Source of the DNA: a virus
IMG/VR virus record: IMGVR_UViG_3300029127_000011
Length of the DNA stretch: 41,981 nucleotides
Reading direction: 5' to 3' (one strand)
Shown here piece after piece: positions 1 to 41,981 of the stretch; the stretch's first letter is position 1, and the number at the start of each line of letters is the position of its first letter. Both the position numbers and the translations under genes were made by a program. The notes beneath the pieces are model-generated. The model made no database searches. It had not been told where the DNA came from and saw only the letters and a list, made by a program, of their open reading frames with translations.

Positions 1-99
1 GTTCTTTGATACTCTGATAACTTAAAAATGCCGCAATAATGCACCATGTTGCACAATTGCGGCTCTTAACGCTGAAAATAAACTGAACAAAAACTGCAC
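1..99. repeat. 99-bp direct terminal repeat, copy 1 (identical to 41883-41981); circular-closure overlap or true DTR
   Basis: Bases 1-99 match 41883-41981 letter for letter, and the window begins and ends exactly at the repeat. Confidence 0.97.
30..63. promoter_or_regulatory. 34-bp imperfect palindrome upstream of int (candidate attP core or Int/regulator binding site)
   Basis: GCCGCAAT...ATTGCGGC forms perfect 8-bp outer arms. The inner TGCAcCATGtTGCA is nearly palindromic. It lies about 40 bp upstream of the int start. Confidence 0.4.
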
Positions 100-104
100 G
101 AATT

Positions 105-1271
105 ATGGCAACACTGAGATTATATCTAGATACAAGGGTTAAAAGGCAGGATGGTACGTTCTCCATCCGGCTTGCTGTCAACCACCATGGTGGGACTGCC
201 TTCATTTCCCTCAATCAATACTGCAAGAAAGATGAGTGGGATAAAAGGGCTTGCAAGGTGCGAAAGCGTCCGGATCGTGATGCTATCAACGACTTCCTTC
301 TTGACCGTCTGAATTTTTATAATAGAATGATGATGAAGGCGCAATGCAGGGAAACATACCGTGGCGACATTACGGCTAGGGAACTCCGGGACTTAATAAT
401 GCTTGAAGCCGAGCCTGCAAGGGAGAAGGTCGCCCTGCTTCGAGATGGCTTCATTGCCTACGAGGGCAGGAATCTGAAAGAGAACACGATAAACAGATAT
501 AAATATACTTGGGCAAAGATTGAAGCTTTCCTTGGGAAGGAAAAAGCGGCTCTGCTTACATACGATGAGATTAATCGGTCTTGGCTTGAAGATTTCGATG
601 CGTTCATGGCAAAGGAAGGCTTGTCTAGGAACACCAGAGCCAGCAGGATGCTCTGTGTCGCTGCTGTCTTTAATCTGGCGATAGATAATGAGCAGACGAA
701 AAACTACCCTTTCCGCAGGTACAGTCTCCGGCTTGAGACAACGAAAAAGCGAAATTTGTCGGTTGAGGAAATCCGCTCTATCTTCGAAGCTGGTGGTGAT
801 GAGCTGGTCGATATGTTCCTGCTTATGTTCCTGCTGATTGGTATCAATGTGAGTGACTTGTTCGCCTTGACAAATGAGAATATCGTCCGTGGTAGACTGG
901 AATACGACCGGGCGAAGACTGGCAGGCATTACTCCATCCTGCTTCATCCCGAAGCTCTCCGAATCATCGAGAAATACAAAGGTGAAAAGAAGCTGCTTCG
1001 TTTCTCGGAGCATTTCAGGAACGTTGATGTTGCAACGGTCATGATTAATAAGAAACTCGCAAAGGTGCGCCCAGGGCTTACTACGTACTACGCTCGACAT
1101 ACGTGGGCATCCATTGCCTTCAACATTGGTATACAAAAGGACGTGGTGTCGCTTGCGCTGGGTCACTCGTTCGGTGTCCGGGTAACTGATACCTACATCA
1201 ATGCAGACCTATCGAGAGTAGATGAAGCAAACCGCAGGGTTATTGATTACGTGCTATACGACAAAAAATAG
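105..1271 (+). CDS. int: tyrosine recombinase / phage integrase (Bacteroidetes type with N-terminal arm-binding domain)
   Basis: 388-aa ORF. The C-terminus reads YYARHTWAS...LGHSFGVRVTDTYI, matching the RHxxA / LGH / catalytic Tyr boxes of tyrosine recombinases. The N-terminus LRLYLDTRVKRQDGTFSIRL resembles the arm-binding domain. Confidence 0.93.
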   Translation: MATLRLYLDTRVKRQDGTFSIRLAVNHHGGTAFISLNQYCKKDEWDKRACKVRKRPDRDAINDFLLDRLNFYNRMMMKAQCRETYRGDITARELRDLIMLEAEPAREKVALLRDGFIAYEGRNLKENTINRYKYTWAKIEAFLGKEKAALLTYDEINRSWLEDFDAFMAKEGLSRNTRASRMLCVAAVFNLAIDNEQTKNYPFRRYSLRLETTKKRNLSVEEIRSIFEAGGDELVDMFLLMFLLIGINVSDLFALTNENIVRGRLEYDRAKTGRHYSILLHPEALRIIEKYKGEKKLLRFSEHFRNVDVATVMINKKLAKVRPGLTTYYARHTWASIAFNIGIQKDVVSLALGHSFGVRVTDTYINADLSRVDEANRRVIDYVLYDKK

Positions 1272-1435
1272 CCCTTATTTCTTGCGAATTTGCCGCAGAA
1301 ACGGCTCAAATTGTTTTCGGGGATAGTTTTACTTGCTTACCACGTAAGCGGCTCAAAACGCAAATTTCGGGGCAAATCGAAAGAAAGAGTACAAAAACAT
1401 AGATAGAATGCAGGTGGTCGGGCTGCTTGCGGAAC

Positions 1436-1470
1436 AAAAAAAAGGGGCTGGCTTTCGTCAGTCCCCTTTT
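1436..1470. terminator. bidirectional rho-independent terminator between int (+) and the 87-aa gene (-)
   Basis: AAAAAAAA-GGGGCTG-gctttcgt-CAGtCCCC-TTTT. The GC stem has an A-run on one side and a T-run on the other. Confidence 0.7.
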
Positions 1471-1483
1471 ATATAATTTATAA

Positions 1484-1747
1484 TTAGTTAATATGTTCGT
1501 CAATACACTGGTCGTAGATAGCTTTTTCCAAAGTCCAATCCTCTTTAGGATATTCTCCCCATCCTGCGCCTTCATTATTGTCAATGTACCACAAGTTTTC
1601 ATCTTCCTTAATGGTTGCTACATGATAACTATGTAGGGGTGAAAAGAAAGAATCTTGGTTGTGGTCATAGCATACATCGTATGTTCCATCCTCGTTGTCA
1701 CGATAACGATAACCAGTCTTGTCTAATTCTTCTTCGATTTTTTTCAT
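1484..1747 (-). CDS. small acidic hypothetical protein (87 aa), cargo island
   Basis: The ORF starts MKKIEEE, is very rich in D/E, and is preceded by promoter/5'UTR cassette copy A. Confidence 0.6.
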   Translation of the reverse strand: MKKIEEELDKTGYRYRDNEDGTYDVCYDHNQDSFFSPLHSYHVATIKEDENLWYIDNNEGAGWGEYPKEDWTLEKAIYDQCIDEHIN

Positions 1748-1854
1748 TTTCTTTGGCTTAACCGTGTTGCCTAGGGCTGAAAGTTACTGAATGTTTAAAG
1801 TGCTTATCTCTTAAACACACTGCAAAGATATTAATATTTTTCGGTTCTACCAAA
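1748..1854 (-). promoter_or_regulatory. promoter + 5'UTR cassette copy A (-33 TTTG at 1851-1854, -7 TAtcTTTG at 1823-1830; AAACATTCAG box at 1787-1796)
   Basis: About 105 bp, roughly 85-90% identical to 4360-4464. A 34-nt block, tgcaaagatattaatatttttcggttctaccaaa, is 100% identical. The boxes fit TTTG-N20-TAnnTTTG. Confidence 0.7.
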
Positions 1855-1924
1855 TTTTCAAACGATTTTCTTTTTATTTTATTGTTATTTTAATGTTATT
1901 TTACATTTGCGGCTTGAAATGGGC

Positions 1925-1997
1925 AAAAAAAAATACCCCAGCGGTAAAAAAGTCGAGCCGCTGGGGTAATAAGTGGAGACCACTTTAAACATTCAGT
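1925..1997 (-). ncRNA. candidate small RNA of about 70 nt (5' seed CUGAAUGUUUA, hairpin AAGUGG-UCU-CCACUU, terminator hairpin CCCCAGCGG/CCGCUGGGG + UAUUUUUUUUU)
   Basis: A promoter-like box sits 5-6 nt upstream. There are two perfect stem-loops (1971-1985 and 1936-1966) and a U9 tail (1925-1933). No ORF is present. Confidence 0.5.
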
Positions 1998-2001
1998 GAT
2001 G

Positions 2002-2032
2002 CAAAGGTACGCTTTTCCTTTGAAACCACAAA
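2002..2032 (-). promoter_or_regulatory. Bacteroidetes-type promoter for the candidate sRNA (TTTG-N19-TAccTTTG)
   Basis: The plus strand shows caaaggta at 2002-2009 and caaa at 2029-2032, which is TTTG...TAccTTTG on the minus strand. Confidence 0.5.
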
Positions 2033-2190
2033 ATTATTTACCAAAAAATTTCTTTCTCAACAAATCATTGATGAATCGTGACTTGTTGGGCAATGCGTTG
2101 AGGAAAGGCAGCAGGTCGTTGTCTATCTGTATGCCAACTAGCTTGACCGTTGCGCCAGCACCCTTCTTCGTTCTCTTGATGTTTCTTCTA

Positions 2191-3015
2191 TTATTCTCCA
2201 TATCCGCCATTTTTTACTGGTTCTCCATTTACTCGCAAGAGGTTGCGCTGCTCGACGCTGCACTTCTTCGGGTGCTTGCGTGGAGTTCCATCCTTCTTGC
2301 AGGTCTCGCCTTGATATACCAGGCAAGGCAAGGAGTTGTAATCGTAGCCTCTACGTGAAATACCCCAACCTTCAACCCTTATCGTGTCGAAGCAGTCGCT
2401 GATATAATCGCCAACCTTAACCGGGTTGTGCTCCGTGGCAAATTCCTTTGCCAGCATTCTTCTTTCATTCTCTGCCTTCACCTTGATTCTGTGCAGGGCT
2501 TCTCTGTACTCTTGTTCTGTAATTGTCTTCTCTGTACTCTTGTTCTGTAATTGTCTTCTGTCTTTTTTTAATTGTCTGTCCAACTTCGTTTTCATTCTGT
2601 TCATCTTGTGCTCCAGCTTGCCAATCTGCTTGTAGCTTAGCCACTCCGGCTTGATATTCAACGACAGCCAGTACTGTCGCATTTCCTTGCAATGCCGGGC
2701 GATACTCGGGAAATAGAGGTGTCGCTCGTATGGGTTGCGAAGGAAGTACTTGCAATCGGATAATAGACGACCAAGCATCATGTATTTATGCTTCTGCCCT
2801 TCTCCAAGACTGACAAGCCTTCCGTTGTCCCCGATCCACAGCATTGCGCCCTCTCCCTTCCATTCGAAATCGAAAGCCTTGCTTACCGGATAATAATAGC
2901 CATCGAGCACCGTGCCTTCCTTTAGGTCTCGCCCAATCTCTCGCAGGCAGGTTCTTCCCCAGCTGGTCGTTACCTCGACCACTGCTTGTGCCGGCATCTT
3001 GTCGTATTCCTTCAT
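2191..3015 (-). CDS. hypothetical protein (274 aa) with a central K/R/E-rich coiled linker; contains the 28-bp tandem duplication
   Basis: Long ORF. The N-terminal motif YMMLGRLLSDCKYFL recalls domains seen in polyvalent or anti-restriction proteins of mobile elements; this is from memory and unverified. Confidence 0.7.
   Translation of the reverse strand: MKEYDKMPAQAVVEVTTSWGRTCLREIGRDLKEGTVLDGYYYPVSKAFDFEWKGEGAMLWIGDNGRLVSLGEGQKHKYMMLGRLLSDCKYFLRNPYERHLYFPSIARHCKEMRQYWLSLNIKPEWLSYKQIGKLEHKMNRMKTKLDRQLKKDRRQLQNKSTEKTITEQEYREALHRIKVKAENERRMLAKEFATEHNPVKVGDYISDCFDTIRVEGWGISRRGYDYNSLPCLVYQGETCKKDGTPRKHPKKCSVEQRNLLRVNGEPVKNGGYGE
2503..2558. repeat. perfect 28-bp tandem duplication (tctgtactcttgttctgtaattgtcttc x2) inside the CDS
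   Basis: 2503-2530 is identical to 2531-2558. Confidence 0.97.
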
Positions 3016-3072
3016 ATCTTGATAAATTGTGCAGGGCTTGCACCCTGCTGGTTAATAATTCTGTTGAAATTG

Positions 3073-3276
3073 TTATCTGTTTATTCTCTCAAAGCAATGT
3101 TCGGAAGGGGTATATATCTCCATGCCAGTCGCCCAGCTAATGTAAACTTTAAATGCCCCTACGTTGCGCCCGAACACCTTTGCTTGCATCATTCTTTGTT
3201 TTTTGTTGTCGAAATCAATTTCTTTTATCCCTACAACATTTCTCTTGCGGTCTTCCGCTCTTAGAAGTGCTAACAT
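3073..3276 (-). CDS. hypothetical protein (67 aa)
   Basis: ORF packed 7 nt after the upstream gene on the same strand. Confidence 0.45.
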   Translation of the reverse strand: MLALLRAEDRKRNVVGIKEIDFDNKKQRMMQAKVFGRNVGAFKVYISWATGMEIYTPSEHCFERINR

Positions 3277-3283
3277 ATCTTCA

Positions 3284-3496
3284 TTATTTTTTCGTGAACG
3301 TAATAGTAGTTATATTGCCGCCCTTAAAATGCTTTTCGTATCTCTTGGTTGCTTTATCATACAAGTATCCTCTCTTTATAAGATACCTCTTTCTATCTCT
3401 AAGCATCTGACTACCTTCAACATATAAATAAGTACCCAAAACCTTAGTTGAACCATCAACCGCCTTGGTAAATGTCATAGTTTCTAAAATTTCCAT
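3284..3496 (-). CDS. hypothetical protein (70 aa)
   Basis: ORF in the minus-strand cargo operon. Confidence 0.5.
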   Translation of the reverse strand: MEILETMTFTKAVDGSTKVLGTYLYVEGSQMLRDRKRYLIKRGYLYDKATKRYEKHFKGGNITTITFTKK

Positions 3497-3537
3497 ATCT
3501 TGTTTCTTTGCGCTGGGGATTGCTCCCCAGCTGGTTA

Positions 3538-3825
3538 TTAAAAATCACACTCGTAAGAGTATTGTTTCTTTAGCTTCTCCAAAGCGTTAGATGTAACGAA
3601 GTAAACATTATCAGAACACTCGCCCTTCTTGATGCTTCTGTTCTCCTTTAGGCTCACTGGGTGGTTGAAACGTATCTCCCAACGGTTGCCAACACCTAAT
3701 ATCAAGAAGTCCACTTCACGCTTGCGCTTGTCTAGTTCGGTCTCCTTGTACTCGCCACGCTTGATGAATTTATCCTCATCCTTGAAGTAGCCTACCGCCT
3801 TCATTCCGTTGATTGCTATTTCCAT
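3538..3825 (-). CDS. hypothetical protein (95 aa)
   Basis: ORF in the minus-strand cargo operon. Confidence 0.6.
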   Translation of the reverse strand: MEIAINGMKAVGYFKDEDKFIKRGEYKETELDKRKREVDFLILGVGNRWEIRFNHPVSLKENRSIKKGECSDNVYFVTSNALEKLKKQYSYECDF

Positions 3826-3842
3826 AACTCATCTCTCCTTTC

Positions 3843-4097
3843 TTACTTTGCGTACAATGTTACAACCAATCCTCTTCTGAGTGCGCAGCGGCAAGCGTCC
3901 ATACCAGCCTTCAATGCTCGCTTGATGAACTTGTTGAAGAGTTCCGCTCCGATGAGCTTCAAGATTCCGCTCACTCCTACGAGTGTGTTTATCTTCTTGC
4001 CATCCTCTGTGCGTCCGAAGACCTTAATACGGAAGTTAGAGTTGATGAACTTTGTAGTGAACTCTAAAATGTTTGAATTTGACTTTTTCATTTTCAT
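3843..4097 (-). CDS. hypothetical protein (84 aa)
   Basis: ORF in the minus-strand cargo operon. Confidence 0.6.
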   Translation of the reverse strand: MKMKKSNSNILEFTTKFINSNFRIKVFGRTEDGKKINTLVGVSGILKLIGAELFNKFIKRALKAGMDACRCALRRGLVVTLYAK

Positions 4098-4110
4098 TGG
4101 TTTTTATTAT

Positions 4111-4359
4111 TTACAACTCTTCCTCATCTTCATCAAACCCGAACCATTCACATGCGTCACAGATTTCTGCCTTTCCTTTATAATTGATAACAACCAGATT
4201 GCATCCCTCTTCGTCAGCGCATATACAACCGTTGTTGTATCCTCGGAGGTCTTGCCATCGGTTACTATTGATTATATCTTTTGCATCGAGTTGCCATTCG
4301 TTATGCTCGTTGATATAGTCAACAAACTGTTTCAAAGTTGTCACTTCAATTTTCTTCAT
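4111..4359 (-). CDS. small acidic Cys-containing hypothetical protein (82 aa), first gene of the cargo operon
   Basis: The ORF starts MKKIEV and ends FGFDEDEEEL. It is preceded by promoter cassette copy B. Confidence 0.6.
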   Translation of the reverse strand: MKKIEVTTLKQFVDYINEHNEWQLDAKDIINSNRWQDLRGYNNGCICADEEGCNLVVINYKGKAEICDACEWFGFDEDEEEL

Positions 4360-4464
4360 ATTTTCCGCTTGACCGTGATGCGTAGGGCTTAAGTTACTAA
4401 ATGTTTAATGTGCTTATCTCCTAAACACGATGCAAAGATATTAATATTTTTCGGTTCTACCAAA
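4360..4464 (-). promoter_or_regulatory. promoter + 5'UTR cassette copy B (-7 TAtcTTTG at 4433-4440, -33 TTTG at 4461-4464; degenerate box at 4397-4406)
   Basis: Paralogous to 1748-1854. Confidence 0.7.
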
Positions 4465-4552
4465 ACTTTTCCCGAAAGATATTAATATTTTAACTTTTAT
4501 TGGCTGTTTATGTCGTAAGCATGGCTATTTTCGGTCGTTTTTGGTCGTTTCC

Positions 4553-4593
4553 GGCTGTTTTCGGTACGCTTTTGGCTGTTTTCGGTACGCTTT
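4553..4593. repeat. 21-bp-period direct repeat ggctgttttcggtacgcttt x2, with degenerate copies at about 4502-4552
   Basis: The 20-mer at 4553-4572 is identical to 4574-4593. Upstream units ggctattttcggtcgttttt and ggtcgtttcc are related. Confidence 0.85.
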
Positions 4594-4695
4594 CCACGCT
4601 CTATATAATAATAACCTGCACGCATTAGTTAGAATGAATATAATCTAACTCTCATAACCCCTACCCCTTTTCTCTCAATGAAAAGTGTTCTACGC

Positions 4696-4737
4696 ACAAA
4701 AAATGGGCAGAAAAACGCTCTCCTGCGCTTCCTGCCC
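4696..4737 (-). terminator. rho-independent terminator after the lysis operon
   Basis: Minus strand reads GGGCAG-(21 nt)-CTGCCC followed by ATTTTTT, about 30 nt after the stop of 4765..5322. Confidence 0.55.
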
Positions 4738-4764
4738 TTCTAAAAATTGATATTATGATTGAAC

Positions 4765-5322
4765 CTATTGAACTCTCTTCTTGATGCGCTCCTTTATCCA
4801 GTTAACCGCAAGAAGGAACAGAAACAGAATCACGCAATCGCCAATGAATAGCCTTATCTTGTGCCATGTGCTCGCTGGCTTCTCCACCTCCTTGGTCTTG
4901 TATCGGTTGACGTAATACTTGACCTTCACGGTGTCGGTCACGAATTTGTAGATGTCGCCCACGATGGTGTCCGTCTTGGTCGTTGTCCTCCATCTGGTAG
5001 TCGTAAGATTATGCCACCGCTCCTTTATAATGGTGTCTCCATTGATGTATACCAGCACGCTGTCCTGCTTGAATATGCTGTCATGCTGCCGTGTGTCCTG
5101 CCAGTGGATCTGTCGCTGGTTCACGCTGTCACGTCTTATACTGGTGTGTACGCTGTCGTGATAAACCGTGTTATTTGCGGCTGTTTTTGCGCAGGAACAG
5201 CCCAAAATCAAAAGTGGGGTAATTATAAGCATTGCGAAAAATAACGCCGCAGAACGCAAATTTCGCCCTTTCCTTGAATTTTCCATACTTTGAAATGTTT
5301 GATTGATGTGTTTATTACGCAA
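4765..5322 (-). CDS. u-spanin-like lysis protein (N-terminal lipoprotein signal + C-terminal TM helix)
   Basis: It has ...AMLIITPLLILGC lipobox-like signal and a C-terminal LFIGDCVILFLFLLAVNWI helix, and sits immediately downstream of the endolysin. The true start may be the internal Met at 5286. Confidence 0.6.
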   Translation of the reverse strand: MRNKHINQTFQSMENSRKGRNLRSAALFFAMLIITPLLILGCSCAKTAANNTVYHDSVHTSIRRDSVNQRQIHWQDTRQHDSIFKQDSVLVYINGDTIIKERWHNLTTTRWRTTTKTDTIVGDIYKFVTDTVKVKYYVNRYKTKEVEKPASTWHKIRLFIGDCVILFLFLLAVNWIKERIKKRVQ

Positions 5323-5851
5323 GCACCTTGATTTTTAAGGCTTCCTTGGCTCGCTTCAAATACTTCTCGCAGGCTGCCAGTCCGTTGTACCCTCCGTTTA
5401 TCTTCCTTCTGATAGCCTTCAAGTTGTCTTGGTCTGCCAACTCATTGCAGCCGAAGGTGTCGAATACCCACATCGAGGATTTCGTTGCTCCCAGAGAACG
5501 CTCCAAAAGTTCGGGACTGCCCACTACATCGAAGCCGCAATAATTGGCATACTTCCGGTAGTTGGCTCGCCCGGTTATCTGAATAAGACCTCTGCCCTTG
5601 TACTTCACGCCATCGCCCTGCTGGGTGTTGCCGAGGTCTTTCCTGCCCTCGTAGGCTCTGCCGCTTGCCAGTTCTTTGGTGTATCTGAGCTCACCGGATT
5701 CGTGCGCTATTTGCGCAAGATAATGAGCCATGCGAAGTTTCGTATTGATGTGGAAATGCTCTGCCCATCCGTTTATGATTGGAAGATAGGTGTCTGCCCT
5801 GCTGCCTGCATTCGGCATTACCTTTAGAAGTTGCGCTCTAGTTATCCTCAT
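5315..5851 (-). CDS. endolysin, glycoside hydrolase family 19 (chitinase-like)
   Basis: Contains YLAQIAHESGELRYTKE and KGRGLIQITGRANY, which are characteristic GH19 motifs. Confidence 0.88.
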   Translation of the reverse strand: MRITRAQLLKVMPNAGSRADTYLPIINGWAEHFHINTKLRMAHYLAQIAHESGELRYTKELASGRAYEGRKDLGNTQQGDGVKYKGRGLIQITGRANYRKYANYCGFDVVGSPELLERSLGATKSSMWVFDTFGCNELADQDNLKAIRRKINGGYNGLAACEKYLKRAKEALKIKVLA

Positions 5852-6293
5852 TGTCTCCTCCTTTCTTCCTTTCTTCCTTCATAATCTCGACAACCGCCTT
5901 CGCAATCTCGTCCTTATTCTCCAGTATTACTTGCATCGTGCGGTCTTGCTTGCGTATCTCTGCCTTCTCGTATGCCTTCTCCCTGATGCTCTTGAACTCA
6001 CACAGAAGCAGATAAACCGTCCAGGCGATGGAGAACATGGGAAATGGAGAGATAACACACGTAGCAACGTCCATAAGCGAAGCGATACCGAATGTCGGGA
6101 AATACTTCTTCGCCTTGTCGCACGTCTTCTTCAACCCGGTTGACGTTCTTGCAACATGCAGTTCCTTCGCCTTCTGTATGCCTGCTATCAGGTCAATTGT
6201 CATCGCTATCAGAATTGTAGCGAAACAGATAAAAATTACTAGGGCGCACAAATAAAGGTGGTGCACCTGAAAATCGTGAAATACTTCGCTCAT
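5838..6293 (-). CDS. holin (Phage_holin_4-like), start trimmed to internal Met
   Basis: Starts MSEVFHDFQ, then TM helices and IDLIAGIQKAKE...STGLKK, a typical holin signature. The longer ORF to 6407 would overlap the upstream gene by 95 nt. Confidence 0.7.
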   Translation of the reverse strand: MSEVFHDFQVHHLYLCALVIFICFATILIAMTIDLIAGIQKAKELHVARTSTGLKKTCDKAKKYFPTFGIASLMDVATCVISPFPMFSIAWTVYLLLCEFKSIREKAYEKAEIRKQDRTMQVILENKDEIAKAVVEIMKEERKKGGDNEDN

Positions 6294-6312
6294 ATCAATT
6301 AATTTTTTTGGT

Positions 6313-6798
6313 TTATTCCAATTTTTCCCAGTCAATGGTAACGCCCTTTCCGATGATGTCTGCCGTCCACCTGCAGAATGCCATACCCTCGTATCCGTCC
6401 GGATCACTGGCTACGGCAATAGCATACTGTACGCAGTCGCTCTCGGTCTTGATTACCTTCGGGTAGAAGTCCGCATAAGCCATATTAGCCAAATAGAGAA
6501 TATCCCCGAGGGTCGTGCCCTTCGAGATTATCTCGTTGTTTGTTGCCAGCCGGATTTCGTCTACCGTCCAACGGTGGCTCGTTCCGTCTACGTTCTTCAT
6601 CTGCTCGCTTGCCTTGATTGCTAGCTGCTTCGTAAAATGGTAGCCGTGCTTGGCAACGTATGCCACGTACCCACTGGCTCCCATGAGTGCCTTTGCTGCC
6701 TTCTCGTATGGCAAGCCGTGGATGATGTCGCTCTCTTGGTGCTGGTGTCGCTCTTCCTCGCTGCCGCAAGAATGGCGCAAAACGATTATTTTCTTCAT
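6313..6798 (-). CDS. hypothetical protein (161 aa)
   Basis: Well-packed ORF upstream of the holin. Confidence 0.75.
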   Translation of the reverse strand: MKKIIVLRHSCGSEEERHQHQESDIIHGLPYEKAAKALMGASGYVAYVAKHGYHFTKQLAIKASEQMKNVDGTSHRWTVDEIRLATNNEIISKGTTLGDILYLANMAYADFYPKVIKTESDCVQYAIAVASDPDGYEGMAFCRWTADIIGKGVTIDWEKLE

Positions 6799-6809
6799 TG
6801 TGCGCCCTC

Positions 6810-7280
6810 CTATCCTAGTTTGTCGAGTAATTGCTTAACCATGCCACGAATGCCGCTTATATCGCCCTCAAGTGCCTTGAAACGCTTTTCCGTTTCCTGC
6901 TTCTCCTTGATTGCCGGGTTCAAAGCTGCAAGAAGTTCCTCGCCCTTGGCTTTCCGCTCCTTGCTTGGCTCGTATGCCTTGATTATCTCATCGGCTTCAT
7001 TTACCAATTTCCCAACTTCGGGCAAAAGGTCTGCCTTGTCAGTTGCCAGTACGATTTCGCCTGCAAAGGTAACTCCGAGGTGTTCGGGTATGGTGTAGAT
7101 GGTCTGCTTTCCCTCCACCTCGATTGTTACGTCTCGCATTGACTGTCCGCTGCTGGAAATGGTTGCGATGCCAGTGTTGATGTGCGGCTGGTTGTCTACG
7201 ACCTTGCCTTCCTTAACTTCCACCGTCTGCTTGTCTAGCAGATAGACCGGGTGATTTCTTTGTATATTCTTAAATTCCAT
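6810..7280 (-). CDS. hypothetical protein (156 aa) with a coiled-coil C-terminus
   Basis: ORF on the same strand as its neighbours. Confidence 0.75.
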   Translation of the reverse strand: MEFKNIQRNHPVYLLDKQTVEVKEGKVVDNQPHINTGIATISSSGQSMRDVTIEVEGKQTIYTIPEHLGVTFAGEIVLATDKADLLPEVGKLVNEADEIIKAYEPSKERKAKGEELLAALNPAIKEKQETEKRFKALEGDISGIRGMVKQLLDKLG

Positions 7281-7311
7281 AATGCGCTCTTTTTAGATAA
7301 TTCGATAAATA

Positions 7312-7351
7312 GACAAAAAGGGGTCTCGCTGGTAACACAGCGAGTTGCCCC
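7312..7351 (-). terminator. rho-independent terminator after the Q/N-rich gene
   Basis: Minus strand reads GGGGcaaCTCGCTG-tgttac-CAGCGAGaCCCC-TTTTTG, about 25 nt after the stop at 7375. Confidence 0.65.
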
Positions 7352-7374
7352 TTGATAGATTTTGTTTAGACCTA

Positions 7375-8202
7375 CTACGCTCCAGTTGTGGTTGTGGTGG
7401 TCTTCAGCTGCTGGATGATGAAACCAGTCTGCTCTCTGCGCTTGCTGTCCTCCAGCTGGATGCGAAGGTCTTGCTCCCAGTGGTTGTTCAGAACATCAAC
7501 GATGCGCTGAGTATTCTCCTTGCCCGAGGTCTTCAAGTCGCAAACGACCGACTGGATAAGGTTGCTGAGACTGCTTGCCGCACGCTCCACACCAGTATTG
7601 GTGTAGGCGAAATTCTGCTGCAAGGTGTTCACGATGTCCTTCTGTCCCAGTTGCTGCTCGTAGCCCATACGGATGATGTTTTGCTGGGTCTGGCAGCAGC
7701 AGTCCTTCAGTGCAATGGTCATCTGCAAGTTACCCTGCGAGATAGCATTGATTACTCGCTCTGCCGAATAACCGACTTGTCCGCTTATCTGCTGGATGCC
7801 TGCCTGAATGCCGCAAACAGAAGCCTGCAATGCGTTGAAGTCGCAGTTCAAGTTAGCCGCCAAGGTCTTCAAGTCTTGGTTGTTGCCCTGGATTGCTCCC
7901 ATCAACAAGTCGCTGTTGTGGTTGTCTGCCATCTGGTTGCGAAGGCTGTCAATCTGAGACTGGATTTCGGCTCTCTGAACGTTTCCGTTCTGTCCGTTCC
8001 AGCCATCACCGTACATGAAGCGGAACATTCCCAACATCATCATGTAGGCGAATGGGTTGTTCCAACCTCCACCCATACCACCGTTCATTGCTGCCAGCAT
8101 AGTCGCTGGATCATTGTCTCTACCTCTAGCGAGCAAGGCTGCTGCTAGGTTGTCATTGCCACTGTCCCCAGTGCAATAAACTTTCTCGATAGTGTCTGCC
8201 AT
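7375..8202 (-). CDS. Q/N/G-rich hypothetical protein (275 aa), apparently monocistronic
   Basis: ORF has low-complexity segments (GGMGGGWNNPF, DCCCQTQQN, terminal TTTTTTGA). It has its own promoter and terminator. Confidence 0.75.
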   Translation of the reverse strand: MADTIEKVYCTGDSGNDNLAAALLARGRDNDPATMLAAMNGGMGGGWNNPFAYMMMLGMFRFMYGDGWNGQNGNVQRAEIQSQIDSLRNQMADNHNSDLLMGAIQGNNQDLKTLAANLNCDFNALQASVCGIQAGIQQISGQVGYSAERVINAISQGNLQMTIALKDCCCQTQQNIIRMGYEQQLGQKDIVNTLQQNFAYTNTGVERAASSLSNLIQSVVCDLKTSGKENTQRIVDVLNNHWEQDLRIQLEDSKRREQTGFIIQQLKTTTTTTGA

Positions 8203-8251
8203 ATAATTTTGAGTTAATTACGTTACGGAAGCCAAATATTGGAATCCGCTG

Positions 8252-8283
8252 CAAAGTTACTCTGATTTTTGGCTCGCTCCAAA
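8252..8283 (-). promoter_or_regulatory. promoter TTTG-N20-TAacTTTG for 7375..8202
   Basis: The plus strand shows caaagtta at 8252-8259 and caaa at 8280-8283. Confidence 0.6.
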
Positions 8284-8350
8284 AAGTTAGTGCAGGGGTA
8301 TTTATCGAATTATTGTCAAAGAACGCTTTTGGTTATTTTCTTTTTGTTTC

Positions 8351-8689
8351 TTAAATACAAATCGGCTCAACGTCCTTGTTTAGAAGGGTCGCTTGTGCCG
8401 TGGCAAGTCGATAAACTCGAGACGTACTGATATAGGTGTAAGACATCTTGCTAAGATGTCTCACTGCTGAAACGGTGCGGTTCAGAACGGTCGCAATGGT
8501 CGTTATGCTGAATCCTGCGTGTATCATCTGCTCAACGACCATACATCTTGCCATTACGAGATTTTCAGCTCTAGACTTGCCGAGAACGTCTTCTCTCGTA
8601 ATACTCAACTCTCCGTTCTGCAGTTCAATAGCACAACACTTGATTACGTTGTCTATAACTCGCCATAGTTCTTTCTCCTTGTCATTCAT
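8351..8689 (-). CDS. DnaA-domain-IV-like HTH protein (112 aa), possible late regulator
   Basis: SRAENLVMARCMVVEQMIHAGFSITTIATVLNRTVSAVRHLSK resembles the DnaA C-terminal DNA-binding fold pattern (R..IV.AR...MYL......S...IG......H.TV.HA). Confidence 0.5.
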   Translation of the reverse strand: MNDKEKELWRVIDNVIKCCAIELQNGELSITREDVLGKSRAENLVMARCMVVEQMIHAGFSITTIATVLNRTVSAVRHLSKMSYTYISTSRVYRLATAQATLLNKDVEPICI

Positions 8690-8700
8690 AATAAAATGTT

Positions 8701-9003
8701 TTAATCGTTGCCCAACATAGAATCAATCATTCCGTCAATGGCTTCATCGGTCATACTCTTCTTAATAGAAGGATCTGCGCCAATTGACTTCATCATCATA
8801 GCTACCCAGGGGTTGTCACTCTCCAGCGTGGATTGTATCTGCTCCTTGTATGCTTCGTGAAGCTCGCCCGATTCCTTGAAATTCAAAAGAACCGTGCGCA
8901 AGGCTTTTACTGCGTAGTTATCCATCAGCAAGGGGTTGTCCCTTGCCGATGATAATTTAGTAAGAAGCACAGCCAGTGCTTCGTGTAATTGTTTCTTCTT
9001 CAT
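8701..9003 (-). CDS. hypothetical protein (100 aa)
   Basis: ORF on the same strand as its neighbours. Confidence 0.65.
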   Translation of the reverse strand: MKKKQLHEALAVLLTKLSSARDNPLLMDNYAVKALRTVLLNFKESGELHEAYKEQIQSTLESDNPWVAMMMKSIGADPSIKKSMTDEAIDGMIDSMLGND

Positions 9004-9082
9004 ATTGTCTTACTTTTAAATTTCTAAAGTCAGCGACTTATAGTTCAAGTTTACCACCACAAGCATATCTTCTTGAGGTTTT

Positions 9083-9107
9083 AGTAACTCCTGCTTTAGG
9101 AGTTACT
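9083..9107. other. perfect 10-bp stem-loop (AGTAACTCCT-gcttt-AGGAGTTACT) in a 160-bp AT-rich gap
   Basis: Perfect inverted repeat. A T-run follows only on the plus strand (GGTTTTG). Confidence 0.6.
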
Positions 9108-9164
9108 GGTTTTGCTCTACCAGTACTTTTTCTCATAATAGTGTATTTTAAAATTATTTTAGTT

Positions 9165-9563
9165 TTACTTGTTTTGAACAAACTCTGCGACAAGAAGACT
9201 AACATTATTAATCTTAATTAAGCGTGCATAGGTATTGTATGCCGTTTCCAAAAACTCAATCCTACTAAGAATTGGACCATTTGATGTTTCTTTCATTTTA
9301 AGCAGAACGCTAATACCAGCCTGGCTGCAATAAGTGCGACATTCTTGCGCTCCTGTAAAGACTACCTCCAGGATGCCTCCTTCCGATGCCTTTTGAAACC
9401 AGTTAAATACGTTGATACGACCTGAACTATTCACGTTAACAATTTGATGATTTGCAACAAATGGAATGTTTGAATTTTGAGAACTTTCAACAATAGCTGT
9501 GCTAAAACTTGCTTTTATTTTCGTCCAAAGCTTCTTTAGTCCACTTTCATCTAAGAAATTCAT
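9165..9563 (-). CDS. short fibre-like protein (132 aa) sharing the N-terminal anchor of the upstream tail fibre
   Basis: MNFLDESGLKKLWTKIKASF compares with MQFLDAIGLAYFWEKIKASF of 9577..10698. The DNA here is visibly AT-richer. Confidence 0.65.
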   Translation of the reverse strand: MNFLDESGLKKLWTKIKASFSTAIVESSQNSNIPFVANHQIVNVNSSGRINVFNWFQKASEGGILEVVFTGAQECRTYCSQAGISVLLKMKETSNGPILSRIEFLETAYNTYARLIKINNVSLLVAEFVQNK

Positions 9564-9576
9564 ATAAACCCCCTTT

Positions 9577-10698
9577 CTAATTTAATGCATCAATTACCGA
9601 TATTGGGATTGCGCTGTCTGCTGTTGCGCCAGTGGCGATGCCGTTCAACTTGGTTTTGAGTGCTGTCGTGAAGTCTTCGGTCGAAAGCCCCTTCCCGCTT
9701 ACCACGTCAACCTTTTTTGCCAGTGCCTTGTTTACGTCTGCCGTCTTAGCATAAGGCGACAAGTCGTAGGTGGTGTTTGTATCAGTCCACGGAACATTAA
9801 CATAAGCCTTACCGCTTCCATCTAGCAGGACGGCATAATTACGACCGCTTGTACCATAACCTATAAGAATACCACCCAACACCGATGCACTGGCAGTAGG
9901 CAGGGTGTAATTGTTTGCACCATCCGCAATGCCATCTAGCTTAGCCTTATCGGAGGATCTCATGAAGCCGTTTTGACCAGGATAAGGTCTTCCCCCAGTA
10001 GTTCTGGGTTCAGCAAGAGGTACATCCACTACTTTCTCACTCCCATCACCTAGTGTATATACAAGATTTCGAGATGCAGTGTTTGAAATTTGAGACCCAT
10101 CGGATTCTACACCTCTGAAAACCACATTTTTTACCGCTTCCGTCTTTTTGGCGTAAGGCGTTAAATCGACCTTCACGGTGTGAGTACCGATTTTTTCCCA
10201 CGCACCATTGGTATAGTAATACTCTTGATACACATCGTTGGCATCGCTTCCGTCCTTAACGATGTATATCTTGTTACTCTCGCCCGATGAAGGAAGGCTG
10301 GTTACCAACTTGAACAAAGATGTATCGAGGTTGCCAAGTTGTGCGAGCGGGATTCTTCCGTTGGCATCAAGTCCACAAATGCCGTTGGCTGCATTAATAG
10401 TCTTGGTAGAGCCATCGGCGATAAGGATCTGCGAAGAAGTTCCGTGTTTTAGGTGTATTTTACTTAATAGCAAATCCCCATATTGAAGACGGGCAACCAT
10501 ATCTGTTTCGTCACCAATATTATTATAAGAGACGAAGCCTGATGGCGTAAGAGTTGTAGTTGCAGAGCCTATATTCTGGACTGACAGTCCATAATTATCG
10601 TCATCCGTATTAATTACACTTTCTCCTTTAGTGCTGACGAACGAAGCTTTAATCTTCTCCCAGAAATAGGCTAAGCCTATTGCGTCTAAAAATTGCAT
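9577..10698 (-). CDS. tail fibre / receptor-binding protein
   Basis: Has the FLDxxGLxxxWxKIK N-terminus and YTLPTASASVLGG...VNVPWTDTNTTY, motifs common in prophage fibre proteins. Confidence 0.7.
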   Translation of the reverse strand: MQFLDAIGLAYFWEKIKASFVSTKGESVINTDDDNYGLSVQNIGSATTTLTPSGFVSYNNIGDETDMVARLQYGDLLLSKIHLKHGTSSQILIADGSTKTINAANGICGLDANGRIPLAQLGNLDTSLFKLVTSLPSSGESNKIYIVKDGSDANDVYQEYYYTNGAWEKIGTHTVKVDLTPYAKKTEAVKNVVFRGVESDGSQISNTASRNLVYTLGDGSEKVVDVPLAEPRTTGGRPYPGQNGFMRSSDKAKLDGIADGANNYTLPTASASVLGGILIGYGTSGRNYAVLLDGSGKAYVNVPWTDTNTTYDLSPYAKTADVNKALAKKVDVVSGKGLSTEDFTTALKTKLNGIATGATADSAIPISVIDALN

Positions 10699-10717
10699 AA
10701 TCTATTGTTTTAAATTG

Positions 10718-11227
10718 TTATTTACTAGTAATATCTGTTATCTGTTCCTCCGTGATTGCTGGAGGGAAGTCCTTCGTCACGATGTCGGTCACTTTGTTTG
10801 CGATATCCTTGTAGATATCCGTGCCGAGTTTTTTTGCTGTCACGCTGCCGTCTCTGATGTTTCCAGTTGATATACAGTCCTCGGTCAGATGGTCGTGTTT
10901 GACCGCTCCCGGTTGTATTTTATCTGAGGTCACACAATTGGATGCTAGGTGTCTGTTCTTTACAGAGCCATCGGCAAGCTTCGCTGCCGTTATCGCCCCA
11001 TCCGCAATTTGCGCTTCCGTTATTGTTATCTTGGCGAGTTCACTCTTGATAATCCTAACGACCGCATCGTTCTCCAGTTTATCGTCCATCATGGCAAGCA
11101 TCCTGCTTAACTCGACAACGATGTCGTAAATTTCCGTGCCGACACGCACCGCTGTGTTTTCTCCAACCTGCGTTGCATCTCGTATCAGCTCTGCCATACG
11201 GAGCATTTTTTGAATATCCTCGTTCAT
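10718..11227 (-). CDS. fibre-associated protein with tandem I/V-x-DG-x-(I/V)T-x-x-KL repeats
   Basis: Repeat tract ADGAITAAKLADGSVKNRHLASNCVTSDKIQPGAVKHDHLTEDCISTGNIRDGSVTAKKL. Confidence 0.6.
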   Translation of the reverse strand: MNEDIQKMLRMAELIRDATQVGENTAVRVGTEIYDIVVELSRMLAMMDDKLENDAVVRIIKSELAKITITEAQIADGAITAAKLADGSVKNRHLASNCVTSDKIQPGAVKHDHLTEDCISTGNIRDGSVTAKKLGTDIYKDIANKVTDIVTKDFPPAITEEQITDITSK

Positions 11228-11240
11228 AACTTATATGCTT

Positions 11241-11819
11241 TTAGTTGCCTATTGCGTGAATGTGTGCCCTTGTTCCTCGCTGTGCCTTCACTTCTCCTTT
11301 CGAGGTGAATGCCTTGAGATACTCGAGAGCATCTGATAAATATCTTTCTGCCATATCCATGATGTCGTTGTACTGCTTGTTGCTTGAAACGTCTTGAACA
11401 TGGTCTGAATAATCGTCTCTGTGGCGCATTCCACCTGCTCGGCTTATAATTGTGCCATCGGCACGAAAAAACCTCGCATACGTGAAGTAAGCGAGTGCCT
11501 TGCGTATTCCGCTTGTGTACTTCTGCACCTTGGTTTCGCCTTGGCTGCAATCGCCCTCCTTCTTGGTGGTGTATTCGCCACCGTCCAGGAAAGTTGCAGG
11601 CTGAAAATCGGGCAAGACTGAATCGCCCCACTCTCCCTGCTCGGTCGCTGCCTTGAACCGCTCATACCCGATGGCTGGTATGATGTTCGCATCTTCGCAT
11701 TCTCGAATGTATGCGTTCACTTCATCCTCATCTAGGTGTGTGCTGGTCGGTCGTGCCAGTTTTCGGAACTGATCAACCGTGATAAGTTGTTTTCTTTGCT
11801 CTCCCATAGGCTCAATCAA
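11241..11819 (-). CDS. head-tail connector-like protein (gp6-like pattern)
   Basis: N-terminus LITVDQFRKLARPTSTHLDEDEVNAYIRECEDANIIPAIG resembles gp6-type connector N-termini. It is adjacent to the putative portal. Confidence 0.45.
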   Translation of the reverse strand: MIEPMGEQRKQLITVDQFRKLARPTSTHLDEDEVNAYIRECEDANIIPAIGYERFKAATEQGEWGDSVLPDFQPATFLDGGEYTTKKEGDCSQGETKVQKYTSGIRKALAYFTYARFFRADGTIISRAGGMRHRDDYSDHVQDVSSNKQYNDIMDMAERYLSDALEYLKAFTSKGEVKAQRGTRAHIHAIGN

Positions 11820-12998
11820 TTAATCTATCGTGTTGTTCCCTGCAACCTCGCTGCTGATATACTTCAACGGCTGTAGCTTTGGGTCTAGGTTCTGAATGGC
11901 TGGGTCGTGCCAATTCTTGAAAATCTTCTTGAAGGCTCGCTCGATGAAACGCTGCTCGGTTGTCACTTCGCCAGCATAGTATTCGTAAGCGTCCTGCATA
12001 ACTTGTCCGCTGAATCCCAGCTTGCCAATACGGATGGAGTAGAAGAGTTCTTGGTGAAACTGGGCATAGATGCGTTCGATAACGCTGCTGTCGGTCACGG
12101 AAAACTCCTTGTCGAAGTTCTTCGTTGGGAAAGCAACAACCTTCGGCTCGTCTTCCTCGTTCTCAACCTCGACCGCAAGAATCTTCGCTGTGTTCTCGTC
12201 CCCTTGGAACTGCAAAAGGTCTTCATCGGAAATCATCTGTCCGCTCTCCACCTCTTCGCCTTTCTCGTTGAACTTAGGCACGCCCTTCTTGGTTACGAGC
12301 ATACACGATACGAGGAAGTTGTTGCGGACGTTTCGCATCTTGACGTTACCCAGTCCCTCATCGGTCGAAATCTCCGTGATGGCAGAATCGTAGCTGGCTG
12401 TCGGATAGATGAACTTTCCGTCTAGGCTCTGCCACAGAATCTGTCCCTTGTAGCTGTCGATGCCGCCAGCGTTCTCAATCTGTTCGAGAACGATGTCCGG
12501 GTCGGGGTTGAAGACGTTGATGCGCTCGATTGTCTTCTCGTTCACCATCAAACGCTTTCCGTTCCTCGTTTTCTTCTGCTCCCAGTCTGGATGCAGCAAG
12601 ACGTGCGCCACGTTCCCTTTGTCGTCCGTCTCTTCAAGGCGGCAATTCTCAAAGGGTACGTGGCTCACGCTCGACACCTGCCCTAGAACGTTGTAGTTTA
12701 CATGAAGGGCAAAGCCTCCAAAGCGTGCGAGGTCTTGCGCTACGTTTCGAAGCAAATCGTCTGCCGTGTCCCCTTGCTGGTTCATCGCTAACGCTGCTAG
12801 AATGTCGCTATCAAAGCCGTAGCCCTCAATGAATCGGGCATATCGGTTAAGGCACAGCATTGCCGTACCGCTGGCTTCCGTAATGCGTGCGAGGTTCTGC
12901 GGATATAGATTATCATATCCGTATGCCTGCATCTTGAATCGGCTGACGTAGCCAATATCAACCCTTCGCTTTGGCTTTTTAACTGTCTTAACGTTCAT
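11820..12998 (-). CDS. putative portal protein (392 aa)
   Basis: Size and composition fit, and it sits in the head module. The call is by resemblance only. Confidence 0.5.
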   Translation of the reverse strand: MNVKTVKKPKRRVDIGYVSRFKMQAYGYDNLYPQNLARITEASGTAMLCLNRYARFIEGYGFDSDILAALAMNQQGDTADDLLRNVAQDLARFGGFALHVNYNVLGQVSSVSHVPFENCRLEETDDKGNVAHVLLHPDWEQKKTRNGKRLMVNEKTIERINVFNPDPDIVLEQIENAGGIDSYKGQILWQSLDGKFIYPTASYDSAITEISTDEGLGNVKMRNVRNNFLVSCMLVTKKGVPKFNEKGEEVESGQMISDEDLLQFQGDENTAKILAVEVENEEDEPKVVAFPTKNFDKEFSVTDSSVIERIYAQFHQELFYSIRIGKLGFSGQVMQDAYEYYAGEVTTEQRFIERAFKKIFKNWHDPAIQNLDPKLQPLKYISSEVAGNNTID

Positions 12999-13025
12999 AC
13001 TGCTTGTGTCGTTTTACTTGTTGTT

Positions 13026-13538
13026 TTACTCTTCTTCCTTGCCTGCTTTCTCGGCTTGGTCGAGGTCTTTTTTCTTTTCGCTGCCTGCTGCTTTTTCGGC
13101 AGGATCTTTCCCGGTGGTATCATCTGCACCGCTGTCGCTGCCTTCTGGCTGCTGCTTGTTCTCGATGAGTTCATCGCTGGGTATCTTCTGAAAGTAGCTC
13201 TCCATGTGTGGGTACTTCGTCAGATATTCGTGCGCTACCTTGTCGGTCAGGTTCTCATTCGTGAAAATCTTACCATGGTAGAAATCCGGGCAGGAAATGA
13301 TGAAACCTGCCTTCATGGCGTAATTACATGTTTTTGGCATTGCCTTTTCTTTTTTGAGTTTTAGATAAATTTCAATCAAAGCATCGTGGTAACACTGCTG
13401 GCAGGTTGTCGGAACAAACCGCTTTCGTGTTACCTCGAAATATAGAGTTTCGATAACTGCCTTGTCGGTTGCATCAAAGGGACTGTCGAAACGTTCCTTC
13501 AACTCCCCGACCTTGGCTGTTGCTTCCTTGTATGTCAT
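13026..13538 (-). CDS. hypothetical virion-module protein (170 aa) with an acidic/K-rich tail
   Basis: ORF in the head module. Confidence 0.7.
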   Translation of the reverse strand: MTYKEATAKVGELKERFDSPFDATDKAVIETLYFEVTRKRFVPTTCQQCYHDALIEIYLKLKKEKAMPKTCNYAMKAGFIISCPDFYHGKIFTNENLTDKVAHEYLTKYPHMESYFQKIPSDELIENKQQPEGSDSGADDTTGKDPAEKAAGSEKKKDLDQAEKAGKEEE

Positions 13539-13541
13539 AGG

Positions 13542-14132
13542 CTACGCTGCTGCTTCCGTCAGAAGGCTCTTATACTTGGCTGCTGTGGTCTCGCTGTCTG
13601 TATCGAAGAAGAAATAAGCTGCCTTCGGTACGCTCTCCTCTTCCAGCGTGATAAGCCAGCCACCCTCGGTGTCGTCTGAGTACTTGTCGTTCTCGCCTGC
13701 GCTTGCCTTCAGTGCCTGCGCATATCCGAACACCTGATACTCTGCATTTCCGTCCGCTCCCTTTGAGAGGTTGCGCAGGATGATAACGAACTTTCCGTTC
13801 GCCAGTCCGTCAATGATATTTGCGCAAACGTCAGGTGTGTTTGCCAATACCACGACTGCTACGGTATTCTTCCAGCTGTTGCGATACGTGCCAACGGTCA
13901 GCTCGGTCTTGGTTCCAGTGAATGGCTTGCTGCCTTCCTGCCGGATAGCGTATGCTTTCTTGCCAGTCTTCAAAACTAATGTTTTAATTATATTGCCCGC
14001 TACAACGGACTTGGTGAAGTCGATGTCGTCTCGGTTGATGATAAGTCCATCGCCCTCCAGTCCCTTTGTTACTTGGTCTTCGCAAGGGACGATGATGTCC
14101 TGGGCGATAAGGCTCTCGCAAGTTGTTGTCAT
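13542..14132 (-). CDS. virion structural protein (196 aa; possible tail tube or head accessory)
   Basis: ORF directly after the capsid gene. Function not resolved. Confidence 0.6.
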   Translation of the reverse strand: MTTTCESLIAQDIIVPCEDQVTKGLEGDGLIINRDDIDFTKSVVAGNIIKTLVLKTGKKAYAIRQEGSKPFTGTKTELTVGTYRNSWKNTVAVVVLANTPDVCANIIDGLANGKFVIILRNLSKGADGNAEYQVFGYAQALKASAGENDKYSDDTEGGWLITLEEESVPKAAYFFFDTDSETTAAKYKSLLTEAAA

Positions 14133-14161
14133 ATTAATTCGTTTTAAAATTGTTATATCCC

Positions 14162-14183
14162 CAACACCGTTTTGTGGGTGTTG
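14162..14183 (-). terminator. post-capsid-gene hairpin (CAACACC/GGTGTTG), possible attenuator
   Basis: 7-bp perfect stem about 45 nt after the capsid stop, with only a weak T-run. Confidence 0.35.
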
Positions 14184-14227
14184 AGGATTGTCAAATAACT
14201 TAATACTAAACTGAAAATTTGGTGCGG

Positions 14228-15304
14228 TTAGTAAGCTGCATGGATCATATCCTCTTCGAGGAGAGCCGTGCCAATCTTACCGGTAACGTAGAGATAGTTC
14301 CTGCGCTCCTTCTTGTCGAACCAGATGTCGAGGTCGCTAATGAGATTGTCTGCGTCTGTACCAATCATAAGGTGCTTAGGGTTGCAGAATACCGCACGGT
14401 GTGGAAGGTTGACTGTCGTTGCGCCCTTCTCGTATGCTTTAATCATTCTGTCCCAAATGCCGACACGTGCAATCTTCACTCCGTTGTAGGTCGCTACTTC
14501 GAAGCCATCGAACAACTTCTCCCATGGCATAATGTCGTGGTAGGTCTTCTTGAGGTCGTAGGTCAATGCGTCAGCAAGCGAGCGTGTCATGAGCAATACG
14601 GCATCGCTGTCGTCAACGATACGTGTGTCTGCATCCATCAAAATGGTGTCTACAAGTGTAGTAGCCGCACCACTCTTGCGCAATGCAGAAATCTGCAATG
14701 CTGCCGTGGTCTCGCTGTTGGCTGCGATGGTGGTATGGTTCTTTGTCGCTGTGGCTGTAAAGATGCGCTTGAACAGACCATCGCAGACGTTGAAATTACT
14801 GACATCTAAGCCTGCCGTCAGCTTGCCGCCACCGCCACCTTCTTCACTTGCCAGTGTTGCTTCCTTGTCGCCAAGCCAGCCGAAACGCCAAATCATCTGC
14901 TGCATGGCTCGCTGGAGTGCATCTGCATAGATTGTCATGAAGTCGGTGCTGATGAGGTCGCCAATGGCTGTACCAGTCTTCAATGAATACTCTGCGATGG
15001 TTCCCTTCAATGCCTCGTAGCAAATCTTGAGAGGGATTTCCCACTGTCCGAGTTCCCAACGCTTCTGAGAGTTGGCGATACCCTTCTCTTCGTAGGTAGG
15101 GTCGCAACCGCCACCCTTCTTACCGACCATTTCCATCTCTCCGAGAAGAGCGATAGGGTCTTTCTCTTTGACCTTCTGAATGTTCACGAATGAAGAGAAG
15201 TCTTCATCGTTGTAGAAGGTTTCCTGCACGGCATCCTTGATGCTTGCGAGGTTTTCTGGCTCGAGTTTAAGGTTCTCGAGTTGCTGTTTTGTAAATCCTG
15301 CCAT
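14228..15304 (-). CDS. putative major capsid protein (358 aa)
   Basis: It lies immediately downstream of the protease/scaffold gene, has the right size, and is followed by a hairpin. Confidence 0.65.
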   Translation of the reverse strand: MAGFTKQQLENLKLEPENLASIKDAVQETFYNDEDFSSFVNIQKVKEKDPIALLGEMEMVGKKGGGCDPTYEEKGIANSQKRWELGQWEIPLKICYEALKGTIAEYSLKTGTAIGDLISTDFMTIYADALQRAMQQMIWRFGWLGDKEATLASEEGGGGGKLTAGLDVSNFNVCDGLFKRIFTATATKNHTTIAANSETTAALQISALRKSGAATTLVDTILMDADTRIVDDSDAVLLMTRSLADALTYDLKKTYHDIMPWEKLFDGFEVATYNGVKIARVGIWDRMIKAYEKGATTVNLPHRAVFCNPKHLMIGTDADNLISDLDIWFDKKERRNYLYVTGKIGTALLEEDMIHAAY

Positions 15305-15337
15305 TATTTTCTTTTGATTTAATGGGTTAATACTTGG

Positions 15338-16603
15338 TTACTTCTTGCCCTTTTTGTGGAGCTTGGCAAGTCTCTCCTTGATGGCGTTCTTACCTTCCTC
15401 GACTGGGTTCACGTTGTCGCCTGCGCCCTTGCCGCTTGGCTGTCGCTGTGCTGGCTGGTAGTGGCTGCTGTAGCCTGCCAACACCTTCTCAGCACCGCCT
15501 GCCATCTTCACGGCATTCAGGATGCGCATGTCTTCCTTGCTCTTTGCGAGTTTCTGTGCGCCTGCCAGCTGTGCCTTGGTGTCGTTCAACTGCTGTTTGA
15601 GTGCTGCTACCTGCTGCTTCAACTTGGCTACGGTTTCGTTGTCGGTGCTTGATGCGCTGCCGCCTTCACCGCCTTCATTGCCTTCACCGCCTTCATTGCC
15701 TGCGGTCTGAATGTCGGTAATTACACCGTCCTCGACAACAATTGTCTTGCCATCGGGCATCTCAAACGTTCCGTCAGGACTTGCCTTGTCGCCAACTTGT
15801 GGATCTCCCTCTTCACGCTCAACGGTCAGTGTCTGTCCGTCTGCTGTGTTGAGTTCCATCGCCTTTGGCTCTGCCTTGGCTTGTGGCTCTGCCAACGCCT
15901 GCTCTGCTTCCTCCAGTGTCTTCACGCCAAACTTAGCGAGAATCTTGTCGAGGAGAGAAGCCTTTACTTCTGTTTTCTTCTCCATTGCTTTTGGATTTTG
16001 TTGTTTTGAATTAATAAAATTTTCTATGTTGCGTTTTGATGCGCTTGCGCTGAGTGGTACAATGGTGCTGCTGATAAGACCTAGGCGCAAAGCCTCGCTG
16101 GTGTTGATGAAGATGTCCTTGTCCATCAGGGCTTGAATCTCTTCCCTATCGCACTCGCACCGCTCTACGTATGCGTCCACCATCATATCCTGCCACATCT
16201 GCAATTCCTCGCTCTGGTTTTTCAAGTCCTTTGCGTTCAGCTGGTCGCCTAAAAGAAAGCCAGGAACATATGGGTTGTGCAGGAGGAAGGCAGCGTTCTC
16301 GTATGCCTTGCGGTTCTCCTTTGGTGCTGCGAGCATGATGATTGTTGCCATGGATGCTGCCTTGCCCTCCACGGTGCAGGAAATCTTCTTGCCGCTCTGT
16401 CGCAGTCGGTCGTAGATTGCCCAGCCTTCAATCACAGAGCCGCCATTGCAGAAGATGCGCATATCGATTGAATCATCGTCTTTCGGTATGCTTGCCGCAA
16501 AAGCATCTATATCTTGAAAACATACGCAATCGCCTCCCCACCATTGATACCAGAACTTGTTGTCTTGGCTGTCGATGTCGTTGTATATTCTGAGTTTTGC
16601 CAT
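15338..16603 (-). CDS. ClpP-family prohead protease fused to a scaffold-like low-complexity C-terminus
   Basis: Contains GKAASMATIIMLA (Ser nucleophile context) and FLLHNP (His). The C-terminus is A/E/K/G-rich and coiled. Confidence 0.85.
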   Translation of the reverse strand: MAKLRIYNDIDSQDNKFWYQWWGGDCVCFQDIDAFAASIPKDDDSIDMRIFCNGGSVIEGWAIYDRLRQSGKKISCTVEGKAASMATIIMLAAPKENRKAYENAAFLLHNPYVPGFLLGDQLNAKDLKNQSEELQMWQDMMVDAYVERCECDREEIQALMDKDIFINTSEALRLGLISSTIVPLSASASKRNIENFINSKQQNPKAMEKKTEVKASLLDKILAKFGVKTLEEAEQALAEPQAKAEPKAMELNTADGQTLTVEREEGDPQVGDKASPDGTFEMPDGKTIVVEDGVITDIQTAGNEGGEGNEGGEGGSASSTDNETVAKLKQQVAALKQQLNDTKAQLAGAQKLAKSKEDMRILNAVKMAGGAEKVLAGYSSHYQPAQRQPSGKGAGDNVNPVEEGKNAIKERLAKLHKKGKK

Positions 16604-16634
16604 TGAATATTGATTTTTTAAGTTTTAAAACGCT

Positions 16635-16642
16635 GCAAAGAT
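16635..16642 (-). promoter_or_regulatory. -7 box TAtcTTTG upstream of the head operon
   Basis: The plus strand shows caaagata, 32 nt upstream of the protease start. Confidence 0.5.
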
Positions 16643-16693
16643 ACGATATTTTTCAATATGTTTATCTCGTAAGCAGTTAATTTTTCTAAACAA

Positions 16694-16780
16694 GCCGAAA
16701 TTTTGCGTTCTAAGCGGCTTTTATTGCCTTGGGTGTGTAACTTTACCACCTTTAAGCAAAAACCGCTCAGAACGCAAATC
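16694..16780. repeat. inverted pair of the GCGGCTnAGAACGCAAA(T)TTCGG box (16694-16718 and 16763-16780)
   Basis: gccgaaattttgcgttctaagcggc faces ccgctcagaacgcaaatc. Related copies lie at 1348-1372, 1301-1322 and 5246-5268. Confidence 0.75.
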
Positions 16781-16799
16781 TTAAAGAAATAACTACACT

Positions 16800-19700
16800 T
16801 TAAATCCTGCCGATATTCTCTATCGTCTGCACTCTCCGCTGGGTTCGGTTTATCTCCTCAACGCTCACTACTGGCTGAGGAGCCATCTGATACCCTCTTG
16901 CTACAGCTGCCGCCAGCATATCCATGCCGATATTGCTGCCTCCGTTATTTACTACGATAGGTACGCCACCGCCTAGCTGGTTGAATGCGGATAATATCGG
17001 ACTGAACATCGATGTCGCCTTGGCGGTCATTACGCTCTCGCCATTGGAGAGCCTTGCCGGGATGCTGTCGCTCGTTCCGGTGCCTGCTCCCTGCACATAT
17101 CCACCAGTGGAGAATCCCTTGACGAGTGCTTTTGCTCCTGAAAAGGCTGCTTTGATAAGTACCATCAACGCAGCTGCACTCGCAACACCTCCCCACGACT
17201 TGCTCGCAATCTCCTTGGCGAGGATCTGTGCATAGTAAGCGTTAACTGCTATTTCGATTGCGTCAAGTATTGATGTCAGCATCGATTTGAGGAATGAGTG
17301 CAGCGATTTATCCTCGCTCTCGAATAACTCGGACAGACCGTCTCCCATGGTCTGTATCATGTCGCTCATCATTTTCAGTTGCTCCTCCTGCAAAGCTGCC
17401 TTTTTCTTGTTGGCTTCCTCTTGCTCCTTGACTTCGGAATCGCTCAAATCCTTCTGCAGCTGCTCCTGCACGGCTGCATAGTCCTTGTAGGCGTCCATCT
17501 TGCTCTGAAGGAAAGCCTTGTATCTCTCCAGCTTGGCTGCATCGTCTTCCTCTCCAGTGCCACCGTTCATGATGTCCGCATCCTTGCGTGCCTTTTCCGC
17601 TTCCTCGAACTCCTTGTTGAGTTCGTCCACAATCTCCTTGGCTTGATTCTTCAAGTCCGCTTTCGCCTTAATCATTATGTCGAGAAGTTTTGCCTGCATT
17701 TCCTGCGCCTTTTCCGCTCCTATCTCACCAGCCGCCACGTATGCGTCAATGCTCCTCGCTACCATGTTCTTCTCCAGCTGTTCGAGGTCGTTGTCGTAGT
17801 CTCGGTCGTTGTCGTACATGCCTGCGAGGTATCGCTTCTTTGCGTCCATTACTTGCTCGTTGTACTGATACTGGATAAGCGCAATCGCTTCCTGCAATTC
17901 TTTTTCCTGCTTCTTTTTGCGCTCTGCCTCTGCCTTTGCTTCTGCTTCTTCCTTGGCTCTCTGTGCCTTGGTCTTGGCAGTGCTGCCCTTGGCTGCTGCT
18001 GGTGTCGTTCCCTTGTTTCCGCTCACTGGCTCGCTGCTGGTCGCTCCACCGTTCACGCTGGCTAGCTTTATGTGCTCGAGCCTTCCGTTCACGGTGTTCT
18101 CGAATCCGTCTGCGAATGAGTTTCCTATCTCGATACCAGCGTTCTTGATGTCGTGCCATGCTTCCTTGATTGTGCCGGATATATCGAATATCTCCTTGAA
18201 TCCCTTCTGTGCCTTGGATAGGTCGAAGGTCACGATACCTTCGAGAATATCAAGCATGCCCTTGGCTGCAAAGCCCATCCTCTTGAATGCGTCTATTCCA
18301 AGATTGCATACAAGCTTGATTGCGTTCCACATCAAGCGGAAACTTGTGCCGAGCGCATTGATGATACCTCGAAGGAGAAGGCTGTTATTATACCAATCGA
18401 TGAAGTAGTTTATCGCCTTCACCACTCCCTTGATAACTGCCGTAAGTGATTTCTTCGCAATCGTTGACAACTGAGCCTTCATCTTCTCGAATCCACCCCC
18501 GGTATAATCAAACAAAGAAGCCATTGCGTCCTGCAATTCCTTGGTTGCATTCAATTCGTCTTCTTGTGCCTTGGCAATATCCCCGGACTTTGCCTTCACT
18601 TTGTCCATATCAAGTTCGATATTTCCGAGCATCTCAATATAAGCAAGTCCGGCATCCTCTCCAGGACCACCGAAGATGTTTGCAATTGCGCTACCTACAG
18701 CGGCACTTGATTGTGGGAGTTCCTTTAGCTTATTAGCCACCTCTTGCATAACCTGAAATGTGGTCTTGCTTCCGTCCTGCAAGTCCTTCTGAACTTGCTT
18801 GGAAGAAATACCTATTCCGTCAAGTGCAGCAGCCGTAGCGGTTGTCATTTCTCGAAGTCGTAGATTTCCTTCCTTGATTGTATCAACACCCTTGTCGCTG
18901 AAGATGCCTTCCTTGGTCGCTTGCGTTGATATTGCCACCATTTCTTCTGCATTCAGTCCGGCTTCCTTGAAGTATCTCGGGTATTCTTTAATCGTGTCGA
19001 GAAACTCACCGTTAGCGTTTGCTCCGCTCACCAGTCCGTCTTGCATAATCTTCAAACTCTCAGAAACGGAAATGCCGAAAGCCTTGCTCACCGTATTGGC
19101 AGACTGCATCGTCTCCGTGAATTCCAAACCGAATGCATTGGATACCGCAAGAGCCTCGTTGCGCACGGATTTCATTTCGTCCCCGGTCAATCCGGTGAAC
19201 TGCTGCGTCAGTCGTGTGGCTTCCATCAATCCCTTGTTGTAGTCATACCACCATTTGAATGCCATTCCTGCGCCTGCCACACCTGCCATAGCGAGGAAAT
19301 AAGGGTTGGTCAATAAGGAAAGAGCCGTATTTTTCAACGCACCAAACTTTACCTTTAGGTCTTCCACGGACTTTCCCATTTCCATAACCTTTCCGATTCC
19401 AGTATCATCAACAACATCAAAACCGAAAAACTCGGTGTTCTGCAGGTCGTCAGCCGCCTTCATCATGGAATCATAATAGCTGCCGACACTGCGCTGGAAT
19501 CTTCCAGTAGCCTCCTCAGCCTCTTTCAGCTCCTCTATCAAGTCTTGGATATGCTCCTGCATCTCCTGACCCTTGGAACTATCACGCTCGGCACGGCTCA
19601 TCTCATCGTAAGCCTTGGTGGCATTGGAAAGCTGGGCACGCAGCTGTTTCAAGCTGCCCTCCTGCTCGTTCTCTGTGCGCACGTTGTTCTGTATCTCCTT

Positions 19701-19928
19701 TTGCAGCGTGCGAACGTTGTAACGGTATTCCTTGATGGTTGCGTTGATGGCTTCCGTCTGCACCTTCATTTCGTTGGTCGTGATGGTCTTGTCTTTTTCC
19801 TGCTGCTGCAAGTCCTTGATGGATTGCTTTAGCTGGTCTATCTTCTCCTTGTATCTGATGATGCCATAGATTGCATCCTCGTACTTGACCTTGATGTCAA
19901 GAATCTGCTGTTTATCTTCACTTACCAT
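16800..19928 (-). CDS. tail tape measure protein (1042 aa)
   Basis: Long coiled-coil N-terminus and middle. The core FGLEFTETMQSANTVSKAFGISVSESLKIMQDGLVSGANANGEFLDTIKEY is typical of the TP901-type TMP core. The C-terminus is Gly-rich. Confidence 0.85.
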   Translation of the reverse strand: MVSEDKQQILDIKVKYEDAIYGIIRYKEKIDQLKQSIKDLQQQEKDKTITTNEMKVQTEAINATIKEYRYNVRTLQKEIQNNVRTENEQEGSLKQLRAQLSNATKAYDEMSRAERDSSKGQEMQEHIQDLIEELKEAEEATGRFQRSVGSYYDSMMKAADDLQNTEFFGFDVVDDTGIGKVMEMGKSVEDLKVKFGALKNTALSLLTNPYFLAMAGVAGAGMAFKWWYDYNKGLMEATRLTQQFTGLTGDEMKSVRNEALAVSNAFGLEFTETMQSANTVSKAFGISVSESLKIMQDGLVSGANANGEFLDTIKEYPRYFKEAGLNAEEMVAISTQATKEGIFSDKGVDTIKEGNLRLREMTTATAAALDGIGISSKQVQKDLQDGSKTTFQVMQEVANKLKELPQSSAAVGSAIANIFGGPGEDAGLAYIEMLGNIELDMDKVKAKSGDIAKAQEDELNATKELQDAMASLFDYTGGGFEKMKAQLSTIAKKSLTAVIKGVVKAINYFIDWYNNSLLLRGIINALGTSFRLMWNAIKLVCNLGIDAFKRMGFAAKGMLDILEGIVTFDLSKAQKGFKEIFDISGTIKEAWHDIKNAGIEIGNSFADGFENTVNGRLEHIKLASVNGGATSSEPVSGNKGTTPAAAKGSTAKTKAQRAKEEAEAKAEAERKKKQEKELQEAIALIQYQYNEQVMDAKKRYLAGMYDNDRDYDNDLEQLEKNMVARSIDAYVAAGEIGAEKAQEMQAKLLDIMIKAKADLKNQAKEIVDELNKEFEEAEKARKDADIMNGGTGEEDDAAKLERYKAFLQSKMDAYKDYAAVQEQLQKDLSDSEVKEQEEANKKKAALQEEQLKMMSDMIQTMGDGLSELFESEDKSLHSFLKSMLTSILDAIEIAVNAYYAQILAKEIASKSWGGVASAAALMVLIKAAFSGAKALVKGFSTGGYVQGAGTGTSDSIPARLSNGESVMTAKATSMFSPILSAFNQLGGGVPIVVNNGGSNIGMDMLAAAVARGYQMAPQPVVSVEEINRTQRRVQTIENIGRI

Positions 19929-19940
19929 AGTTCTTTCTTT

Positions 19941-22283
19941 TTAATTGTTCAACTCTATCATTGTAACCTCGCAATATCCGCTGTTTGTTGTCTTGATTTC
20001 CAGAACCGCAAAATACGCTCCGTACTGGGCAAGGTACACTGGCTTCGTTTCGTCAAAATCTAGTATATCCAAGTCCGACAGATTGAGCCGTTCCGTGATT
20101 ACGTGCGCCCTGGCGATACTTGCTGCAAGCTGCTTGTACTTCGTATCGAATATGTTCTGAAGGTCAATATCAAATCGAAGTGCAGCTTGCTCCTTATCAT
20201 CTCTTAGCGTCATTATCCGCTCCTTGCATCCCTTATACTCTCCACCATTCTTCATGCCGAAAGAATCAAGTGTTCTTATCGGTATGCGGTTGTCATCGCT
20301 GGCTGCAAAAGGTAGCGTCCACGTGTCCTGCTCATAGCCCAAAGTCTGGTTGCTGATTACGAGGTCTGCATCATAGTCCCCGGTTGTCTCTTCGTCTTCC
20401 TTCCACTTGTAGCGGTTGTGTTGCATAAAGTCTGAAACGGAATACTCGCTTTTCCGTGGTGCACCTTGGCGGTCATACGGAATGAGTTTTCCGCTCCAGT
20501 CGTAGGCGTTCGCCTTGTTTGCCCAAACTCTGGTAAACATGATAAACTGCACTTGCGTGCTGTTGGTCAGTTGCCTAGGGAACGAGCCAGTTATCAAAGC
20601 TAGAAACTTAATGAAGTTTGTTACCTCGATTTCAGGTAGATTTATGCCGATAGGGAAACTTCCCCCAATCGGCACGCTATCTCCAATCTTGACTCTCGCT
20701 GTGATTTTGCCGCTGTAAACGGATGGTGGGTTAGTTTCGCCCGCATCCGGTCCGTGCATGATAGTCTCAAACGTCAGTACATCGTCCTTCTTTAGCGATA
20801 TTGTGTTCGTTCCTGCCGAAAGTAAATAAAGATAGCCATCGATAGCATATCTGCGTAGTACGACCGGTAACTTCATCTGCCCATCCTCGTATTTCAAATC
20901 TCCGAACTCGTATTCCTGCGTGGATGCCTCACCTCCAGTAGTGCTTGGCGTTGTCACGGTCATTTTCACGCCCATAGGCACCTGAATCTCCGCTGCGTCT
21001 TCAAACTGATGTCTGACGTAGTATTGCACTTGCACATCAAAGGTCAGTTCGCAATCCTTCGTTATCGTCAGTTTCTGTACATCGCTGCCAGTGCTTGGCG
21101 TGACTGATGTCAATGAGTTGTTGACGGAAAAGGAAAGCGCACCTAGTCCGTCCCGGCTCTTAACGTCTGCGGTCAGATTACCGATAATTGTCTTGTCGTC
21201 TGCCTTGTTGTTGATGATAGGCACAACAAGGTTGTTCAACATTTTCTTTGCTTCATCATCCTGCCAAACGAAAGATACGCCCGACTTCCTCGCTATCCTT
21301 GACAATAGCCAGTTTACGGTCACACATGGCTGCAAGAATTTTGGGGACGTTTTATATTCATCCACCGCCACATCATCTCCTACGAAATCCTCCTTATTAT
21401 CGCCATCTATCATTTCGTGCATAGGTGTCAGCCCGGTAACTGATAGCGACAGAGTGCTGTAATATTCGGCAGGTGCATTCACTACGAGGTATGCAGCTCT
21501 AGCCTCTCCTCTGATGGTGTATACTTCCAGCGTCTCATCTTCTCCGCTCACGGATAGAACTCGCATGTACTTATCCAGTACCGCATAGCTTCTGTAATCG
21601 CCCTTTCCTTGCGCTTGCACCTTTGCCGTTGATGATGGCAAGAAGGGGATGAGAGCACAAATCGTGTCCGGTTCGTTCTCTATATTTCCACTGATGTACT
21701 TTCCTACCTCTGTGCCAGTTCTGATGCGTCCACGGCTAGGCAGGTATTGTGTCGTGGTATACTTATTCCTCTGCACCAGATTAATACCAAAGTTATCTTT
21801 GCTCTCAATTCGGTATGGATTGTAATAAGCAAAGAATATCCCCTTGCTCACGGCTTCCTCCCTTGTGTTCGGTGTGTTGTACTTTTCAAAAAGCACTCTG
21901 TCTGTCACTCCCAGTTCGTTCAGTTTCATTCCGCTCTCCAGTAGCTTCGTGAACGCTGGCATTATGCCCCAATAAATCGAGACCTCGATGCTTTCCTCAA
22001 TGCTCAGTACGTTCAACCGTCCGTCCTTGATAATTTGCACACCTCCACGGAAATAACTGCACTGGTGGAAAATAAAAGGGTATCTGCTGCCACTCTTCGG
22101 TCTGTCCGCTTGCTGCAAAACTGAAAGGTTGTGCACCGTCCGTGGTAGCTGGATGGTGTACGTGTAGTTCGAGGTCATTTTCGTGACGTCACGAAAAAGG
22201 TTGCTCTTAATGTCGAGCACCACATCGGTGCTCTCCGGCAAATCCATCAAAACACCGTCTATATAAAGTTGCTGGTCTGTCAT
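19941..22283 (-). CDS. large tail/baseplate structural protein (780 aa)
   Basis: ATGA-coupled to the upstream gene. The N-terminus LYIDGVLMDLPESTDVVLDIKSNLF...YTIQLPRT is tail-tip-like. Confidence 0.6.
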   Translation of the reverse strand: MTDQQLYIDGVLMDLPESTDVVLDIKSNLFRDVTKMTSNYTYTIQLPRTVHNLSVLQQADRPKSGSRYPFIFHQCSYFRGGVQIIKDGRLNVLSIEESIEVSIYWGIMPAFTKLLESGMKLNELGVTDRVLFEKYNTPNTREEAVSKGIFFAYYNPYRIESKDNFGINLVQRNKYTTTQYLPSRGRIRTGTEVGKYISGNIENEPDTICALIPFLPSSTAKVQAQGKGDYRSYAVLDKYMRVLSVSGEDETLEVYTIRGEARAAYLVVNAPAEYYSTLSLSVTGLTPMHEMIDGDNKEDFVGDDVAVDEYKTSPKFLQPCVTVNWLLSRIARKSGVSFVWQDDEAKKMLNNLVVPIINNKADDKTIIGNLTADVKSRDGLGALSFSVNNSLTSVTPSTGSDVQKLTITKDCELTFDVQVQYYVRHQFEDAAEIQVPMGVKMTVTTPSTTGGEASTQEYEFGDLKYEDGQMKLPVVLRRYAIDGYLYLLSAGTNTISLKKDDVLTFETIMHGPDAGETNPPSVYSGKITARVKIGDSVPIGGSFPIGINLPEIEVTNFIKFLALITGSFPRQLTNSTQVQFIMFTRVWANKANAYDWSGKLIPYDRQGAPRKSEYSVSDFMQHNRYKWKEDEETTGDYDADLVISNQTLGYEQDTWTLPFAASDDNRIPIRTLDSFGMKNGGEYKGCKERIMTLRDDKEQAALRFDIDLQNIFDTKYKQLAASIARAHVITERLNLSDLDILDFDETKPVYLAQYGAYFAVLEIKTTNSGYCEVTMIELNN

Positions 22284-23383
22284 AATCTCTGAACGTTAAT
22301 GTTATTTATTATCATTTCGCACACGAAATCCTGCAAGCAAGCTGTGCTCTTCGTGTAGCTTCCTGCCTTGATTGTTACGCTCGTCCACTGGTCTTCCTCG
22401 CTCATCCAGTCTCCCCCGAGGTACATGTCAACGACTGGGCTGCTGGCTAGGTCTTGCAGCATATCGAACGTATCACTGTCAACCAACGGGGCACAAAGTT
22501 TGATTGAATCCGTGCGCTCGTATCCCTGCCTTCTTCCGCTGTCGCCAACGTAGCCGTATATGTCGCTGTATCCGCTTAGATTGTTGCGTATGAAACTCAG
22601 GTCGCTGGCAATCTCTCTCGTTTCCTCACCAGACGCAAAGAGCCAATAGCGAATGAATCCGTGTCGGTCAATCCAACGCAGATAGATGCCGCTCTCGGTA
22701 TCGTCTCTGTCGATGCGCAGCAATAGTGACTGCTTGCCACCGGCAGATAGGCAGAAAGTAAGGTCGAAAGTATTGTCAAACGTTCCCTGCTGAATCTCTC
22801 CATCGTAGTCGTAGATGTTCCAGTACCTGGCACCGCTTGGTAAGATGGCTGCATTGAAGTCTATCATGTCGGTGGTCGGAATCTCAAGCAGCTTGTTGGG
22901 TGCTCCCTCGTAACCTATAAGCAGTTTGGTGTCCGCCTTACTTAAATACATACCAAAAGAGAACGGATAGTTGGTGAACCACGTAAGGCGTTTGTAGCCG
23001 TTCCAGGTCTCCCCGAACCTTGGCGCACCCCATACTACGTTCGTAGTGAATTCGATGCTCGCAAGCTGTCCGTCTCTGTAATCGTATGCGTTAACCTCAA
23101 CTCTTATGTACTGGGATAAGTTATTGAGGTCATAGTTTATCGTCCAGTCTACGCCTGCATTGATGTGTCCATCGAAAAAGGCTTGTACGTATGCCCTGAA
23201 GTCTGTAATGCACTTTCCGTTGAACGCCTCCACATTGTAGGCTCGTTCCGTTTTGCCACATCTGATTATTACCTCAATCCACGATAGGTTGCTTCCAATC
23301 GCTCTGATGATGCAAGGCAAGAATGCGAAGCACACTTCATCGGGGTAGAAAAAAATATATCCGTTGTTCACTGTCTGTCTCAT
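22280..23383 (-). CDS. virion structural protein (367 aa)
   Basis: ORF translationally coupled (ATGA) to the 780-aa gene. Confidence 0.6.
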   Translation of the reverse strand: MRQTVNNGYIFFYPDEVCFAFLPCIIRAIGSNLSWIEVIIRCGKTERAYNVEAFNGKCITDFRAYVQAFFDGHINAGVDWTINYDLNNLSQYIRVEVNAYDYRDGQLASIEFTTNVVWGAPRFGETWNGYKRLTWFTNYPFSFGMYLSKADTKLLIGYEGAPNKLLEIPTTDMIDFNAAILPSGARYWNIYDYDGEIQQGTFDNTFDLTFCLSAGGKQSLLLRIDRDDTESGIYLRWIDRHGFIRYWLFASGEETREIASDLSFIRNNLSGYSDIYGYVGDSGRRQGYERTDSIKLCAPLVDSDTFDMLQDLASSPVVDMYLGGDWMSEEDQWTSVTIKAGSYTKSTACLQDFVCEMIINNINVQRL

Positions 23384-23388
23384 ACCGT

Positions 23389-23922
23389 CTAATTGTTTAG
23401 TTTGATACTTCCCACCGAAAGATGGATTAATGAAATAAGTCGCTGTCCGAGCCGCTTCATCGTGTCGGGCACGACGTTGCTGTATACGTCAGCCCTGCCG
23501 CCAGTCCGGTGCAGTTTAGAACCCTTGTTGGCGATGGTGTGGGCGATGGCTCCTGCCATGCTCATGTCGCCACGCTCTTGTGGTGTATACTTGTGCTGTC
23601 GCTGGGTCTTATAGGGGATAGGTCTGCCGTGCAGTCCCTTGTCCTTCATCCACTGCCTGATGATGCCACGGAAACTGTATGGTATCTTTCCTGCCCTTCG
23701 TCCGGTCTCAAGCACCCCGAATGGCTTGTGTCCCCAGAGGATGGTTTCGTCCTCGCTGGGCTGCTCCACCTTTAGGCTCGCTATAGTGCGCCCCGATGCG
23801 TTCTGTCCGTTGATACGTATGTGGTTGATGATAAGCTGCCGTGCTCTCCACACTTCCTCACGCATGATGAGCGATGCCGCCTTGGGGTCGAATTGAATAC
23901 CTCCCTTGCTCATACCTCGCAC
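23389..23922 (-). CDS. virion morphogenesis protein (177 aa)
   Basis: ORF in the structural operon. Confidence 0.6.
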   Translation of the reverse strand: MRGMSKGGIQFDPKAASLIMREEVWRARQLIINHIRINGQNASGRTIASLKVEQPSEDETILWGHKPFGVLETGRRAGKIPYSFRGIIRQWMKDKGLHGRPIPYKTQRQHKYTPQERGDMSMAGAIAHTIANKGSKLHRTGGRADVYSNVVPDTMKRLGQRLISLIHLSVGSIKLNN

Positions 23923-24341
23923 CCTCCTATGCTCTGTGTCAGCTGAAGGGAGTACATTACGCCAGACACGATCGTGCTCAGTCGCTCGATGATGGTCTCG
24001 TAGTACTGCTGCCCCTCCAATGGTTCAAACTGGTGCGACTGGTTGATGGCTCGTATCATCCTTGCCCCTGCCACCTTCATTCGGTCGATGCACTCTCCGT
24101 TGTCTTCTCCTTCCGCTGCCCTCGGTACGGTGTCGAGATAAGCCAGGGCAACGTTCACGGTGTCGTATACCCTGCCGTTGCGTATCTCTGTCGTGCCGCT
24201 GGCTGGGATGATGCAGACGATTGCCGGATAGCTCAGTTTCTCCAGCTTGGTGTCTGCTGTGTCCCAGTCCTCGAATAGGTAGGTGTAGTCTGGTAGCGTG
24301 TCTGCTGCCAGCTGCTTTAATGTTTCCCTTATTGTTGCCAT
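23910..24341 (-). CDS. virion morphogenesis protein (143 aa)
   Basis: ORF in the structural operon. Confidence 0.6.
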   Translation of the reverse strand: MATIRETLKQLAADTLPDYTYLFEDWDTADTKLEKLSYPAIVCIIPASGTTEIRNGRVYDTVNVALAYLDTVPRAAEGEDNGECIDRMKVAGARMIRAINQSHQFEPLEGQQYYETIIERLSTIVSGVMYSLQLTQSIGGCEV

Positions 24342-24343
24342 AA

Positions 24344-24892
24344 TTATCTAGATTTACGTTTCATTTCTTCCGCTTGCAACTTCTGCAGGTTTCGCTCGTA
24401 CACGCTTCTCTTGTTGTCCATTTCCATGCACTTGTAGATGCGAAGCCATGGTGTCTTCAATACTTGGTCGTGGTCGCTGATGCCCATCCTTACCGCATAC
24501 CAGTCCAGCATGCCGAACAGCCCGAACCGAAGGGTATCGATGCCTGCCTCCTTCTCCAGTCTCGTTGGCTTCGCTGTGTCTGTGCTCTCGAAGAGCTTGT
24601 TGATGCGCTCGACCTCTGCTGTTACCCAGCCTATGAGCATAACGACATCAACCGCCCTAGCCTGCTCCACTTCCTTGTGGCTCAGACCGAGGACGGTTGT
24701 CACTATCTGATACAGACTTTCCTCGCTGTCTGATAGCTGGGAAAGGTCAATTAGCTGCCCGATGGATAGCTGGTTGAGATTGTCGGGCACTTGTTTCCCT
24801 CCGACAAACGCTGGTCGTGGCTGCTTGCCGATTTTGTAGCTGGTGTGCCTAGCAACTGCCAGCCAGTACTTGAATGTAGTGTTATTATCCAT
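24344..24892 (-). CDS. hypothetical protein (182 aa) downstream of terL
   Basis: ORF in the structural operon. Confidence 0.65.
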   Translation of the reverse strand: MDNNTTFKYWLAVARHTSYKIGKQPRPAFVGGKQVPDNLNQLSIGQLIDLSQLSDSEESLYQIVTTVLGLSHKEVEQARAVDVVMLIGWVTAEVERINKLFESTDTAKPTRLEKEAGIDTLRFGLFGMLDWYAVRMGISDHDQVLKTPWLRIYKCMEMDNKRSVYERNLQKLQAEEMKRKSR

Positions 24893-24910
24893 ACGCTTTA
24901 TATTTTTTCA

Positions 24911-26104
24911 TTATCTTTGCCTCAATACGTGCGCCCTAGCCGTTCCATGGCTCGCTACGGATAACTTCTTCAAGGCTACGTATCGTATTGCGTCTATGCC
25001 GTGGTTAAATGCGTCTATAGGCTGGTTCGTTGTCTCTCCATCCCTTGACTTCTTCCACTTGTATTGCTGCATGTTTCCGATGATGCCGTGGCTGCGTCTT
25101 GTTATATTGATGCGGAAACGCTTGAGAATGTCGATTCCGTTGTTGATACTGTCCGCTCCCTTGGTGCTGCCGATTATCCACAGCCCTCGGTTGTGTATCT
25201 CCTGAATGCTCTTAGGCTCTGCCGAATCTGCAATGATAAGGTCTCGTTTCGTCCGTCCTTGTTCCTTGCATCGGTCTGCGATGTCATCGTTCGTCATTCC
25301 GGGCTGGTAGATTTCCTCGTCCACCCATAACTCTCCGTGTGCGAGAATAACGTGCTCCAGAGCAGTTGGGTCGTTTGTGAATCCGAAGTCCATACCCCTG
25401 CAATCCATCTTCCACTCCTCCCTTGGTGGCAGCTTGTCAACGATGCCCCAGTTGGTGAATATAAGTCCGGTTATCTTTCCGGTCAGTCCACGCGCATATA
25501 CTCGCCACAATTCGGGGTCGTCAATCTCTTCAATCTTTTTATGCTCCTGCTCCGTAAGGAATCGGTTGTTTCGGTGGTCGCTCAGGATCAGCCGGCAGTC
25601 ATCCCTGCCGATGATGTTGTTGTGCACCCAGAAGCGTGCGCTTGGATTGTAGTCGATGAATACCTGCTTTCGTGTTCGGATGGCAAGCTGCCAAAACACT
25701 TCGTATGGCACACCGTTCGCCTCGTTAACAAACAGATAGTCTCGCTTACCGTTCTTCGCATCCTGCGCATCTTGGTAACTCTTGAACTCGATGATTGAGC
25801 CGTTCTTTCCTCGGTAGCTGCTGTCGCTCTTGTTGTTCTTGAACCAGTCCAGCAACTCTGCCCTTGTGTGCAGGATGGTGTCGAGGTCTCGCATGGCTCC
25901 CACCTTTAGGTTCGGAAGGTCTTGACCGCACACCGTGATAATTACCCTTGGATGCTCAAAAGAAAGCACTATAAGACGCTGCATAATGGTGTATGTCTTC
26001 CCCGAAGACGTGCCTCCTTGGTTTACTAGAAACCTTGGCTTCACGTCCGCATTCGGGGCATACAGTTCACCAATAACGTCAAATAGTGCCATTCTTACAA
26101 ACAA
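24911..26104 (-). CDS. terL: terminase large subunit
   Basis: Has Walker A NQGGTSSGKTYT and Walker B-like DYLFVNEANG, with a C-terminal nuclease-like region. Confidence 0.9.
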   Translation of the reverse strand: MFVRMALFDVIGELYAPNADVKPRFLVNQGGTSSGKTYTIMQRLIVLSFEHPRVIITVCGQDLPNLKVGAMRDLDTILHTRAELLDWFKNNKSDSSYRGKNGSIIEFKSYQDAQDAKNGKRDYLFVNEANGVPYEVFWQLAIRTRKQVFIDYNPSARFWVHNNIIGRDDCRLILSDHRNNRFLTEQEHKKIEEIDDPELWRVYARGLTGKITGLIFTNWGIVDKLPPREEWKMDCRGMDFGFTNDPTALEHVILAHGELWVDEEIYQPGMTNDDIADRCKEQGRTKRDLIIADSAEPKSIQEIHNRGLWIIGSTKGADSINNGIDILKRFRINITRRSHGIIGNMQQYKWKKSRDGETTNQPIDAFNHGIDAIRYVALKKLSVASHGTARAHVLRQR

Positions 26105-26136
26105 TAAAACTTAAAACAAAATTATGGTAAAAAAAA

Positions 26137-26742
26137 TTATTCTTTATCCAATCCCTCACGCTCGATTACTTCCTGCTCGCTGGATGCGCACTGGTGTCCC
26201 GAGTTGATGTAGCGTACCTCGATGCCGCCTTGGAAGCCTGCGTTCAGGTCGAGCACGACCTTATCCAGTCCGAGCAGCTTGCAGATTTGCGTCTCTGCCT
26301 TGATGATGATGTCGAGGTAGCGTGGTTCTCCGAATCCTCGCTTCTCGGCATCGTACATTATCGCCTTGACGGTCTCGATTGAAATCTGCTTTCCTCGCTC
26401 ATCAAATAAAGGCTGTCCATGCTGGGTTGATTTCTGCAAGTGGTAGTCTTCCTTCGACTTCTCCCAGGCTTCCCAGGCTTCACGTATTACCAGCTTCAAC
26501 CTTGCCACCTCGCTTGTTATCTTTTCGTCCGTGTCGGTCAGTCTCTCTTCCCTCCACTCCTTCAATAACCGCTGAATGTCGCAGTGCGCTTGATTGTATT
26601 TCGGTCTGTCGAGCCGTTTCCTCACCTCTGCCGTGATTTCTCGCTCCGTCCATCCCTTGCGGTATAGGGGTGCGATAATCTGCAGGCGGTTCTCGATGTC
26701 GATTTTCTGCGCTCGATGTTTGTTGTTATTACCTTGTGGCAT
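26137..26742 (-). CDS. putative terminase small subunit
   Basis: Lies immediately upstream of terL, is 201 aa, and has the HTH-like GWTEREITAEVRKRL. Confidence 0.5.
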   Translation of the reverse strand: MPQGNNNKHRAQKIDIENRLQIIAPLYRKGWTEREITAEVRKRLDRPKYNQAHCDIQRLLKEWREERLTDTDEKITSEVARLKLVIREAWEAWEKSKEDYHLQKSTQHGQPLFDERGKQISIETVKAIMYDAEKRGFGEPRYLDIIIKAETQICKLLGLDKVVLDLNAGFQGGIEVRYINSGHQCASSEQEVIEREGLDKE

Positions 26743-26754
26743 ACGATTCTGATT

Positions 26755-27999
26755 TTAAAATTTCGCTCCGTTGTACTTGTATACGATGTTTCCCTCGCTG
26801 TCTCGTTCGTCAGCTGGCAACATTGCCCCTTCGAACATCTTGTATGGCGAGTGCGCTGCCTGCGGATTGTTCCAGCACCACTTCATGTAGTCGGCTGCGC
26901 TCATCGTGTAATACTTCGAGTACTTCTCTCTTGTTCCCAGGTTCATCGCCTTCTCCAGTCTCGCCCTCAAAAGGTTCTCTGCATCCAGCTTGATGTCGCT
27001 CCACCTCACGTATCCCTTGCGCTTGCAAATGTTCAGTGCTTCGCACATCTGCCCCCTGCTGTAGTTCCACGTTGGCGGCAATCCGCAGCAACTTCCGTTG
27101 TGGCAAAGTTCCTTGAAGTGTGCGTCCGATACATAAAAGCGCATTCCCAGCTGGTCGCACAGTTCCTTCATGTTCCTGAAGAACGGTTCTTTGACCTTGC
27201 GGTTCAGTCTCAGATAGCCGGACTGTACGCTGTACTTCTTGTAGAATGCGAGAATGTCGAAACCTGCCATCTTGCTGATGGTAGGCAACAATTCCCTCAA
27301 TGTCGGGCTTCTCGTTTCCAGGCAGAAGAATTCGGTGCTCAAAGCTGTAGCCCCTCTGTTGAATGCTTCCTTGATAAGGTCGAGGTACGTTGGCGTGCTC
27401 ACTCCGATGATGAAGGGTCTCAGTCTCAGCGTTGCACCTCCTGCTCCTGCATTGGCGATGCGCTCGATGGCTTCAAGTCTTGCTTGTGGGCTTTCCACCC
27501 CTCGCTCTATTACTCTAGCCTTCTCTGCATCGCTGGTGATGATTGAGAACTTGAAGTTCCAGTTCTTCTGCCCTCTGATCAAGTCCATATATCGCTCATC
27601 CTTGGTGAACCACGCTCCCTTGGTCGAGAAGCAAAGCGGATAGTCTATATCCTTGAAGAAACGCAAAAGTTCCAGTGTCGTTCCGTACTTCCGTTCGAAG
27701 TTGTCGAACTGGTCGCTCATGCTTCCCCACTGCATAACCTTGCGAGCCTTGATGTATGGCGCAAAGTCTCCACCGTGCTTGTCTGGGTCAATGAACATTC
27801 GTTTGATGCGCTCAACGCTCACGTCTTTAACCTCCTTGTGCAGGTATTCCTTTTTCTTGCTGCCAATACCTCGCTGGTTCTGAGCAAAGCAATACATACA
27901 GCCAAAGCTGCAATTATTGTAAGTGTCAAAAGCCATTGGCATTGAGCAGTCGGGAAACTCGTATGTTATTCTTGGCGTGTTGCCATAATGTTCTGCCAT
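26755..27999 (-). CDS. radical SAM protein (SplB/COG1533-like architecture)
   Basis: Has the CxxxCxxC cluster motif NNCSFGCMYCF near the N-terminus. 414 aa. Confidence 0.85.
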   Translation of the reverse strand: MAEHYGNTPRITYEFPDCSMPMAFDTYNNCSFGCMYCFAQNQRGIGSKKKEYLHKEVKDVSVERIKRMFIDPDKHGGDFAPYIKARKVMQWGSMSDQFDNFERKYGTTLELLRFFKDIDYPLCFSTKGAWFTKDERYMDLIRGQKNWNFKFSIITSDAEKARVIERGVESPQARLEAIERIANAGAGGATLRLRPFIIGVSTPTYLDLIKEAFNRGATALSTEFFCLETRSPTLRELLPTISKMAGFDILAFYKKYSVQSGYLRLNRKVKEPFFRNMKELCDQLGMRFYVSDAHFKELCHNGSCCGLPPTWNYSRGQMCEALNICKRKGYVRWSDIKLDAENLLRARLEKAMNLGTREKYSKYYTMSAADYMKWCWNNPQAAHSPYKMFEGAMLPADERDSEGNIVYKYNGAKF

Positions 28000-28003
28000 A
28001 TCC

Positions 28004-28534
28004 TCATGAATTTATTTTGTTGATGATAAAGTCTGCGATTTGGTCTGCTGTCTGCTCCGTGGTGTCTATCGCTACAACGTCACACCCCGCAGTTTGCCAT
28101 TTCTTTGCCGAATGTGCCGATTCTCGCTGTCCCCGGATAATATCCTTGCTCAACGTCTTGTTCGACCGTTCTGCGAGCCTTTTTTGGATTTCTTCGAGTG
28201 GTGCGTATAAGAAGATTACAATCTGTCTGTCCGCATTGAACATTGCGTGCGTCAAGTTCGGACCCCAGCATTTTAGTCTCATCCCTTCGCAAATGATACA
28301 GTCGGTGCTCTCAAGTGCCTTCTTCACGATGTCACGAAGTATGGTCGTACCGTTCAGATTGTCAACACCTCCGTACTTAACATCGTATCGCCCTGCAAAT
28401 GCAACTCCATCCCTGGTGCTGCTTATTCCGTTCGAATAGCTTTCGATTCCACCAAAGCTTTCTATCAGCTTTCGGACAACGGTGCTCTTTCCGCTGGCGT
28501 TGGTTCCAATTATGAAAACACAAGTCTTTCTCAT
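28004..28534 (-). CDS. P-loop NTPase / kinase-like protein (176 aa)
   Basis: Has Walker A IIGTNASGKSTV at the N-terminus and is the size of a small nucleotide or polynucleotide kinase. Confidence 0.8.
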   Translation of the reverse strand: MRKTCVFIIGTNASGKSTVVRKLIESFGGIESYSNGISSTRDGVAFAGRYDVKYGGVDNLNGTTILRDIVKKALESTDCIICEGMRLKCWGPNLTHAMFNADRQIVIFLYAPLEEIQKRLAERSNKTLSKDIIRGQRESAHSAKKWQTAGCDVVAIDTTEQTADQIADFIINKINS

Positions 28535-28639
28535 ATTCGAGTTATTTTTGTTAAATTTCGTCTCTGCCGGATTGAATTGTTCCGAGCGGATAGTTTATCC
28601 ATTTCAAGAGTTTCTCCGACTTAAACGCGAAAATTCCGA

Positions 28640-29281
28640 CTATTCGGGTTTTTCTTTGAGTTCTTCCACGTCAAAGTTGCGCTTCTCGATTGCGTCAAGT
28701 CCCAGCATATCTGCCACGGCTTGTGCGTCCTCGCTGCGGTATACGATGATGATGCGCTGTTCTTCGTCCTCTGCTGGTTCGTAGGTCGTGGCTTCCTGCT
28801 GGATTTCCCAGGGGTTCAATCCCCATCGCTGCATATCGTCCACATCAAATGCTCCCTTTAGCTTCTCTTCGTCCCAGCTGCCAAAATAGACGTTATCCTT
28901 GATGATGAACTCGTCCGTCTCTTCGTCGGATAGGCTGTCAGCAATAACGACCTCGACCTTTGGTTCTGCCTTCCACTTCTCCCAGTGGCTGCAAAGCTGC
29001 TGCTTCTCTCCATCGGTCAGTTTCACGGCAACGGCTTCAATCGCTCCCTTGATAGCTTCGTCTTCCATCTGCTCGATGTTGAGCAGGGCACGGAAGCGCA
29101 TGTTACCTCCGAGGATAACTCGGTTCTCATTACAGACGATTGGTCTCATCTTTAACATCTTCGGAAACGTCAGAATACTCTCAACGAGTTTCTGCATCTG
29201 CTGTGGCTCAATGCTGCGTGGGTTGTCTTGGTTCTCCACCAGGTCGTGCAGGTTGATGTTCTCGATTTTATTCTTCTCCAT
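28640..29281 (-). CDS. ParB N-terminal-domain (ParB/Srx-like) protein, paralog 2
   Basis: Contains ENQDNPRSIEPQQMQKLVESI...RPIV...LGGNMRFRAL. The C-terminus IIKDNVYFGSWDEEKL matches its paralog. Confidence 0.8.
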   Translation of the reverse strand: MEKNKIENINLHDLVENQDNPRSIEPQQMQKLVESILTFPKMLKMRPIVCNENRVILGGNMRFRALLNIEQMEDEAIKGAIEAVAVKLTDGEKQQLCSHWEKWKAEPKVEVVIADSLSDEETDEFIIKDNVYFGSWDEEKLKGAFDVDDMQRWGLNPWEIQQEATTYEPAEDEEQRIIIVYRSEDAQAVADMLGLDAIEKRNFDVEELKEKPE

Positions 29282-30041
29282 TGTCTTCCTCCTTTCCTTC
29301 TTGTCTTGGTTTCAGTTCATCAAAGTTCCAGACGATGCGGTCAATATGATCAACTCCCAGAAGCTTGGCAAGGAATGGCTCATCGGCTGGCTTGTAGTGA
29401 ATGATTAAGTTCTCACGTGGCAAAACGCCATCGCCCATTATCGTTGGCAAGTCGTCAGGGGTTAAGTCTTGACCTTCGATTTCAGGAGGTAGTTCCCCTG
29501 CGAATGGGTCGCCCTCTTGGTCGTCCTTGCCTTTCTTCTTGCACTTGCTGGTGCTGCTTGTTTCCACTGGTGCTGGGTTCCAGACTGGCATACCCCAGTT
29601 CTGAAGCTGTGCGCTGTCCCATCGGTTCGCAAGGTCGTTGAAGTCCCAGTTACCGAAGGATAGGTTGTCTTTAATCATAAACTCCTGCTTCTGTGCTTCT
29701 GTCAAGTCTGATGCGCTCACCACGGTAACTGTTGGCTGTTGCTGCCATCCCTGCCAGTACTCCATCAATGCGGATTGCTCATCATCGGAAAGACGCTGCT
29801 CTGCATCCAGCTTCACTTGAATGCCTGCTTCGTCCATCGTGACAATGTGCTGCAAGGCTTTCAGTCTCATGTTGCCACCCAATGCATGGAAGGTCTCATC
29901 AATAACAATCGGGCGCAGGGTCAACATTCGTGGGAACACGATGATGCTCTGCACAAGCTTCTGAAAGTTCGCTTGGCTTATCTCTCTTGGGTTCGCTTCG
30001 TTCTCGCTGACCCTCGATAGTGCGATTTCTTCTGTTTTCAT
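29268..30041 (-). CDS. ParB N-terminal-domain (ParB/Srx-like) protein, paralog 1
   Basis: Contains ENEANPREISQANFQKLVQSI...RPIV...LGGNMRLKAL and MIKDNLSFGNWDFNDL. No methyltransferase domain is attached. Confidence 0.8.
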   Translation of the reverse strand: MKTEEIALSRVSENEANPREISQANFQKLVQSIIVFPRMLTLRPIVIDETFHALGGNMRLKALQHIVTMDEAGIQVKLDAEQRLSDDEQSALMEYWQGWQQQPTVTVVSASDLTEAQKQEFMIKDNLSFGNWDFNDLANRWDSAQLQNWGMPVWNPAPVETSSTSKCKKKGKDDQEGDPFAGELPPEIEGQDLTPDDLPTIMGDGVLPRENLIIHYKPADEPFLAKLLGVDHIDRIVWNFDELKPRQEGKEEDNGEE

Positions 30042-30091
30042 TTTCTTCTTGTTTTAAGTTCGAAATACTGCTTATTTGATAAACACTGGCG

Positions 30092-30099
30092 CAAAGATA
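30092..30099 (-). promoter_or_regulatory. -7 box TAtcTTTG upstream of the ParB/rSAM/terminase operon
   Basis: The plus strand shows caaagata, about 50 nt upstream of the 30041 start. Confidence 0.5.
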
Positions 30100-30165
30100 C
30101 TACTTTTTTGCTTTAGTTGTTCGCTCTTTGCCCACTTTTAACTTTTTCCAACACTTCGTTTTATT

Positions 30166-30708
30166 TTATCCATCAAAGGCTCTGATGGTCTTCTGCAGGG
30201 TTGTCTGCGGTTTCTTCGGCATCACTCTGACCGGGTATCCTGCACAGACCCATGCGAGGAGAAGTGCGTCTCTCTGGTCTTGGTTCATTCTCGGCAACTT
30301 TTGTCCTGCGCTTACAAAATAAGCAATTTCGTCCTGCGTGATTTTTCCGTCCTTCCCATTCCAGCATTTTTTCAATGGCTTGATGATTTCGCAGGGGATA
30401 TTGTAGTGTTTGCAGCACTCGACAATCAAGATTCCGGTCTGATGGTTCATTCCGGTAGAGCGTCCGATTGCTGCTGCCTTGACTGCTGTCATGAAACGAT
30501 TAAGCACATGCCAGTTGCTTTTGTTGAGCCAGCCGCCTTCAATAACGACCTTAATCTTCTTGCAACTCTCGTTCATTGCCTTAAGGTAATCTATCAAAGC
30601 TGGGAAGTTCATTTTATAAGCGAGAAACTTCTTGTCGTCAAAGACTGCTCCAACTCCGCTTTCCTGATTGTCGGGGTCGATTCCGATTATAACTGTTCCT
30701 TTTTCCAT
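30166..30708 (-). CDS. RuvC-like Holliday junction resolvase
   Basis: Contains IIGIDPD, VIEGG and DQRDALLLAW, a RuvC-type acidic catalytic pattern. Confidence 0.72.
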   Translation of the reverse strand: MEKGTVIIGIDPDNQESGVGAVFDDKKFLAYKMNFPALIDYLKAMNESCKKIKVVIEGGWLNKSNWHVLNRFMTAVKAAAIGRSTGMNHQTGILIVECCKHYNIPCEIIKPLKKCWNGKDGKITQDEIAYFVSAGQKLPRMNQDQRDALLLAWVCAGYPVRVMPKKPQTTLQKTIRAFDG

Positions 30709-31183
30709 TTTTTTCTTTAAAGTAATTATTTTGTTTGAATTTCACGCATAAGCGTTTATTTTGTTTTGCTGGTGTAGTTTATTATCCAACACCCTTTACG
30801 TGCGCATATACGTGCGCACATGCGTTATTATCCCTATCTTTCCCCTACCCCTTTCTTTCCCTTCTTTTCGGTTGCGATAGAGAAAGCTGGCAGGGATTCC
30901 GGAAGTTGTGCCTGCGGGTGCAAAATAAATGAATAACAAAATGAATATGTTGAAGGGTTCTTCCTTCTTCCACCGCCAGCCGAATGAATAAAAGCATAAT
31001 TTTCTAACGATTTCTTTTTCTTACTTCCTCATGTACCACCTCGCTTTCTTTGTTTGTTGTCAGACTTCGGGAGATGCGTTTCCGGCTCTCATATCGTAAT
31101 TTCAAGATGTTATAAGTTTATTTGTTTTGATATTAGAGCCTATCTCCTTCTGTCCTCGCTGGTTAAAAACTCTATTATTGAAC

Positions 31184-31489
31184 TCACGACCGATTATTCT
31201 TTTTGTTTTCTAGCAGCCAAGCCAGATGCGCTGCCTGCTGCGGATTCTTGAACAGAGAAAGAGCCTTCTCTACGTCCGGCTTCTTCCTCTCACGCATCGC
31301 TCTGTCGGCTACCCGGTTCTTGGTACCGTAGTTCCGGTAGTGCTTACTCCAGTACTCCTTTTGGTACGCCCGGTACTTTTCCCGGTTTCTCTTTCGCCAT
31401 TCCTTCGTGGCTCTGAGGATCTGTTCCCGGTGTTCCTGGTAGTACGTTCTGTTCTTCTCCCTTGTTACGAAGTCGCTCATTGCATTCAA
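31184..31489 (-). CDS. basic hypothetical protein with Y-x-x-x-(N/H)-R-E-x repeats (start probably the ATG at 31480)
   Basis: Contains REKNRTYYQEHREQILRATKEWRKRNREKYRAYQKEYW. The track start is a TTG. Confidence 0.6.
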   Translation of the reverse strand: MNAMSDFVTREKNRTYYQEHREQILRATKEWRKRNREKYRAYQKEYWSKHYRNYGTKNRVADRAMRERKKPDVEKALSLFKNPQQAAHLAWLLENKKNNRS

Positions 31490-31596
31490 GTATTACCTGA
31501 TGTTCTACATATTGCTTGCGTGCCGGGCAATAGATGCCATTTATGCAGTTTCGCCCGGCATCGCAAGCCTTGCATAATTCACTCGCCATGCGTCCA

Positions 31597-32853
31597 CTAG
31601 AAAGGTAAGTCTACGAAGTCGTAGTCAGTGAAGGCAAAATTCTCGTGACCCTCGTATGGGATGCATTGAGTGAAGTCTGCTGCCTTTCCGCTATGTAAAG
31701 GCAAGACGTTGTATCTAGATGCAAAATCCTCTCCACGGTCACGGACAAAGAACGCTGGAAGCCACTTGAATCCTTTTCCGCACCTTACCAGCACCTTGTC
31801 AAAGGTCTTGAAGGCTGGCTGCTCCTTCGCTTCCTTCTCTTTCTTCCAGATGGCATAATGCTTGTTGAACAGTTCTACTTCGAGTTCTGTTGCTTCCCTG
31901 AGTTCCTTGTGCAAACTGATATTCAGATAGAAGGTTTCATTGGTCACGAAATGCTCGTTCTCGATGTCGTACTGCTCTCCGAATGTCAGCGTGCCATCAC
32001 TTTCGTTCTTGCCGATAACCTTACCGATAACTGCCACCTTTCCGTCCTCGTCTTCATCGTTGAAAACATAGAGTTTGCCGACTTCAAACGCTGGCTTCAA
32101 GTTCACAATCATTTTCTTGTCAGCATCCCAAGCCTTGCCTTCCTCTGCTAGAGCTTCAAAGAGCAGCTGCTTTTCTGAGTCAGTTGCAAATCTATACCCT
32201 TCAGCCGATACACGATTATCGTTAAACAATAATCCAAACGTTTCATCTATAGAAACATAGAAATAAAGGGTATGCTTATAAATCCTTCGACATATTGCAA
32301 CTGATTTTCCATATAACACTATATCTCCATCCTTGAACTCAGGCTGTTTTTCAATCTCCAAGGTCTCACGATTGAGTTTACCGCCCAAAAATTTCTCGAT
32401 AGTGTTGATGTAGGTCTGAGCAGAATCTTTGTTATCTTCAATATGATAGTCTTGTACATTCTGCATTTTCAAACAAGATACATGTCTCTTTTTACTTACA
32501 CTAATCCAGTGTTTACCTTCAAATGTAGTATAATCATTTTTTGAAAAACAATTAAAGATTATATGGCTGTCGCTATCATTGCTAACCAGCACGTCTCCCT
32601 TCTTAAAGAACTTGCTCCAATCTCTCATTTCTTTCGAAGGGAAGAGCAGAGGTTCTCCTTCTTTATCGATTTTTCCGTTCTTGTCGAAAAAGTGTTCTCT
32701 TCCAGCTTCGTCCTCAGTCCAGATTGCTTTCGCACTGTCCTTGTCGTTTGCCATTCCACTGAACCACACCCTTCCACATTTTGACGTGTATAACTCTGTG
32801 CCATACTCTACGTCCTTCAAAATCTCATAAATATCAATATCTTTCTGTTCCAT
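31597..32853 (-). CDS. hypothetical protein (418 aa) with about four internal repeats beginning (K/Q)PxFKxGDxV
   Basis: Repeat starts are FPSKEMRDWSKFFKKGDVLV, KQPEFKDGDIVLY, LKPAFEVGKLYVF and EQPAFKTFDKVLV. An AAACATTCAG box lies 3 nt before the ATG. Confidence 0.8.
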   Translation of the reverse strand: MEQKDIDIYEILKDVEYGTELYTSKCGRVWFSGMANDKDSAKAIWTEDEAGREHFFDKNGKIDKEGEPLLFPSKEMRDWSKFFKKGDVLVSNDSDSHIIFNCFSKNDYTTFEGKHWISVSKKRHVSCLKMQNVQDYHIEDNKDSAQTYINTIEKFLGGKLNRETLEIEKQPEFKDGDIVLYGKSVAICRRIYKHTLYFYVSIDETFGLLFNDNRVSAEGYRFATDSEKQLLFEALAEEGKAWDADKKMIVNLKPAFEVGKLYVFNDEDEDGKVAVIGKVIGKNESDGTLTFGEQYDIENEHFVTNETFYLNISLHKELREATELEVELFNKHYAIWKKEKEAKEQPAFKTFDKVLVRCGKGFKWLPAFFVRDRGEDFASRYNVLPLHSGKAADFTQCIPYEGHENFAFTDYDFVDLPF

Positions 32854-32876
32854 TGTCTGAATGTTTTTATTGTTGT

Positions 32877-33002
32877 TTACAACTTAACGTGTCCGAGTTT
32901 AAAATAAAGTTCCAACAGTTCCTGAGTATTGAGCCAGAAATCGGTGTTGCCAACGAATACGTGATGATGATGATTGTCATTGATGATTTCTATCTTTTTC
33001 AT
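32877..33002 (-). CDS. small ORF (41 aa, MKKIEIINDNHHHH...), below the track cutoff
   Basis: My own translation. Its ATG directly abuts the stop of the upstream small ORF, and it fills an otherwise empty gap. Confidence 0.35.
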   Translation of the reverse strand: MKKIEIINDNHHHHVFVGNTDFWLNTQELLELYFKLGHVKL

Positions 33003-33158
33003 TTATCTACGTTTAAAATTGTTTGTGTCCGCATTGTAATCCTTCAGGATACATTCAAGTGCCTTTACCTCATCATCTGCCAGCCAGATGTCTCTGTTGT
33101 CAACTGACAGATGATGAAGACCACACTCACGGACCAGTTTTATATCAACTCTGTACAT
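33003..33158 (-). CDS. small ORF (51 aa, MYRVDIKLVRECGLHH...), below the track cutoff
   Basis: My own translation. It fills the gap between 33180 and 33002. Confidence 0.35.
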   Translation of the reverse strand: MYRVDIKLVRECGLHHLSVDNRDIWLADDEVKALECILKDYNADTNNFKRR

Positions 33159-33179
33159 AGCTAATACGGTTTATGATAA

Positions 33180-33662
33180 CTATTTAAAAAGTTCTTGTTG
33201 CGGATGAATGATGTCTGCCCGCTTCTTCTTAGCCGCCCAGAGAAGGAGGTTGTTGTTCTTGGTTTCAGCATTCTTCTCGAGGTCTCTGATGATGTAGGTC
33301 AAAGCATCGTACTCCGCTTCTTTCTCGTTACCGTAGAAGATGTTGAGAGTGTCATATCTACTCGGGTAGCCTACCGGGCTGTCGTACCCGTGCTTTCCCT
33401 TCCGAATGCTGTAGCCCCATATCCAGCCGAACTGTGTATTGGCGGTCATTACCTTCCATCCCCAGTTGTCTGCACCCTCTGCGGCATACTCGATTACGTG
33501 CGGATTGATGCAAACATCGTAGATGTTGTACTTGAAGCCTTCGTGCTCTGCGACCGGCTTCTTGATGTCGTAGCTATTATCGGTCAGCCATTTGAACCAG
33601 TCGTCTGAGGTCTTGAATACGAGCCCTGCGGCTCTGCATTCGTGGAAAAATAATTCATTCAT
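33180..33662 (-). CDS. hypothetical protein (160 aa)
   Basis: ORF in the early operon. Confidence 0.75.
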   Translation of the reverse strand: MNELFFHECRAAGLVFKTSDDWFKWLTDNSYDIKKPVAEHEGFKYNIYDVCINPHVIEYAAEGADNWGWKVMTANTQFGWIWGYSIRKGKHGYDSPVGYPSRYDTLNIFYGNEKEAEYDALTYIIRDLEKNAETKNNNLLLWAAKKKRADIIHPQQELFK

Positions 33663-33666
33663 GGCT

Positions 33667-33903
33667 TTAAATCTTTACGAAGTGTACGTCCTTGCGGTCT
33701 TCTCTTTCACTATTCAGACAAGCAAGATTCCTGCACATAATGCCTTCTCTCTTACCGTTCAAGATGCACTCGTAGCAGTTATATTCAGATAGACCTATAT
33801 CCTCAACAACCTTGCAATTTACACCTTCAATGCTAATTGTCGCCCCTACTGGGTAATCTGTATTAAAGCATTCGTTGTTTACAATACATACTTCTTTTGC
33901 CAT
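33667..33903 (-). CDS. Cys-rich small protein (78 aa), possible zinc-binding
   Basis: Several Cys pairs are present (CIVNNEC, CYEC, CRNLAC). Confidence 0.6.
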   Translation of the reverse strand: MAKEVCIVNNECFNTDYPVGATISIEGVNCKVVEDIGLSEYNCYECILNGKREGIMCRNLACLNSEREDRKDVHFVKI

Positions 33904-33999
33904 AATTCTTTTGTTTTAAGTGTTTAAAATATGTTTGCCTTATAATTTACCGCCCGAAGCGTGAAAACGGCTCAGAGCGGCTGATTTTGCCCTCATTCG

Positions 34000-35079
34000 T
34001 TATTTTTCGGGCTTCCAGTCGATGCCCAGCCGCTGCAGAACTCCACGTTCGTAGTATCTTGTCAGCGAATCCTTGACAGGCTTGTTGTTCGGGTTCTTCT
34101 TCAAGTCTGCAAGGTTCTGCTGGATTACCCACCGGAACTTGCTGTCTTGGCTCTGCTGGCTCGCTGGCTGCTGGTGCTTGGCTTGCTCGTAGAGTTCCCC
34201 GATGCTCGGTCTTGCCGTTGGATCCTGCGCCCTGGCTGCTGCCGATTGCGGCTGCTGGCTCGCTGGCTTGGTGTTGTCGTAGTTGCCCTCCAGCACCTTC
34301 GGGAAATACTTCCTTGTCATTACCCAGTCGTACGATGCCCAGGAGTGCCCTGCGTTCAGATAGTCGCTAGCCATAGCCTTGTCGATGGCTAGGTAAATCT
34401 TGGAAATATCTCCCTTGCAGTCCTTGAGCCTTCCTCTGATTGCCTCCTTGCGGTTTTCCGTCATCAGCGTCAGCCTTCGCATTGCGCTGTTGGTCTTGTC
34501 GTGCTGCTCGTTCCAGTAGTCCTTGATGGCTGCGTAGTCGATTTCGCCTTTCTTGGATTTCTTCTTCTCAGAACTTTTTTGCGGTTCTTCTGCAGCGCAA
34601 ACGTTTTTCCGAGAAAAACTTTGCATAGAAGCTTCTTTAGAAGGTTCTAATATATTATCTGTTTCTTTAGAAACATCATTAACATCTACATTATCATAAA
34701 CATTATCATTTACATATACATTATCATTATCATATAAGGTTTTTGAAAAAACCTCTTGGTTTTGTTTGGTTATTTCTGAAACCTCTTGGTTTTTATCTAA
34801 ACCAATTGGTTTTTGTTTATCCTCTTGGTTTTTTCTTGGTCTGCCACCCTTTTTGCCATTGGCTCGCCATCGTTCTACCTTCTCTTCGTACTTGGCTTTA
34901 TTCCGTTTCATATCGTCAACGATAAAACCGAAAGCCATACGAACGACTGGTTCGAGACTAATAGTCTCCCCATCCCTTGCGTAGAGAAATATCGCTCTCG
35001 TCAGTTGCCCGAGTTGTTCATCGGTCAGCCCCTCGATAAGAGCGTAGTATGATGTGTATAAGATGAATGAATCGTTCAT
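34000..35079 (-). CDS. replisome organizer / replication initiator-like protein
   Basis: The N-terminus FILYTSYYALIEGLTDEQLGQLTRAIFLY...KAKYEEKVERWRANGKKGGRP and the C-terminal conserved phage domain are joined by a low-complexity linker that carries DNA iterons. Confidence 0.72.
   Translation of the reverse strand: MNDSFILYTSYYALIEGLTDEQLGQLTRAIFLYARDGETISLEPVVRMAFGFIVDDMKRNKAKYEEKVERWRANGKKGGRPRKNQEDKQKPIGLDKNQEVSEITKQNQEVFSKTLYDNDNVYVNDNVYDNVDVNDVSKETDNILEPSKEASMQSFSRKNVCAAEEPQKSSEKKKSKKGEIDYAAIKDYWNEQHDKTNSAMRRLTLMTENRKEAIRGRLKDCKGDISKIYLAIDKAMASDYLNAGHSWASYDWVMTRKYFPKVLEGNYDNTKPASQQPQSAAARAQDPTARPSIGELYEQAKHQQPASQQSQDSKFRWVIQQNLADLKKNPNNKPVKDSLTRYYERGVLQRLGIDWKPEK
34688..34840. promoter_or_regulatory. 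candidate origin of replication inside the organizer gene (3x acattatcat AT-rich repeats + 4 iterons CCTCTTGGTTTT/CCAATTGGTTTT)
   Basis: acattatcat occurs at 34688, 34700 and 34718. Iterons start at about 34752, 34782, 34802 and 34821, giving 30/20/19-bp spacing. Confidence 0.55.
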
Positions 35080-35085
35080 GATGCT

Positions 35086-35262
35086 TTATTCTGATAATGA
35101 TAATTTCTTTTCCAGCTTCCGTTTGAGCACGGTGGCCATACGGATTTTGTTCCGCTGGCTTGTGTCGGTCGGTGCTGTCACTTCCCCACCTAGGGAAATA
35201 TAATTCTCCAGTTGGGAAATTATATTCCTTAGGTCGGTTTTTGATATAGGAACGCTAGCCAT
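35086..35262 (-). CDS. small ORF (58 aa, MASVPISKTDLRNIISQLENY...), below the track cutoff
   Basis: My own translation. It fills the 35080-35273 gap. Confidence 0.4.
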   Translation of the reverse strand: MASVPISKTDLRNIISQLENYISLGGEVTAPTDTSQRNKIRMATVLKRKLEKKLSLSE

Positions 35263-35273
35263 AAGCCCTGCCT

Positions 35274-36215
35274 TTACTTAATGAGCAATCTTCGTGCTCC
35301 CTGCACCTGCTTGATGTACTTGGCGCACGCTTTAGGATGGTCTGCCTGAAAAGCCTTGGCATCGAACTTCTCGCTTGCCTTCGGTGCTTTCCACGTTGCC
35401 AGCGTCTTGCCGTTTCCGTCCACGATGCTCTCTGCGTCCCCGAAGAACAGCTTCAAGTTGTCCTCGATCTCCTTCTGTCGGTTCTCGAGTGTCTTGCTCT
35501 TCTCCTTGATTTCCTTCAACTCGATGAGCATGTCCCCGATTTCGGCTGTGGCTTCAATCTCCTTTCCTGCCTTGTGCAGTGGAGACTTCAGGAGAACGTC
35601 TTGTGCGCTGTACGCAGGTGGTTCTTGGTTGCCCACGATGTAGTCAAGCCAGAATTTGGTTATCTCGTCCCTCATCCATCCGAAGAACTCGGGGTCGAAA
35701 TCGATGTCACGGTAGCCGAACTCCCTGCCTGCTGTCAGCCAGGCAAGTGCTCCATCTTTGTACTCGCCAACTCCGAGGTTCATCTGTAGCTGGCAGAACC
35801 AGTGCTTCGGAAGGTCGTCTGCATCTATCTGCATCTGCGTGGTCTTGCACTCGAGGATGCTCTTGCTCGCTTCGTTGTGCGTTGCAGAGACTCTCCAGAA
35901 GGTGCGGTCAGGAGATACACGCAGATACGGAGTATCGGTGTTCGTGATAGTGTAGTCGTCCGTGCTCGCCTTGATTATGTGGCAGTGGCTCTCTCGCTTG
36001 AAGAACTGCGCCACGGCATCCTCCAGCAGATGTCCTGCGACCATCGCAAAGTTCTCAACCTTTGGTGGGTCGATACCCTTCTTCCTTCGCCACAGCTGGT
36101 ATGGTGTTTCCCATGGGTTCAGTCCCAGCACCGTACCTGCCTCTGATGCGCCTATTCCCTTCGAGCGGTTCTGCAACCACTCCTCTCTGCTTTTGTATTT
36201 TATTATCTGTTTCAT
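35274..36215 (-). CDS. YqaJ-like / lambda-Exo-type recombination exonuclease
   Basis: Contains GIGASEAGTVLGLNPWETPYQLW and a PD-(D/E)XK-like core (SPDR...ECKT). Confidence 0.88.
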   Translation of the reverse strand: MKQIIKYKSREEWLQNRSKGIGASEAGTVLGLNPWETPYQLWRRKKGIDPPKVENFAMVAGHLLEDAVAQFFKRESHCHIIKASTDDYTITNTDTPYLRVSPDRTFWRVSATHNEASKSILECKTTQMQIDADDLPKHWFCQLQMNLGVGEYKDGALAWLTAGREFGYRDIDFDPEFFGWMRDEITKFWLDYIVGNQEPPAYSAQDVLLKSPLHKAGKEIEATAEIGDMLIELKEIKEKSKTLENRQKEIEDNLKLFFGDAESIVDGNGKTLATWKAPKASEKFDAKAFQADHPKACAKYIKQVQGARRLLIK

Positions 36216-36227
36216 TGTCTGAATGTT

Positions 36228-36527
36228 TTATTTATCAAAAAAGAATTTTCTAGCTGCTGTAATAACGATTGTGCGAAGGAATTTATCCCTTTGCATTGCT
36301 TGAGCAATTCCATCTGCGAGGTAAGCGGTTTTACCGTGGTAAGCAATATGAAAATCGAATCCTTGGTTTCCGTCTTCATCTGCATCTCCAGTCGGCTCTA
36401 TTGCAGCCTGCAGATAGCATCTTTCTTCTTCGGCTTCTTCTGCCCATGCCTTGTACCCATCTGCGGTTCTGCTGAAGTACTTGTCGATGGTGCTCTTGTG
36501 TTTCTGATTGTTTTCTTTTTCTGCCAT
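36228..36527 (-). CDS. hypothetical protein (99 aa)
   Basis: ORF with an AAACATTCAG box 7 nt before the ATG. Confidence 0.65.
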   Translation of the reverse strand: MAEKENNQKHKSTIDKYFSRTADGYKAWAEEAEEERCYLQAAIEPTGDADEDGNQGFDFHIAYHGKTAYLADGIAQAMQRDKFLRTIVITAARKFFFDK

Positions 36528-36643
36528 ATTATTACTGAATGTTTAAAAATTGCCACGGCTTCCCTTGGTAGGTTATGATGGGAGCCCACCCCATAGGTTG
36601 TGCCGTGGCGGTTCGGGCAAACGTTATAACTTTATAAACTAAA

Positions 36644-37504
36644 CTACTTCTTCGCTGCTGTGCCAGTCTTGCCTTGGCTGCGGTTCATTGCCTTCTGCGC
36701 CTTGTTCTTGGCATCATCGGCTGCTGCCTGCGCCTGCTGTGCGATGGCTTCCTGCAGCTTTGGCTTCTTGAAGGTCTCCTCTACGGTGGTCGTGCCTTCC
36801 TTGATAGCGTTGTACACACCAGCCAGCTTCTGAATATCCTCTGCCGTGACTTCCTCGGCTGATTTCTTGCCCAGGTATTCCAGCAGCATAAGGTCTGTTA
36901 CCTGGTACACTTGGAAGCAGGCTACGCAGCTCTTCCACTGGCTCTGTACGCCAGTCTGCTTGATGTGCTCAAGTGCCTTTGCCTGCACTTCCTTCACCAC
37001 GCTTGCAATCAATACCTGCGGCACGACCTTGCAGATTGCGTTACGCTGGGCAATCGCAACCGCTGCATTACCAACTACCACCTGCATATCCTGCGAGAAG
37101 GTGTATCCCTTCGAGGTCAGAATGCTGCGCTTCACTTCTACGGAGTAGGCAACGTTGCTCTCGAGGTCGTGACAGACGCCTTGTGCCGTAATGGTCTTGC
37201 CATCGTTTGCGATGATGCGACCTGCGATGCGAAGGTTCTTCCAGCATGCAGAAATAATTTCTGTAAATCTCACGCTAGGACCCTCAATAACCGACACCTG
37301 ACCATCCTTGCCCTTGCGCTCTAGGTGGTAGAAGCAGTTGTATGCTACATCATCGTCCATGGCTGCCAATGCTACCATGTTCTGCTTGCATTGCATGATG
37401 TCTCTCGGGAACTTGTGCGCTGTTGCAATCTGTCCGTCAATCTCCGAGCGGTTGATAGCTTCCAGCATTTCGCCACCGCTTACATTGATAATTTCATTTT
37501 CCAT
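36644..37504 (-). CDS. single-strand annealing protein (RecT/Red-beta-like), partner of the exonuclease
   Basis: 286 aa, in synteny with the YqaJ exonuclease, with a basic/Ala-rich tail. The family call is by resemblance. Confidence 0.6.
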   Translation of the reverse strand: MENEIINVSGGEMLEAINRSEIDGQIATAHKFPRDIMQCKQNMVALAAMDDDVAYNCFYHLERKGKDGQVSVIEGPSVRFTEIISACWKNLRIAGRIIANDGKTITAQGVCHDLESNVAYSVEVKRSILTSKGYTFSQDMQVVVGNAAVAIAQRNAICKVVPQVLIASVVKEVQAKALEHIKQTGVQSQWKSCVACFQVYQVTDLMLLEYLGKKSAEEVTAEDIQKLAGVYNAIKEGTTTVEETFKKPKLQEAIAQQAQAAADDAKNKAQKAMNRSQGKTGTAAKK

Positions 37505-37550
37505 AATTCGTTCTTTTTATTGTTCAACATAATCTTTTAATTAACTCTAG

Positions 37551-37629
37551 TGGAAGGCTGGGGATTCGAACCCCAGTTGACTGCCAAAACTTACCCCCCC
37601 CCTTGCCAGCTGCCGAGGGATGCCCTTCC
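37551..37629 (-). other. tRNA-like element: perfect T-arm (TGGGG-TTCGAAT-CCCCA) + acceptor-like ends, degenerate anticodon arm, G9 tract
   Basis: Minus strand reads ggaaggg...ccct-cggcagctggca-aggg...ggcag-tcaac-tggggttcgaatcccca-gccttcc-a. No anticodon stem can be paired. Confidence 0.45.
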
Positions 37630-37768
37630 GTTGCAGGGCGCACGCTGTCGTTTCCGCATATTACATGGTAAAAACAACTAATTTTAGATAACCTTGAAAA
37701 ATGAGTTTTGCGTGCGCCCTTTGCCCTGCCGCTGCAGAAAGCCATATAATAATTGTTTAACATCGTAA

Positions 37769-38110
37769 TCAAACCAGTTGAGCCATAAGGCTGTCGAGCC
37801 TGCTTTCCTCGAAGGCGTCCATCGGGTCTTGGTCTGCGTATTGGCTGTTCTCTTCCAGCCAGTCGTCCATCACGTCCTGATAGTTGACGCAGCCCTCGAT
37901 GGCTTCCTCCAGCCGCTCGCTGTCGTTGTTGCTATTCTTGTGCGTCACGACCGCTGTGTTCCCGGTTCTGTCGCACCAGACTGAAATGCCGCCTGCCTTT
38001 GTTTTAATGTCTACCCTTGCAACCGCTGGTTGCTGCGGGTCACGGTCTAACTCCAGCCAGATGGCATCGTACATTGCCTCTTCGCATTGTTTGATAATTC
38101 TTGGTTCCAT
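37769..38110 (-). CDS. acidic hypothetical protein (113 aa)
   Basis: ORF in the early operon. Confidence 0.65.
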   Translation of the reverse strand: MEPRIIKQCEEAMYDAIWLELDRDPQQPAVARVDIKTKAGGISVWCDRTGNTAVVTHKNSNNDSERLEEAIEGCVNYQDVMDDWLEENSQYADQDPMDAFEESRLDSLMAQLV

Positions 38111-38114
38111 AATG

Positions 38115-38612
38115 CTAAATTCTTCTTTTAATCACGACATTCCATTTGTCTTCCGGGAAAATCTTACGGATCGTTTCGATACATTTATTAAGTTCTTTGA
38201 GTGAGCAAAACGCATCCACCAGGTCACCTTCTTCGTACCATTCCCATCTTTTAGTGTCTGCCGCTTCCTCTTTTGAAAGAGGTCTGACTATGCTCGCTTT
38301 GAATCCCTGGTACTCGTTAGGAATCTTTATGCCACCAAGGTATCCTCCTACAATTTTATTTCCGCTTCTGTTTACCACGGGAATACTAATAGAGCAATAG
38401 TAATGCTCTGCTCCACCACAATAACCTATATAAGAAGTTATGCAAAACTCCACATCACGCTTTCCTTTCGTATAATCACCTTTTGTGGTATATTTCTCAC
38501 CATCAAGATCAAGGCAGAAGGTGAAGCCTTCTCCAATCGTGCTAGGAATAGGAGCTTCCATTTCCGTAATATCGGCTCCACGTTCCACTCGTATCATTTC
38601 TTTCCAATTCAT
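38115..38612 (-). CDS. hypothetical protein (165 aa)
   Basis: ORF in the early operon. Confidence 0.7.
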   Translation of the reverse strand: MNWKEMIRVERGADITEMEAPIPSTIGEGFTFCLDLDGEKYTTKGDYTKGKRDVEFCITSYIGYCGGAEHYYCSISIPVVNRSGNKIVGGYLGGIKIPNEYQGFKASIVRPLSKEEAADTKRWEWYEEGDLVDAFCSLKELNKCIETIRKIFPEDKWNVVIKRRI

Positions 38613-38616
38613 AACC

Positions 38617-38868
38617 TTACCGTCTGCTTAAATAGTTAAATAATGTCAGACGTGCGTCCGCAAGCGTCTGCTTGTTAAACTCGCTCATCGGGAGCACCGG
38701 TATTCCGTCCAGTGAAAGACAAAGCATGTTGTCGAACTCCCTTACCTGAATGCGTCTTTCCGCTTCCTTAATGGTTGCCAGTCGCTTGTTGTCCTTTCGC
38801 TCCTGCTCCCACTTGGCGGTAAGCTGCTTCGCTTTCTTGTATGCCTGCATCATAGGGCAACCCTCCAC
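38617..38868 (-). CDS. hypothetical protein (83 aa)
   Basis: ORF in the early operon. Confidence 0.6.
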   Translation of the reverse strand: MEGCPMMQAYKKAKQLTAKWEQERKDNKRLATIKEAERRIQVREFDNMLCLSLDGIPVLPMSEFNKQTLADARLTLFNYLSRR

Positions 38869-39047
38869 GCTCTCTTGATTTCTGCCCCCTCGATAACCTT
38901 GCGGTTGTCGATTCTGCGGAACTTGACCTTCATCTTACCAGCCTGCAACCATCTGCGCAGGGTGTTTCGATGGATGCCCAGCACCTTGCAGGTCTCTGTC
39001 ATGGTGTATCTGCCTGCATCCGCTACCTTTGGTTCTTCGTTCGTCAT
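38850..39047 (-). CDS. HTH_17/excisionase-family DNA-binding protein (65 aa)
   Basis: YTMTETCKVLGIHRNTLRRWLQAGKM is a typical Xis/MerR-type winged HTH. Confidence 0.6.
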   Translation of the reverse strand: MTNEEPKVADAGRYTMTETCKVLGIHRNTLRRWLQAGKMKVKFRRIDNRKVIEGAEIKRAWRVAL

Positions 39048-39048
39048 A

Positions 39049-39141
39049 TTAAGCCCTCCAAAAGATTAAAGTTACTAATACGATGGCAACTGCCAGGGAT
39101 AATACTTCGTCACTTGTGATAATCTCGATAAACTTCTTCAT
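39049..39141 (-). CDS. tiny membrane peptide ORF (30 aa, MKKFIEIITSDEVLSLAVAIVLVTLIFWRA)
   Basis: My own translation. Its stop lies 1 nt before the next ATG, and an AAACATTCAG box lies 5 nt before its ATG. Confidence 0.3.
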   Translation of the reverse strand: MKKFIEIITSDEVLSLAVAIVLVTLIFWRA

Positions 39142-39173
39142 ACGCTCTGAATGTTTAAATTGGTTCTACTTGA

Positions 39174-39416
39174 TTATTTGCGCACGGTTGCACGTCTCTT
39201 CTTTGGTGTAATAACTCCAGCCTTGATGAGGATAACACGCACGTTTTGCTGGGTGCAACCAACACGCTGTGATACTGCGAGCATTATTCTGCTGTCTGAG
39301 GTCTCGGCAGGTGCTTTTGCTCGGAAATCTGCAAACATCGCTATGATGTTCTTCTTTCTTTCGTCCTGCTGCTTCTGCAGTGGGGTTCTGAAATCATAAT
39401 TAAAATTTTCTCCCAT
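39174..39416 (-). CDS. Cro-like HTH regulator, first gene of the early leftward operon
   Basis: Contains RIMLAVSQRVGCTQQNVRVILIKAG (HTH) and is divergent from the repressor gene. Confidence 0.6.
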   Translation of the reverse strand: MGENFNYDFRTPLQKQQDERKKNIIAMFADFRAKAPAETSDSRIMLAVSQRVGCTQQNVRVILIKAGVITPKKRRATVRK

Positions 39417-39444
39417 TTTATTTGTATTTTACAATTATTTTCTT

Positions 39445-39452
39445 TATCTTTG
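39445..39452 (+). promoter_or_regulatory. rightward promoter -7 box TAtcTTTG (TTTG at 39421-39424, N20 spacing)
   Basis: Exact match to the consensus spacing, upstream of the repressor gene. Confidence 0.55.
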
Positions 39453-39458
39453 CAAATG

Positions 39459-39473
39459 AGTTTTTAAACTCGC
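39459..39473. promoter_or_regulatory. candidate operator palindrome GAGTTT-tt-AAACTC in the promoter overlap zone
   Basis: 6-2-6 perfect inverted repeat. Additional GTTTTTAA-type half-sites lie at 39532-39560, and a 14-bp palindrome AAAACAATTGTTTT lies at about 39512-39525. Confidence 0.4.
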
Positions 39474-39488
39474 TTTGTAATTCGGTTG

Positions 39489-39496
39489 CAAAAATA
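39489..39496 (-). promoter_or_regulatory. leftward promoter -7 box TAttTTTG
   Basis: The plus strand shows caaaaata. It lies to the right of the rightward promoter, so the two 5'UTRs would overlap. Confidence 0.45.
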
Positions 39497-39574
39497 CAAA
39501 AAGAAAATTGAAAAACAATTGTTTTGTGGTTGTTTTTAATAAGTTTTTAATTAGTTTTAAATTGATTTACAATT

Positions 39575-39931
39575 ATGAGCGGTGAAGAGTTAAAGAAGTA
39601 TATTAAGCGTTCGGGCTTGACAATGAGCGATGTAGCTAGAGAACTGGGTACTACACCACAGAATGTGCAGGCTCGTCTTGGACGCAAAACTATAAAAATT
39701 GATTTTATCCAAAAGATAAAGGAAATCATCGACAGATGTGCCCCTCCTCTCCCTGCTGAGATGGAAGCGGCTGTTACCGGTTCAAACGTCAATGGTTCGA
39801 ACAGTTCCAACGTTTCCCAGCCAATAGGTAGCGATGCTGCCTTGGCTGCTGAAAACAAACTGCTGCGAGAACAGAATGAGTTCCTGCAAAGTCAAGTAAA
39901 AACGCTGCTTGCCATTGTGGGACAGAAATAA
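39575..39931 (+). CDS. CI-like HTH repressor with a C-terminal leucine-zipper-like coiled coil
   Basis: Contains LKKYIKRSGLTMSDVARELGTTPQNVQARL (HTH) and ENKLLREQNEFLQSQVKTLLAIV. Confidence 0.7.
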   Translation: MSGEELKKYIKRSGLTMSDVARELGTTPQNVQARLGRKTIKIDFIQKIKEIIDRCAPPLPAEMEAAVTGSNVNGSNSSNVSQPIGSDAALAAENKLLREQNEFLQSQVKTLLAIVGQK

Positions 39932-39936
39932 TTTAG

Positions 39937-39944
39937 TAACTTTG
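39937..39944 (+). promoter_or_regulatory. -7 box TAacTTTG upstream of the membrane-protein operon
   Basis: Exact TAnnTTTG about 15 nt before the 39959 ATG, which implies a very short leader. Confidence 0.4.
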
Positions 39945-39958
39945 CAAAATGAAAAAGA

Positions 39959-40192
39959 ATGGTTAGTCAGAAAACAACAGATGATAGGGAGACGGACAGA
40001 AGAAAACTCTTGGCTGGGTATCTGTACGACTGCTCGAAAATGATGTACGGAAGCGTTGCTGTCGGTGGTCTGTCTCCTCTACTAACTGGTGACCCATTGC
40101 AGGCGGTTCATCAAGTCTGCTTGGTGTCGGGTGTGGCTTGTGGCGCATCACTTGCGTACCTTGCAAATTATATAATGAAATTTAAAAAATAA
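39959..40192 (+). CDS. small membrane protein (77 aa)
   Basis: Two hydrophobic segments (SVAVGGLSPLL and VCLVSGVACGASLAYL). Confidence 0.5.
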   Translation: MVSQKTTDDRETDRRKLLAGYLYDCSKMMYGSVAVGGLSPLLTGDPLQAVHQVCLVSGVACGASLAYLANYIMKFKK

Positions 40193-40197
40193 AGATT

Positions 40198-40302
40198 ATG
40201 GATGCATTCTTGTTATTTAACGTGATGGCATTGGGAATGACCATTGCATTCGGCATTTTCTTGAAATCAAAGAAAGGTCAGAAGTGGTTGCGTGAACTTT
40301 AG
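40198..40302 (+). CDS. tiny membrane peptide ORF (34 aa, MDAFLLFNVMALGMTIAFGIFLKSKKGQKWLREL)
   Basis: My own translation. A single TM helix followed by a basic tail. Confidence 0.3.
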   Translation: MDAFLLFNVMALGMTIAFGIFLKSKKGQKWLREL

Positions 40303-40344
40303 TTCTCGCTCCAGGTACAATATCAACTAAAATTCTAAGTAACG

Positions 40345-40794
40345 ATGAAAGATGAGGATTTCATAGAGCGGAAGGAGAAGGTTCTTCTTGCCGCTCTCGG
40401 TAAAAGCTGGCTATGGAAAGCCAGCAGGTTGATAATAGGCATTATCCCTCCAGTGGGTGCGTTTGTGATGCTGGTGCACTGCACCCTGCTCTCGTTCGGC
40501 ATTCGGGTAAAACTCACGGAGTGGATATTCGACTGCTCGCTCTTCGGCTTCATCGCCTGGATCATCGTCAGTCTAGCCTATGGGTTCTGCTGGGTGCATC
40601 GGGCGTTCTCTACCTACAGAGTGCTGATTTCGTTCTGCATCGACTTCCAGCGTTCCTTCGGGTTCGGTGTCTTGTGCCATCCGCTCCATCTGCTGATGGT
40701 CGCCCTAGGGCTGCTTCTCTTCTTCATCTTCATCAAGAAAAAGGCTTGGAATGAGTTCTACGAAAGAAATATTAATCATTTAAACGAAAAGTAA
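40345..40794 (+). CDS. polytopic membrane protein (149 aa, about 4 TM)
   Basis: Hydrophobic helices throughout. Part of the lysogeny-strand operon. Confidence 0.7.
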   Translation: MKDEDFIERKEKVLLAALGKSWLWKASRLIIGIIPPVGAFVMLVHCTLLSFGIRVKLTEWIFDCSLFGFIAWIIVSLAYGFCWVHRAFSTYRVLISFCIDFQRSFGFGVLCHPLHLLMVALGLLLFFIFIKKKAWNEFYERNINHLNEK

Positions 40795-40795
40795 T

Positions 40796-41284
40796 ATGAA
40801 AAAGATAATAATGTTATTCGTGCTTGCGCTTGCGTGCGTGGGTGTGCGTTCGCAAACACTTTTATCTAGGAGTTATGACGTTTCTCCAGTTATTAGCTAC
40901 ACCGTTTTTGAGCCGCAAAAAGACACGGTGTATTACTGGCAGATAAACAATGTTAATTCAGCCAAGATGATTGAATCTTTCTATCTTAGGTTTCGTGGAA
41001 GAAACGAACTGCAAAGAACGCTCAAATTTCTTGTCTCACTTGAAGGTGAAGAAAAGGGTAGGACTTACAGGCTTGACGACACGATTGACGGAAACGAGGT
41101 AACAACTGGAAAGGTAGAAGGTTTCCTCTTTATCCCATCCGCAGAAGGTGTTACCATCGAAAACAAAAAAGGGTTTCTTCCATCCTCATCATTCTATACC
41201 TACAAAAGTCTAGCTGATGTTGCCAAAGGTGGCTTTGATGAAATTAAAAGAAAGAAACAACCTCGGCAATTCTTGTTTGAATGA
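40796..41284 (+). CDS. secreted protein or lipoprotein (162 aa)
   Basis: Signal peptide MKKIIMLFVLALACVGVRSQ. The start lies 1 nt after the upstream stop. Confidence 0.7.
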   Translation: MKKIIMLFVLALACVGVRSQTLLSRSYDVSPVISYTVFEPQKDTVYYWQINNVNSAKMIESFYLRFRGRNELQRTLKFLVSLEGEEKGRTYRLDDTIDGNEVTTGKVEGFLFIPSAEGVTIENKKGFLPSSSFYTYKSLADVAKGGFDEIKRKKQPRQFLFE

Positions 41285-41466
41285 AGTATCTTAGCGTTCT
41301 TCTCGCCTACGAGAAATATTTGCCAGTGCTAACCCCTTCCGAGGTGGATGGTCTGCTGGCTTCTCGTCCCTCGCTGGCTCAGTTGCAGGACTGGTCGCAA
41401 AGATTGAATAATCATCGGGCAAGGCTGGAAAGCGTTTTCAGTCGTGCCTACAAAAAGATAAAATGA
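41281..41466 (+). CDS. hypothetical protein (61 aa)
   Basis: ATGA overlaps at both ends indicate translational coupling. Confidence 0.5.
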   Translation: MKYLSVLLAYEKYLPVLTPSEVDGLLASRPSLAQLQDWSQRLNNHRARLESVFSRAYKKIK

Positions 41467-41804
41467 ATATGGAAGATAAAAATCTGATGTCCGCTGATGT
41501 GGATATAGTAGTTCGTTTCTTCTCTGCCATCGACCGCCTGAAGGCTGATGGTTGCATTGGCGGTCTGAAGACAATAACCGACCGGTATGGCATCAACCGC
41601 TGGAACATCATGTCCCTGCGTGAAAAGCCTACCGAGTACTACGGTCGCTTTCGTCCGTCTTGGGTTCAGTTCCTAGTCCGTGACTACCACATAAACCCAT
41701 ACTGGCTGCTCCTTGGCTCTGGGGAGTTCTATGCGACTGGCTTCACGCCCGAAATCGTGAAAAACCTGAATAAAAACTGCACAAGAAAAAAGCAGTCTGC
41801 ATAA
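41463..41804 (+). CDS. HTH DNA-binding regulator (113 aa), Bacteroidetes prophage-repressor-like
   Basis: The ending ...HINPYWLLLGSGEFY is the characteristic tail of XRE/CI-type HTH domains. Confidence 0.6.
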   Translation: MNMEDKNLMSADVDIVVRFFSAIDRLKADGCIGGLKTITDRYGINRWNIMSLREKPTEYYGRFRPSWVQFLVRDYHINPYWLLLGSGEFYATGFTPEIVKNLNKNCTRKKQSA

Positions 41805-41882
41805 GTTTTTAATTTTCAATTATTTAGAACATACGTTATGATTTTAAGTACAACTTTACTGTTTTTCCCAGTATTTAAAGGG

Positions 41883-41981
41883 GTTCTTTGATACTCTGAT
41901 AACTTAAAAATGCCGCAATAATGCACCATGTTGCACAATTGCGGCTCTTAACGCTGAAAATAAACTGAACAAAAACTGCAC
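41883..41981. repeat. 99-bp direct terminal repeat, copy 2
   Basis: Identical to bases 1-99. Confidence 0.97.

What the first reader, a model, noticed from the sequence alone, without database searches (positions are those of the whole stretch)
1925..2032. Candidate trans-acting small RNA whose 5' seed is antisense to a box at multiple phage translation start sites
Seen in sequence:
- On the minus strand, a consensus Bacteroidetes promoter (TTTG-N19-TAccTTTG, 2002-2032) is followed about 5 nt later by CUGAAUGUUUA.
- Next come a perfect 6-bp hairpin (AAGUGG-UCU-CCACUU) and a 9-bp GC hairpin (CCCCAGCGG/CCGCUGGGG) with a UAU9 tail.
- This gives a unit of about 70 nt with no ORF and the architecture of a classic sRNA.
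- Its 5' end (CACUGAAUGUUUAAAGUG) is the exact reverse complement of 17 nt in the 5'UTR of gene 1484..1747. It is also the complement of the 10-nt core AAACATTCAG found 3-7 nt upstream of four other minus-strand start codons.

Inference: the RNA is a phage riboregulator that occludes initiation regions of early, recombination and cargo genes. This is attractive in a host clade that lacks Shine-Dalgarno-based initiation. It could alternatively be only the terminator of gene 2191..3015 plus a chance inverted box.
Basis: partly seen in the sequence, partly recalled or inferred. Interest (0 to 1): 0.8.

Follow-up and report, generated by a model that had tools for sequence, protein, structure and literature searches.

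The report
Phage antisense small RNA with matching target boxes
A Segatella (Prevotella) copri prophage very probably encodes a ~70-nt regulatory RNA whose 5' end pairs with a short box in front of several of the phage's own genes; in a sister phage lineage the RNA and three of its boxes changed together, which is the signature of real RNA-RNA pairing.

Summary
On the minus strand, 2032-1925 holds a consensus Bacteroidota promoter, an unpaired 5' stretch CUGAAUGUUU, a small hairpin and a strong terminator.

The complementary box AAACATTCAG lies 3-7 nt before four start codons and in two cargo-gene leaders.

- **Conservation.** About 100 related Segatella copri prophage contigs keep the unit. 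Promoter elements, seed and stems are almost invariant, while loops, the neighbouring coding sequence and the downstream DNA vary.
- **Strand bias.** The box occurs in about 280 distinct contexts, always in the sense orientation. The only antisense copy is in this unit.
- **Covariation.** In lineage B both hairpins have different sequences and the seed is GCUGAAUGAUUAA. Its cargo leader and the start regions of its 31-aa and 99-aa genes read UUAAUCAUUCAGC. That is two compensated positions at three sites.
- **Exceptions.** The exonuclease and 418-aa gene boxes did not covary and look like weak targets. Three single-contig seed variants are uncompensated. Natural deletion variants lack the unit.

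Most likely this is a trans-acting antisense sRNA that blocks translation initiation. It works like the P1/P7 c4 immunity RNA but is not homologous to it. Expression is untested.

The parts
2002..2032 (-). Promoter of the small RNA. The -33 TTTG is at 2032-2029 and the -7 TACCTTTG at 2009-2002. It overlaps the end of ORF 2034..2210.
   Evidence: One of only six full matches to TTTG-N17-21-TAnnTTTG in the window, against 0.79 expected. Both elements are kept in lineages A-G although the spacer sequence differs. The consensus is taken from PMC7366714.
1925..2000 (-). Predicted small RNA of about 70-76 nt. The 5' end is inferred at about 1996-2000 and the 3' end falls in the T run 1933-1925.
   Evidence: The fold has an unpaired 5' 15 nt, hairpin 1 and a terminator, at -27 kcal/mol and z = -5.8. 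Among 90 distinct relatives the unit is nearly invariant from the -7 box to the T run, except in the loops. No Rfam family matches.
1981..1997 (-). Seed. The core CUGAAUGUUU is at 1996-1987, with extended pairing over A(1997) to G(1981).
   Evidence: Unpaired probability is at least 0.83 per base. Only 1 variant was found among 90 distinct units. CUGAAU is invariant in all seven lineages. Positions -1 and 8 covary with the targets in lineage B.
1971..1985 (-). Hairpin 1: AAGUGG-UCU-CCACUU.
   Evidence: In lineage A the loop varies (UCU, UUA, UCA, UUC, UAU, UUU) while the stem is kept. Other lineages have different stems at the same place: AAGGGU/GCCCUU, AAGUGGUU/AACCAUUU, AAAGGG/CCCUUU.
1925..1968 (-). 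Intrinsic terminator: an 11-bp G+C-rich stem (1968-1958 with 1944-1934) and U9 (1933-1925). The upstream cargo operon shares it.
   Evidence: Fold. Eight of the 10 aligned terminator pairs show double changes that keep the pair across lineages. L085 carries a compensatory CAG/CUG to AAG/CUU change. Homology between contigs ends right after the T run.
1786..1802 (-). Target box in the 5' leader of gene 1484..1747. It is 17 nt complementary to the RNA.
   Evidence: It is the best duplex in the window, at -22.8 to -24 kcal/mol. The box lies in the unpaired stretch after the leader's 5' hairpin. The equivalent leader box in lineage B covaries with the seed.
4396..4412 (-). Target box (CACATTAAACATTTAGT) in the second copy of the leader, upstream of gene 4111..4359. 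This is the first gene of the operon that ends at the small RNA.
   Evidence: The C-to-U change keeps a G-U pair, and the duplex energy is -16.4 to -17.6 kcal/mol. A leader box lies 1.4-2.6 kb upstream of the small RNA in most relatives for which that stretch was held.
39146..39158 (-). Target box in the start region of the 30-aa hydrophobic protein gene (ATG 39141). It has 13 nt of contiguous complementarity.
   Evidence: -15.3 to -18.8 kcal/mol. The box is kept in 51 distinct contexts. The orthologous site in lineage B reads UUAAUCAUUCAGC and matches the lineage B seed (also L283).
36534..36547 (-). Target box in the start region of the 99-aa protein gene (ATG 36527). It has 14 nt of contiguous complementarity.
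   Evidence: -16.9 kcal/mol. The orthologous site in lineage B covaries with the seed.
36219..36228 (-). Core box (10 nt only) 3 nt before the ATG of the YqaJ/RecE-like exonuclease gene (36215). Probably a weak or secondary target.
   Evidence: The duplex is only about -12 kcal/mol. It did not covary in lineage B, where it reads AAACAUUUAG. About 15% of relatives have no box here.
32857..32866 (-). Core box (10 nt only) 3 nt before the ATG of the 418-aa gene (32853). Probably a weak or secondary target.
   Evidence: -12.6 kcal/mol. It stays canonical in lineage B.
2034..2210 (-). 58-aa basic protein gene directly upstream. It is the last gene of the cargo operon, and it is the marker used to find orthologous small-RNA loci in other lineages.
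   Evidence: Homologues of 55-98% identity were found. Each one examined that still had downstream sequence is followed by a promoter-seed-hairpin-terminator unit. There is no Pfam or PHROG hit. AlphaFold gives two C-terminal helices at pLDDT about 75. The ribbon-helix-helix assignment is inference only.

Best explanation
The locus encodes a trans-acting antisense small RNA of a temperate Segatella copri phage.

**Synthesis (inferred).** The RNA is made from its own housekeeping-type promoter, which overlaps the stop codon of the last cargo-operon gene. It ends at the operon's terminator. This is the layout of a 3'-UTR-type sRNA with its own promoter.

**Pairing.**
- Complementarity and covariation are shown. 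Physical pairing is inferred.
- The unpaired 5' end, (A)CUGAAUGUUUAAA, pairs over 13-17 nt with a box in phage mRNAs.
- The box lies directly upstream of the start codons of the 30-aa and 99-aa early genes.
- The same box lies in the single-stranded part of the leaders of the cargo operons.
- The RNA pairs more weakly (10 nt) with the exonuclease and 418-aa gene starts.

**Effect (inferred).**
- Bacteroidota mRNAs lack Shine-Dalgarno sites and rely on an unstructured A-rich stretch at about -3 to -15.
- A duplex over -3 to -16 should keep the 30S subunit off and repress translation. Downstream genes of the early operon would probably be affected by polarity.

**Role (inferred, least certain).**
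- The RNA lies in the moron/cargo region next to the integrase and has a constitutive-type promoter.
- The likeliest role is a lysogeny-expressed second lock on early lytic genes.
- It could also give lineage-specific protection against superinfecting relatives. Lineage B changed seed and boxes together, which makes the two lineages' RNAs mutually poor matches.
- A late-infection shut-off of early genes is the alternative timing.
For: **Anatomy**
- The promoter is one of six full consensus matches in 42 kb, against 0.79 expected.
- The fold has z = -5.8, with the seed unpaired.

**Conservation**
- Ninety distinct units from about 100 contigs were compared.
- The -7 box, seed and stems are nearly invariant. 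Loops, the upstream coding sequence and everything after the T run are polymorphic.
- One-nucleotide indels rule out coding.

**Architecture across lineages**
- Lineages B-G were found through homologues of the upstream protein.
- All keep TTTG-N19/20-TAnnTTTG, CUGAAU..., a hairpin and a terminator. The hairpin sequences are unrelated.

**Strand bias**
- The canonical box was seen in 207 distinct contexts 2-9 nt before an ATG and in 67 leader contexts.
- The antisense orientation occurs only in the small-RNA unit.

**Covariation in lineage B (at least 12 contigs)**
- The seed is GCUGAAUGAUUAA, against ACUGAAUGUUUAA in lineage A.
- Its leader, 31-aa gene start and 99-aa gene start all read UUAAUCAUUCAGC.
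- Both changed positions are therefore compensated at three unrelated sites.
- Duplex energies are -17 to -24 kcal/mol with the phage's own seed and -10 to -16 with the foreign seed.

**Substitution spectrum in the boxes**
- Sixteen site-by-variant types are A>G or C>U, which G-U pairing tolerates.
- One is G>A and none is U>C. By my calculation from the counts, the binomial P is about 0.02 against a 7:3 expectation.
- This asymmetry fits an RNA duplex. It does not fit a double-stranded DNA site.

**Precedent in the phylum**
- Bacteroides GibS uses a single-stranded 5' seed on translation initiation regions of SD-less mRNAs (PMC7366714).
Against: - **No expression data.** No transcript, 5' end or regulatory effect has been observed. 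Everything is comparative.
- **Uncompensated seed variants.** Three variants were each seen in a single contig: L491 (CUGAAUGCUU), L516/L518 (CUGAAUAUUU) and L100 (CCGAAUGUUU). The one leader box available in each does not compensate. Their early-gene starts could not be fetched.
- **Two boxes did not covary.** Two of the five lineage B boxes, exonuclease and 225-aa, kept the canonical A. The box at those sites may therefore serve something else.
- **Deletion variants exist.** Natural variants without the RNA exist (L351, L461). Full-length contigs of those variants were not available to show whether their boxes decay.
- **The box overlaps a general motif.** TTTAAA / TAAAAC lies at -14 to -17 of many start codons in this phage. 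Part of the box's conservation could come from that.
- **Boxes are also recombination joints.** Some relatives show box-to-box deletions.
- **A DNA-binding protein is not excluded.** One that evolved together with an asymmetric DNA site would also produce covariation.
Confidence: 0.7

Rival explanations
1. The box is an asymmetric double-stranded DNA operator for a phage protein. One candidate is the 58-aa basic, possibly ribbon-helix-helix, protein encoded just upstream. The 'seed' would then be one more operator, placed at +4 to +13 of a promoter. Covariation would reflect co-evolution of the protein with all of its sites.
For: - A DNA-binding protein whose specificity drifts would drag all sites with it, including the inverted one.
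- The putative DNA-contacting segment differs between lineages: TVKLVGIQ in A and TVTLVGVQ in B.
- The inverted copy sits where a repressor would block its promoter.
Against: - About 280 distinct box contexts are all in the sense orientation. Most are fixed 2-9 nt before a start codon inside operons, not at promoters.
- The box is not palindromic or tandemly repeated, as ribbon-helix-helix operators are.
- The tolerated substitutions are strand-asymmetric: A>G and C>U, but not U>C or G>A. That asymmetry has no meaning for double-stranded DNA.
- The protein has no Pfam or PHROG hit, and its model is only moderately confident.
Confidence: 0.1
2. No separate small RNA is made. The anti-box is the 3' end of the cargo-operon mRNA and pairs within the same molecule with the box in that mRNA's 5' leader. 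This end-to-end pairing would affect stability or translation. The early-gene boxes would be unrelated translation-initiation elements.
For: - Most operons that end with the anti-box begin 1.4-2.6 kb upstream with a leader carrying the box.
- The leader box covaries with the seed in lineage B.
- The terminator is shared with the operon.
Against: - A consensus promoter sits immediately upstream of the anti-box. Both its elements are conserved while the spacer diverges.
- The 31-aa and 99-aa gene start boxes lie on another transcript, yet they covary too.
- Pairing in cis and in trans are not mutually exclusive.
Confidence: 0.1
3. The unit is only the intrinsic terminator of the cargo operon. 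The boxes would be a phage-specific translation-initiation or gene-boundary element that also serves as a microhomology joint for module exchange. The inverted copy would have no function.
For: - The hairpin plus U9 is certainly a terminator.
- The box extends a general TTTAAAAC-like upstream motif.
- Box-to-box and leader-to-leader deletions occur in relatives.
- Phages lacking the unit exist (L351, L461).
Against: - A functionless 10-13-nt inverted copy would not stay invariant in 90 distinct sequences while neighbouring codons vary.
- It would not keep a consensus promoter in seven lineages.
- It would not change in step with three boxes at two positions.
- By my calculation, the chance of an exact 10-mer complement within a given 15-nt stretch is about 6e-6.
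Confidence: 0.07
4. The 17-bp inverted repeats at 1786-1802 and 1981-1997 flank an invertible promoter segment, a Bacteroidales-type inverton that switches gene 1484..1747 on and off.
For: - In this window the repeats flank 178 bp that contain a consensus promoter.
- A tyrosine recombinase gene is adjacent.
Against: - Only about a quarter of the units have the spacer that leads to a downstream leader. The rest are followed by att-proximal DNA.
- No inverted junction was found among 103 units.
- The complementarity beyond the 10-nt core varies freely in relatives.
Confidence: 0.02

Closest known systems
c4 antisense RNA of the immI immunity region of phages P1 and P7
   Same: - It is a small (~77 nt) phage-encoded antisense RNA that acts through short complementary stretches on the translation start region of phage mRNA, to keep lytic-promoting genes silent (Citron & Schuster 1990, as cited in PMC8198154).
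- From my own knowledge: P1 and P7 differ by matched changes in the RNA and its targets, which makes them heteroimmune. This parallels lineage A against lineage B here.
   Different: - There is no sequence or structure similarity. No Rfam family, C4 included, matches the window.
- c4 is co-transcribed with, and processed from, the operon it controls. This RNA has its own promoter and lies far from the early-gene targets: 37 kb in the prophage, about 3.4 kb in the circular form.
- It has several dispersed targets.
- The host phylum lacks Shine-Dalgarno initiation.
CI RNA of satellite phage P4 (from my own knowledge)
   Same: A small phage RNA acts as the immunity factor. A short sequence in the RNA is complementary to repeated target sites (seqA, seqC) in phage transcripts.
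   Different: - P4 CI is processed from the leader of the same transcript and acts by causing premature transcription termination.
- Here the boxes sit at start codons and the RNA has its own promoter.
- There is no homology.
GibS and other trans-encoded sRNAs of Bacteroides thetaiotaomicron (PMC7366714)
   Same: It belongs to the same phylum and shows the same logic: a sigma-ABfr-type promoter, a conserved single-stranded 5' seed, and pairing with translation initiation regions of SD-less mRNAs to repress them.
   Different: - GibS is a chromosomal, metabolism-linked sRNA with a long, extended seed.
- This one is phage-borne and about 70 nt, has a 10-17-nt seed, and targets the phage's own genes.
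- It is not homologous to any curated family.
Prophage-encoded base-pairing sRNAs of Enterobacteria (DicF, IsrK, svsR, Pas sRNAs)
   Same: These are small RNAs carried in accessory regions of prophages and expressed from the lysogen. Some limit infection by other phages (titles and abstracts listed).
   Different: - They act mostly on host mRNAs, usually with Hfq.
- This one has matching, covarying boxes in its own phage genome and lives in a host without Hfq or ProQ (absence of Hfq/ProQ is from my own knowledge).
Type I toxin-antitoxin systems such as tisB/istR-1 and zor/orz (from my own knowledge)
   Same: An RNA antitoxin pairs with the translation start region of an mRNA for a very small hydrophobic peptide. 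Here one covarying target is a 30-aa peptide with a strongly hydrophobic segment.
   Different: - Toxicity of the 30-aa peptide is unknown.
- The RNA is not encoded next to or opposite the peptide gene, and it has several other targets.

Membership tests
Trans-acting base-pairing small RNA (general class) | Own transcription start signal | tested here: met
   TTTG-N19-TACCTTTG is one of six consensus matches in the window against 0.79 expected. Both elements are kept in lineages A-G although the spacers diverge. This is sequence evidence only.
Trans-acting base-pairing small RNA (general class) | Intrinsic terminator that defines a short non-coding transcript | tested here: met
   The terminator is an 11-bp stem plus U9. 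Eight pairs show compensatory changes across lineages. The internal ORF is broken by indels.
Trans-acting base-pairing small RNA (general class) | Conserved, unpaired seed | tested here: met
   Unpaired probability is at least 0.83. Only 1 variant occurs in 90 distinct units. CUGAAU is invariant in seven lineages.
Trans-acting base-pairing small RNA (general class) | Complementarity to several mRNAs encoded elsewhere | tested here: met
   Six sites in the window have 10-17 nt of complementarity.
Trans-acting base-pairing small RNA (general class) | Compensatory evolution of seed and targets | tested here: met
   In lineage B two positions are compensated at three sites. The caveat is that three single-contig seed variants, and two of the five lineage B boxes, are not compensated.
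Trans-acting base-pairing small RNA (general class) | A discrete transcript exists and changes target expression | not testable with these tools
P1/P7 c4 antisense RNA (Rfam C4) | Sequence and structure match to the family model | tested here: not met
   cmscan of the whole window at gathering thresholds gave 0 matches. A permissive scan of 1300-4700 gave only chance-level hits to unrelated families.
P1/P7 c4 antisense RNA (Rfam C4) | Encoded in, and processed from, the operon it represses | tested here: not met
   The RNA has its own promoter. The early-gene targets are on another transcription unit 34-37 kb away in the prophage. Only the cargo-leader target is in the same operon.
P1/P7 c4 antisense RNA (Rfam C4) | Matched changes in RNA and target distinguish immunity types | tested here: met
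   This is an analogue rather than homology. Lineages A and B differ in this way.
Type I toxin-antitoxin system | Target encodes a small hydrophobic peptide | tested here: met
   The 30-aa product of 39049..39141 has a maximum 15-residue Kyte-Doolittle score of 3.06.
Type I toxin-antitoxin system | Antitoxin RNA gene overlaps or adjoins the toxin gene | tested here: not met
   The two are 37 kb apart in the prophage. In the circular form, L501, they are about 3.4 kb apart.
Type I toxin-antitoxin system | The peptide is toxic when derepressed | not testable with these tools
   This needs expression experiments.
Bacteroidales invertible promoter (inverton) | Inverted repeats flank a promoter, and both orientations occur in populations | tested here: not met
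   The repeats flank a promoter in this window. The arrangement is absent from about three quarters of relatives, and none of 103 units shows an inverted junction.
Intrinsic terminator of the upstream operon | G+C-rich hairpin plus a U run directly after the last gene | tested here: met
   This is compatible with the small RNA sharing the terminator.

The most novel reading that the evidence does not exclude
The seed and box form a programmable 'address code' that defines immunity groups among Segatella copri temperate phages.

- A lysogen's small RNA would silence the early genes of any incoming phage that carries the same box. It would also silence leaky early genes of its own prophage.
- Lineages would escape by changing seed and boxes together, as lineage B did.
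- One target, the 30-aa hydrophobic peptide, may be a toxin held in check in type I toxin-antitoxin fashion.

If so, this would be the first RNA-based immunity or exclusion system described for phages of Bacteroidota. It would act on Shine-Dalgarno-less start regions and without Hfq.
Probability: 0.3. Interest if true: 0.8.

Novelty: new member of a known kind. Interest (0 to 1): 0.68.

Why it matters
- **An understudied host.** Segatella copri is one of the most abundant and least tractable human gut bacteria. Almost nothing is known about how its prophages are regulated. No phage-encoded riboregulator turned up for the phylum in the literature searches run here.
- **A ready experiment.** The case comes with a natural compensatory-mutation experiment, lineage A against lineage B. 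That gives precise, cheap tests: seed swaps and box swaps.
- **A possible tool.** It could supply an orthogonal pair of RNA repressors for translation control in Bacteroidota, which lack Shine-Dalgarno-based tools.
- **A mechanistic question.** It would show how an sRNA blocks initiation on mRNAs that recruit ribosomes through an A-rich unstructured region.
- **An ecological question.** If the immunity reading holds, it explains part of the strain-level prophage diversity in this species.

Tried and rejected
**Scans that gave nothing useful**
- The genome-contig scan with TTTGCAN{2,5}CTGAATGTTT was too loose. It returned 120 chance hits before reaching any relevant genome. It used the only scan of that collection.
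- The metagenome scan for the lineage F RNA returned only chance hits.
- Viral scans for the lineage B and C RNAs found only chance hits or nothing. Those lineages are known only from ENA and Logan contigs.

**Contigs that looked informative but were not**
- Several near-complete IMG/VR contigs with boxes seemed to lack the RNA (066995, 051929, 055385 and others). They simply end inside the LPD11 gene, before the RNA locus. They say nothing about absence.

**Databases with no match**
- Rfam at gathering thresholds and at permissive thresholds gave no family.
- The GenBank phage collection holds only two short, unannotated faecal fragments.
- Literature searches found no description of this RNA or of any Segatella or Bacteroides phage sRNA.

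**Analyses that were inconclusive**
- Retrieval by exonuclease protein returned only relatives 95-100% identical, so it gave no distant lineages.
- RNAalifold on a MAFFT alignment did not align hairpin 1 of lineages B and D. It proposed an alternative 5' stem instead. Support for hairpin 1 therefore rests on single-sequence folds.
- Walking along lineage C and G contigs to their early genes was impossible.

**Readings rejected**
- The 35-aa ORF through the unit is rejected as coding because of indels in relatives.
- The inverton reading is rejected.
Full report
**What is at the coordinates**

- Read on the minus strand, the sequence from 2032 down to 1925 is: TTTG, 19 nt, TACCTTTG, CATCA, CTGAATGTTT, A, AAGTGG-TCT-CCACTT, ATT, an 11-bp G+C-rich stem, and T9.
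- As RNA, the 76 nt from 2000 to 1925 fold at -27 kcal/mol (z = -5.8 against shuffles). The first 15 nt are unpaired.
- The two promoter elements match the Bacteroidota housekeeping consensus: TTTG at -33 and TAnnTTTG at -7 (PMC7366714).
- That full pattern occurs only six times in the 42-kb window against 0.79 expected. All six are intergenic.
- A 35-aa ORF runs through the unit. One-nucleotide indels in relatives break it.

**The box**

- AAACATTCAG occurs exactly six times. Five copies are on the minus strand, which carries nearly all genes. One is on the plus strand, and that copy is the seed.
- Four copies lie 3-7 nt before the ATGs at 39141 (a 30-aa hydrophobic peptide), 36527 (99 aa), 36215 (a YqaJ/RecE-like exonuclease) and 32853 (418 aa).
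- The copy at 1787, and a near-copy at 4397 (AAACATTTAG), lie in a ~110-nt repeated promoter-plus-leader upstream of two cargo genes.
- That leader begins with a conserved hairpin. The box follows in an unpaired stretch.
- Many other genes in the window carry a looser TTTAAA / TAAAAC motif at -14 to -17. The box can therefore be read as that general A/U-rich start-region element plus ATTCAG.

**Genomic setting**

- The window is a prophage. The integrase is at 105..1271 on the plus strand, and everything else runs on the minus strand.
- The minus-strand order is early genes (about 39.4 to 31.6 kb), structural genes, then a cargo region (4.4 to 1.4 kb) that ends next to the integrase.
- Identical integrases sit next to host genes whose products are named Segatella copri.

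**Conservation in relatives**

- A seed-based scan and a seed-free scan of viral contigs recovered about 100 units.
- Ninety distinct sequences were compared.
  - The -7 box, the seed and both stems are almost invariant.
  - The neighbouring coding sequence, the few bases 5' of the seed, both loops and everything after the T run vary.
- The seed has a single variant, in L100.
- The promoter spacer diverges in L077 and L080 while both promoter elements stay.
- Two collections of early regions were examined, one of them retrieved without reference to the box. They carry 1-5 sense boxes per ~12 kb and no antisense copy.
- Overall the canonical box was found in 207 distinct contexts 2-9 nt before an ATG and in 67 leader contexts. 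In antisense orientation it was found only in the small-RNA unit.
- At orthologous start sites the box is kept while the flanks differ. About 15% of exonuclease and 99-aa gene starts lack it.

**Sister lineages and covariation**

- Homologues of the 58-aa protein led to contigs of more distant prophages. Where downstream sequence was available, each carries a unit with the same plan: TTTG-N19/20-TAnnTTTG, a few bases, CUGAAU..., a hairpin and a terminator.
- The hairpins have different sequences. The aligned terminator stems show compensatory changes at eight pairs.
- The seeds are:
  - A and E: CUGAAUGUUUAA
  - B: CUGAAUGAUUAA
  - C: CUGAAUGCUUAA
  - D: CUGAAUGUUGAA
  - F: CUGAAUAAUUAA
  - G: CUGAAUAUUUAA
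- Lineage B is well sampled (at least 12 contigs). One contig, L501, is the circular form and includes the early operon.
  - The RNA begins ...CAUCGCUGAAUGAUUAAGGG.
  - The cargo leader, the 31-aa gene start and the 99-aa gene start all read UUAAUCAUUCAGC. IMG/VR contigs L283 and L258 show the same boxes.
- Compared with lineage A, two positions changed in the RNA: the base before the seed (A to G) and seed position 8 (U to A). Both are matched in all three targets (U to C, and A to U).
- The flanks of those three targets are unrelated.
- Predicted duplexes are -17 to -24 kcal/mol with a phage's own RNA and -10 to -16 with the other lineage's RNA.
- The exonuclease start and the start at the 418-aa position kept the canonical box in lineage B. 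They have only about -9 to -12.6 kcal/mol with either RNA. I therefore regard them as weak targets, or as boxes kept for another reason.

**RNA level or DNA level**

- Within lineage A, the variants tolerated in boxes are almost all A>G or C>U. These keep a G-U pair with the seed.
- There are 16 site-by-variant types of that kind, one G>A and no U>C. By my calculation from the counts, this gives a binomial P of about 0.02 if transitions fell evenly on the ten positions.
- Such strand asymmetry, the strict sense orientation and the fixed distance to start codons all argue for RNA pairing and against a protein-bound DNA operator.
- The operator rival is not excluded. The upstream protein may be a DNA binder, and its N-terminal segment differs between lineages A and B.

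**What does not fit**

- Three seed variants are known from single contigs: L491, L516/L518 and L100. The one leader box available in each does not match them.
- Natural deletions between the two leader repeats remove the whole operon together with the RNA (L351, L461). The RNA is therefore dispensable for carriage of the prophage.
- Boxes are also joints of deletions.
- What pairing 45 nt upstream of an ATG does in the leaders is open.

**Mechanism**

- Shown: the anatomy, conservation, complementarity and covariation.
- Inferred: the RNA is transcribed from its own promoter and ends at the operon terminator. Its 5' end pairs with -3 to -16 of the 30-aa and 99-aa gene starts.
- Bacteroidota mRNAs depend on an unstructured A-rich stretch there rather than on a Shine-Dalgarno site. 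The duplex should therefore block initiation.
- The RNA lies in the cargo region and has a constitutive-type promoter. This points to expression in the lysogen, as a second lock on early genes. The lineage-specific code suggests discrimination between related phages.
- A late shut-off of early genes is the alternative.

**Comparison with known systems**

- The RNA works most like the c4 antisense RNA of P1/P7 immunity and like Bacteroides GibS in its mode of pairing.
- It matches no Rfam family. It differs from c4 in having its own promoter, dispersed targets and an SD-less host.
- I file it as a new family of a known kind. The literature searches found nothing on phage sRNAs in this phylum.

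**Verdict**

- Confidence that this is a base-pairing small RNA is 0.7.
- Interest is 0.68.

Noticed in passing
window 1800-1854 and 4410-4464 (minus strand); L471, L460, L483, L454: A ~110-nt promoter-plus-leader is repeated upstream of two cargo genes. Its transcript would start with the hairpin GUGUUUA(A/G)GAGAUAAGCAC. In relatives the same 5' hairpin heads the late operon. It also heads a cargo gene of a distant phage, there without any box. It is therefore a separate, portable 5'-end element of unknown role.
   Followed up: partly
window, upstream of the ATGs at 30041, 26742, 19928, 16603, 14132, 10698, 9003, 8689 and others: TTTAAA / TTAAAA / TAAAAC is enriched 6-9-fold at -14 to -17 of start codons. 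It looks like a general start-region motif of this phage in a host without Shine-Dalgarno initiation.
   Followed up: partly
L351 and L461, compared with window 1787-4406: Natural variants go straight from one leader to the 87-aa gene and the integrase. The 2.6-kb operon and the small RNA are missing, apparently through recombination between the two leader repeats.
   Followed up: partly
exonuclease gene starts in relatives; window 36219-36544: In some relatives the exonuclease box carries the upstream flank of the 99-aa gene box, and the 99-aa gene is absent. This is a deletion between two direct 10-nt boxes. Boxes therefore also act as recombination joints between gene modules.
   Followed up: no
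L356 9332-9371, L377 9668-9707, L357 7895-7934; leaders of L077, L102, L491, L517: Tandem boxes lie 20-39 nt apart. Some have a tiny ORF (ATGAAAGTGAG...) between them, ahead of the 418-aa gene or a cargo gene.
   Followed up: no
L494-L500 (lineage B), about 4.7-6.7 kb in locus coordinates: Lineage B prophages carry a reverse transcriptase (RVT_1) next to a bAvd gene, which is the signature of a diversity-generating retroelement. They are integrated beside lepA, whereas lineage A sits beside an S9 peptidase gene.
   Followed up: no
window 39049-39141 (minus strand): The first covarying target encodes a 30-aa peptide with a very hydrophobic C-terminal half, MKKFIEIITSDEVLSLAVAIVLVTLIFWRA. It resembles small membrane toxins or exclusion peptides.
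   Followed up: partly
window 2034-2210 (minus strand): The 58-aa basic protein has no Pfam or PHROG match. AlphaFold predicts two C-terminal helices at moderate confidence and a disordered N-terminus. It looks like a ribbon-helix-helix protein only by eye. It always precedes the small RNA.
   Followed up: partly
alignment A1, window 1980-1999: An alternative 5' stem (AUCAC with GUGGU) would present the seed in a 12-nt loop. In lineage E the equivalent stem is the strong pairing CACGCAC with GUGCGUG. It excludes hairpin 1, so the RNA may switch between two forms.
   Followed up: no
window 3512-3531 and 1444-1465: There are further terminator-like G+C hairpins inside and at the end of the cargo region. 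The second one ends the 87-aa gene opposite the integrase.
   Followed up: no

Follow-up and report, generated by a model that had tools for sequence, protein, structure and literature searches.

The ParB-like, kinase and radical SAM (rSAM) genes that precede the terminase genes in the viral DNA analysed here (41,981 nucleotides, hereafter the window) are well supported, from sequence comparison, as a putative cassette for post-replicative thymidine hypermodification. The initial annotation had proposed that this four-gene set (26,755–30,099) serves DNA modification or anti-restriction, without matching any pathway described so far. Considering that in related loci (i) the rSAM enzyme is fused to accessory enzymes, (ii) it is linked to ParB-like genes, and (iii) the genomic slot appears swappable, comparative genomics both supports and narrows that proposal, and no published description of such a cassette was found. 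The whole reading, namely a thymidine hypermodification cassette of a Segatella copri phage with an oxygen-free host, in which the rSAM enzyme acts on the thymine methyl group, has in our estimation an even chance of being right. The more specific proposal, that rSAM and a ParB heterodimer would constitute an O2-independent hydroxylase or activator of the thymine C5-methyl on double-stranded DNA, falls slightly short of even; the enzyme would be an anaerobic TET/JBP counterpart because its proposed route yields 5-hydroxymethyluracil. From this context we infer the rSAM chemistry, the role of the ParB-like proteins and the biological purpose of the cassette.

ORF coordinates place two ParB-like genes, the kinase, rSAM, terS and TerL in a tight minus-strand operon, in agreement with the location and with the direct run into the terminase genes originally described. 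ParB/Srx-like protein A (257 aa, 29,268–30,041), the first of a tandem paralog pair and recognised by matches to PHROG 498 and 620, overlaps by 14 nt the ORF of the second paralog, ParB/Srx-like protein B (213 aa, 28,640–29,281; Foldseek and PHROG matches), an arrangement that suggests translational coupling. After 105 nt follows a P-loop kinase (176 aa, 28,004–28,534, Walker A motif GTNASGKST), probably of the polynucleotide/5-hmdU-DNA-kinase type as judged from its family profile and syntenic homologs, and then, after only 4 nt, the rSAM enzyme (414 aa, 26,755–27,999), related in fold to spore photoproduct lyase (SPL). A small-terminase-like protein, terS (201 aa, 26,137–26,742), lies directly downstream across a 12-nt gap, an arrangement that is conserved; it is recognised by position and synteny only, showing no Pfam match and an uninformative PHROG 645 label. 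A further 32 nt separate it from the large terminase subunit TerL (24,911–26,104), identified by Pfam Terminase_3 and Terminase_3C and by PHROG search. In a relative with 93% identity over terS-TerL the cassette is absent and a DNA methyltransferase-like gene stands upstream of terS, indicating that this slot harbours interchangeable DNA-modification genes.

Upstream of the operon, the promoter-like -7 box reported at 30,092–30,099 is present as TATCTTTG on the minus strand, in intergenic DNA 51 nt 5' of the ParB-A start. The Bacteroidota -7 consensus is TAnnTTTG, with which this candidate, assigned by motif and intergenic placement, agrees. Motifs of this type occur at chance level over the whole window (27 seen, 26.2 expected), and 15 of the 27 are intergenic, intergenic DNA being 8.6% of the window (binomial p = 6e-10, without correction for AT-richness). 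A sigma-70 promoter scan was set aside as irrelevant, the host being a member of the Bacteroidota.

As had been claimed, the two ParB-like proteins are genuinely paralogous, with 34% identity (E 2e-43). Both carry NPR, GGNMR and IKDNxxFGxWD; GGNMR and the latter linker are thus shared as first described, while the longer DNPR attributed to both is ANPR in copy A. The N-terminal ~170 residues of PHROG 498, a family of ParB-methyltransferase fusions, are matched by both (E 4e-18 and 2.5e-20), as is the ParB-like PHROG 620; matches to PHROG 620, 940 and 8071 range from E 2.3e-19 to 1.9e-7, and neither protein carries a methyltransferase domain, in line with the earlier description. Upon Foldseek comparison, the top 29 matches of ParB-B were all Noc, ParB, KorB or sulfiredoxin (best E 9e-3, model pLDDT 69). 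Pfam gave no match at E <= 0.01 for the window ParB-A and ParB-B themselves, and a single-sequence search of the PDB with ParB-B returned only noise; its homolog list contains close relatives only. Among these sequences, P0350, 89% identical to ParB-B, has a precomputed PF02195 match, and P0359, an A/B hybrid sequence with 88% identity, bears the NCBI name ParB N-terminal domain-containing protein. With their Box I (N/Q-P-R) and Box II (GxxR) motifs and fold, ParB-A and ParB-B are ParB/Srx N-terminal (CTPase-fold) domain proteins. They are not canonical ParABS ParBs: neither has an HTH/ParB DNA-binding domain, and there is no ParA-type ATPase among the Pfam matches listed for the window.

As initially annotated, the 414-aa enzyme is a CxxxCxxC protein belonging to the radical SAM superfamily, scoring 31.5 bits against PF04055 (cutoff 29.5), with C30, C34 and C37 (C30-x3-C34-x2-C37) invariant in 42/42 sequences and with top Foldseek matches that are all rSAM enzymes. 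Its AF2 model (pLDDT 95) finds SPL as best structural match in the PDB (E 6e-10 to 7e-9, 18% identity), about four orders of magnitude better in E than the next rSAM match; of the PDB comparisons, this structural one alone was informative. SPL acts on thymine in DNA, and the fold of the modelled enzyme points to it being DNA-directed as well. Nonetheless, the likeness is structural only, neither the single sequence nor the family profile matching SPL in the PDB, and it does not make the enzyme an SPL family member. Assignment to the PA0069/Rv2578c families (NCBIfam NF033668 and NF038135) was likewise discarded, scores being 56.3 bits against a cutoff of 360 and 40.7 against 430; the enzyme belongs to the same clan but to a different family. 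The one characterised phage rSAM enzyme of that clan is M6 gp53, a remote homolog aligned by hhalign at 97% probability over 235 columns with 18% identity; a glycinyl-thymine isomerase of its type was rejected, neither ADDT nor PLP enzyme being among the listed window families, and tblastn of the rSAM in the phage collection gave no M6 match. Further cysteines are conserved, C18, C304 and C305 each in 38/42 sequences, C226 in 33/42 and C281 in 29/42, and could form an auxiliary cluster or provide a catalytic thiol. Neither a SPASM nor a twitch domain was detected in the rSAM, nor any other recognised module that could accept electrons in the proposed oxidation.

For the kinase, the ORF and Walker A motif fit the kinase-like protein first noted. 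The window sequence reaches 22.1 bits against HMUD2 (PF18747), below the cutoff of 25; among 29 syntenic homologs, four reach HMUDK_HMUD1 (PF18748; 1.3e-10) and four Ploopntkinase3 (PF18751; 1.1e-10), the subgroups being homologous to one another (hhalign 96-99.9%). The family profile and the CthPnkp polynucleotide kinase domain show a full-length match, and a single-sequence PDB search yielded only noise.

For the comparison of rSAM relatives, 61 dereplicated loci of anaerobes living in gut or rumen were used (64 for the TerL distance). Single-sequence and 12-sequence queries retrieved mostly near-identical loci, no stretch of the broad 42-sequence rSAM alignment was conserved enough to serve as a locus query, and diversity was obtained from a scan of genome contigs. 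In this co-occurrence survey across phyla, which had been called for, ParB is present in 54/61 loci, a kinase, TAGT or ADDT in 48/61, and TerL within four genes downstream of rSAM in 52/64. Characterised relatives of those accessory enzymes, namely a 5-hmdU DNA kinase, an amino-acid:DNA transferase and a TET-associated glycosyltransferase, act on 5-hydroxymethyl-pyrimidine in DNA. The commonest cassette combines ADDT, GNAT and kinase (13 loci), followed by those with TAGT only (9), kinase only (8), HAD/APH-like plus cytidylyltransferase plus TAGT (7) and GNAT only (2); no accessory enzyme is recognised in 11 of the 61, and ADDT without kinase appears at a single locus, the list of ADDT homologs comprising close relatives only. 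Thus, rSAM is the invariant core, constant together with ParB, while the decorating enzymes vary. Single-ORF fusions join rSAM to HMUDK_HMUD1 (L230, 49 bits, cutoff 27) and, in one case with both partners, to Ploopntkinase3 and TAGT (P0130, in the order Ploopntkinase3-rSAM-TAGT); TAGT/rSAM fusions in both orders number at least eight among the best 150 representatives, rSAM is also fused to an FkbM methyltransferase, and a phage SAM synthetase, which could supply SAM, adjoins the cassette in nine loci. The family is large (1,187 representatives at 50% identity) and known only from metagenomes, near-identical copies occurring in many viromes of the human gut; a 50,697-record phage collection, searched at the DNA and protein level, gave one weak family match and one partial relative only.

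A protein 100% identical to the window rSAM is encoded in the chromosome of Segatella copri HDE04, a strain harbouring the prophage, and the DNA derives from a temperate S. copri phage, a prophage of this gut anaerobe; other rSAM relatives belong to rumen and gut Bacteroidales, Clostridia, Selenomonas and Victivallales. The partners reported as missing, a hydroxymethylase, TGT or methyltransferase, are indeed absent at the Pfam level: across 61 window ORFs (E <= 1e-3), the 25 listed of 26 matched families include none of these, nor TET/JBP, glycosyltransferase, thymidylate-synthase-like, ADDT or PLP enzyme families. Queuosine/7-deazaguanine chemistry was discarded, no QueC/D/E-type enzyme or TGT being among those families. 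In the relatives, no 5hmU or 5hmC source was found in the annotated ±10 kb, nor did the families listed for 93 neighbour proteins include one, the absence of TET_JBP referring to Pfam matches within ±10 kb and to the top 25 families. PADLOC 2.0 gave no match for ParB-A, ParB-B, rSAM or terS, and only generic P-loop matches for the kinase.

A mechanism can be proposed on these grounds. On the model of the phage thymine dioxygenases that depend on ParB, the ParB/Srx paralogs, probably as a heterodimer, would be partners or activators of rSAM, loading or holding it on double-stranded phage DNA, where the 5'-deoxyadenosyl radical of the enzyme would take a hydrogen from the thymine C5-methyl. Oxidation and capture of the resulting 5-methylene radical, in the simplest case by water, would give 5-hydroxymethyluracil, whose hydroxymethyl group the kinase would phosphorylate. 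The 5-phosphomethyl-dU so formed would either stand as the final mark or offer some nucleophile a group to displace. Co-transcription with terS and TerL would allow DNA to be marked before packaging, conferring protection against restriction in the next host.

Other explanations account for parts of these observations. The module might still hypermodify thymidine with rSAM as a tailoring enzyme that, like M6 gp53, has an adduct as its substrate and works as an isomerase or lyase, the 5-hydroxymethyl group coming from an unrecognised source. M6 gp53 does resemble SPL and is a remote homolog of rSAM, and the commonest cassette, ADDT, kinase, GNAT and rSAM, parallels the PaMx11 set of transferase, kinase, acetyltransferase and flavin lyase; nonetheless, rSAM is kept at loci devoid of a transferase (kinase-only, TAGT-only, GNAT-only and no-accessory loci), is directly fused to kinase or TAGT, and has neither a 5hmU source among the listed window families or relatives' neighbourhoods nor a PLP partner in sight, which makes this role rather unlikely. 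Installation by rSAM of another primary mark, such as 5mC oxidation or adduct formation by a radical on the sugar or on a different base, later elaborated by kinase, glycosyltransferase or transferase, appears more doubtful still. The conserved non-cluster cysteines recall covalent radical methyl-transfer chemistry, that of RlmN/Cfr, and a C5 DNA methylase lies ~3.5 kb upstream of the cassette in some relatives, in which 5mC is thereby a possible substrate. On the contrary, this methylase represents just 1/93 neighbour clusters, no methyltransferase is among the listed window families, and the HMUDK and ADDT homologs are characterised on 5-hmdU/5-PmdU only (PMC8989533).

A role in packaging, with the ParBs as pac-site or terS accessory factors and kinase and rSAM as structural or regulatory adjuncts, would suit the very tight terS/TerL synteny (52/64 loci) and the best PHROG match of the kinase, a family labelled terminase small subunit. 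Such a role is very improbable, leaving unexplained the fusions to DNA-base kinases and glycosyltransferases and the methyltransferase in the place of the cassette in a close relative; moreover, terminases also adjoin 5mYOX modification pathways (PMC13229309). Least probable, to the point of being scarcely credible, is that rSAM is an SPL-type DNA repair enzyme or that the set is a prophage-encoded defence system: JGI and nr do name rSAM a DNA repair photolyase, concurring with its SPL-like fold, but a sequence-level SPL match is lacking, NCBIfam scores are far under their cutoffs, a UV spore photoproduct seems implausible in gut phage DNA, PADLOC is blank for ParBs and rSAM, and the context is one of modification enzymes.

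Under the preferred reading, rSAM acting on the thymine methyl, the association of one rSAM family with ParB and with every known class of 5-hydroxymethyl-pyrimidine-decorating enzyme acquires a wider meaning. Current explanations of how phages hypermodify thymine and 5mC after replication invoke Fe/2OG dioxygenases, enzymes that require O2; phages infecting strict anaerobes, which make up most of the human gut virome, would have to rely on a different chemistry. If rSAM makes the hydroxymethyl handle, it would represent a new DNA-directed radical SAM reaction and, besides dUMP hydroxymethylase and 5mYOX, a third way in which 5-hydroxymethyluracil arises naturally in DNA. It would then seed thymidine hypermodifications that form a large and unexplored set in the phages of anaerobes from gut and rumen. 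This would account for restriction evasion by such phages, might provide an enzymatic tool, independent of O2, with which thymine could be functionalised site-selectively, and would widen the newly found role of the ParB fold as partner of DNA-modifying enzymes, in this case commonly in the form of two paralogs.

Among the closest known systems are the 5mYOX/TET-JBP pathways, whose phage thymine dioxygenases are activated by ParB on dsDNA (O'Toole et al., PNAS 2026, PMC13229309) and co-occur with glycosyltransferases, kinases, APH, GNAT, HAD and terminases (PMC13229309). Shared features are a short ParB-like partner lacking an evident DNA-binding domain, a post-replicative character with neither phage DNA polymerase nor nucleotide-pool genes, often adjacent terminase genes and, in the rSAM-locus relatives, TAGT, kinases, APH, HAD, GNAT and amino-acid transferases. 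The cassette is not a 5mYOX pathway proper: ParB and accessory enzymes are present, but no TET_JBP is among the listed window families, the SPL-like rSAM taking the place of the oxidase. ParB linkage is also far tighter at rSAM loci (54/61 versus 27% for 5mYOX, PMC13229309), the ParB is often a tandem paralog pair, and the hosts are anaerobes.

Phages M6, PaMx11, ViI and SP10 possess thymidine hypermodification clusters with kinase and ADDT families homologous to those of rSAM relatives together with GNAT tailoring, and M6 also an SPL-like rSAM acting on thymine derivatives in DNA. They differ in making their own 5-hmdU before replication, by a dUMP hydroxymethylase and their own polymerase. 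Furthermore, M6 gp53 is a tailoring isomerase operating after kinase and transferase, not a primer (Lee et al., NAR 2021, PMC8989533), and requires a glycine adduct and a PLP partner, while the window lacks transferase, PLP enzyme and hydroxymethylase; the PaMx11 set is described in the same work (PMC8989533). SPL itself (PDB 4FHC, 4RH0) shares the CxxxCxYC motif, with Tyr before the third Cys, and a radical chemistry that takes place in DNA around the C5-methylene of thymine. It lacks detectable sequence similarity to the window enzyme, which has ~110 additional C-terminal residues, conserved C18, C304 and C305, and a context of modification rather than repair. Finally, the PHROG 498 ParB-methyltransferase fusions resemble the window ParBs in their homologous N-terminal ~170 residues, in GGNMR and IKDNxxFGxWD, and in their slot next to terminases, the difference being that the window ParBs have no methyltransferase domain and that their catalytic partner is a separate rSAM gene.

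The cassette lies on the minus strand of the window, where the genes of two tandem ParB-like proteins, A (29268-30041) and B (28640-29281), are followed by those of a 176-aa P-loop kinase (28004-28534) and a 414-aa radical SAM (rSAM) protein with a CxxxCxxC motif (26755-27999), and downstream of the latter by a terS-like gene (26137-26742) and TerL (24911-26104). The ParB ORFs share a 14 nt overlap, gaps of 4 to 32 nt separate kinase, rSAM, terS and TerL, and the sole larger break, of 105 nt, is found between ParB-B and the kinase. ORF coordinates and tight packing thus bear out the four-gene set described in the initial annotation as running into terS and TerL. A TATCTTTG box at 30092-30099 (minus), 51 nt 5' of ParB-A, agrees with TAnnTTTG, the Bacteroidota -7 consensus. 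This motif is not over-represented in the window, its total count (27) being at chance, and 15 of the 27 copies are intergenic, intergenic DNA representing 8.6% of the window (p = 6e-10, binomial, AT-richness ignored). Boxes situated 15-50 nt 5' of gene starts occur at 26117-26124 (minus), as well as at 8252-8259, 16636-16643 and 39937-39944; the first of them sits 25 nt before the called TerL start, from which TerL may have its own promoter as well.

The window corresponds to a temperate phage, with a Bacteroidota-type tyrosine integrase (105-1271, plus; Arm-DNA-bind_5 and Phage_int_SAM_5), a YqaJ/RecE-like exonuclease, a DnaD-like replication protein and a RuvC-like resolvase, and no DNA polymerase or nucleotide-pool genes among its Pfam families. 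The integrase being placed at one end, the window probably holds a nearly complete prophage. An identical rSAM protein is encoded in the Segatella copri HDE04 chromosome (NZ_CP152346.1, 1932306-1949547), and near-identical rSAM loci appear in dozens of IMG/VR contigs, mostly of 21-44 kb. Upstream of the resolvase, a 418-aa ORF (31597-32853, minus) without significant Pfam or PHROG match is likewise found again in related phages, two clustering runs placing it in cluster 23 or 28.

The two ParB-like proteins are paralogs (34% identity, E 2e-43). GGNMR and the IKDNxxFGxWD linker are present in both, as initially noted, while the DNPR motif also attributed to both is replaced by ANPR in copy A. 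Each aligns with the N-terminal ~170 residues of a ParB-methyltransferase PHROG whose methyltransferase part is missing from both copies, in agreement with the reported lack of an MTase domain; the predicted model of ParB-B reaches moderate confidence only. In a neighbour-joining tree, the two copies of Clostridia-type and Selenomonas loci split into two orthologous clades, and independent tandem duplications are observed in other lineages, suggesting that the pair works together. Databases also contain hybrid ParBs (P0359, P0366, P0390), one of them an NCBI Segatella copri entry, in which the N-terminal 35-80 residues are ParB-A-like and the remainder ParB-B-like; they either suggest recombination that merged the tandem paralogs to a single gene in certain strains or are assembly artefacts.

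The rSAM protein has 2,217 database relatives, for which the sole name given, where there is one, is 'DNA repair photolyase', and an exhaustive search yields a family of 1,187 representatives at 50% identity. It barely passes the PF04055 cutoff and stays far under the NCBIfam cutoffs for the PA0069 and Rv2578c families. Its AF2 model (pLDDT 95) finds spore photoproduct lyase (SPL) as closest structural match (E 6e-10 to 7e-9), the next rSAM hits lying at E ~5e-6, with no SPL link detectable at the sequence level. The family is essentially absent from a 50,697-record phage collection, and a viral structure library returned no match above TM-score 0.54 and 14% identity. Conservation extends past the cluster cysteines to C18, C304 and C305, each kept in 38 of 42 rSAM sequences. 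Some members are interrupted by inteins (P0125, P0138, P0153, P0154, P0218, P0219, P0232, P0233 and L209:6726-9179), several with LAGLIDADG homing endonuclease domains and several inserted near the N-terminal cluster motif, at ~residues 36-50.

Many rSAM representatives are multidomain. At least 8 of the best 150 are fused to a TET-associated glycosyltransferase (TAGT) on either side, a single 894-aa protein (P0130) joins Ploopntkinase3, rSAM and TAGT, another (P0131) carries an FkbM methyltransferase, and in a Victivallis contig (L230) the rSAM is fused to HMUDK_HMUD1, a 5-hmdU DNA kinase domain (49 bits vs a cutoff of 27). The window kinase by itself falls below the Pfam threshold for the HMUD families, and members of its cluster in relatives match HMUDK_HMUD1 and Ploopntkinase3. 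Its top PHROG match, phrog_800 (E 1e-13), is labelled 'terminase small subunit', a name probably transferred from an adjacent gene and not reflecting a role in packaging.

ORFs were called and clustered in 127 rSAM loci, dereplicated to 73 at <90% rSAM identity; neighbour genes were labelled with profiles built in this analysis, and cluster identities were taken from Pfam, which recognised amino-acid:DNA transferase (ADDT), GNAT, cytidylyltransferase and SAM synthetase, while a ~250-aa cluster adjoining rSAM was identified as TAGT (hhalign E 9e-48). Among the 61 loci that have three or more upstream genes, a ParB is present in 54 and at least two in 17, together with kinase (28), ADDT (21), TAGT (20) and GNAT (16); kinase, TAGT or ADDT is found in 48. 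TerL lies at most four genes 3' of rSAM in 52 of the 64 loci whose sequence extends far enough downstream. The ParB-ParB-kinase-rSAM order of the window is repeated in a Selenomonas ruminantium genome (L213) and an Atopobiaceae-binned contig (L203), whose rSAMs are ~45-56% identical to that of the window. In 9 of the 61 loci a phage S-adenosylmethionine synthetase (MetK) is directly upstream of ParB or downstream of rSAM (L121:840-1877, L241:6543-7574 and 7 others), consistent with heavy SAM use.

Cluster c15, a 355-aa neighbour protein (L001:5741-6808 and homologs) with no Pfam match, shows on inspection by eye a HAD-like DxDxT motif in its N-terminal part and a kinase-like HGDxxxxN motif in its C-terminal part. 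Every c15 locus also has TAGT, and 7 of 10 have a cytidylyltransferase besides, which suggests that these phages make an activated sugar or alcohol with which to decorate DNA. A 534-aa C5 cytosine DNA methylase (4931-6535) is encoded by a widespread Bacteroidaceae phage (L246-L248), ~3.5 kb upstream of a cassette with the order ParB-ADDT-kinase-GNAT-rSAM; phages of this type might use 5mC as an alternative substrate. When window 26137-30041 was compared with the human fecal phage fragment MT836763 (L245, MT836763.1 6191-8821), the latter proved 93% identical over TerL-terS and devoid of the cassette. Upstream of terS it has instead an ORF of 168 aa and a 292-aa gene resembling methyltransferases and carrying an SPPY motif (PDB 2zie, E 1.3e-5). 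Judging from this replacement, the slot upstream of terS is one for interchangeable DNA-modification genes.

Fusions, synteny and accessory family identities thus make it likely that this is a post-replicative thymidine hypermodification cassette, upholding the DNA-modification side of the initial proposal; PADLOC gave no defence-system match for it. Characterised homologs of the recognised accessory enzymes require a 5-hydroxymethyl or 5-phosphomethyl pyrimidine in DNA (PMC8989533; Pfam descriptions), and Lee et al. 2021 name two 5-hmdU sources only, dUMP hydroxymethylase and TET_JBP (PMC8989533). No TET_JBP, thymidylate-synthase-like, methyltransferase, glycosyltransferase or TGT family is listed by Pfam in the window, matching the earlier remark that hydroxymethylase, TGT and MTase partners are missing; neither TET_JBP nor Thymidylat_synt is annotated within +/-10 kb in relatives, or appears among the best 25 of 52 families listed for 93 other neighbour proteins. 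The main rival would make the rSAM a tailoring enzyme like M6 gp53, an SPL-like rSAM characterised as glycinyl-thymine isomerase (PMC8989533), with 5-hydroxymethyluracil (5hmU) provided by another, unrecognised source. Located in the M6 genome, gp53 is related to the window rSAM only distantly (hhalign 97%, 18% identity). We regard this explanation as unlikely.

The priming step is the most parsimonious role for the rSAM, the one invariant enzyme. As such, it would abstract hydrogen from the thymine methyl, giving a carbon-centred radical as in SPL chemistry and the mechanism proposed for gp53, and oxidation and capture would then lead to 5hmU or an equivalent. The rSAM would be the O2-independent counterpart of TET/JBP. 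Such pairs of O2-independent and O2-dependent enzymes have precedent in HemN vs HemF and BchE vs AcsF. Gut and rumen hosts, as well as the cassette-adjacent SAM synthetases of nine loci, fit an O2-free reading. The kinase would next produce 5-phosphomethyl-dU, and the ParB pair may, by analogy, behave as ParB176 does toward its dioxygenase. The window has no transferase of those normally consuming 5-phosphomethyl-dU. Taken as a whole, this mechanism of priming rSAM, kinase and ParB pair, its chemistry deduced throughout, stands evenly balanced in our estimation.

Neither an rSAM-ParB core nor the formation of 5hmU by an rSAM enzyme was found described in the literature, coverage of which was incomplete, so that a prior description is possible. 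Certain phage thymine dioxygenases depend on a ParB-like activator when acting on dsDNA (O'Toole et al. 2026, PMC13229309), and thymine dioxygenase neighbourhoods contain many glycosyltransferases, ParBs, terminases, kinases, APH, HAD and GNAT (PMC13229309). The gene repertoire of the rSAM neighbourhoods matches that of these dioxygenases.

Follow-up and report, generated by a model that had tools for sequence, protein, structure and literature searches.

The Box and Its Placement

The window, by which we mean the whole 41,981-nt stretch of viral DNA analysed here, carries the 10-mer CTGAATGTTT five times on its plus strand (from 1787, 32857, 36219, 36535 and 39147) and once on its minus strand (1987-1996), together with a copy with one mismatch, CTAAATGTTT, at 4397-4406. 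The five plus-strand copies and the mismatched one read as AAACAUUCAG on minus-strand mRNAs, and in each case an ATG follows 3-7 nt or 37-39 nt downstream. An exact count on both strands returned every copy listed in the original prediction, at the distances from minus-strand ATGs that it had given (3, 3, 7, 5, 39 and 37 nt), and the 17-mer that it reported at the starts of the 418-aa and YqaJ genes is also present (AAAACATTCAGACAATG, from 32857 and 36219).

Six exact copies compare with 0.2 expected in the window on both strands (mean 0.20 and largest count 2 in 100 dinucleotide-preserving shuffles). The much smaller expectation of about 0.04 copies put forward previously was naive, since some 42,000 10-mers are implicitly tested and others also occur five to six times; TTGATGCGCT, for example, has six copies, and all of these other repeats lie inside long ORFs. 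When one mismatch is allowed the enrichment is modest (12 matches against 4.8 expected, with 12 reached in 2 of the 100 shuffles), and most of these matches are ordinary coding sequence. It is by location and orientation that the box stands out; copy number alone is not special.

The same placement is found among relatives. Of 257 distinct box contexts, 84% end 1-10 nt upstream of an ORF that begins with ATG and has 25 aa or more, and for a further 15% the distance is 37-40 nt, against 10.6% for random positions. In 170 related loci there are 348 forward copies, and the only reverse copies are those in small-RNA genes. The box is, as had been proposed, a genuine oriented element at translation starts; it cannot be put down to coding constraint or to the promoter consensus, and extra copies are not scattered through coding sequence in both orientations, either in the window or in its relatives. 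For this element the original prediction had given no mechanism.

A Predicted Small RNA Unit Containing the Reverse Copy

The reverse copy, which had been set apart as an exception, is instead the 5' pairing region of a unit that runs from promoter to terminator on the minus strand. Promoter, fold, terminator and conservation together define a predicted non-coding small RNA of ~76 nt (1925..2000, minus), whose exact 5' end is a predicted position. Its promoter (2002..2032, minus) consists of a -33 TTTG (2032-2029), a 19-nt spacer and a -7 TACCTTTG (2009-2002), and the antisense copy of the box begins 5 nt past this full Bacteroidota promoter, TTTG-N19-TACCTTTG. The consensus is taken from PMC7366714 and, for S. 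copri, from bioRxiv 10.1101/2024.04.05.588293; the small-RNA promoter is one of just five sites in the 42-kb window that show the full consensus TTTG-N18-21-TAnnTTTG[C/A].

The transcribed part would comprise the pairing-region core CUGAAUGUUU, the antisense of the box (1987..1996, minus), within an extended pairing region ACUGAAUGUUUAAAGUG (about 1981-1998, minus), followed by hairpin 1, AAGUGG-UCU-CCACUU (1985-1971, minus), a terminator hairpin (1967-1935, minus) and a U9 tail (1933-1925, minus), the last two being strand-specific. The predicted fold (-27.5 kcal/mol, z = -3.9) leaves the 5' 16-18 nt unpaired (the first 18 nt in the centroid); this end and the boxes are complementary across stretches of 10-17 nt. 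The unit contains no conserved ORF, and single-base indels are present in relatives; a plus-strand ATG at 1999 is missing from relatives such as L163 and L164. A search of the whole window against Rfam gave 0 matches at gathering thresholds, and the best match in a permissive scan of 1600-2100 (E = 0.08) was far below gathering.

With its own promoter, a Rho-independent terminator and no ORF, the unit is predicted to be transcribed independently. It adjoins the integrase end of the genome and is remote from the early operon: 30-37 kb separate it from the early-operon boxes in the linear window; in relatives that are circularly permuted, L188 for one, the small-peptide box is ~4.4 kb away.

The Boxes and the Genes That Follow Them

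The target position conserved most widely is that of the 30-aa gene, where the box AUUUAAACAUUCAG (39147..39160, minus) ends 5 nt before the ATG and would form a duplex of -15.1 kcal/mol with the small RNA. This gene (39049..39141, minus), the second of the leftward early operon, encodes a single-helix membrane peptide (MKKFIEIITSDEVLSLAVAIVLVTLIFWRA); 1 nt separates its stop from an HTH_17 gene (38850-39047) that follows, and orthologous hydrophobic peptides of 27-42 aa occur in all eight of the lineages compared below. The box UUUUAAACAUUCAGU (36534..36548, minus; -16.7 kcal/mol) ends 7 nt before the ATG of a 99-aa gene (36228-36527). Two further boxes, both AAACAUUCAG, stand 3 nt before an ATG, one at 36219..36228 (minus) for a YqaJ/RecE-like exonuclease gene (35274-36215) and the other at 32857..32866 (minus) for a 418-aa gene (31597-32853); at these two starts the duplex is limited to 10 bp and is weak (-12.2 kcal/mol in each case).

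The remaining two boxes are located in 5' leaders. At 1786..1802 (minus), 39 nt before the ATG of an 87-aa gene (1484-1747), CACUUUAAACAUUCAGU is complementary to the small RNA at 17 of its 17 nt (-24.0 kcal/mol); at 4397..4406 (minus), 37 nt before the ATG of an 82-aa gene (4111-4359), AAACAUUUAG has a single difference, C to U, that retains G-U pairing. The promoters of these two leaders (1823-1854 and 4433-4464, respectively) are identical.

Conservation among Segatella copri Phages

Over 100 related contigs from Segatella copri phages and prophages keep the small-RNA unit and the boxes, with flanks and downstream genes that vary; the 17-mer CTGAATGTTTAAAGTGG is present in 87 contigs of IMG/VR and in 4 genomes of S. 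copri. The box at the YqaJ/RecE-like start persists despite its varying flanks; at the position of the 418-aa gene the box is unchanged in relatives and the gene after it differs. At the small-RNA unit, the relatives' sequences part directly after the U-tail. Within the RNA itself the loops hold most of the variation: the 10-nt core is altered in 1 of 34 distinct family variants, the hairpin loop has at least eight forms, and the stems have undergone compensatory changes (CCCAAGCGG/CCGCTTGGG and GTGGC..GCCAC). In L168 there is a single core change (CCGAAUGUUU) and the one visible box is unchanged; in L277 and L324 the same core is embedded in an otherwise different scaffold.

In the cores of 52 distinct leader boxes there is one C>A change; all other substitutions are A>G or C>U, both of which preserve pairing as G-U, and none is U>C or G>A. 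This asymmetry fits an RNA-type tolerance, a fit that is suggestive only, since distinct variants do not each count as an independent event in evolution.

These observations bear on the idea that the box is a DNA operator of a sequence-specific DNA-binding regulator, in which case the 1987-1996 copy would be one more operator, placed across the beginning of a short transcription unit, and the lineages would reflect operator-protein co-evolution. That copy does lie at roughly +1 to +15 relative to a promoter, the classic operator position; HTH proteins are encoded by the phage, and lineage-specific operator sets are normal in temperate phages. The sites, however, are non-palindromic, and 99% of the 257 contexts are at a fixed short distance from a start codon, mostly within operons and not at promoters. 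Their orientation is strictly mRNA-sense except in one promoter-terminator unit, different targets match different overlapping sub-segments, 9-17 nt long, of the pairing region, and the transitions tolerated are only the G-U-compatible ones. A DNA operator is on these grounds quite improbable.

Covariation of the Small RNA and the Boxes

Seven more distant relatives have a homologous small-RNA unit. In six of them the 5' pairing sequence is different, the seventh having kept the core in a different scaffold, and complementary boxes occur at orthologous start regions in six of the seven. L188, L189, L190, L193 and L323, for instance, have homologous units with differing 5' sequences and, at orthologous starts and leaders, complements of 10-16 nt; the matches in L188 are 10 nt each, a length at which chance alone would give ~0.5 match. 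The orthologous leader of the 87-aa gene in L188, L190 and L193 has a different box that matches their own small RNA, and L189 has an own-type 15-nt box where the window's 99-aa-gene box sits, as L324 also does. In all eight lineages a TAnnTTTG box lies 4-5 nt upstream of the complementary stretch, and in seven of the eight the box at the orthologous small-peptide start region covaries with the small RNA. The recurrence of the box at orthologous starts, to which the original prediction had looked, is found in close relatives, whereas in more distant ones other boxes stand in its place and match the small RNA of the phage concerned.

Duplex energies between small RNAs and small-peptide start regions were calculated for the eight lineages as an 8x8 matrix. 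The genome's own small RNA was the best in seven of the eight columns, and the true assignment of RNAs to genomes was the single best of the 40,320 permutations. We regard this covariation, as read from the sequences, as the decisive evidence for pairing.

It also weighs against the view that the box is an RNA operator for a translational repressor or activator protein of the phage, similar to RegA of T4, with the antisense copy present by coincidence. The box adjoins start codons on several early mRNAs, and operators at the start codons of early mRNAs are the RegA-type arrangement. The antisense sequence is nevertheless found at the 5' end of a promoter-terminator unit in eight lineages and changes with the boxes; coincidence cannot account for this conserved placement and co-change. 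No RNA-binding candidate was found in the window, and we consider such a protein operator very improbable.

A ribosome-recruiting or enhancer element, standing in for a Shine-Dalgarno sequence by pairing with the host's rRNA or favouring initiation in some other way, has scarcely any likelihood. The first half of the box overlaps an A/T-rich pattern (TTTAAAAC-like) that precedes many phage starts by 10-20 nt, and this pattern agrees with Bacteroidota start regions (PMC7366714). The box, however, differs between lineages that have shared synteny and close YqaJ homologues, and follows their own small RNA instead of an invariant molecule of the host; inspection of the sequence reveals no complementarity to the CCUCC anti-Shine-Dalgarno and no AGGAGG-like content; and only 6 of the ~64 genes in the window carry it.

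Two lineages depart from the general pattern. In L322 the small-RNA unit is present and there is no convincing box in the 21 kb of its sequence that were examined. L193 is a mosaic with window-type boxes at its 99-aa and YqaJ starts and a different small RNA of its own; such orphan boxes may be either recent imports or sequences of some value without a cognate RNA. The module exchange in L193 brought the boxes along, as might happen if they were short module-boundary linkers that promote recombination between mosaic phages and the small-RNA-like unit merely held one of them, and the boxes do lie at gene boundaries where the downstream genes differ between relatives. Linkers, however, would not require a transcription unit to carry the antisense sequence at its 5' end, and neither G-U-type tolerance nor covariation at orthologous sites across lineages would be expected of them; we give this explanation very little credence.

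Proposed Mechanism and Role

The window very probably represents a temperate Segatella (Prevotella) copri phage that encodes a ~76-nt antisense RNA, acting in trans on a regulon within the phage's own genome. The box is most likely the docking site of the small RNA and the reversed copy the pairing end of that RNA. The anatomy of the unit, its conservation and its covariation with the boxes can be read from the sequences; that the RNA is transcribed we infer. It would be made from a sigma-ABfr-type promoter and ended at the intrinsic terminator, and its unstructured 5' end would pair with the boxes on at least six phage mRNAs. The effect of pairing is probably to repress translation, rather than to activate it. 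Four of the boxes, those 3-7 nt upstream of start codons, lie in an A/U-rich, Shine-Dalgarno-less region; Bacteroidota ribosomes need that region single-stranded, so that pairing should block initiation. As the small-peptide ORF abuts the next gene, its block would probably lower the tightly packed downstream early genes too. The other two boxes are in the 5' leaders of accessory genes that have their own promoters.

A possible role, and the one that we tentatively prefer, is an RNA layer of immunity. A promoter constitutive in the lysogen would supply an RNA that silences leaky or incoming early transcripts in a lineage-specific manner, its targets being the small-peptide-led early operon and the recombination and accessory genes, both of the prophage and of incoming phages with matching boxes. 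The main alternative is that the RNA shuts off early genes late. If the immunity role is correct, the co-diversified RNA 5' ends and boxes would define heteroimmunity groups in a large group of S. copri temperate phages, and module exchange of the sort seen in L193 would yield cross-sensitive hybrids. It would also be the first RNA-specified immunity outside the enterobacterial phages P1, P7 and P4, and in a phylum without Hfq and ProQ.

Comparison with Known Systems

The S. copri transcriptome paper (bioRxiv 10.1101/2024.04.05.588293) makes no mention of phage, and no matching sequence occurs in its supplements. More generally, we found no description in the literature of a phage-encoded trans-acting antisense RNA in Bacteroidota phages.

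The c4 antisense RNA of P1 and P7 (immI operon c4-icd-ant) base-pairs at the site where ribosomes load on a short leading ORF and in this way controls the downstream genes. It is processed from its target's own transcript, all within one operon, and in P1/P7 heteroimmunity a few base changes set the specificity between related phages. The phage RNA described here may resemble c4 in these respects: one of its boxes ends 5 nt before the ATG of a 30-aa ORF, only 1 nt separates that ORF from the gene after it, and the specificity differs by lineage. Unlike c4, it has its own promoter, lies far from the early-operon boxes and matches at least six dispersed starts and leaders. That promoter and the location at the integrase end do not fit processing of the c4 type from the transcript of the target operon.

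The CI RNA of the satellite phage P4, which is released by cleavage from the leader of its own target operon, confers immunity by pairing with seqA and seqC and acts by premature transcription termination. Like it, our RNA has several complementary sites on phage transcripts; unlike the P4 case, the boxes here adjoin start codons, an arrangement indicative of control at translation. There is also a likeness to type I toxin-antitoxin systems (tisB/istR-1, zor/orz), since the top conserved target is a hydrophobic peptide of 27-42 aa whose start is complementary to a small RNA. We rejected this assignment: the RNA gene neither adjoins nor overlaps the peptide gene (~4.4 kb away in the circularly permuted relatives), and there are at least five further targets.

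Short, terminator-ended prophage RNAs that act by base-pairing are known from Qin (DicF), EHEC (AgvB/AsxR) and VP882 (VpdS), and are treated in a review that also notes c4 and in which 'Bacteroid' occurs 0 times (PMC12197685). These act mainly on host mRNAs or small RNAs in Proteobacteria, unlike the present RNA with its targets in its own genome. By sequence and predicted fold it has the accessible, conserved seed and the complementarity to several separately encoded mRNAs of a trans-encoded base-pairing small RNA, and its seed and targets covary across eight lineages, with L322 and the orphan boxes of L193 as exceptions.

The nearest parallels in the phylum are chromosomal. GibS of B. thetaiotaomicron has an unstructured 5' seed that acts on translation initiation regions and represses (PMC7366714). 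Like GibS, MasB and the S. copri SrcF, the phage RNA has a promoter of the sigma-ABfr type and an intrinsic terminator, and it would direct an unstructured 5' seed against Shine-Dalgarno-less initiation regions; the phylum has neither Hfq nor ProQ (PMC7366714, PMC10994844, bioRxiv 10.1101/2024.04.05.588293). Those three RNAs, however, serve host metabolism, whereas the RNA described here is phage-borne, ~76 nt long and unrelated in sequence, and the targets that can be recognised are genes of the phage itself.

A Box Set Apart by Position and Strand

The original prediction described a 10-mer that recurs in one orientation close to ATG codons, and its copies, orientation, and proximity to start codons were all confirmed. 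There are six exact copies of CTGAATGTTT in the window, on the plus strand at 1787, 32857, 36219, 36535, and 39147 and on the minus strand at 1987-1996, against a mean of 0.20 and a maximum of 2 in dinucleotide-preserving shuffles of the window; a copy with one mismatch lies at 4397. On the minus strand, where nearly all window genes are encoded, the box reads AAACATTCAG, and the gap between box and ATG is 5 nt for the ORF at 39049-39141 (-; 30 aa), 7 nt for 36228-36527 (-; 99 aa), 3 nt both for the YqaJ/RecE-like exonuclease gene at 35274-36215 (-) and for 31597-32853 (-; 418 aa), 37 nt for 4111-4359 (-), and 39 nt for 1484-1747 (-). The accompanying expectation of 0.04 copies, however, was a naive figure: other window 10-mers also reach five or six copies, all of them within long ORFs. 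It is position and strand, not copy number alone, that set the box apart.

A loose TTTAAAAC / AATTTAAA pattern lies 10-20 nt 5' of the ATG in many window genes (examples lie at 8689, 9003, 10698, 14132, 16603, 26742, 33002, and 33903), and the box overlaps it with its first half. Such a pattern is consistent with the A/T-rich, Shine-Dalgarno-less initiation regions of the Bacteroidota.

A Predicted Small-RNA Gene at the Reversed Copy

The reversed copy at 1987-1996 is part of a predicted small-RNA gene. Its promoter, on the minus strand at 2032-2002, has the form TTTG-N19-TACCTTTG, which agrees with the sigma-ABfr consensus (PMC7366714) and with Segatella copri motifs; only five full-consensus promoters occur in the window (+39421, -8283, -4464, -2032, and -1854). 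Five nucleotides past this promoter begins CUGAAUGUUUAAAG, the exact antisense of the box, followed by a small hairpin (AAGUGG-UCU-CCACUU) and, next, by a GC-rich hairpin whose U9 tail makes it a terminator for the minus strand alone. In the predicted fold (z = -3.9) the first 18 nt are unpaired. The unit contains no conserved ORF, and Rfam gave no match to the RNA at gathering thresholds or permissive E-values. A plus-strand ORF at 1999-2358, with the reversed box as its start region, was rejected because the LPD11 gene lies across it and, in relatives, its ATG is either missing or displaced. Directly upstream of the promoter is a 58-aa ORF (2034-2210, -) with a weak, below-cutoff match to MazE-like antitoxins (E = 7e-5), the 3' end of which overlaps the -33 region.

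Complementarity between the small RNA and the six boxes extends over 10-17 nt, reaching 17/17 nt at the leader of 1484-1747, and the sole mismatch at 4397 is a C to U change that still forms a G-U pair. Sliding a 24-nt seed along the whole genome in search of duplexes gave too much noise from GC-rich chance pairings; scans for exact complements and scans confined to start regions took its place.

Phage, Host, and Gene Content

The window is from a temperate phage of the Bacteroidota whose host is Segatella (Prevotella) copri: a 17-mer scan of genome contigs gave mostly chance matches, and the complete small-RNA unit was present only in four S. copri records. The S. copri strain HDE04 (NZ_CP152346) is a carrier of the unit. 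An integrase with an Arm-DNA-bind_5 domain (105-1271) adjoins the accessory region, and a leftward early operon from about 39416, which includes an HTH_17 gene, the YqaJ gene, and a DUF6291 replication gene, is followed by the packaging, structural, and lysis genes. Among GenBank phages, Megablast found nothing matching 30000-41981, and Pfam, PHROG, NCBIfam, and PDB searches assigned no function to the 418-, 99-, 82-, 87-, and 80-aa proteins. The phage group is common in gut metagenomes, with hundreds of IMG/VR contigs, and the closest 90%-identity YqaJ cluster (P0001) has 3,900 member sequences.

Several features were observed in relatives. One distant relative (L191, 2195-5014) is integrated beside a host trmE/mnmE-like gene (TrmE_N, MnmE_helical), and another locus (L322, ~6320-6370) has a tRNA 3'-half-like sequence that is probably an attachment site. 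At least three tandem 24-nt repeats (TGATAGTGTAAGTGATAG...) at 11457-11522 of L189, within the intergenic region (11119-11792) on the downstream side of YqaJ, may be origin iterons. The TAGT and radical-SAM genes carried by relatives probably serve DNA modification.

Conservation among Close Relatives

A YqaJ protein search gave 224 IMG/VR loci, 80 of which (95-100% identity) were kept, and a 17-mer of the small RNA was found in 87 IMG/VR contigs; judged from contig names, at least 20 near-complete box-carrying contigs also have the unit. Across the 34 distinct unit versions, a single change affects the 10-nt core, while the hairpin loop takes many forms, the stems show compensatory changes, and similarity stops just past the U-tail. 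Pair-count statistics were unusable for these window-type RNAs, whose sequences are too alike. Two loci (L277 and L324) have the identical core but a different hairpin and terminator; in L168, one core change in the small RNA was found and a compensating box was not.

Scatter of the box in both orientations, which would have counted against the original prediction, did not appear: relatives have 348 sense copies in 170 loci, and the antisense copies are those of small-RNA genes only. An ORF starts 1-10 nt past the end of the box in 84% of 257 distinct box contexts and 37-40 nt past it in 15% (random positions, 10.6%). Box flanks and downstream genes differ between relatives; were the boxes recombination linkers, a reading we disfavor, there would be no need for a transcription unit to carry the antisense sequence at its 5' end. 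Core changes in the accessory-gene leader boxes are limited to A>G, C>U, and a single C>A; U>C and G>A are absent. A>G and C>U keep the pairing as G-U, a pattern that is supportive only, because the variants are not independent events. A DNA operator is likewise disfavored by this G-U-type tolerance, by the strict strandedness of the boxes, by their fixed distance to start codons within operons, and by the varying sub-segments used at different sites.

The two accessory-gene leaders have other elements in common. One and the same 34-nt full-consensus promoter (TTTGGTAGAACCGAAAAATATTAATATCTTTG; 1823-1854 and 4433-4464, -) precedes the 87-aa and the 82-aa gene, with a third, partial copy at 4475-4491 just upstream of the second, and the leaders of the two genes are homologous. 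Between box and ATG in both leaders (1755-1777 and 4366-4388, -) is a second conserved RNA-like element, GCCCTAsGCAwCACGGTyAAGCs, which is not in Rfam and is found in at least 119 IMG/VR contigs of many sizes, including many of the loci L195-L290. Among the matches listed, it is always 9-10 nt 5' of an ATG, with at least 58 different genes downstream, and its positions 7/23 are C:G in 80 cases and G:C in 45, with 6 exceptions; this covariation indicates a small stem. A translational operator or enhancer is possible.

Covariation in Distant Relatives

In phages whose YqaJ is 62-84% identical, the canonical box is absent at most sites, and a plain k-mer search for another over-represented box found none. 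These phages have a homologous unit of promoter, seed, hairpin, and terminator at the syntenic position, flanked by the accessory genes and the convergent integrase, but its 5' sequence differs. Their boxes emerged only once synteny had led to the small RNA of each relative, as stretches complementary to that RNA at orthologous places. The orthologues of the 30-aa ORF (the small-peptide gene) are preceded by a 14-nt match at 7 nt in L189, a 16-nt match at 3 nt in L193, and an 11-nt match at 3 nt in L323, with a bulged 10+5 nt match in L188. L189 also has a 15-nt match 10 nt before the gene preceding YqaJ, L193 two 11-nt matches in an accessory-gene leader and start region, L323 a 10-nt match in the start region of an accessory gene, and L188 a 10-nt match in the leader orthologous to window 1787; in L190, matches of 13/14 and 12/13 nt lie at these two kinds of site.

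Duplex energies were computed as an 8x8 matrix that sets every small RNA 5' end against the small-peptide start region of every genome. In 7/8 columns the cognate combination was strongest, and the true assignment was the single best of 40,320 permutations. At the level of sequence, we regard this comparison as the decisive test of the predicted RNA-box pairing. A protein-bound RNA operator would leave the covarying antisense unit unexplained, and in an rRNA-pairing enhancer the box should not track the phage RNA rather than the host, as it does; both are disfavored. What emerges across lineages is a conserved putative promoter-terminator unit whose 5' end is antisense to, and covaries with, conserved strand-specific start-region boxes, and we infer that it is transcribed.

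In L322 the unit is present and no convincing box was found within the 21 kb examined. L193 is a mosaic: its recombination module keeps window-type boxes, and the window-type RNA is not in view; with flanks nearly identical to the window, recent import of the module is the simplest reading. In L188, about 37 nt separate the integrase ATG from a 10-nt match, upstream of it, to the phage's own small RNA (~4388-4397, -; about 0.5 expected by chance), and the integrase could be a further target there.

Proposed Mechanism and Role

The RNA-box duplex would span about -4 to -20 of the start region. Bacteroidota ribosomes require this segment to be single-stranded and A-rich (PMC7366714), and the duplex would thereby block initiation in a GibS-like manner. 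The most conserved target is the membrane-peptide ORF (27-42 aa), which directly follows the first early gene and ends right against its downstream neighbor; repression there could therefore lower expression of the whole early operon. A similar logic is found in P1 c4/icd/ant. The consensus housekeeping-type promoter and the position beside the integrase favor a role akin to immunity, with the RNA expressed in the lysogen and its specificity differing by lineage; late-infection shut-off of early genes is a possible role.

About 1 kb upstream of its unit, L193 encodes a 111-aa protein (3031-3366) matching PF24203 (Phage_ProQ_C_like), of which no homologue was detected in the window. Bacteroidota are reported to be without ProQ and Hfq, and this protein could therefore be a phage-supplied RNA chaperone.

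Relation to Known Phage RNAs

Segatella copri is among the most abundant, health-associated human gut bacteria, and posttranscriptional control in the Bacteroidota is poorly known. The compact, easily mutated RNA and box pair, with its natural specificity variants, offers a ready test system for how a small RNA blocks translation where both a Shine-Dalgarno sequence and Hfq are lacking, for whether gut Bacteroidota phages use RNA for immunity or timing, and for the use of such parts as orthogonal repressors in Segatella engineering. We found no description in the literature of base-pairing RNAs or posttranscriptional control in Bacteroidota phages. Phage-encoded base-pairing RNAs are already known, among them P1 c4, P4 CI, DicF, and VpdS (PMC12197685). 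Relative to these, the predicted RNA would be new in three respects: it would be driven from a dedicated promoter, would pair through a seed at its 5' terminus, and would have six or more targets dispersed through the phage's own genome, with seed and boxes that co-diversify.
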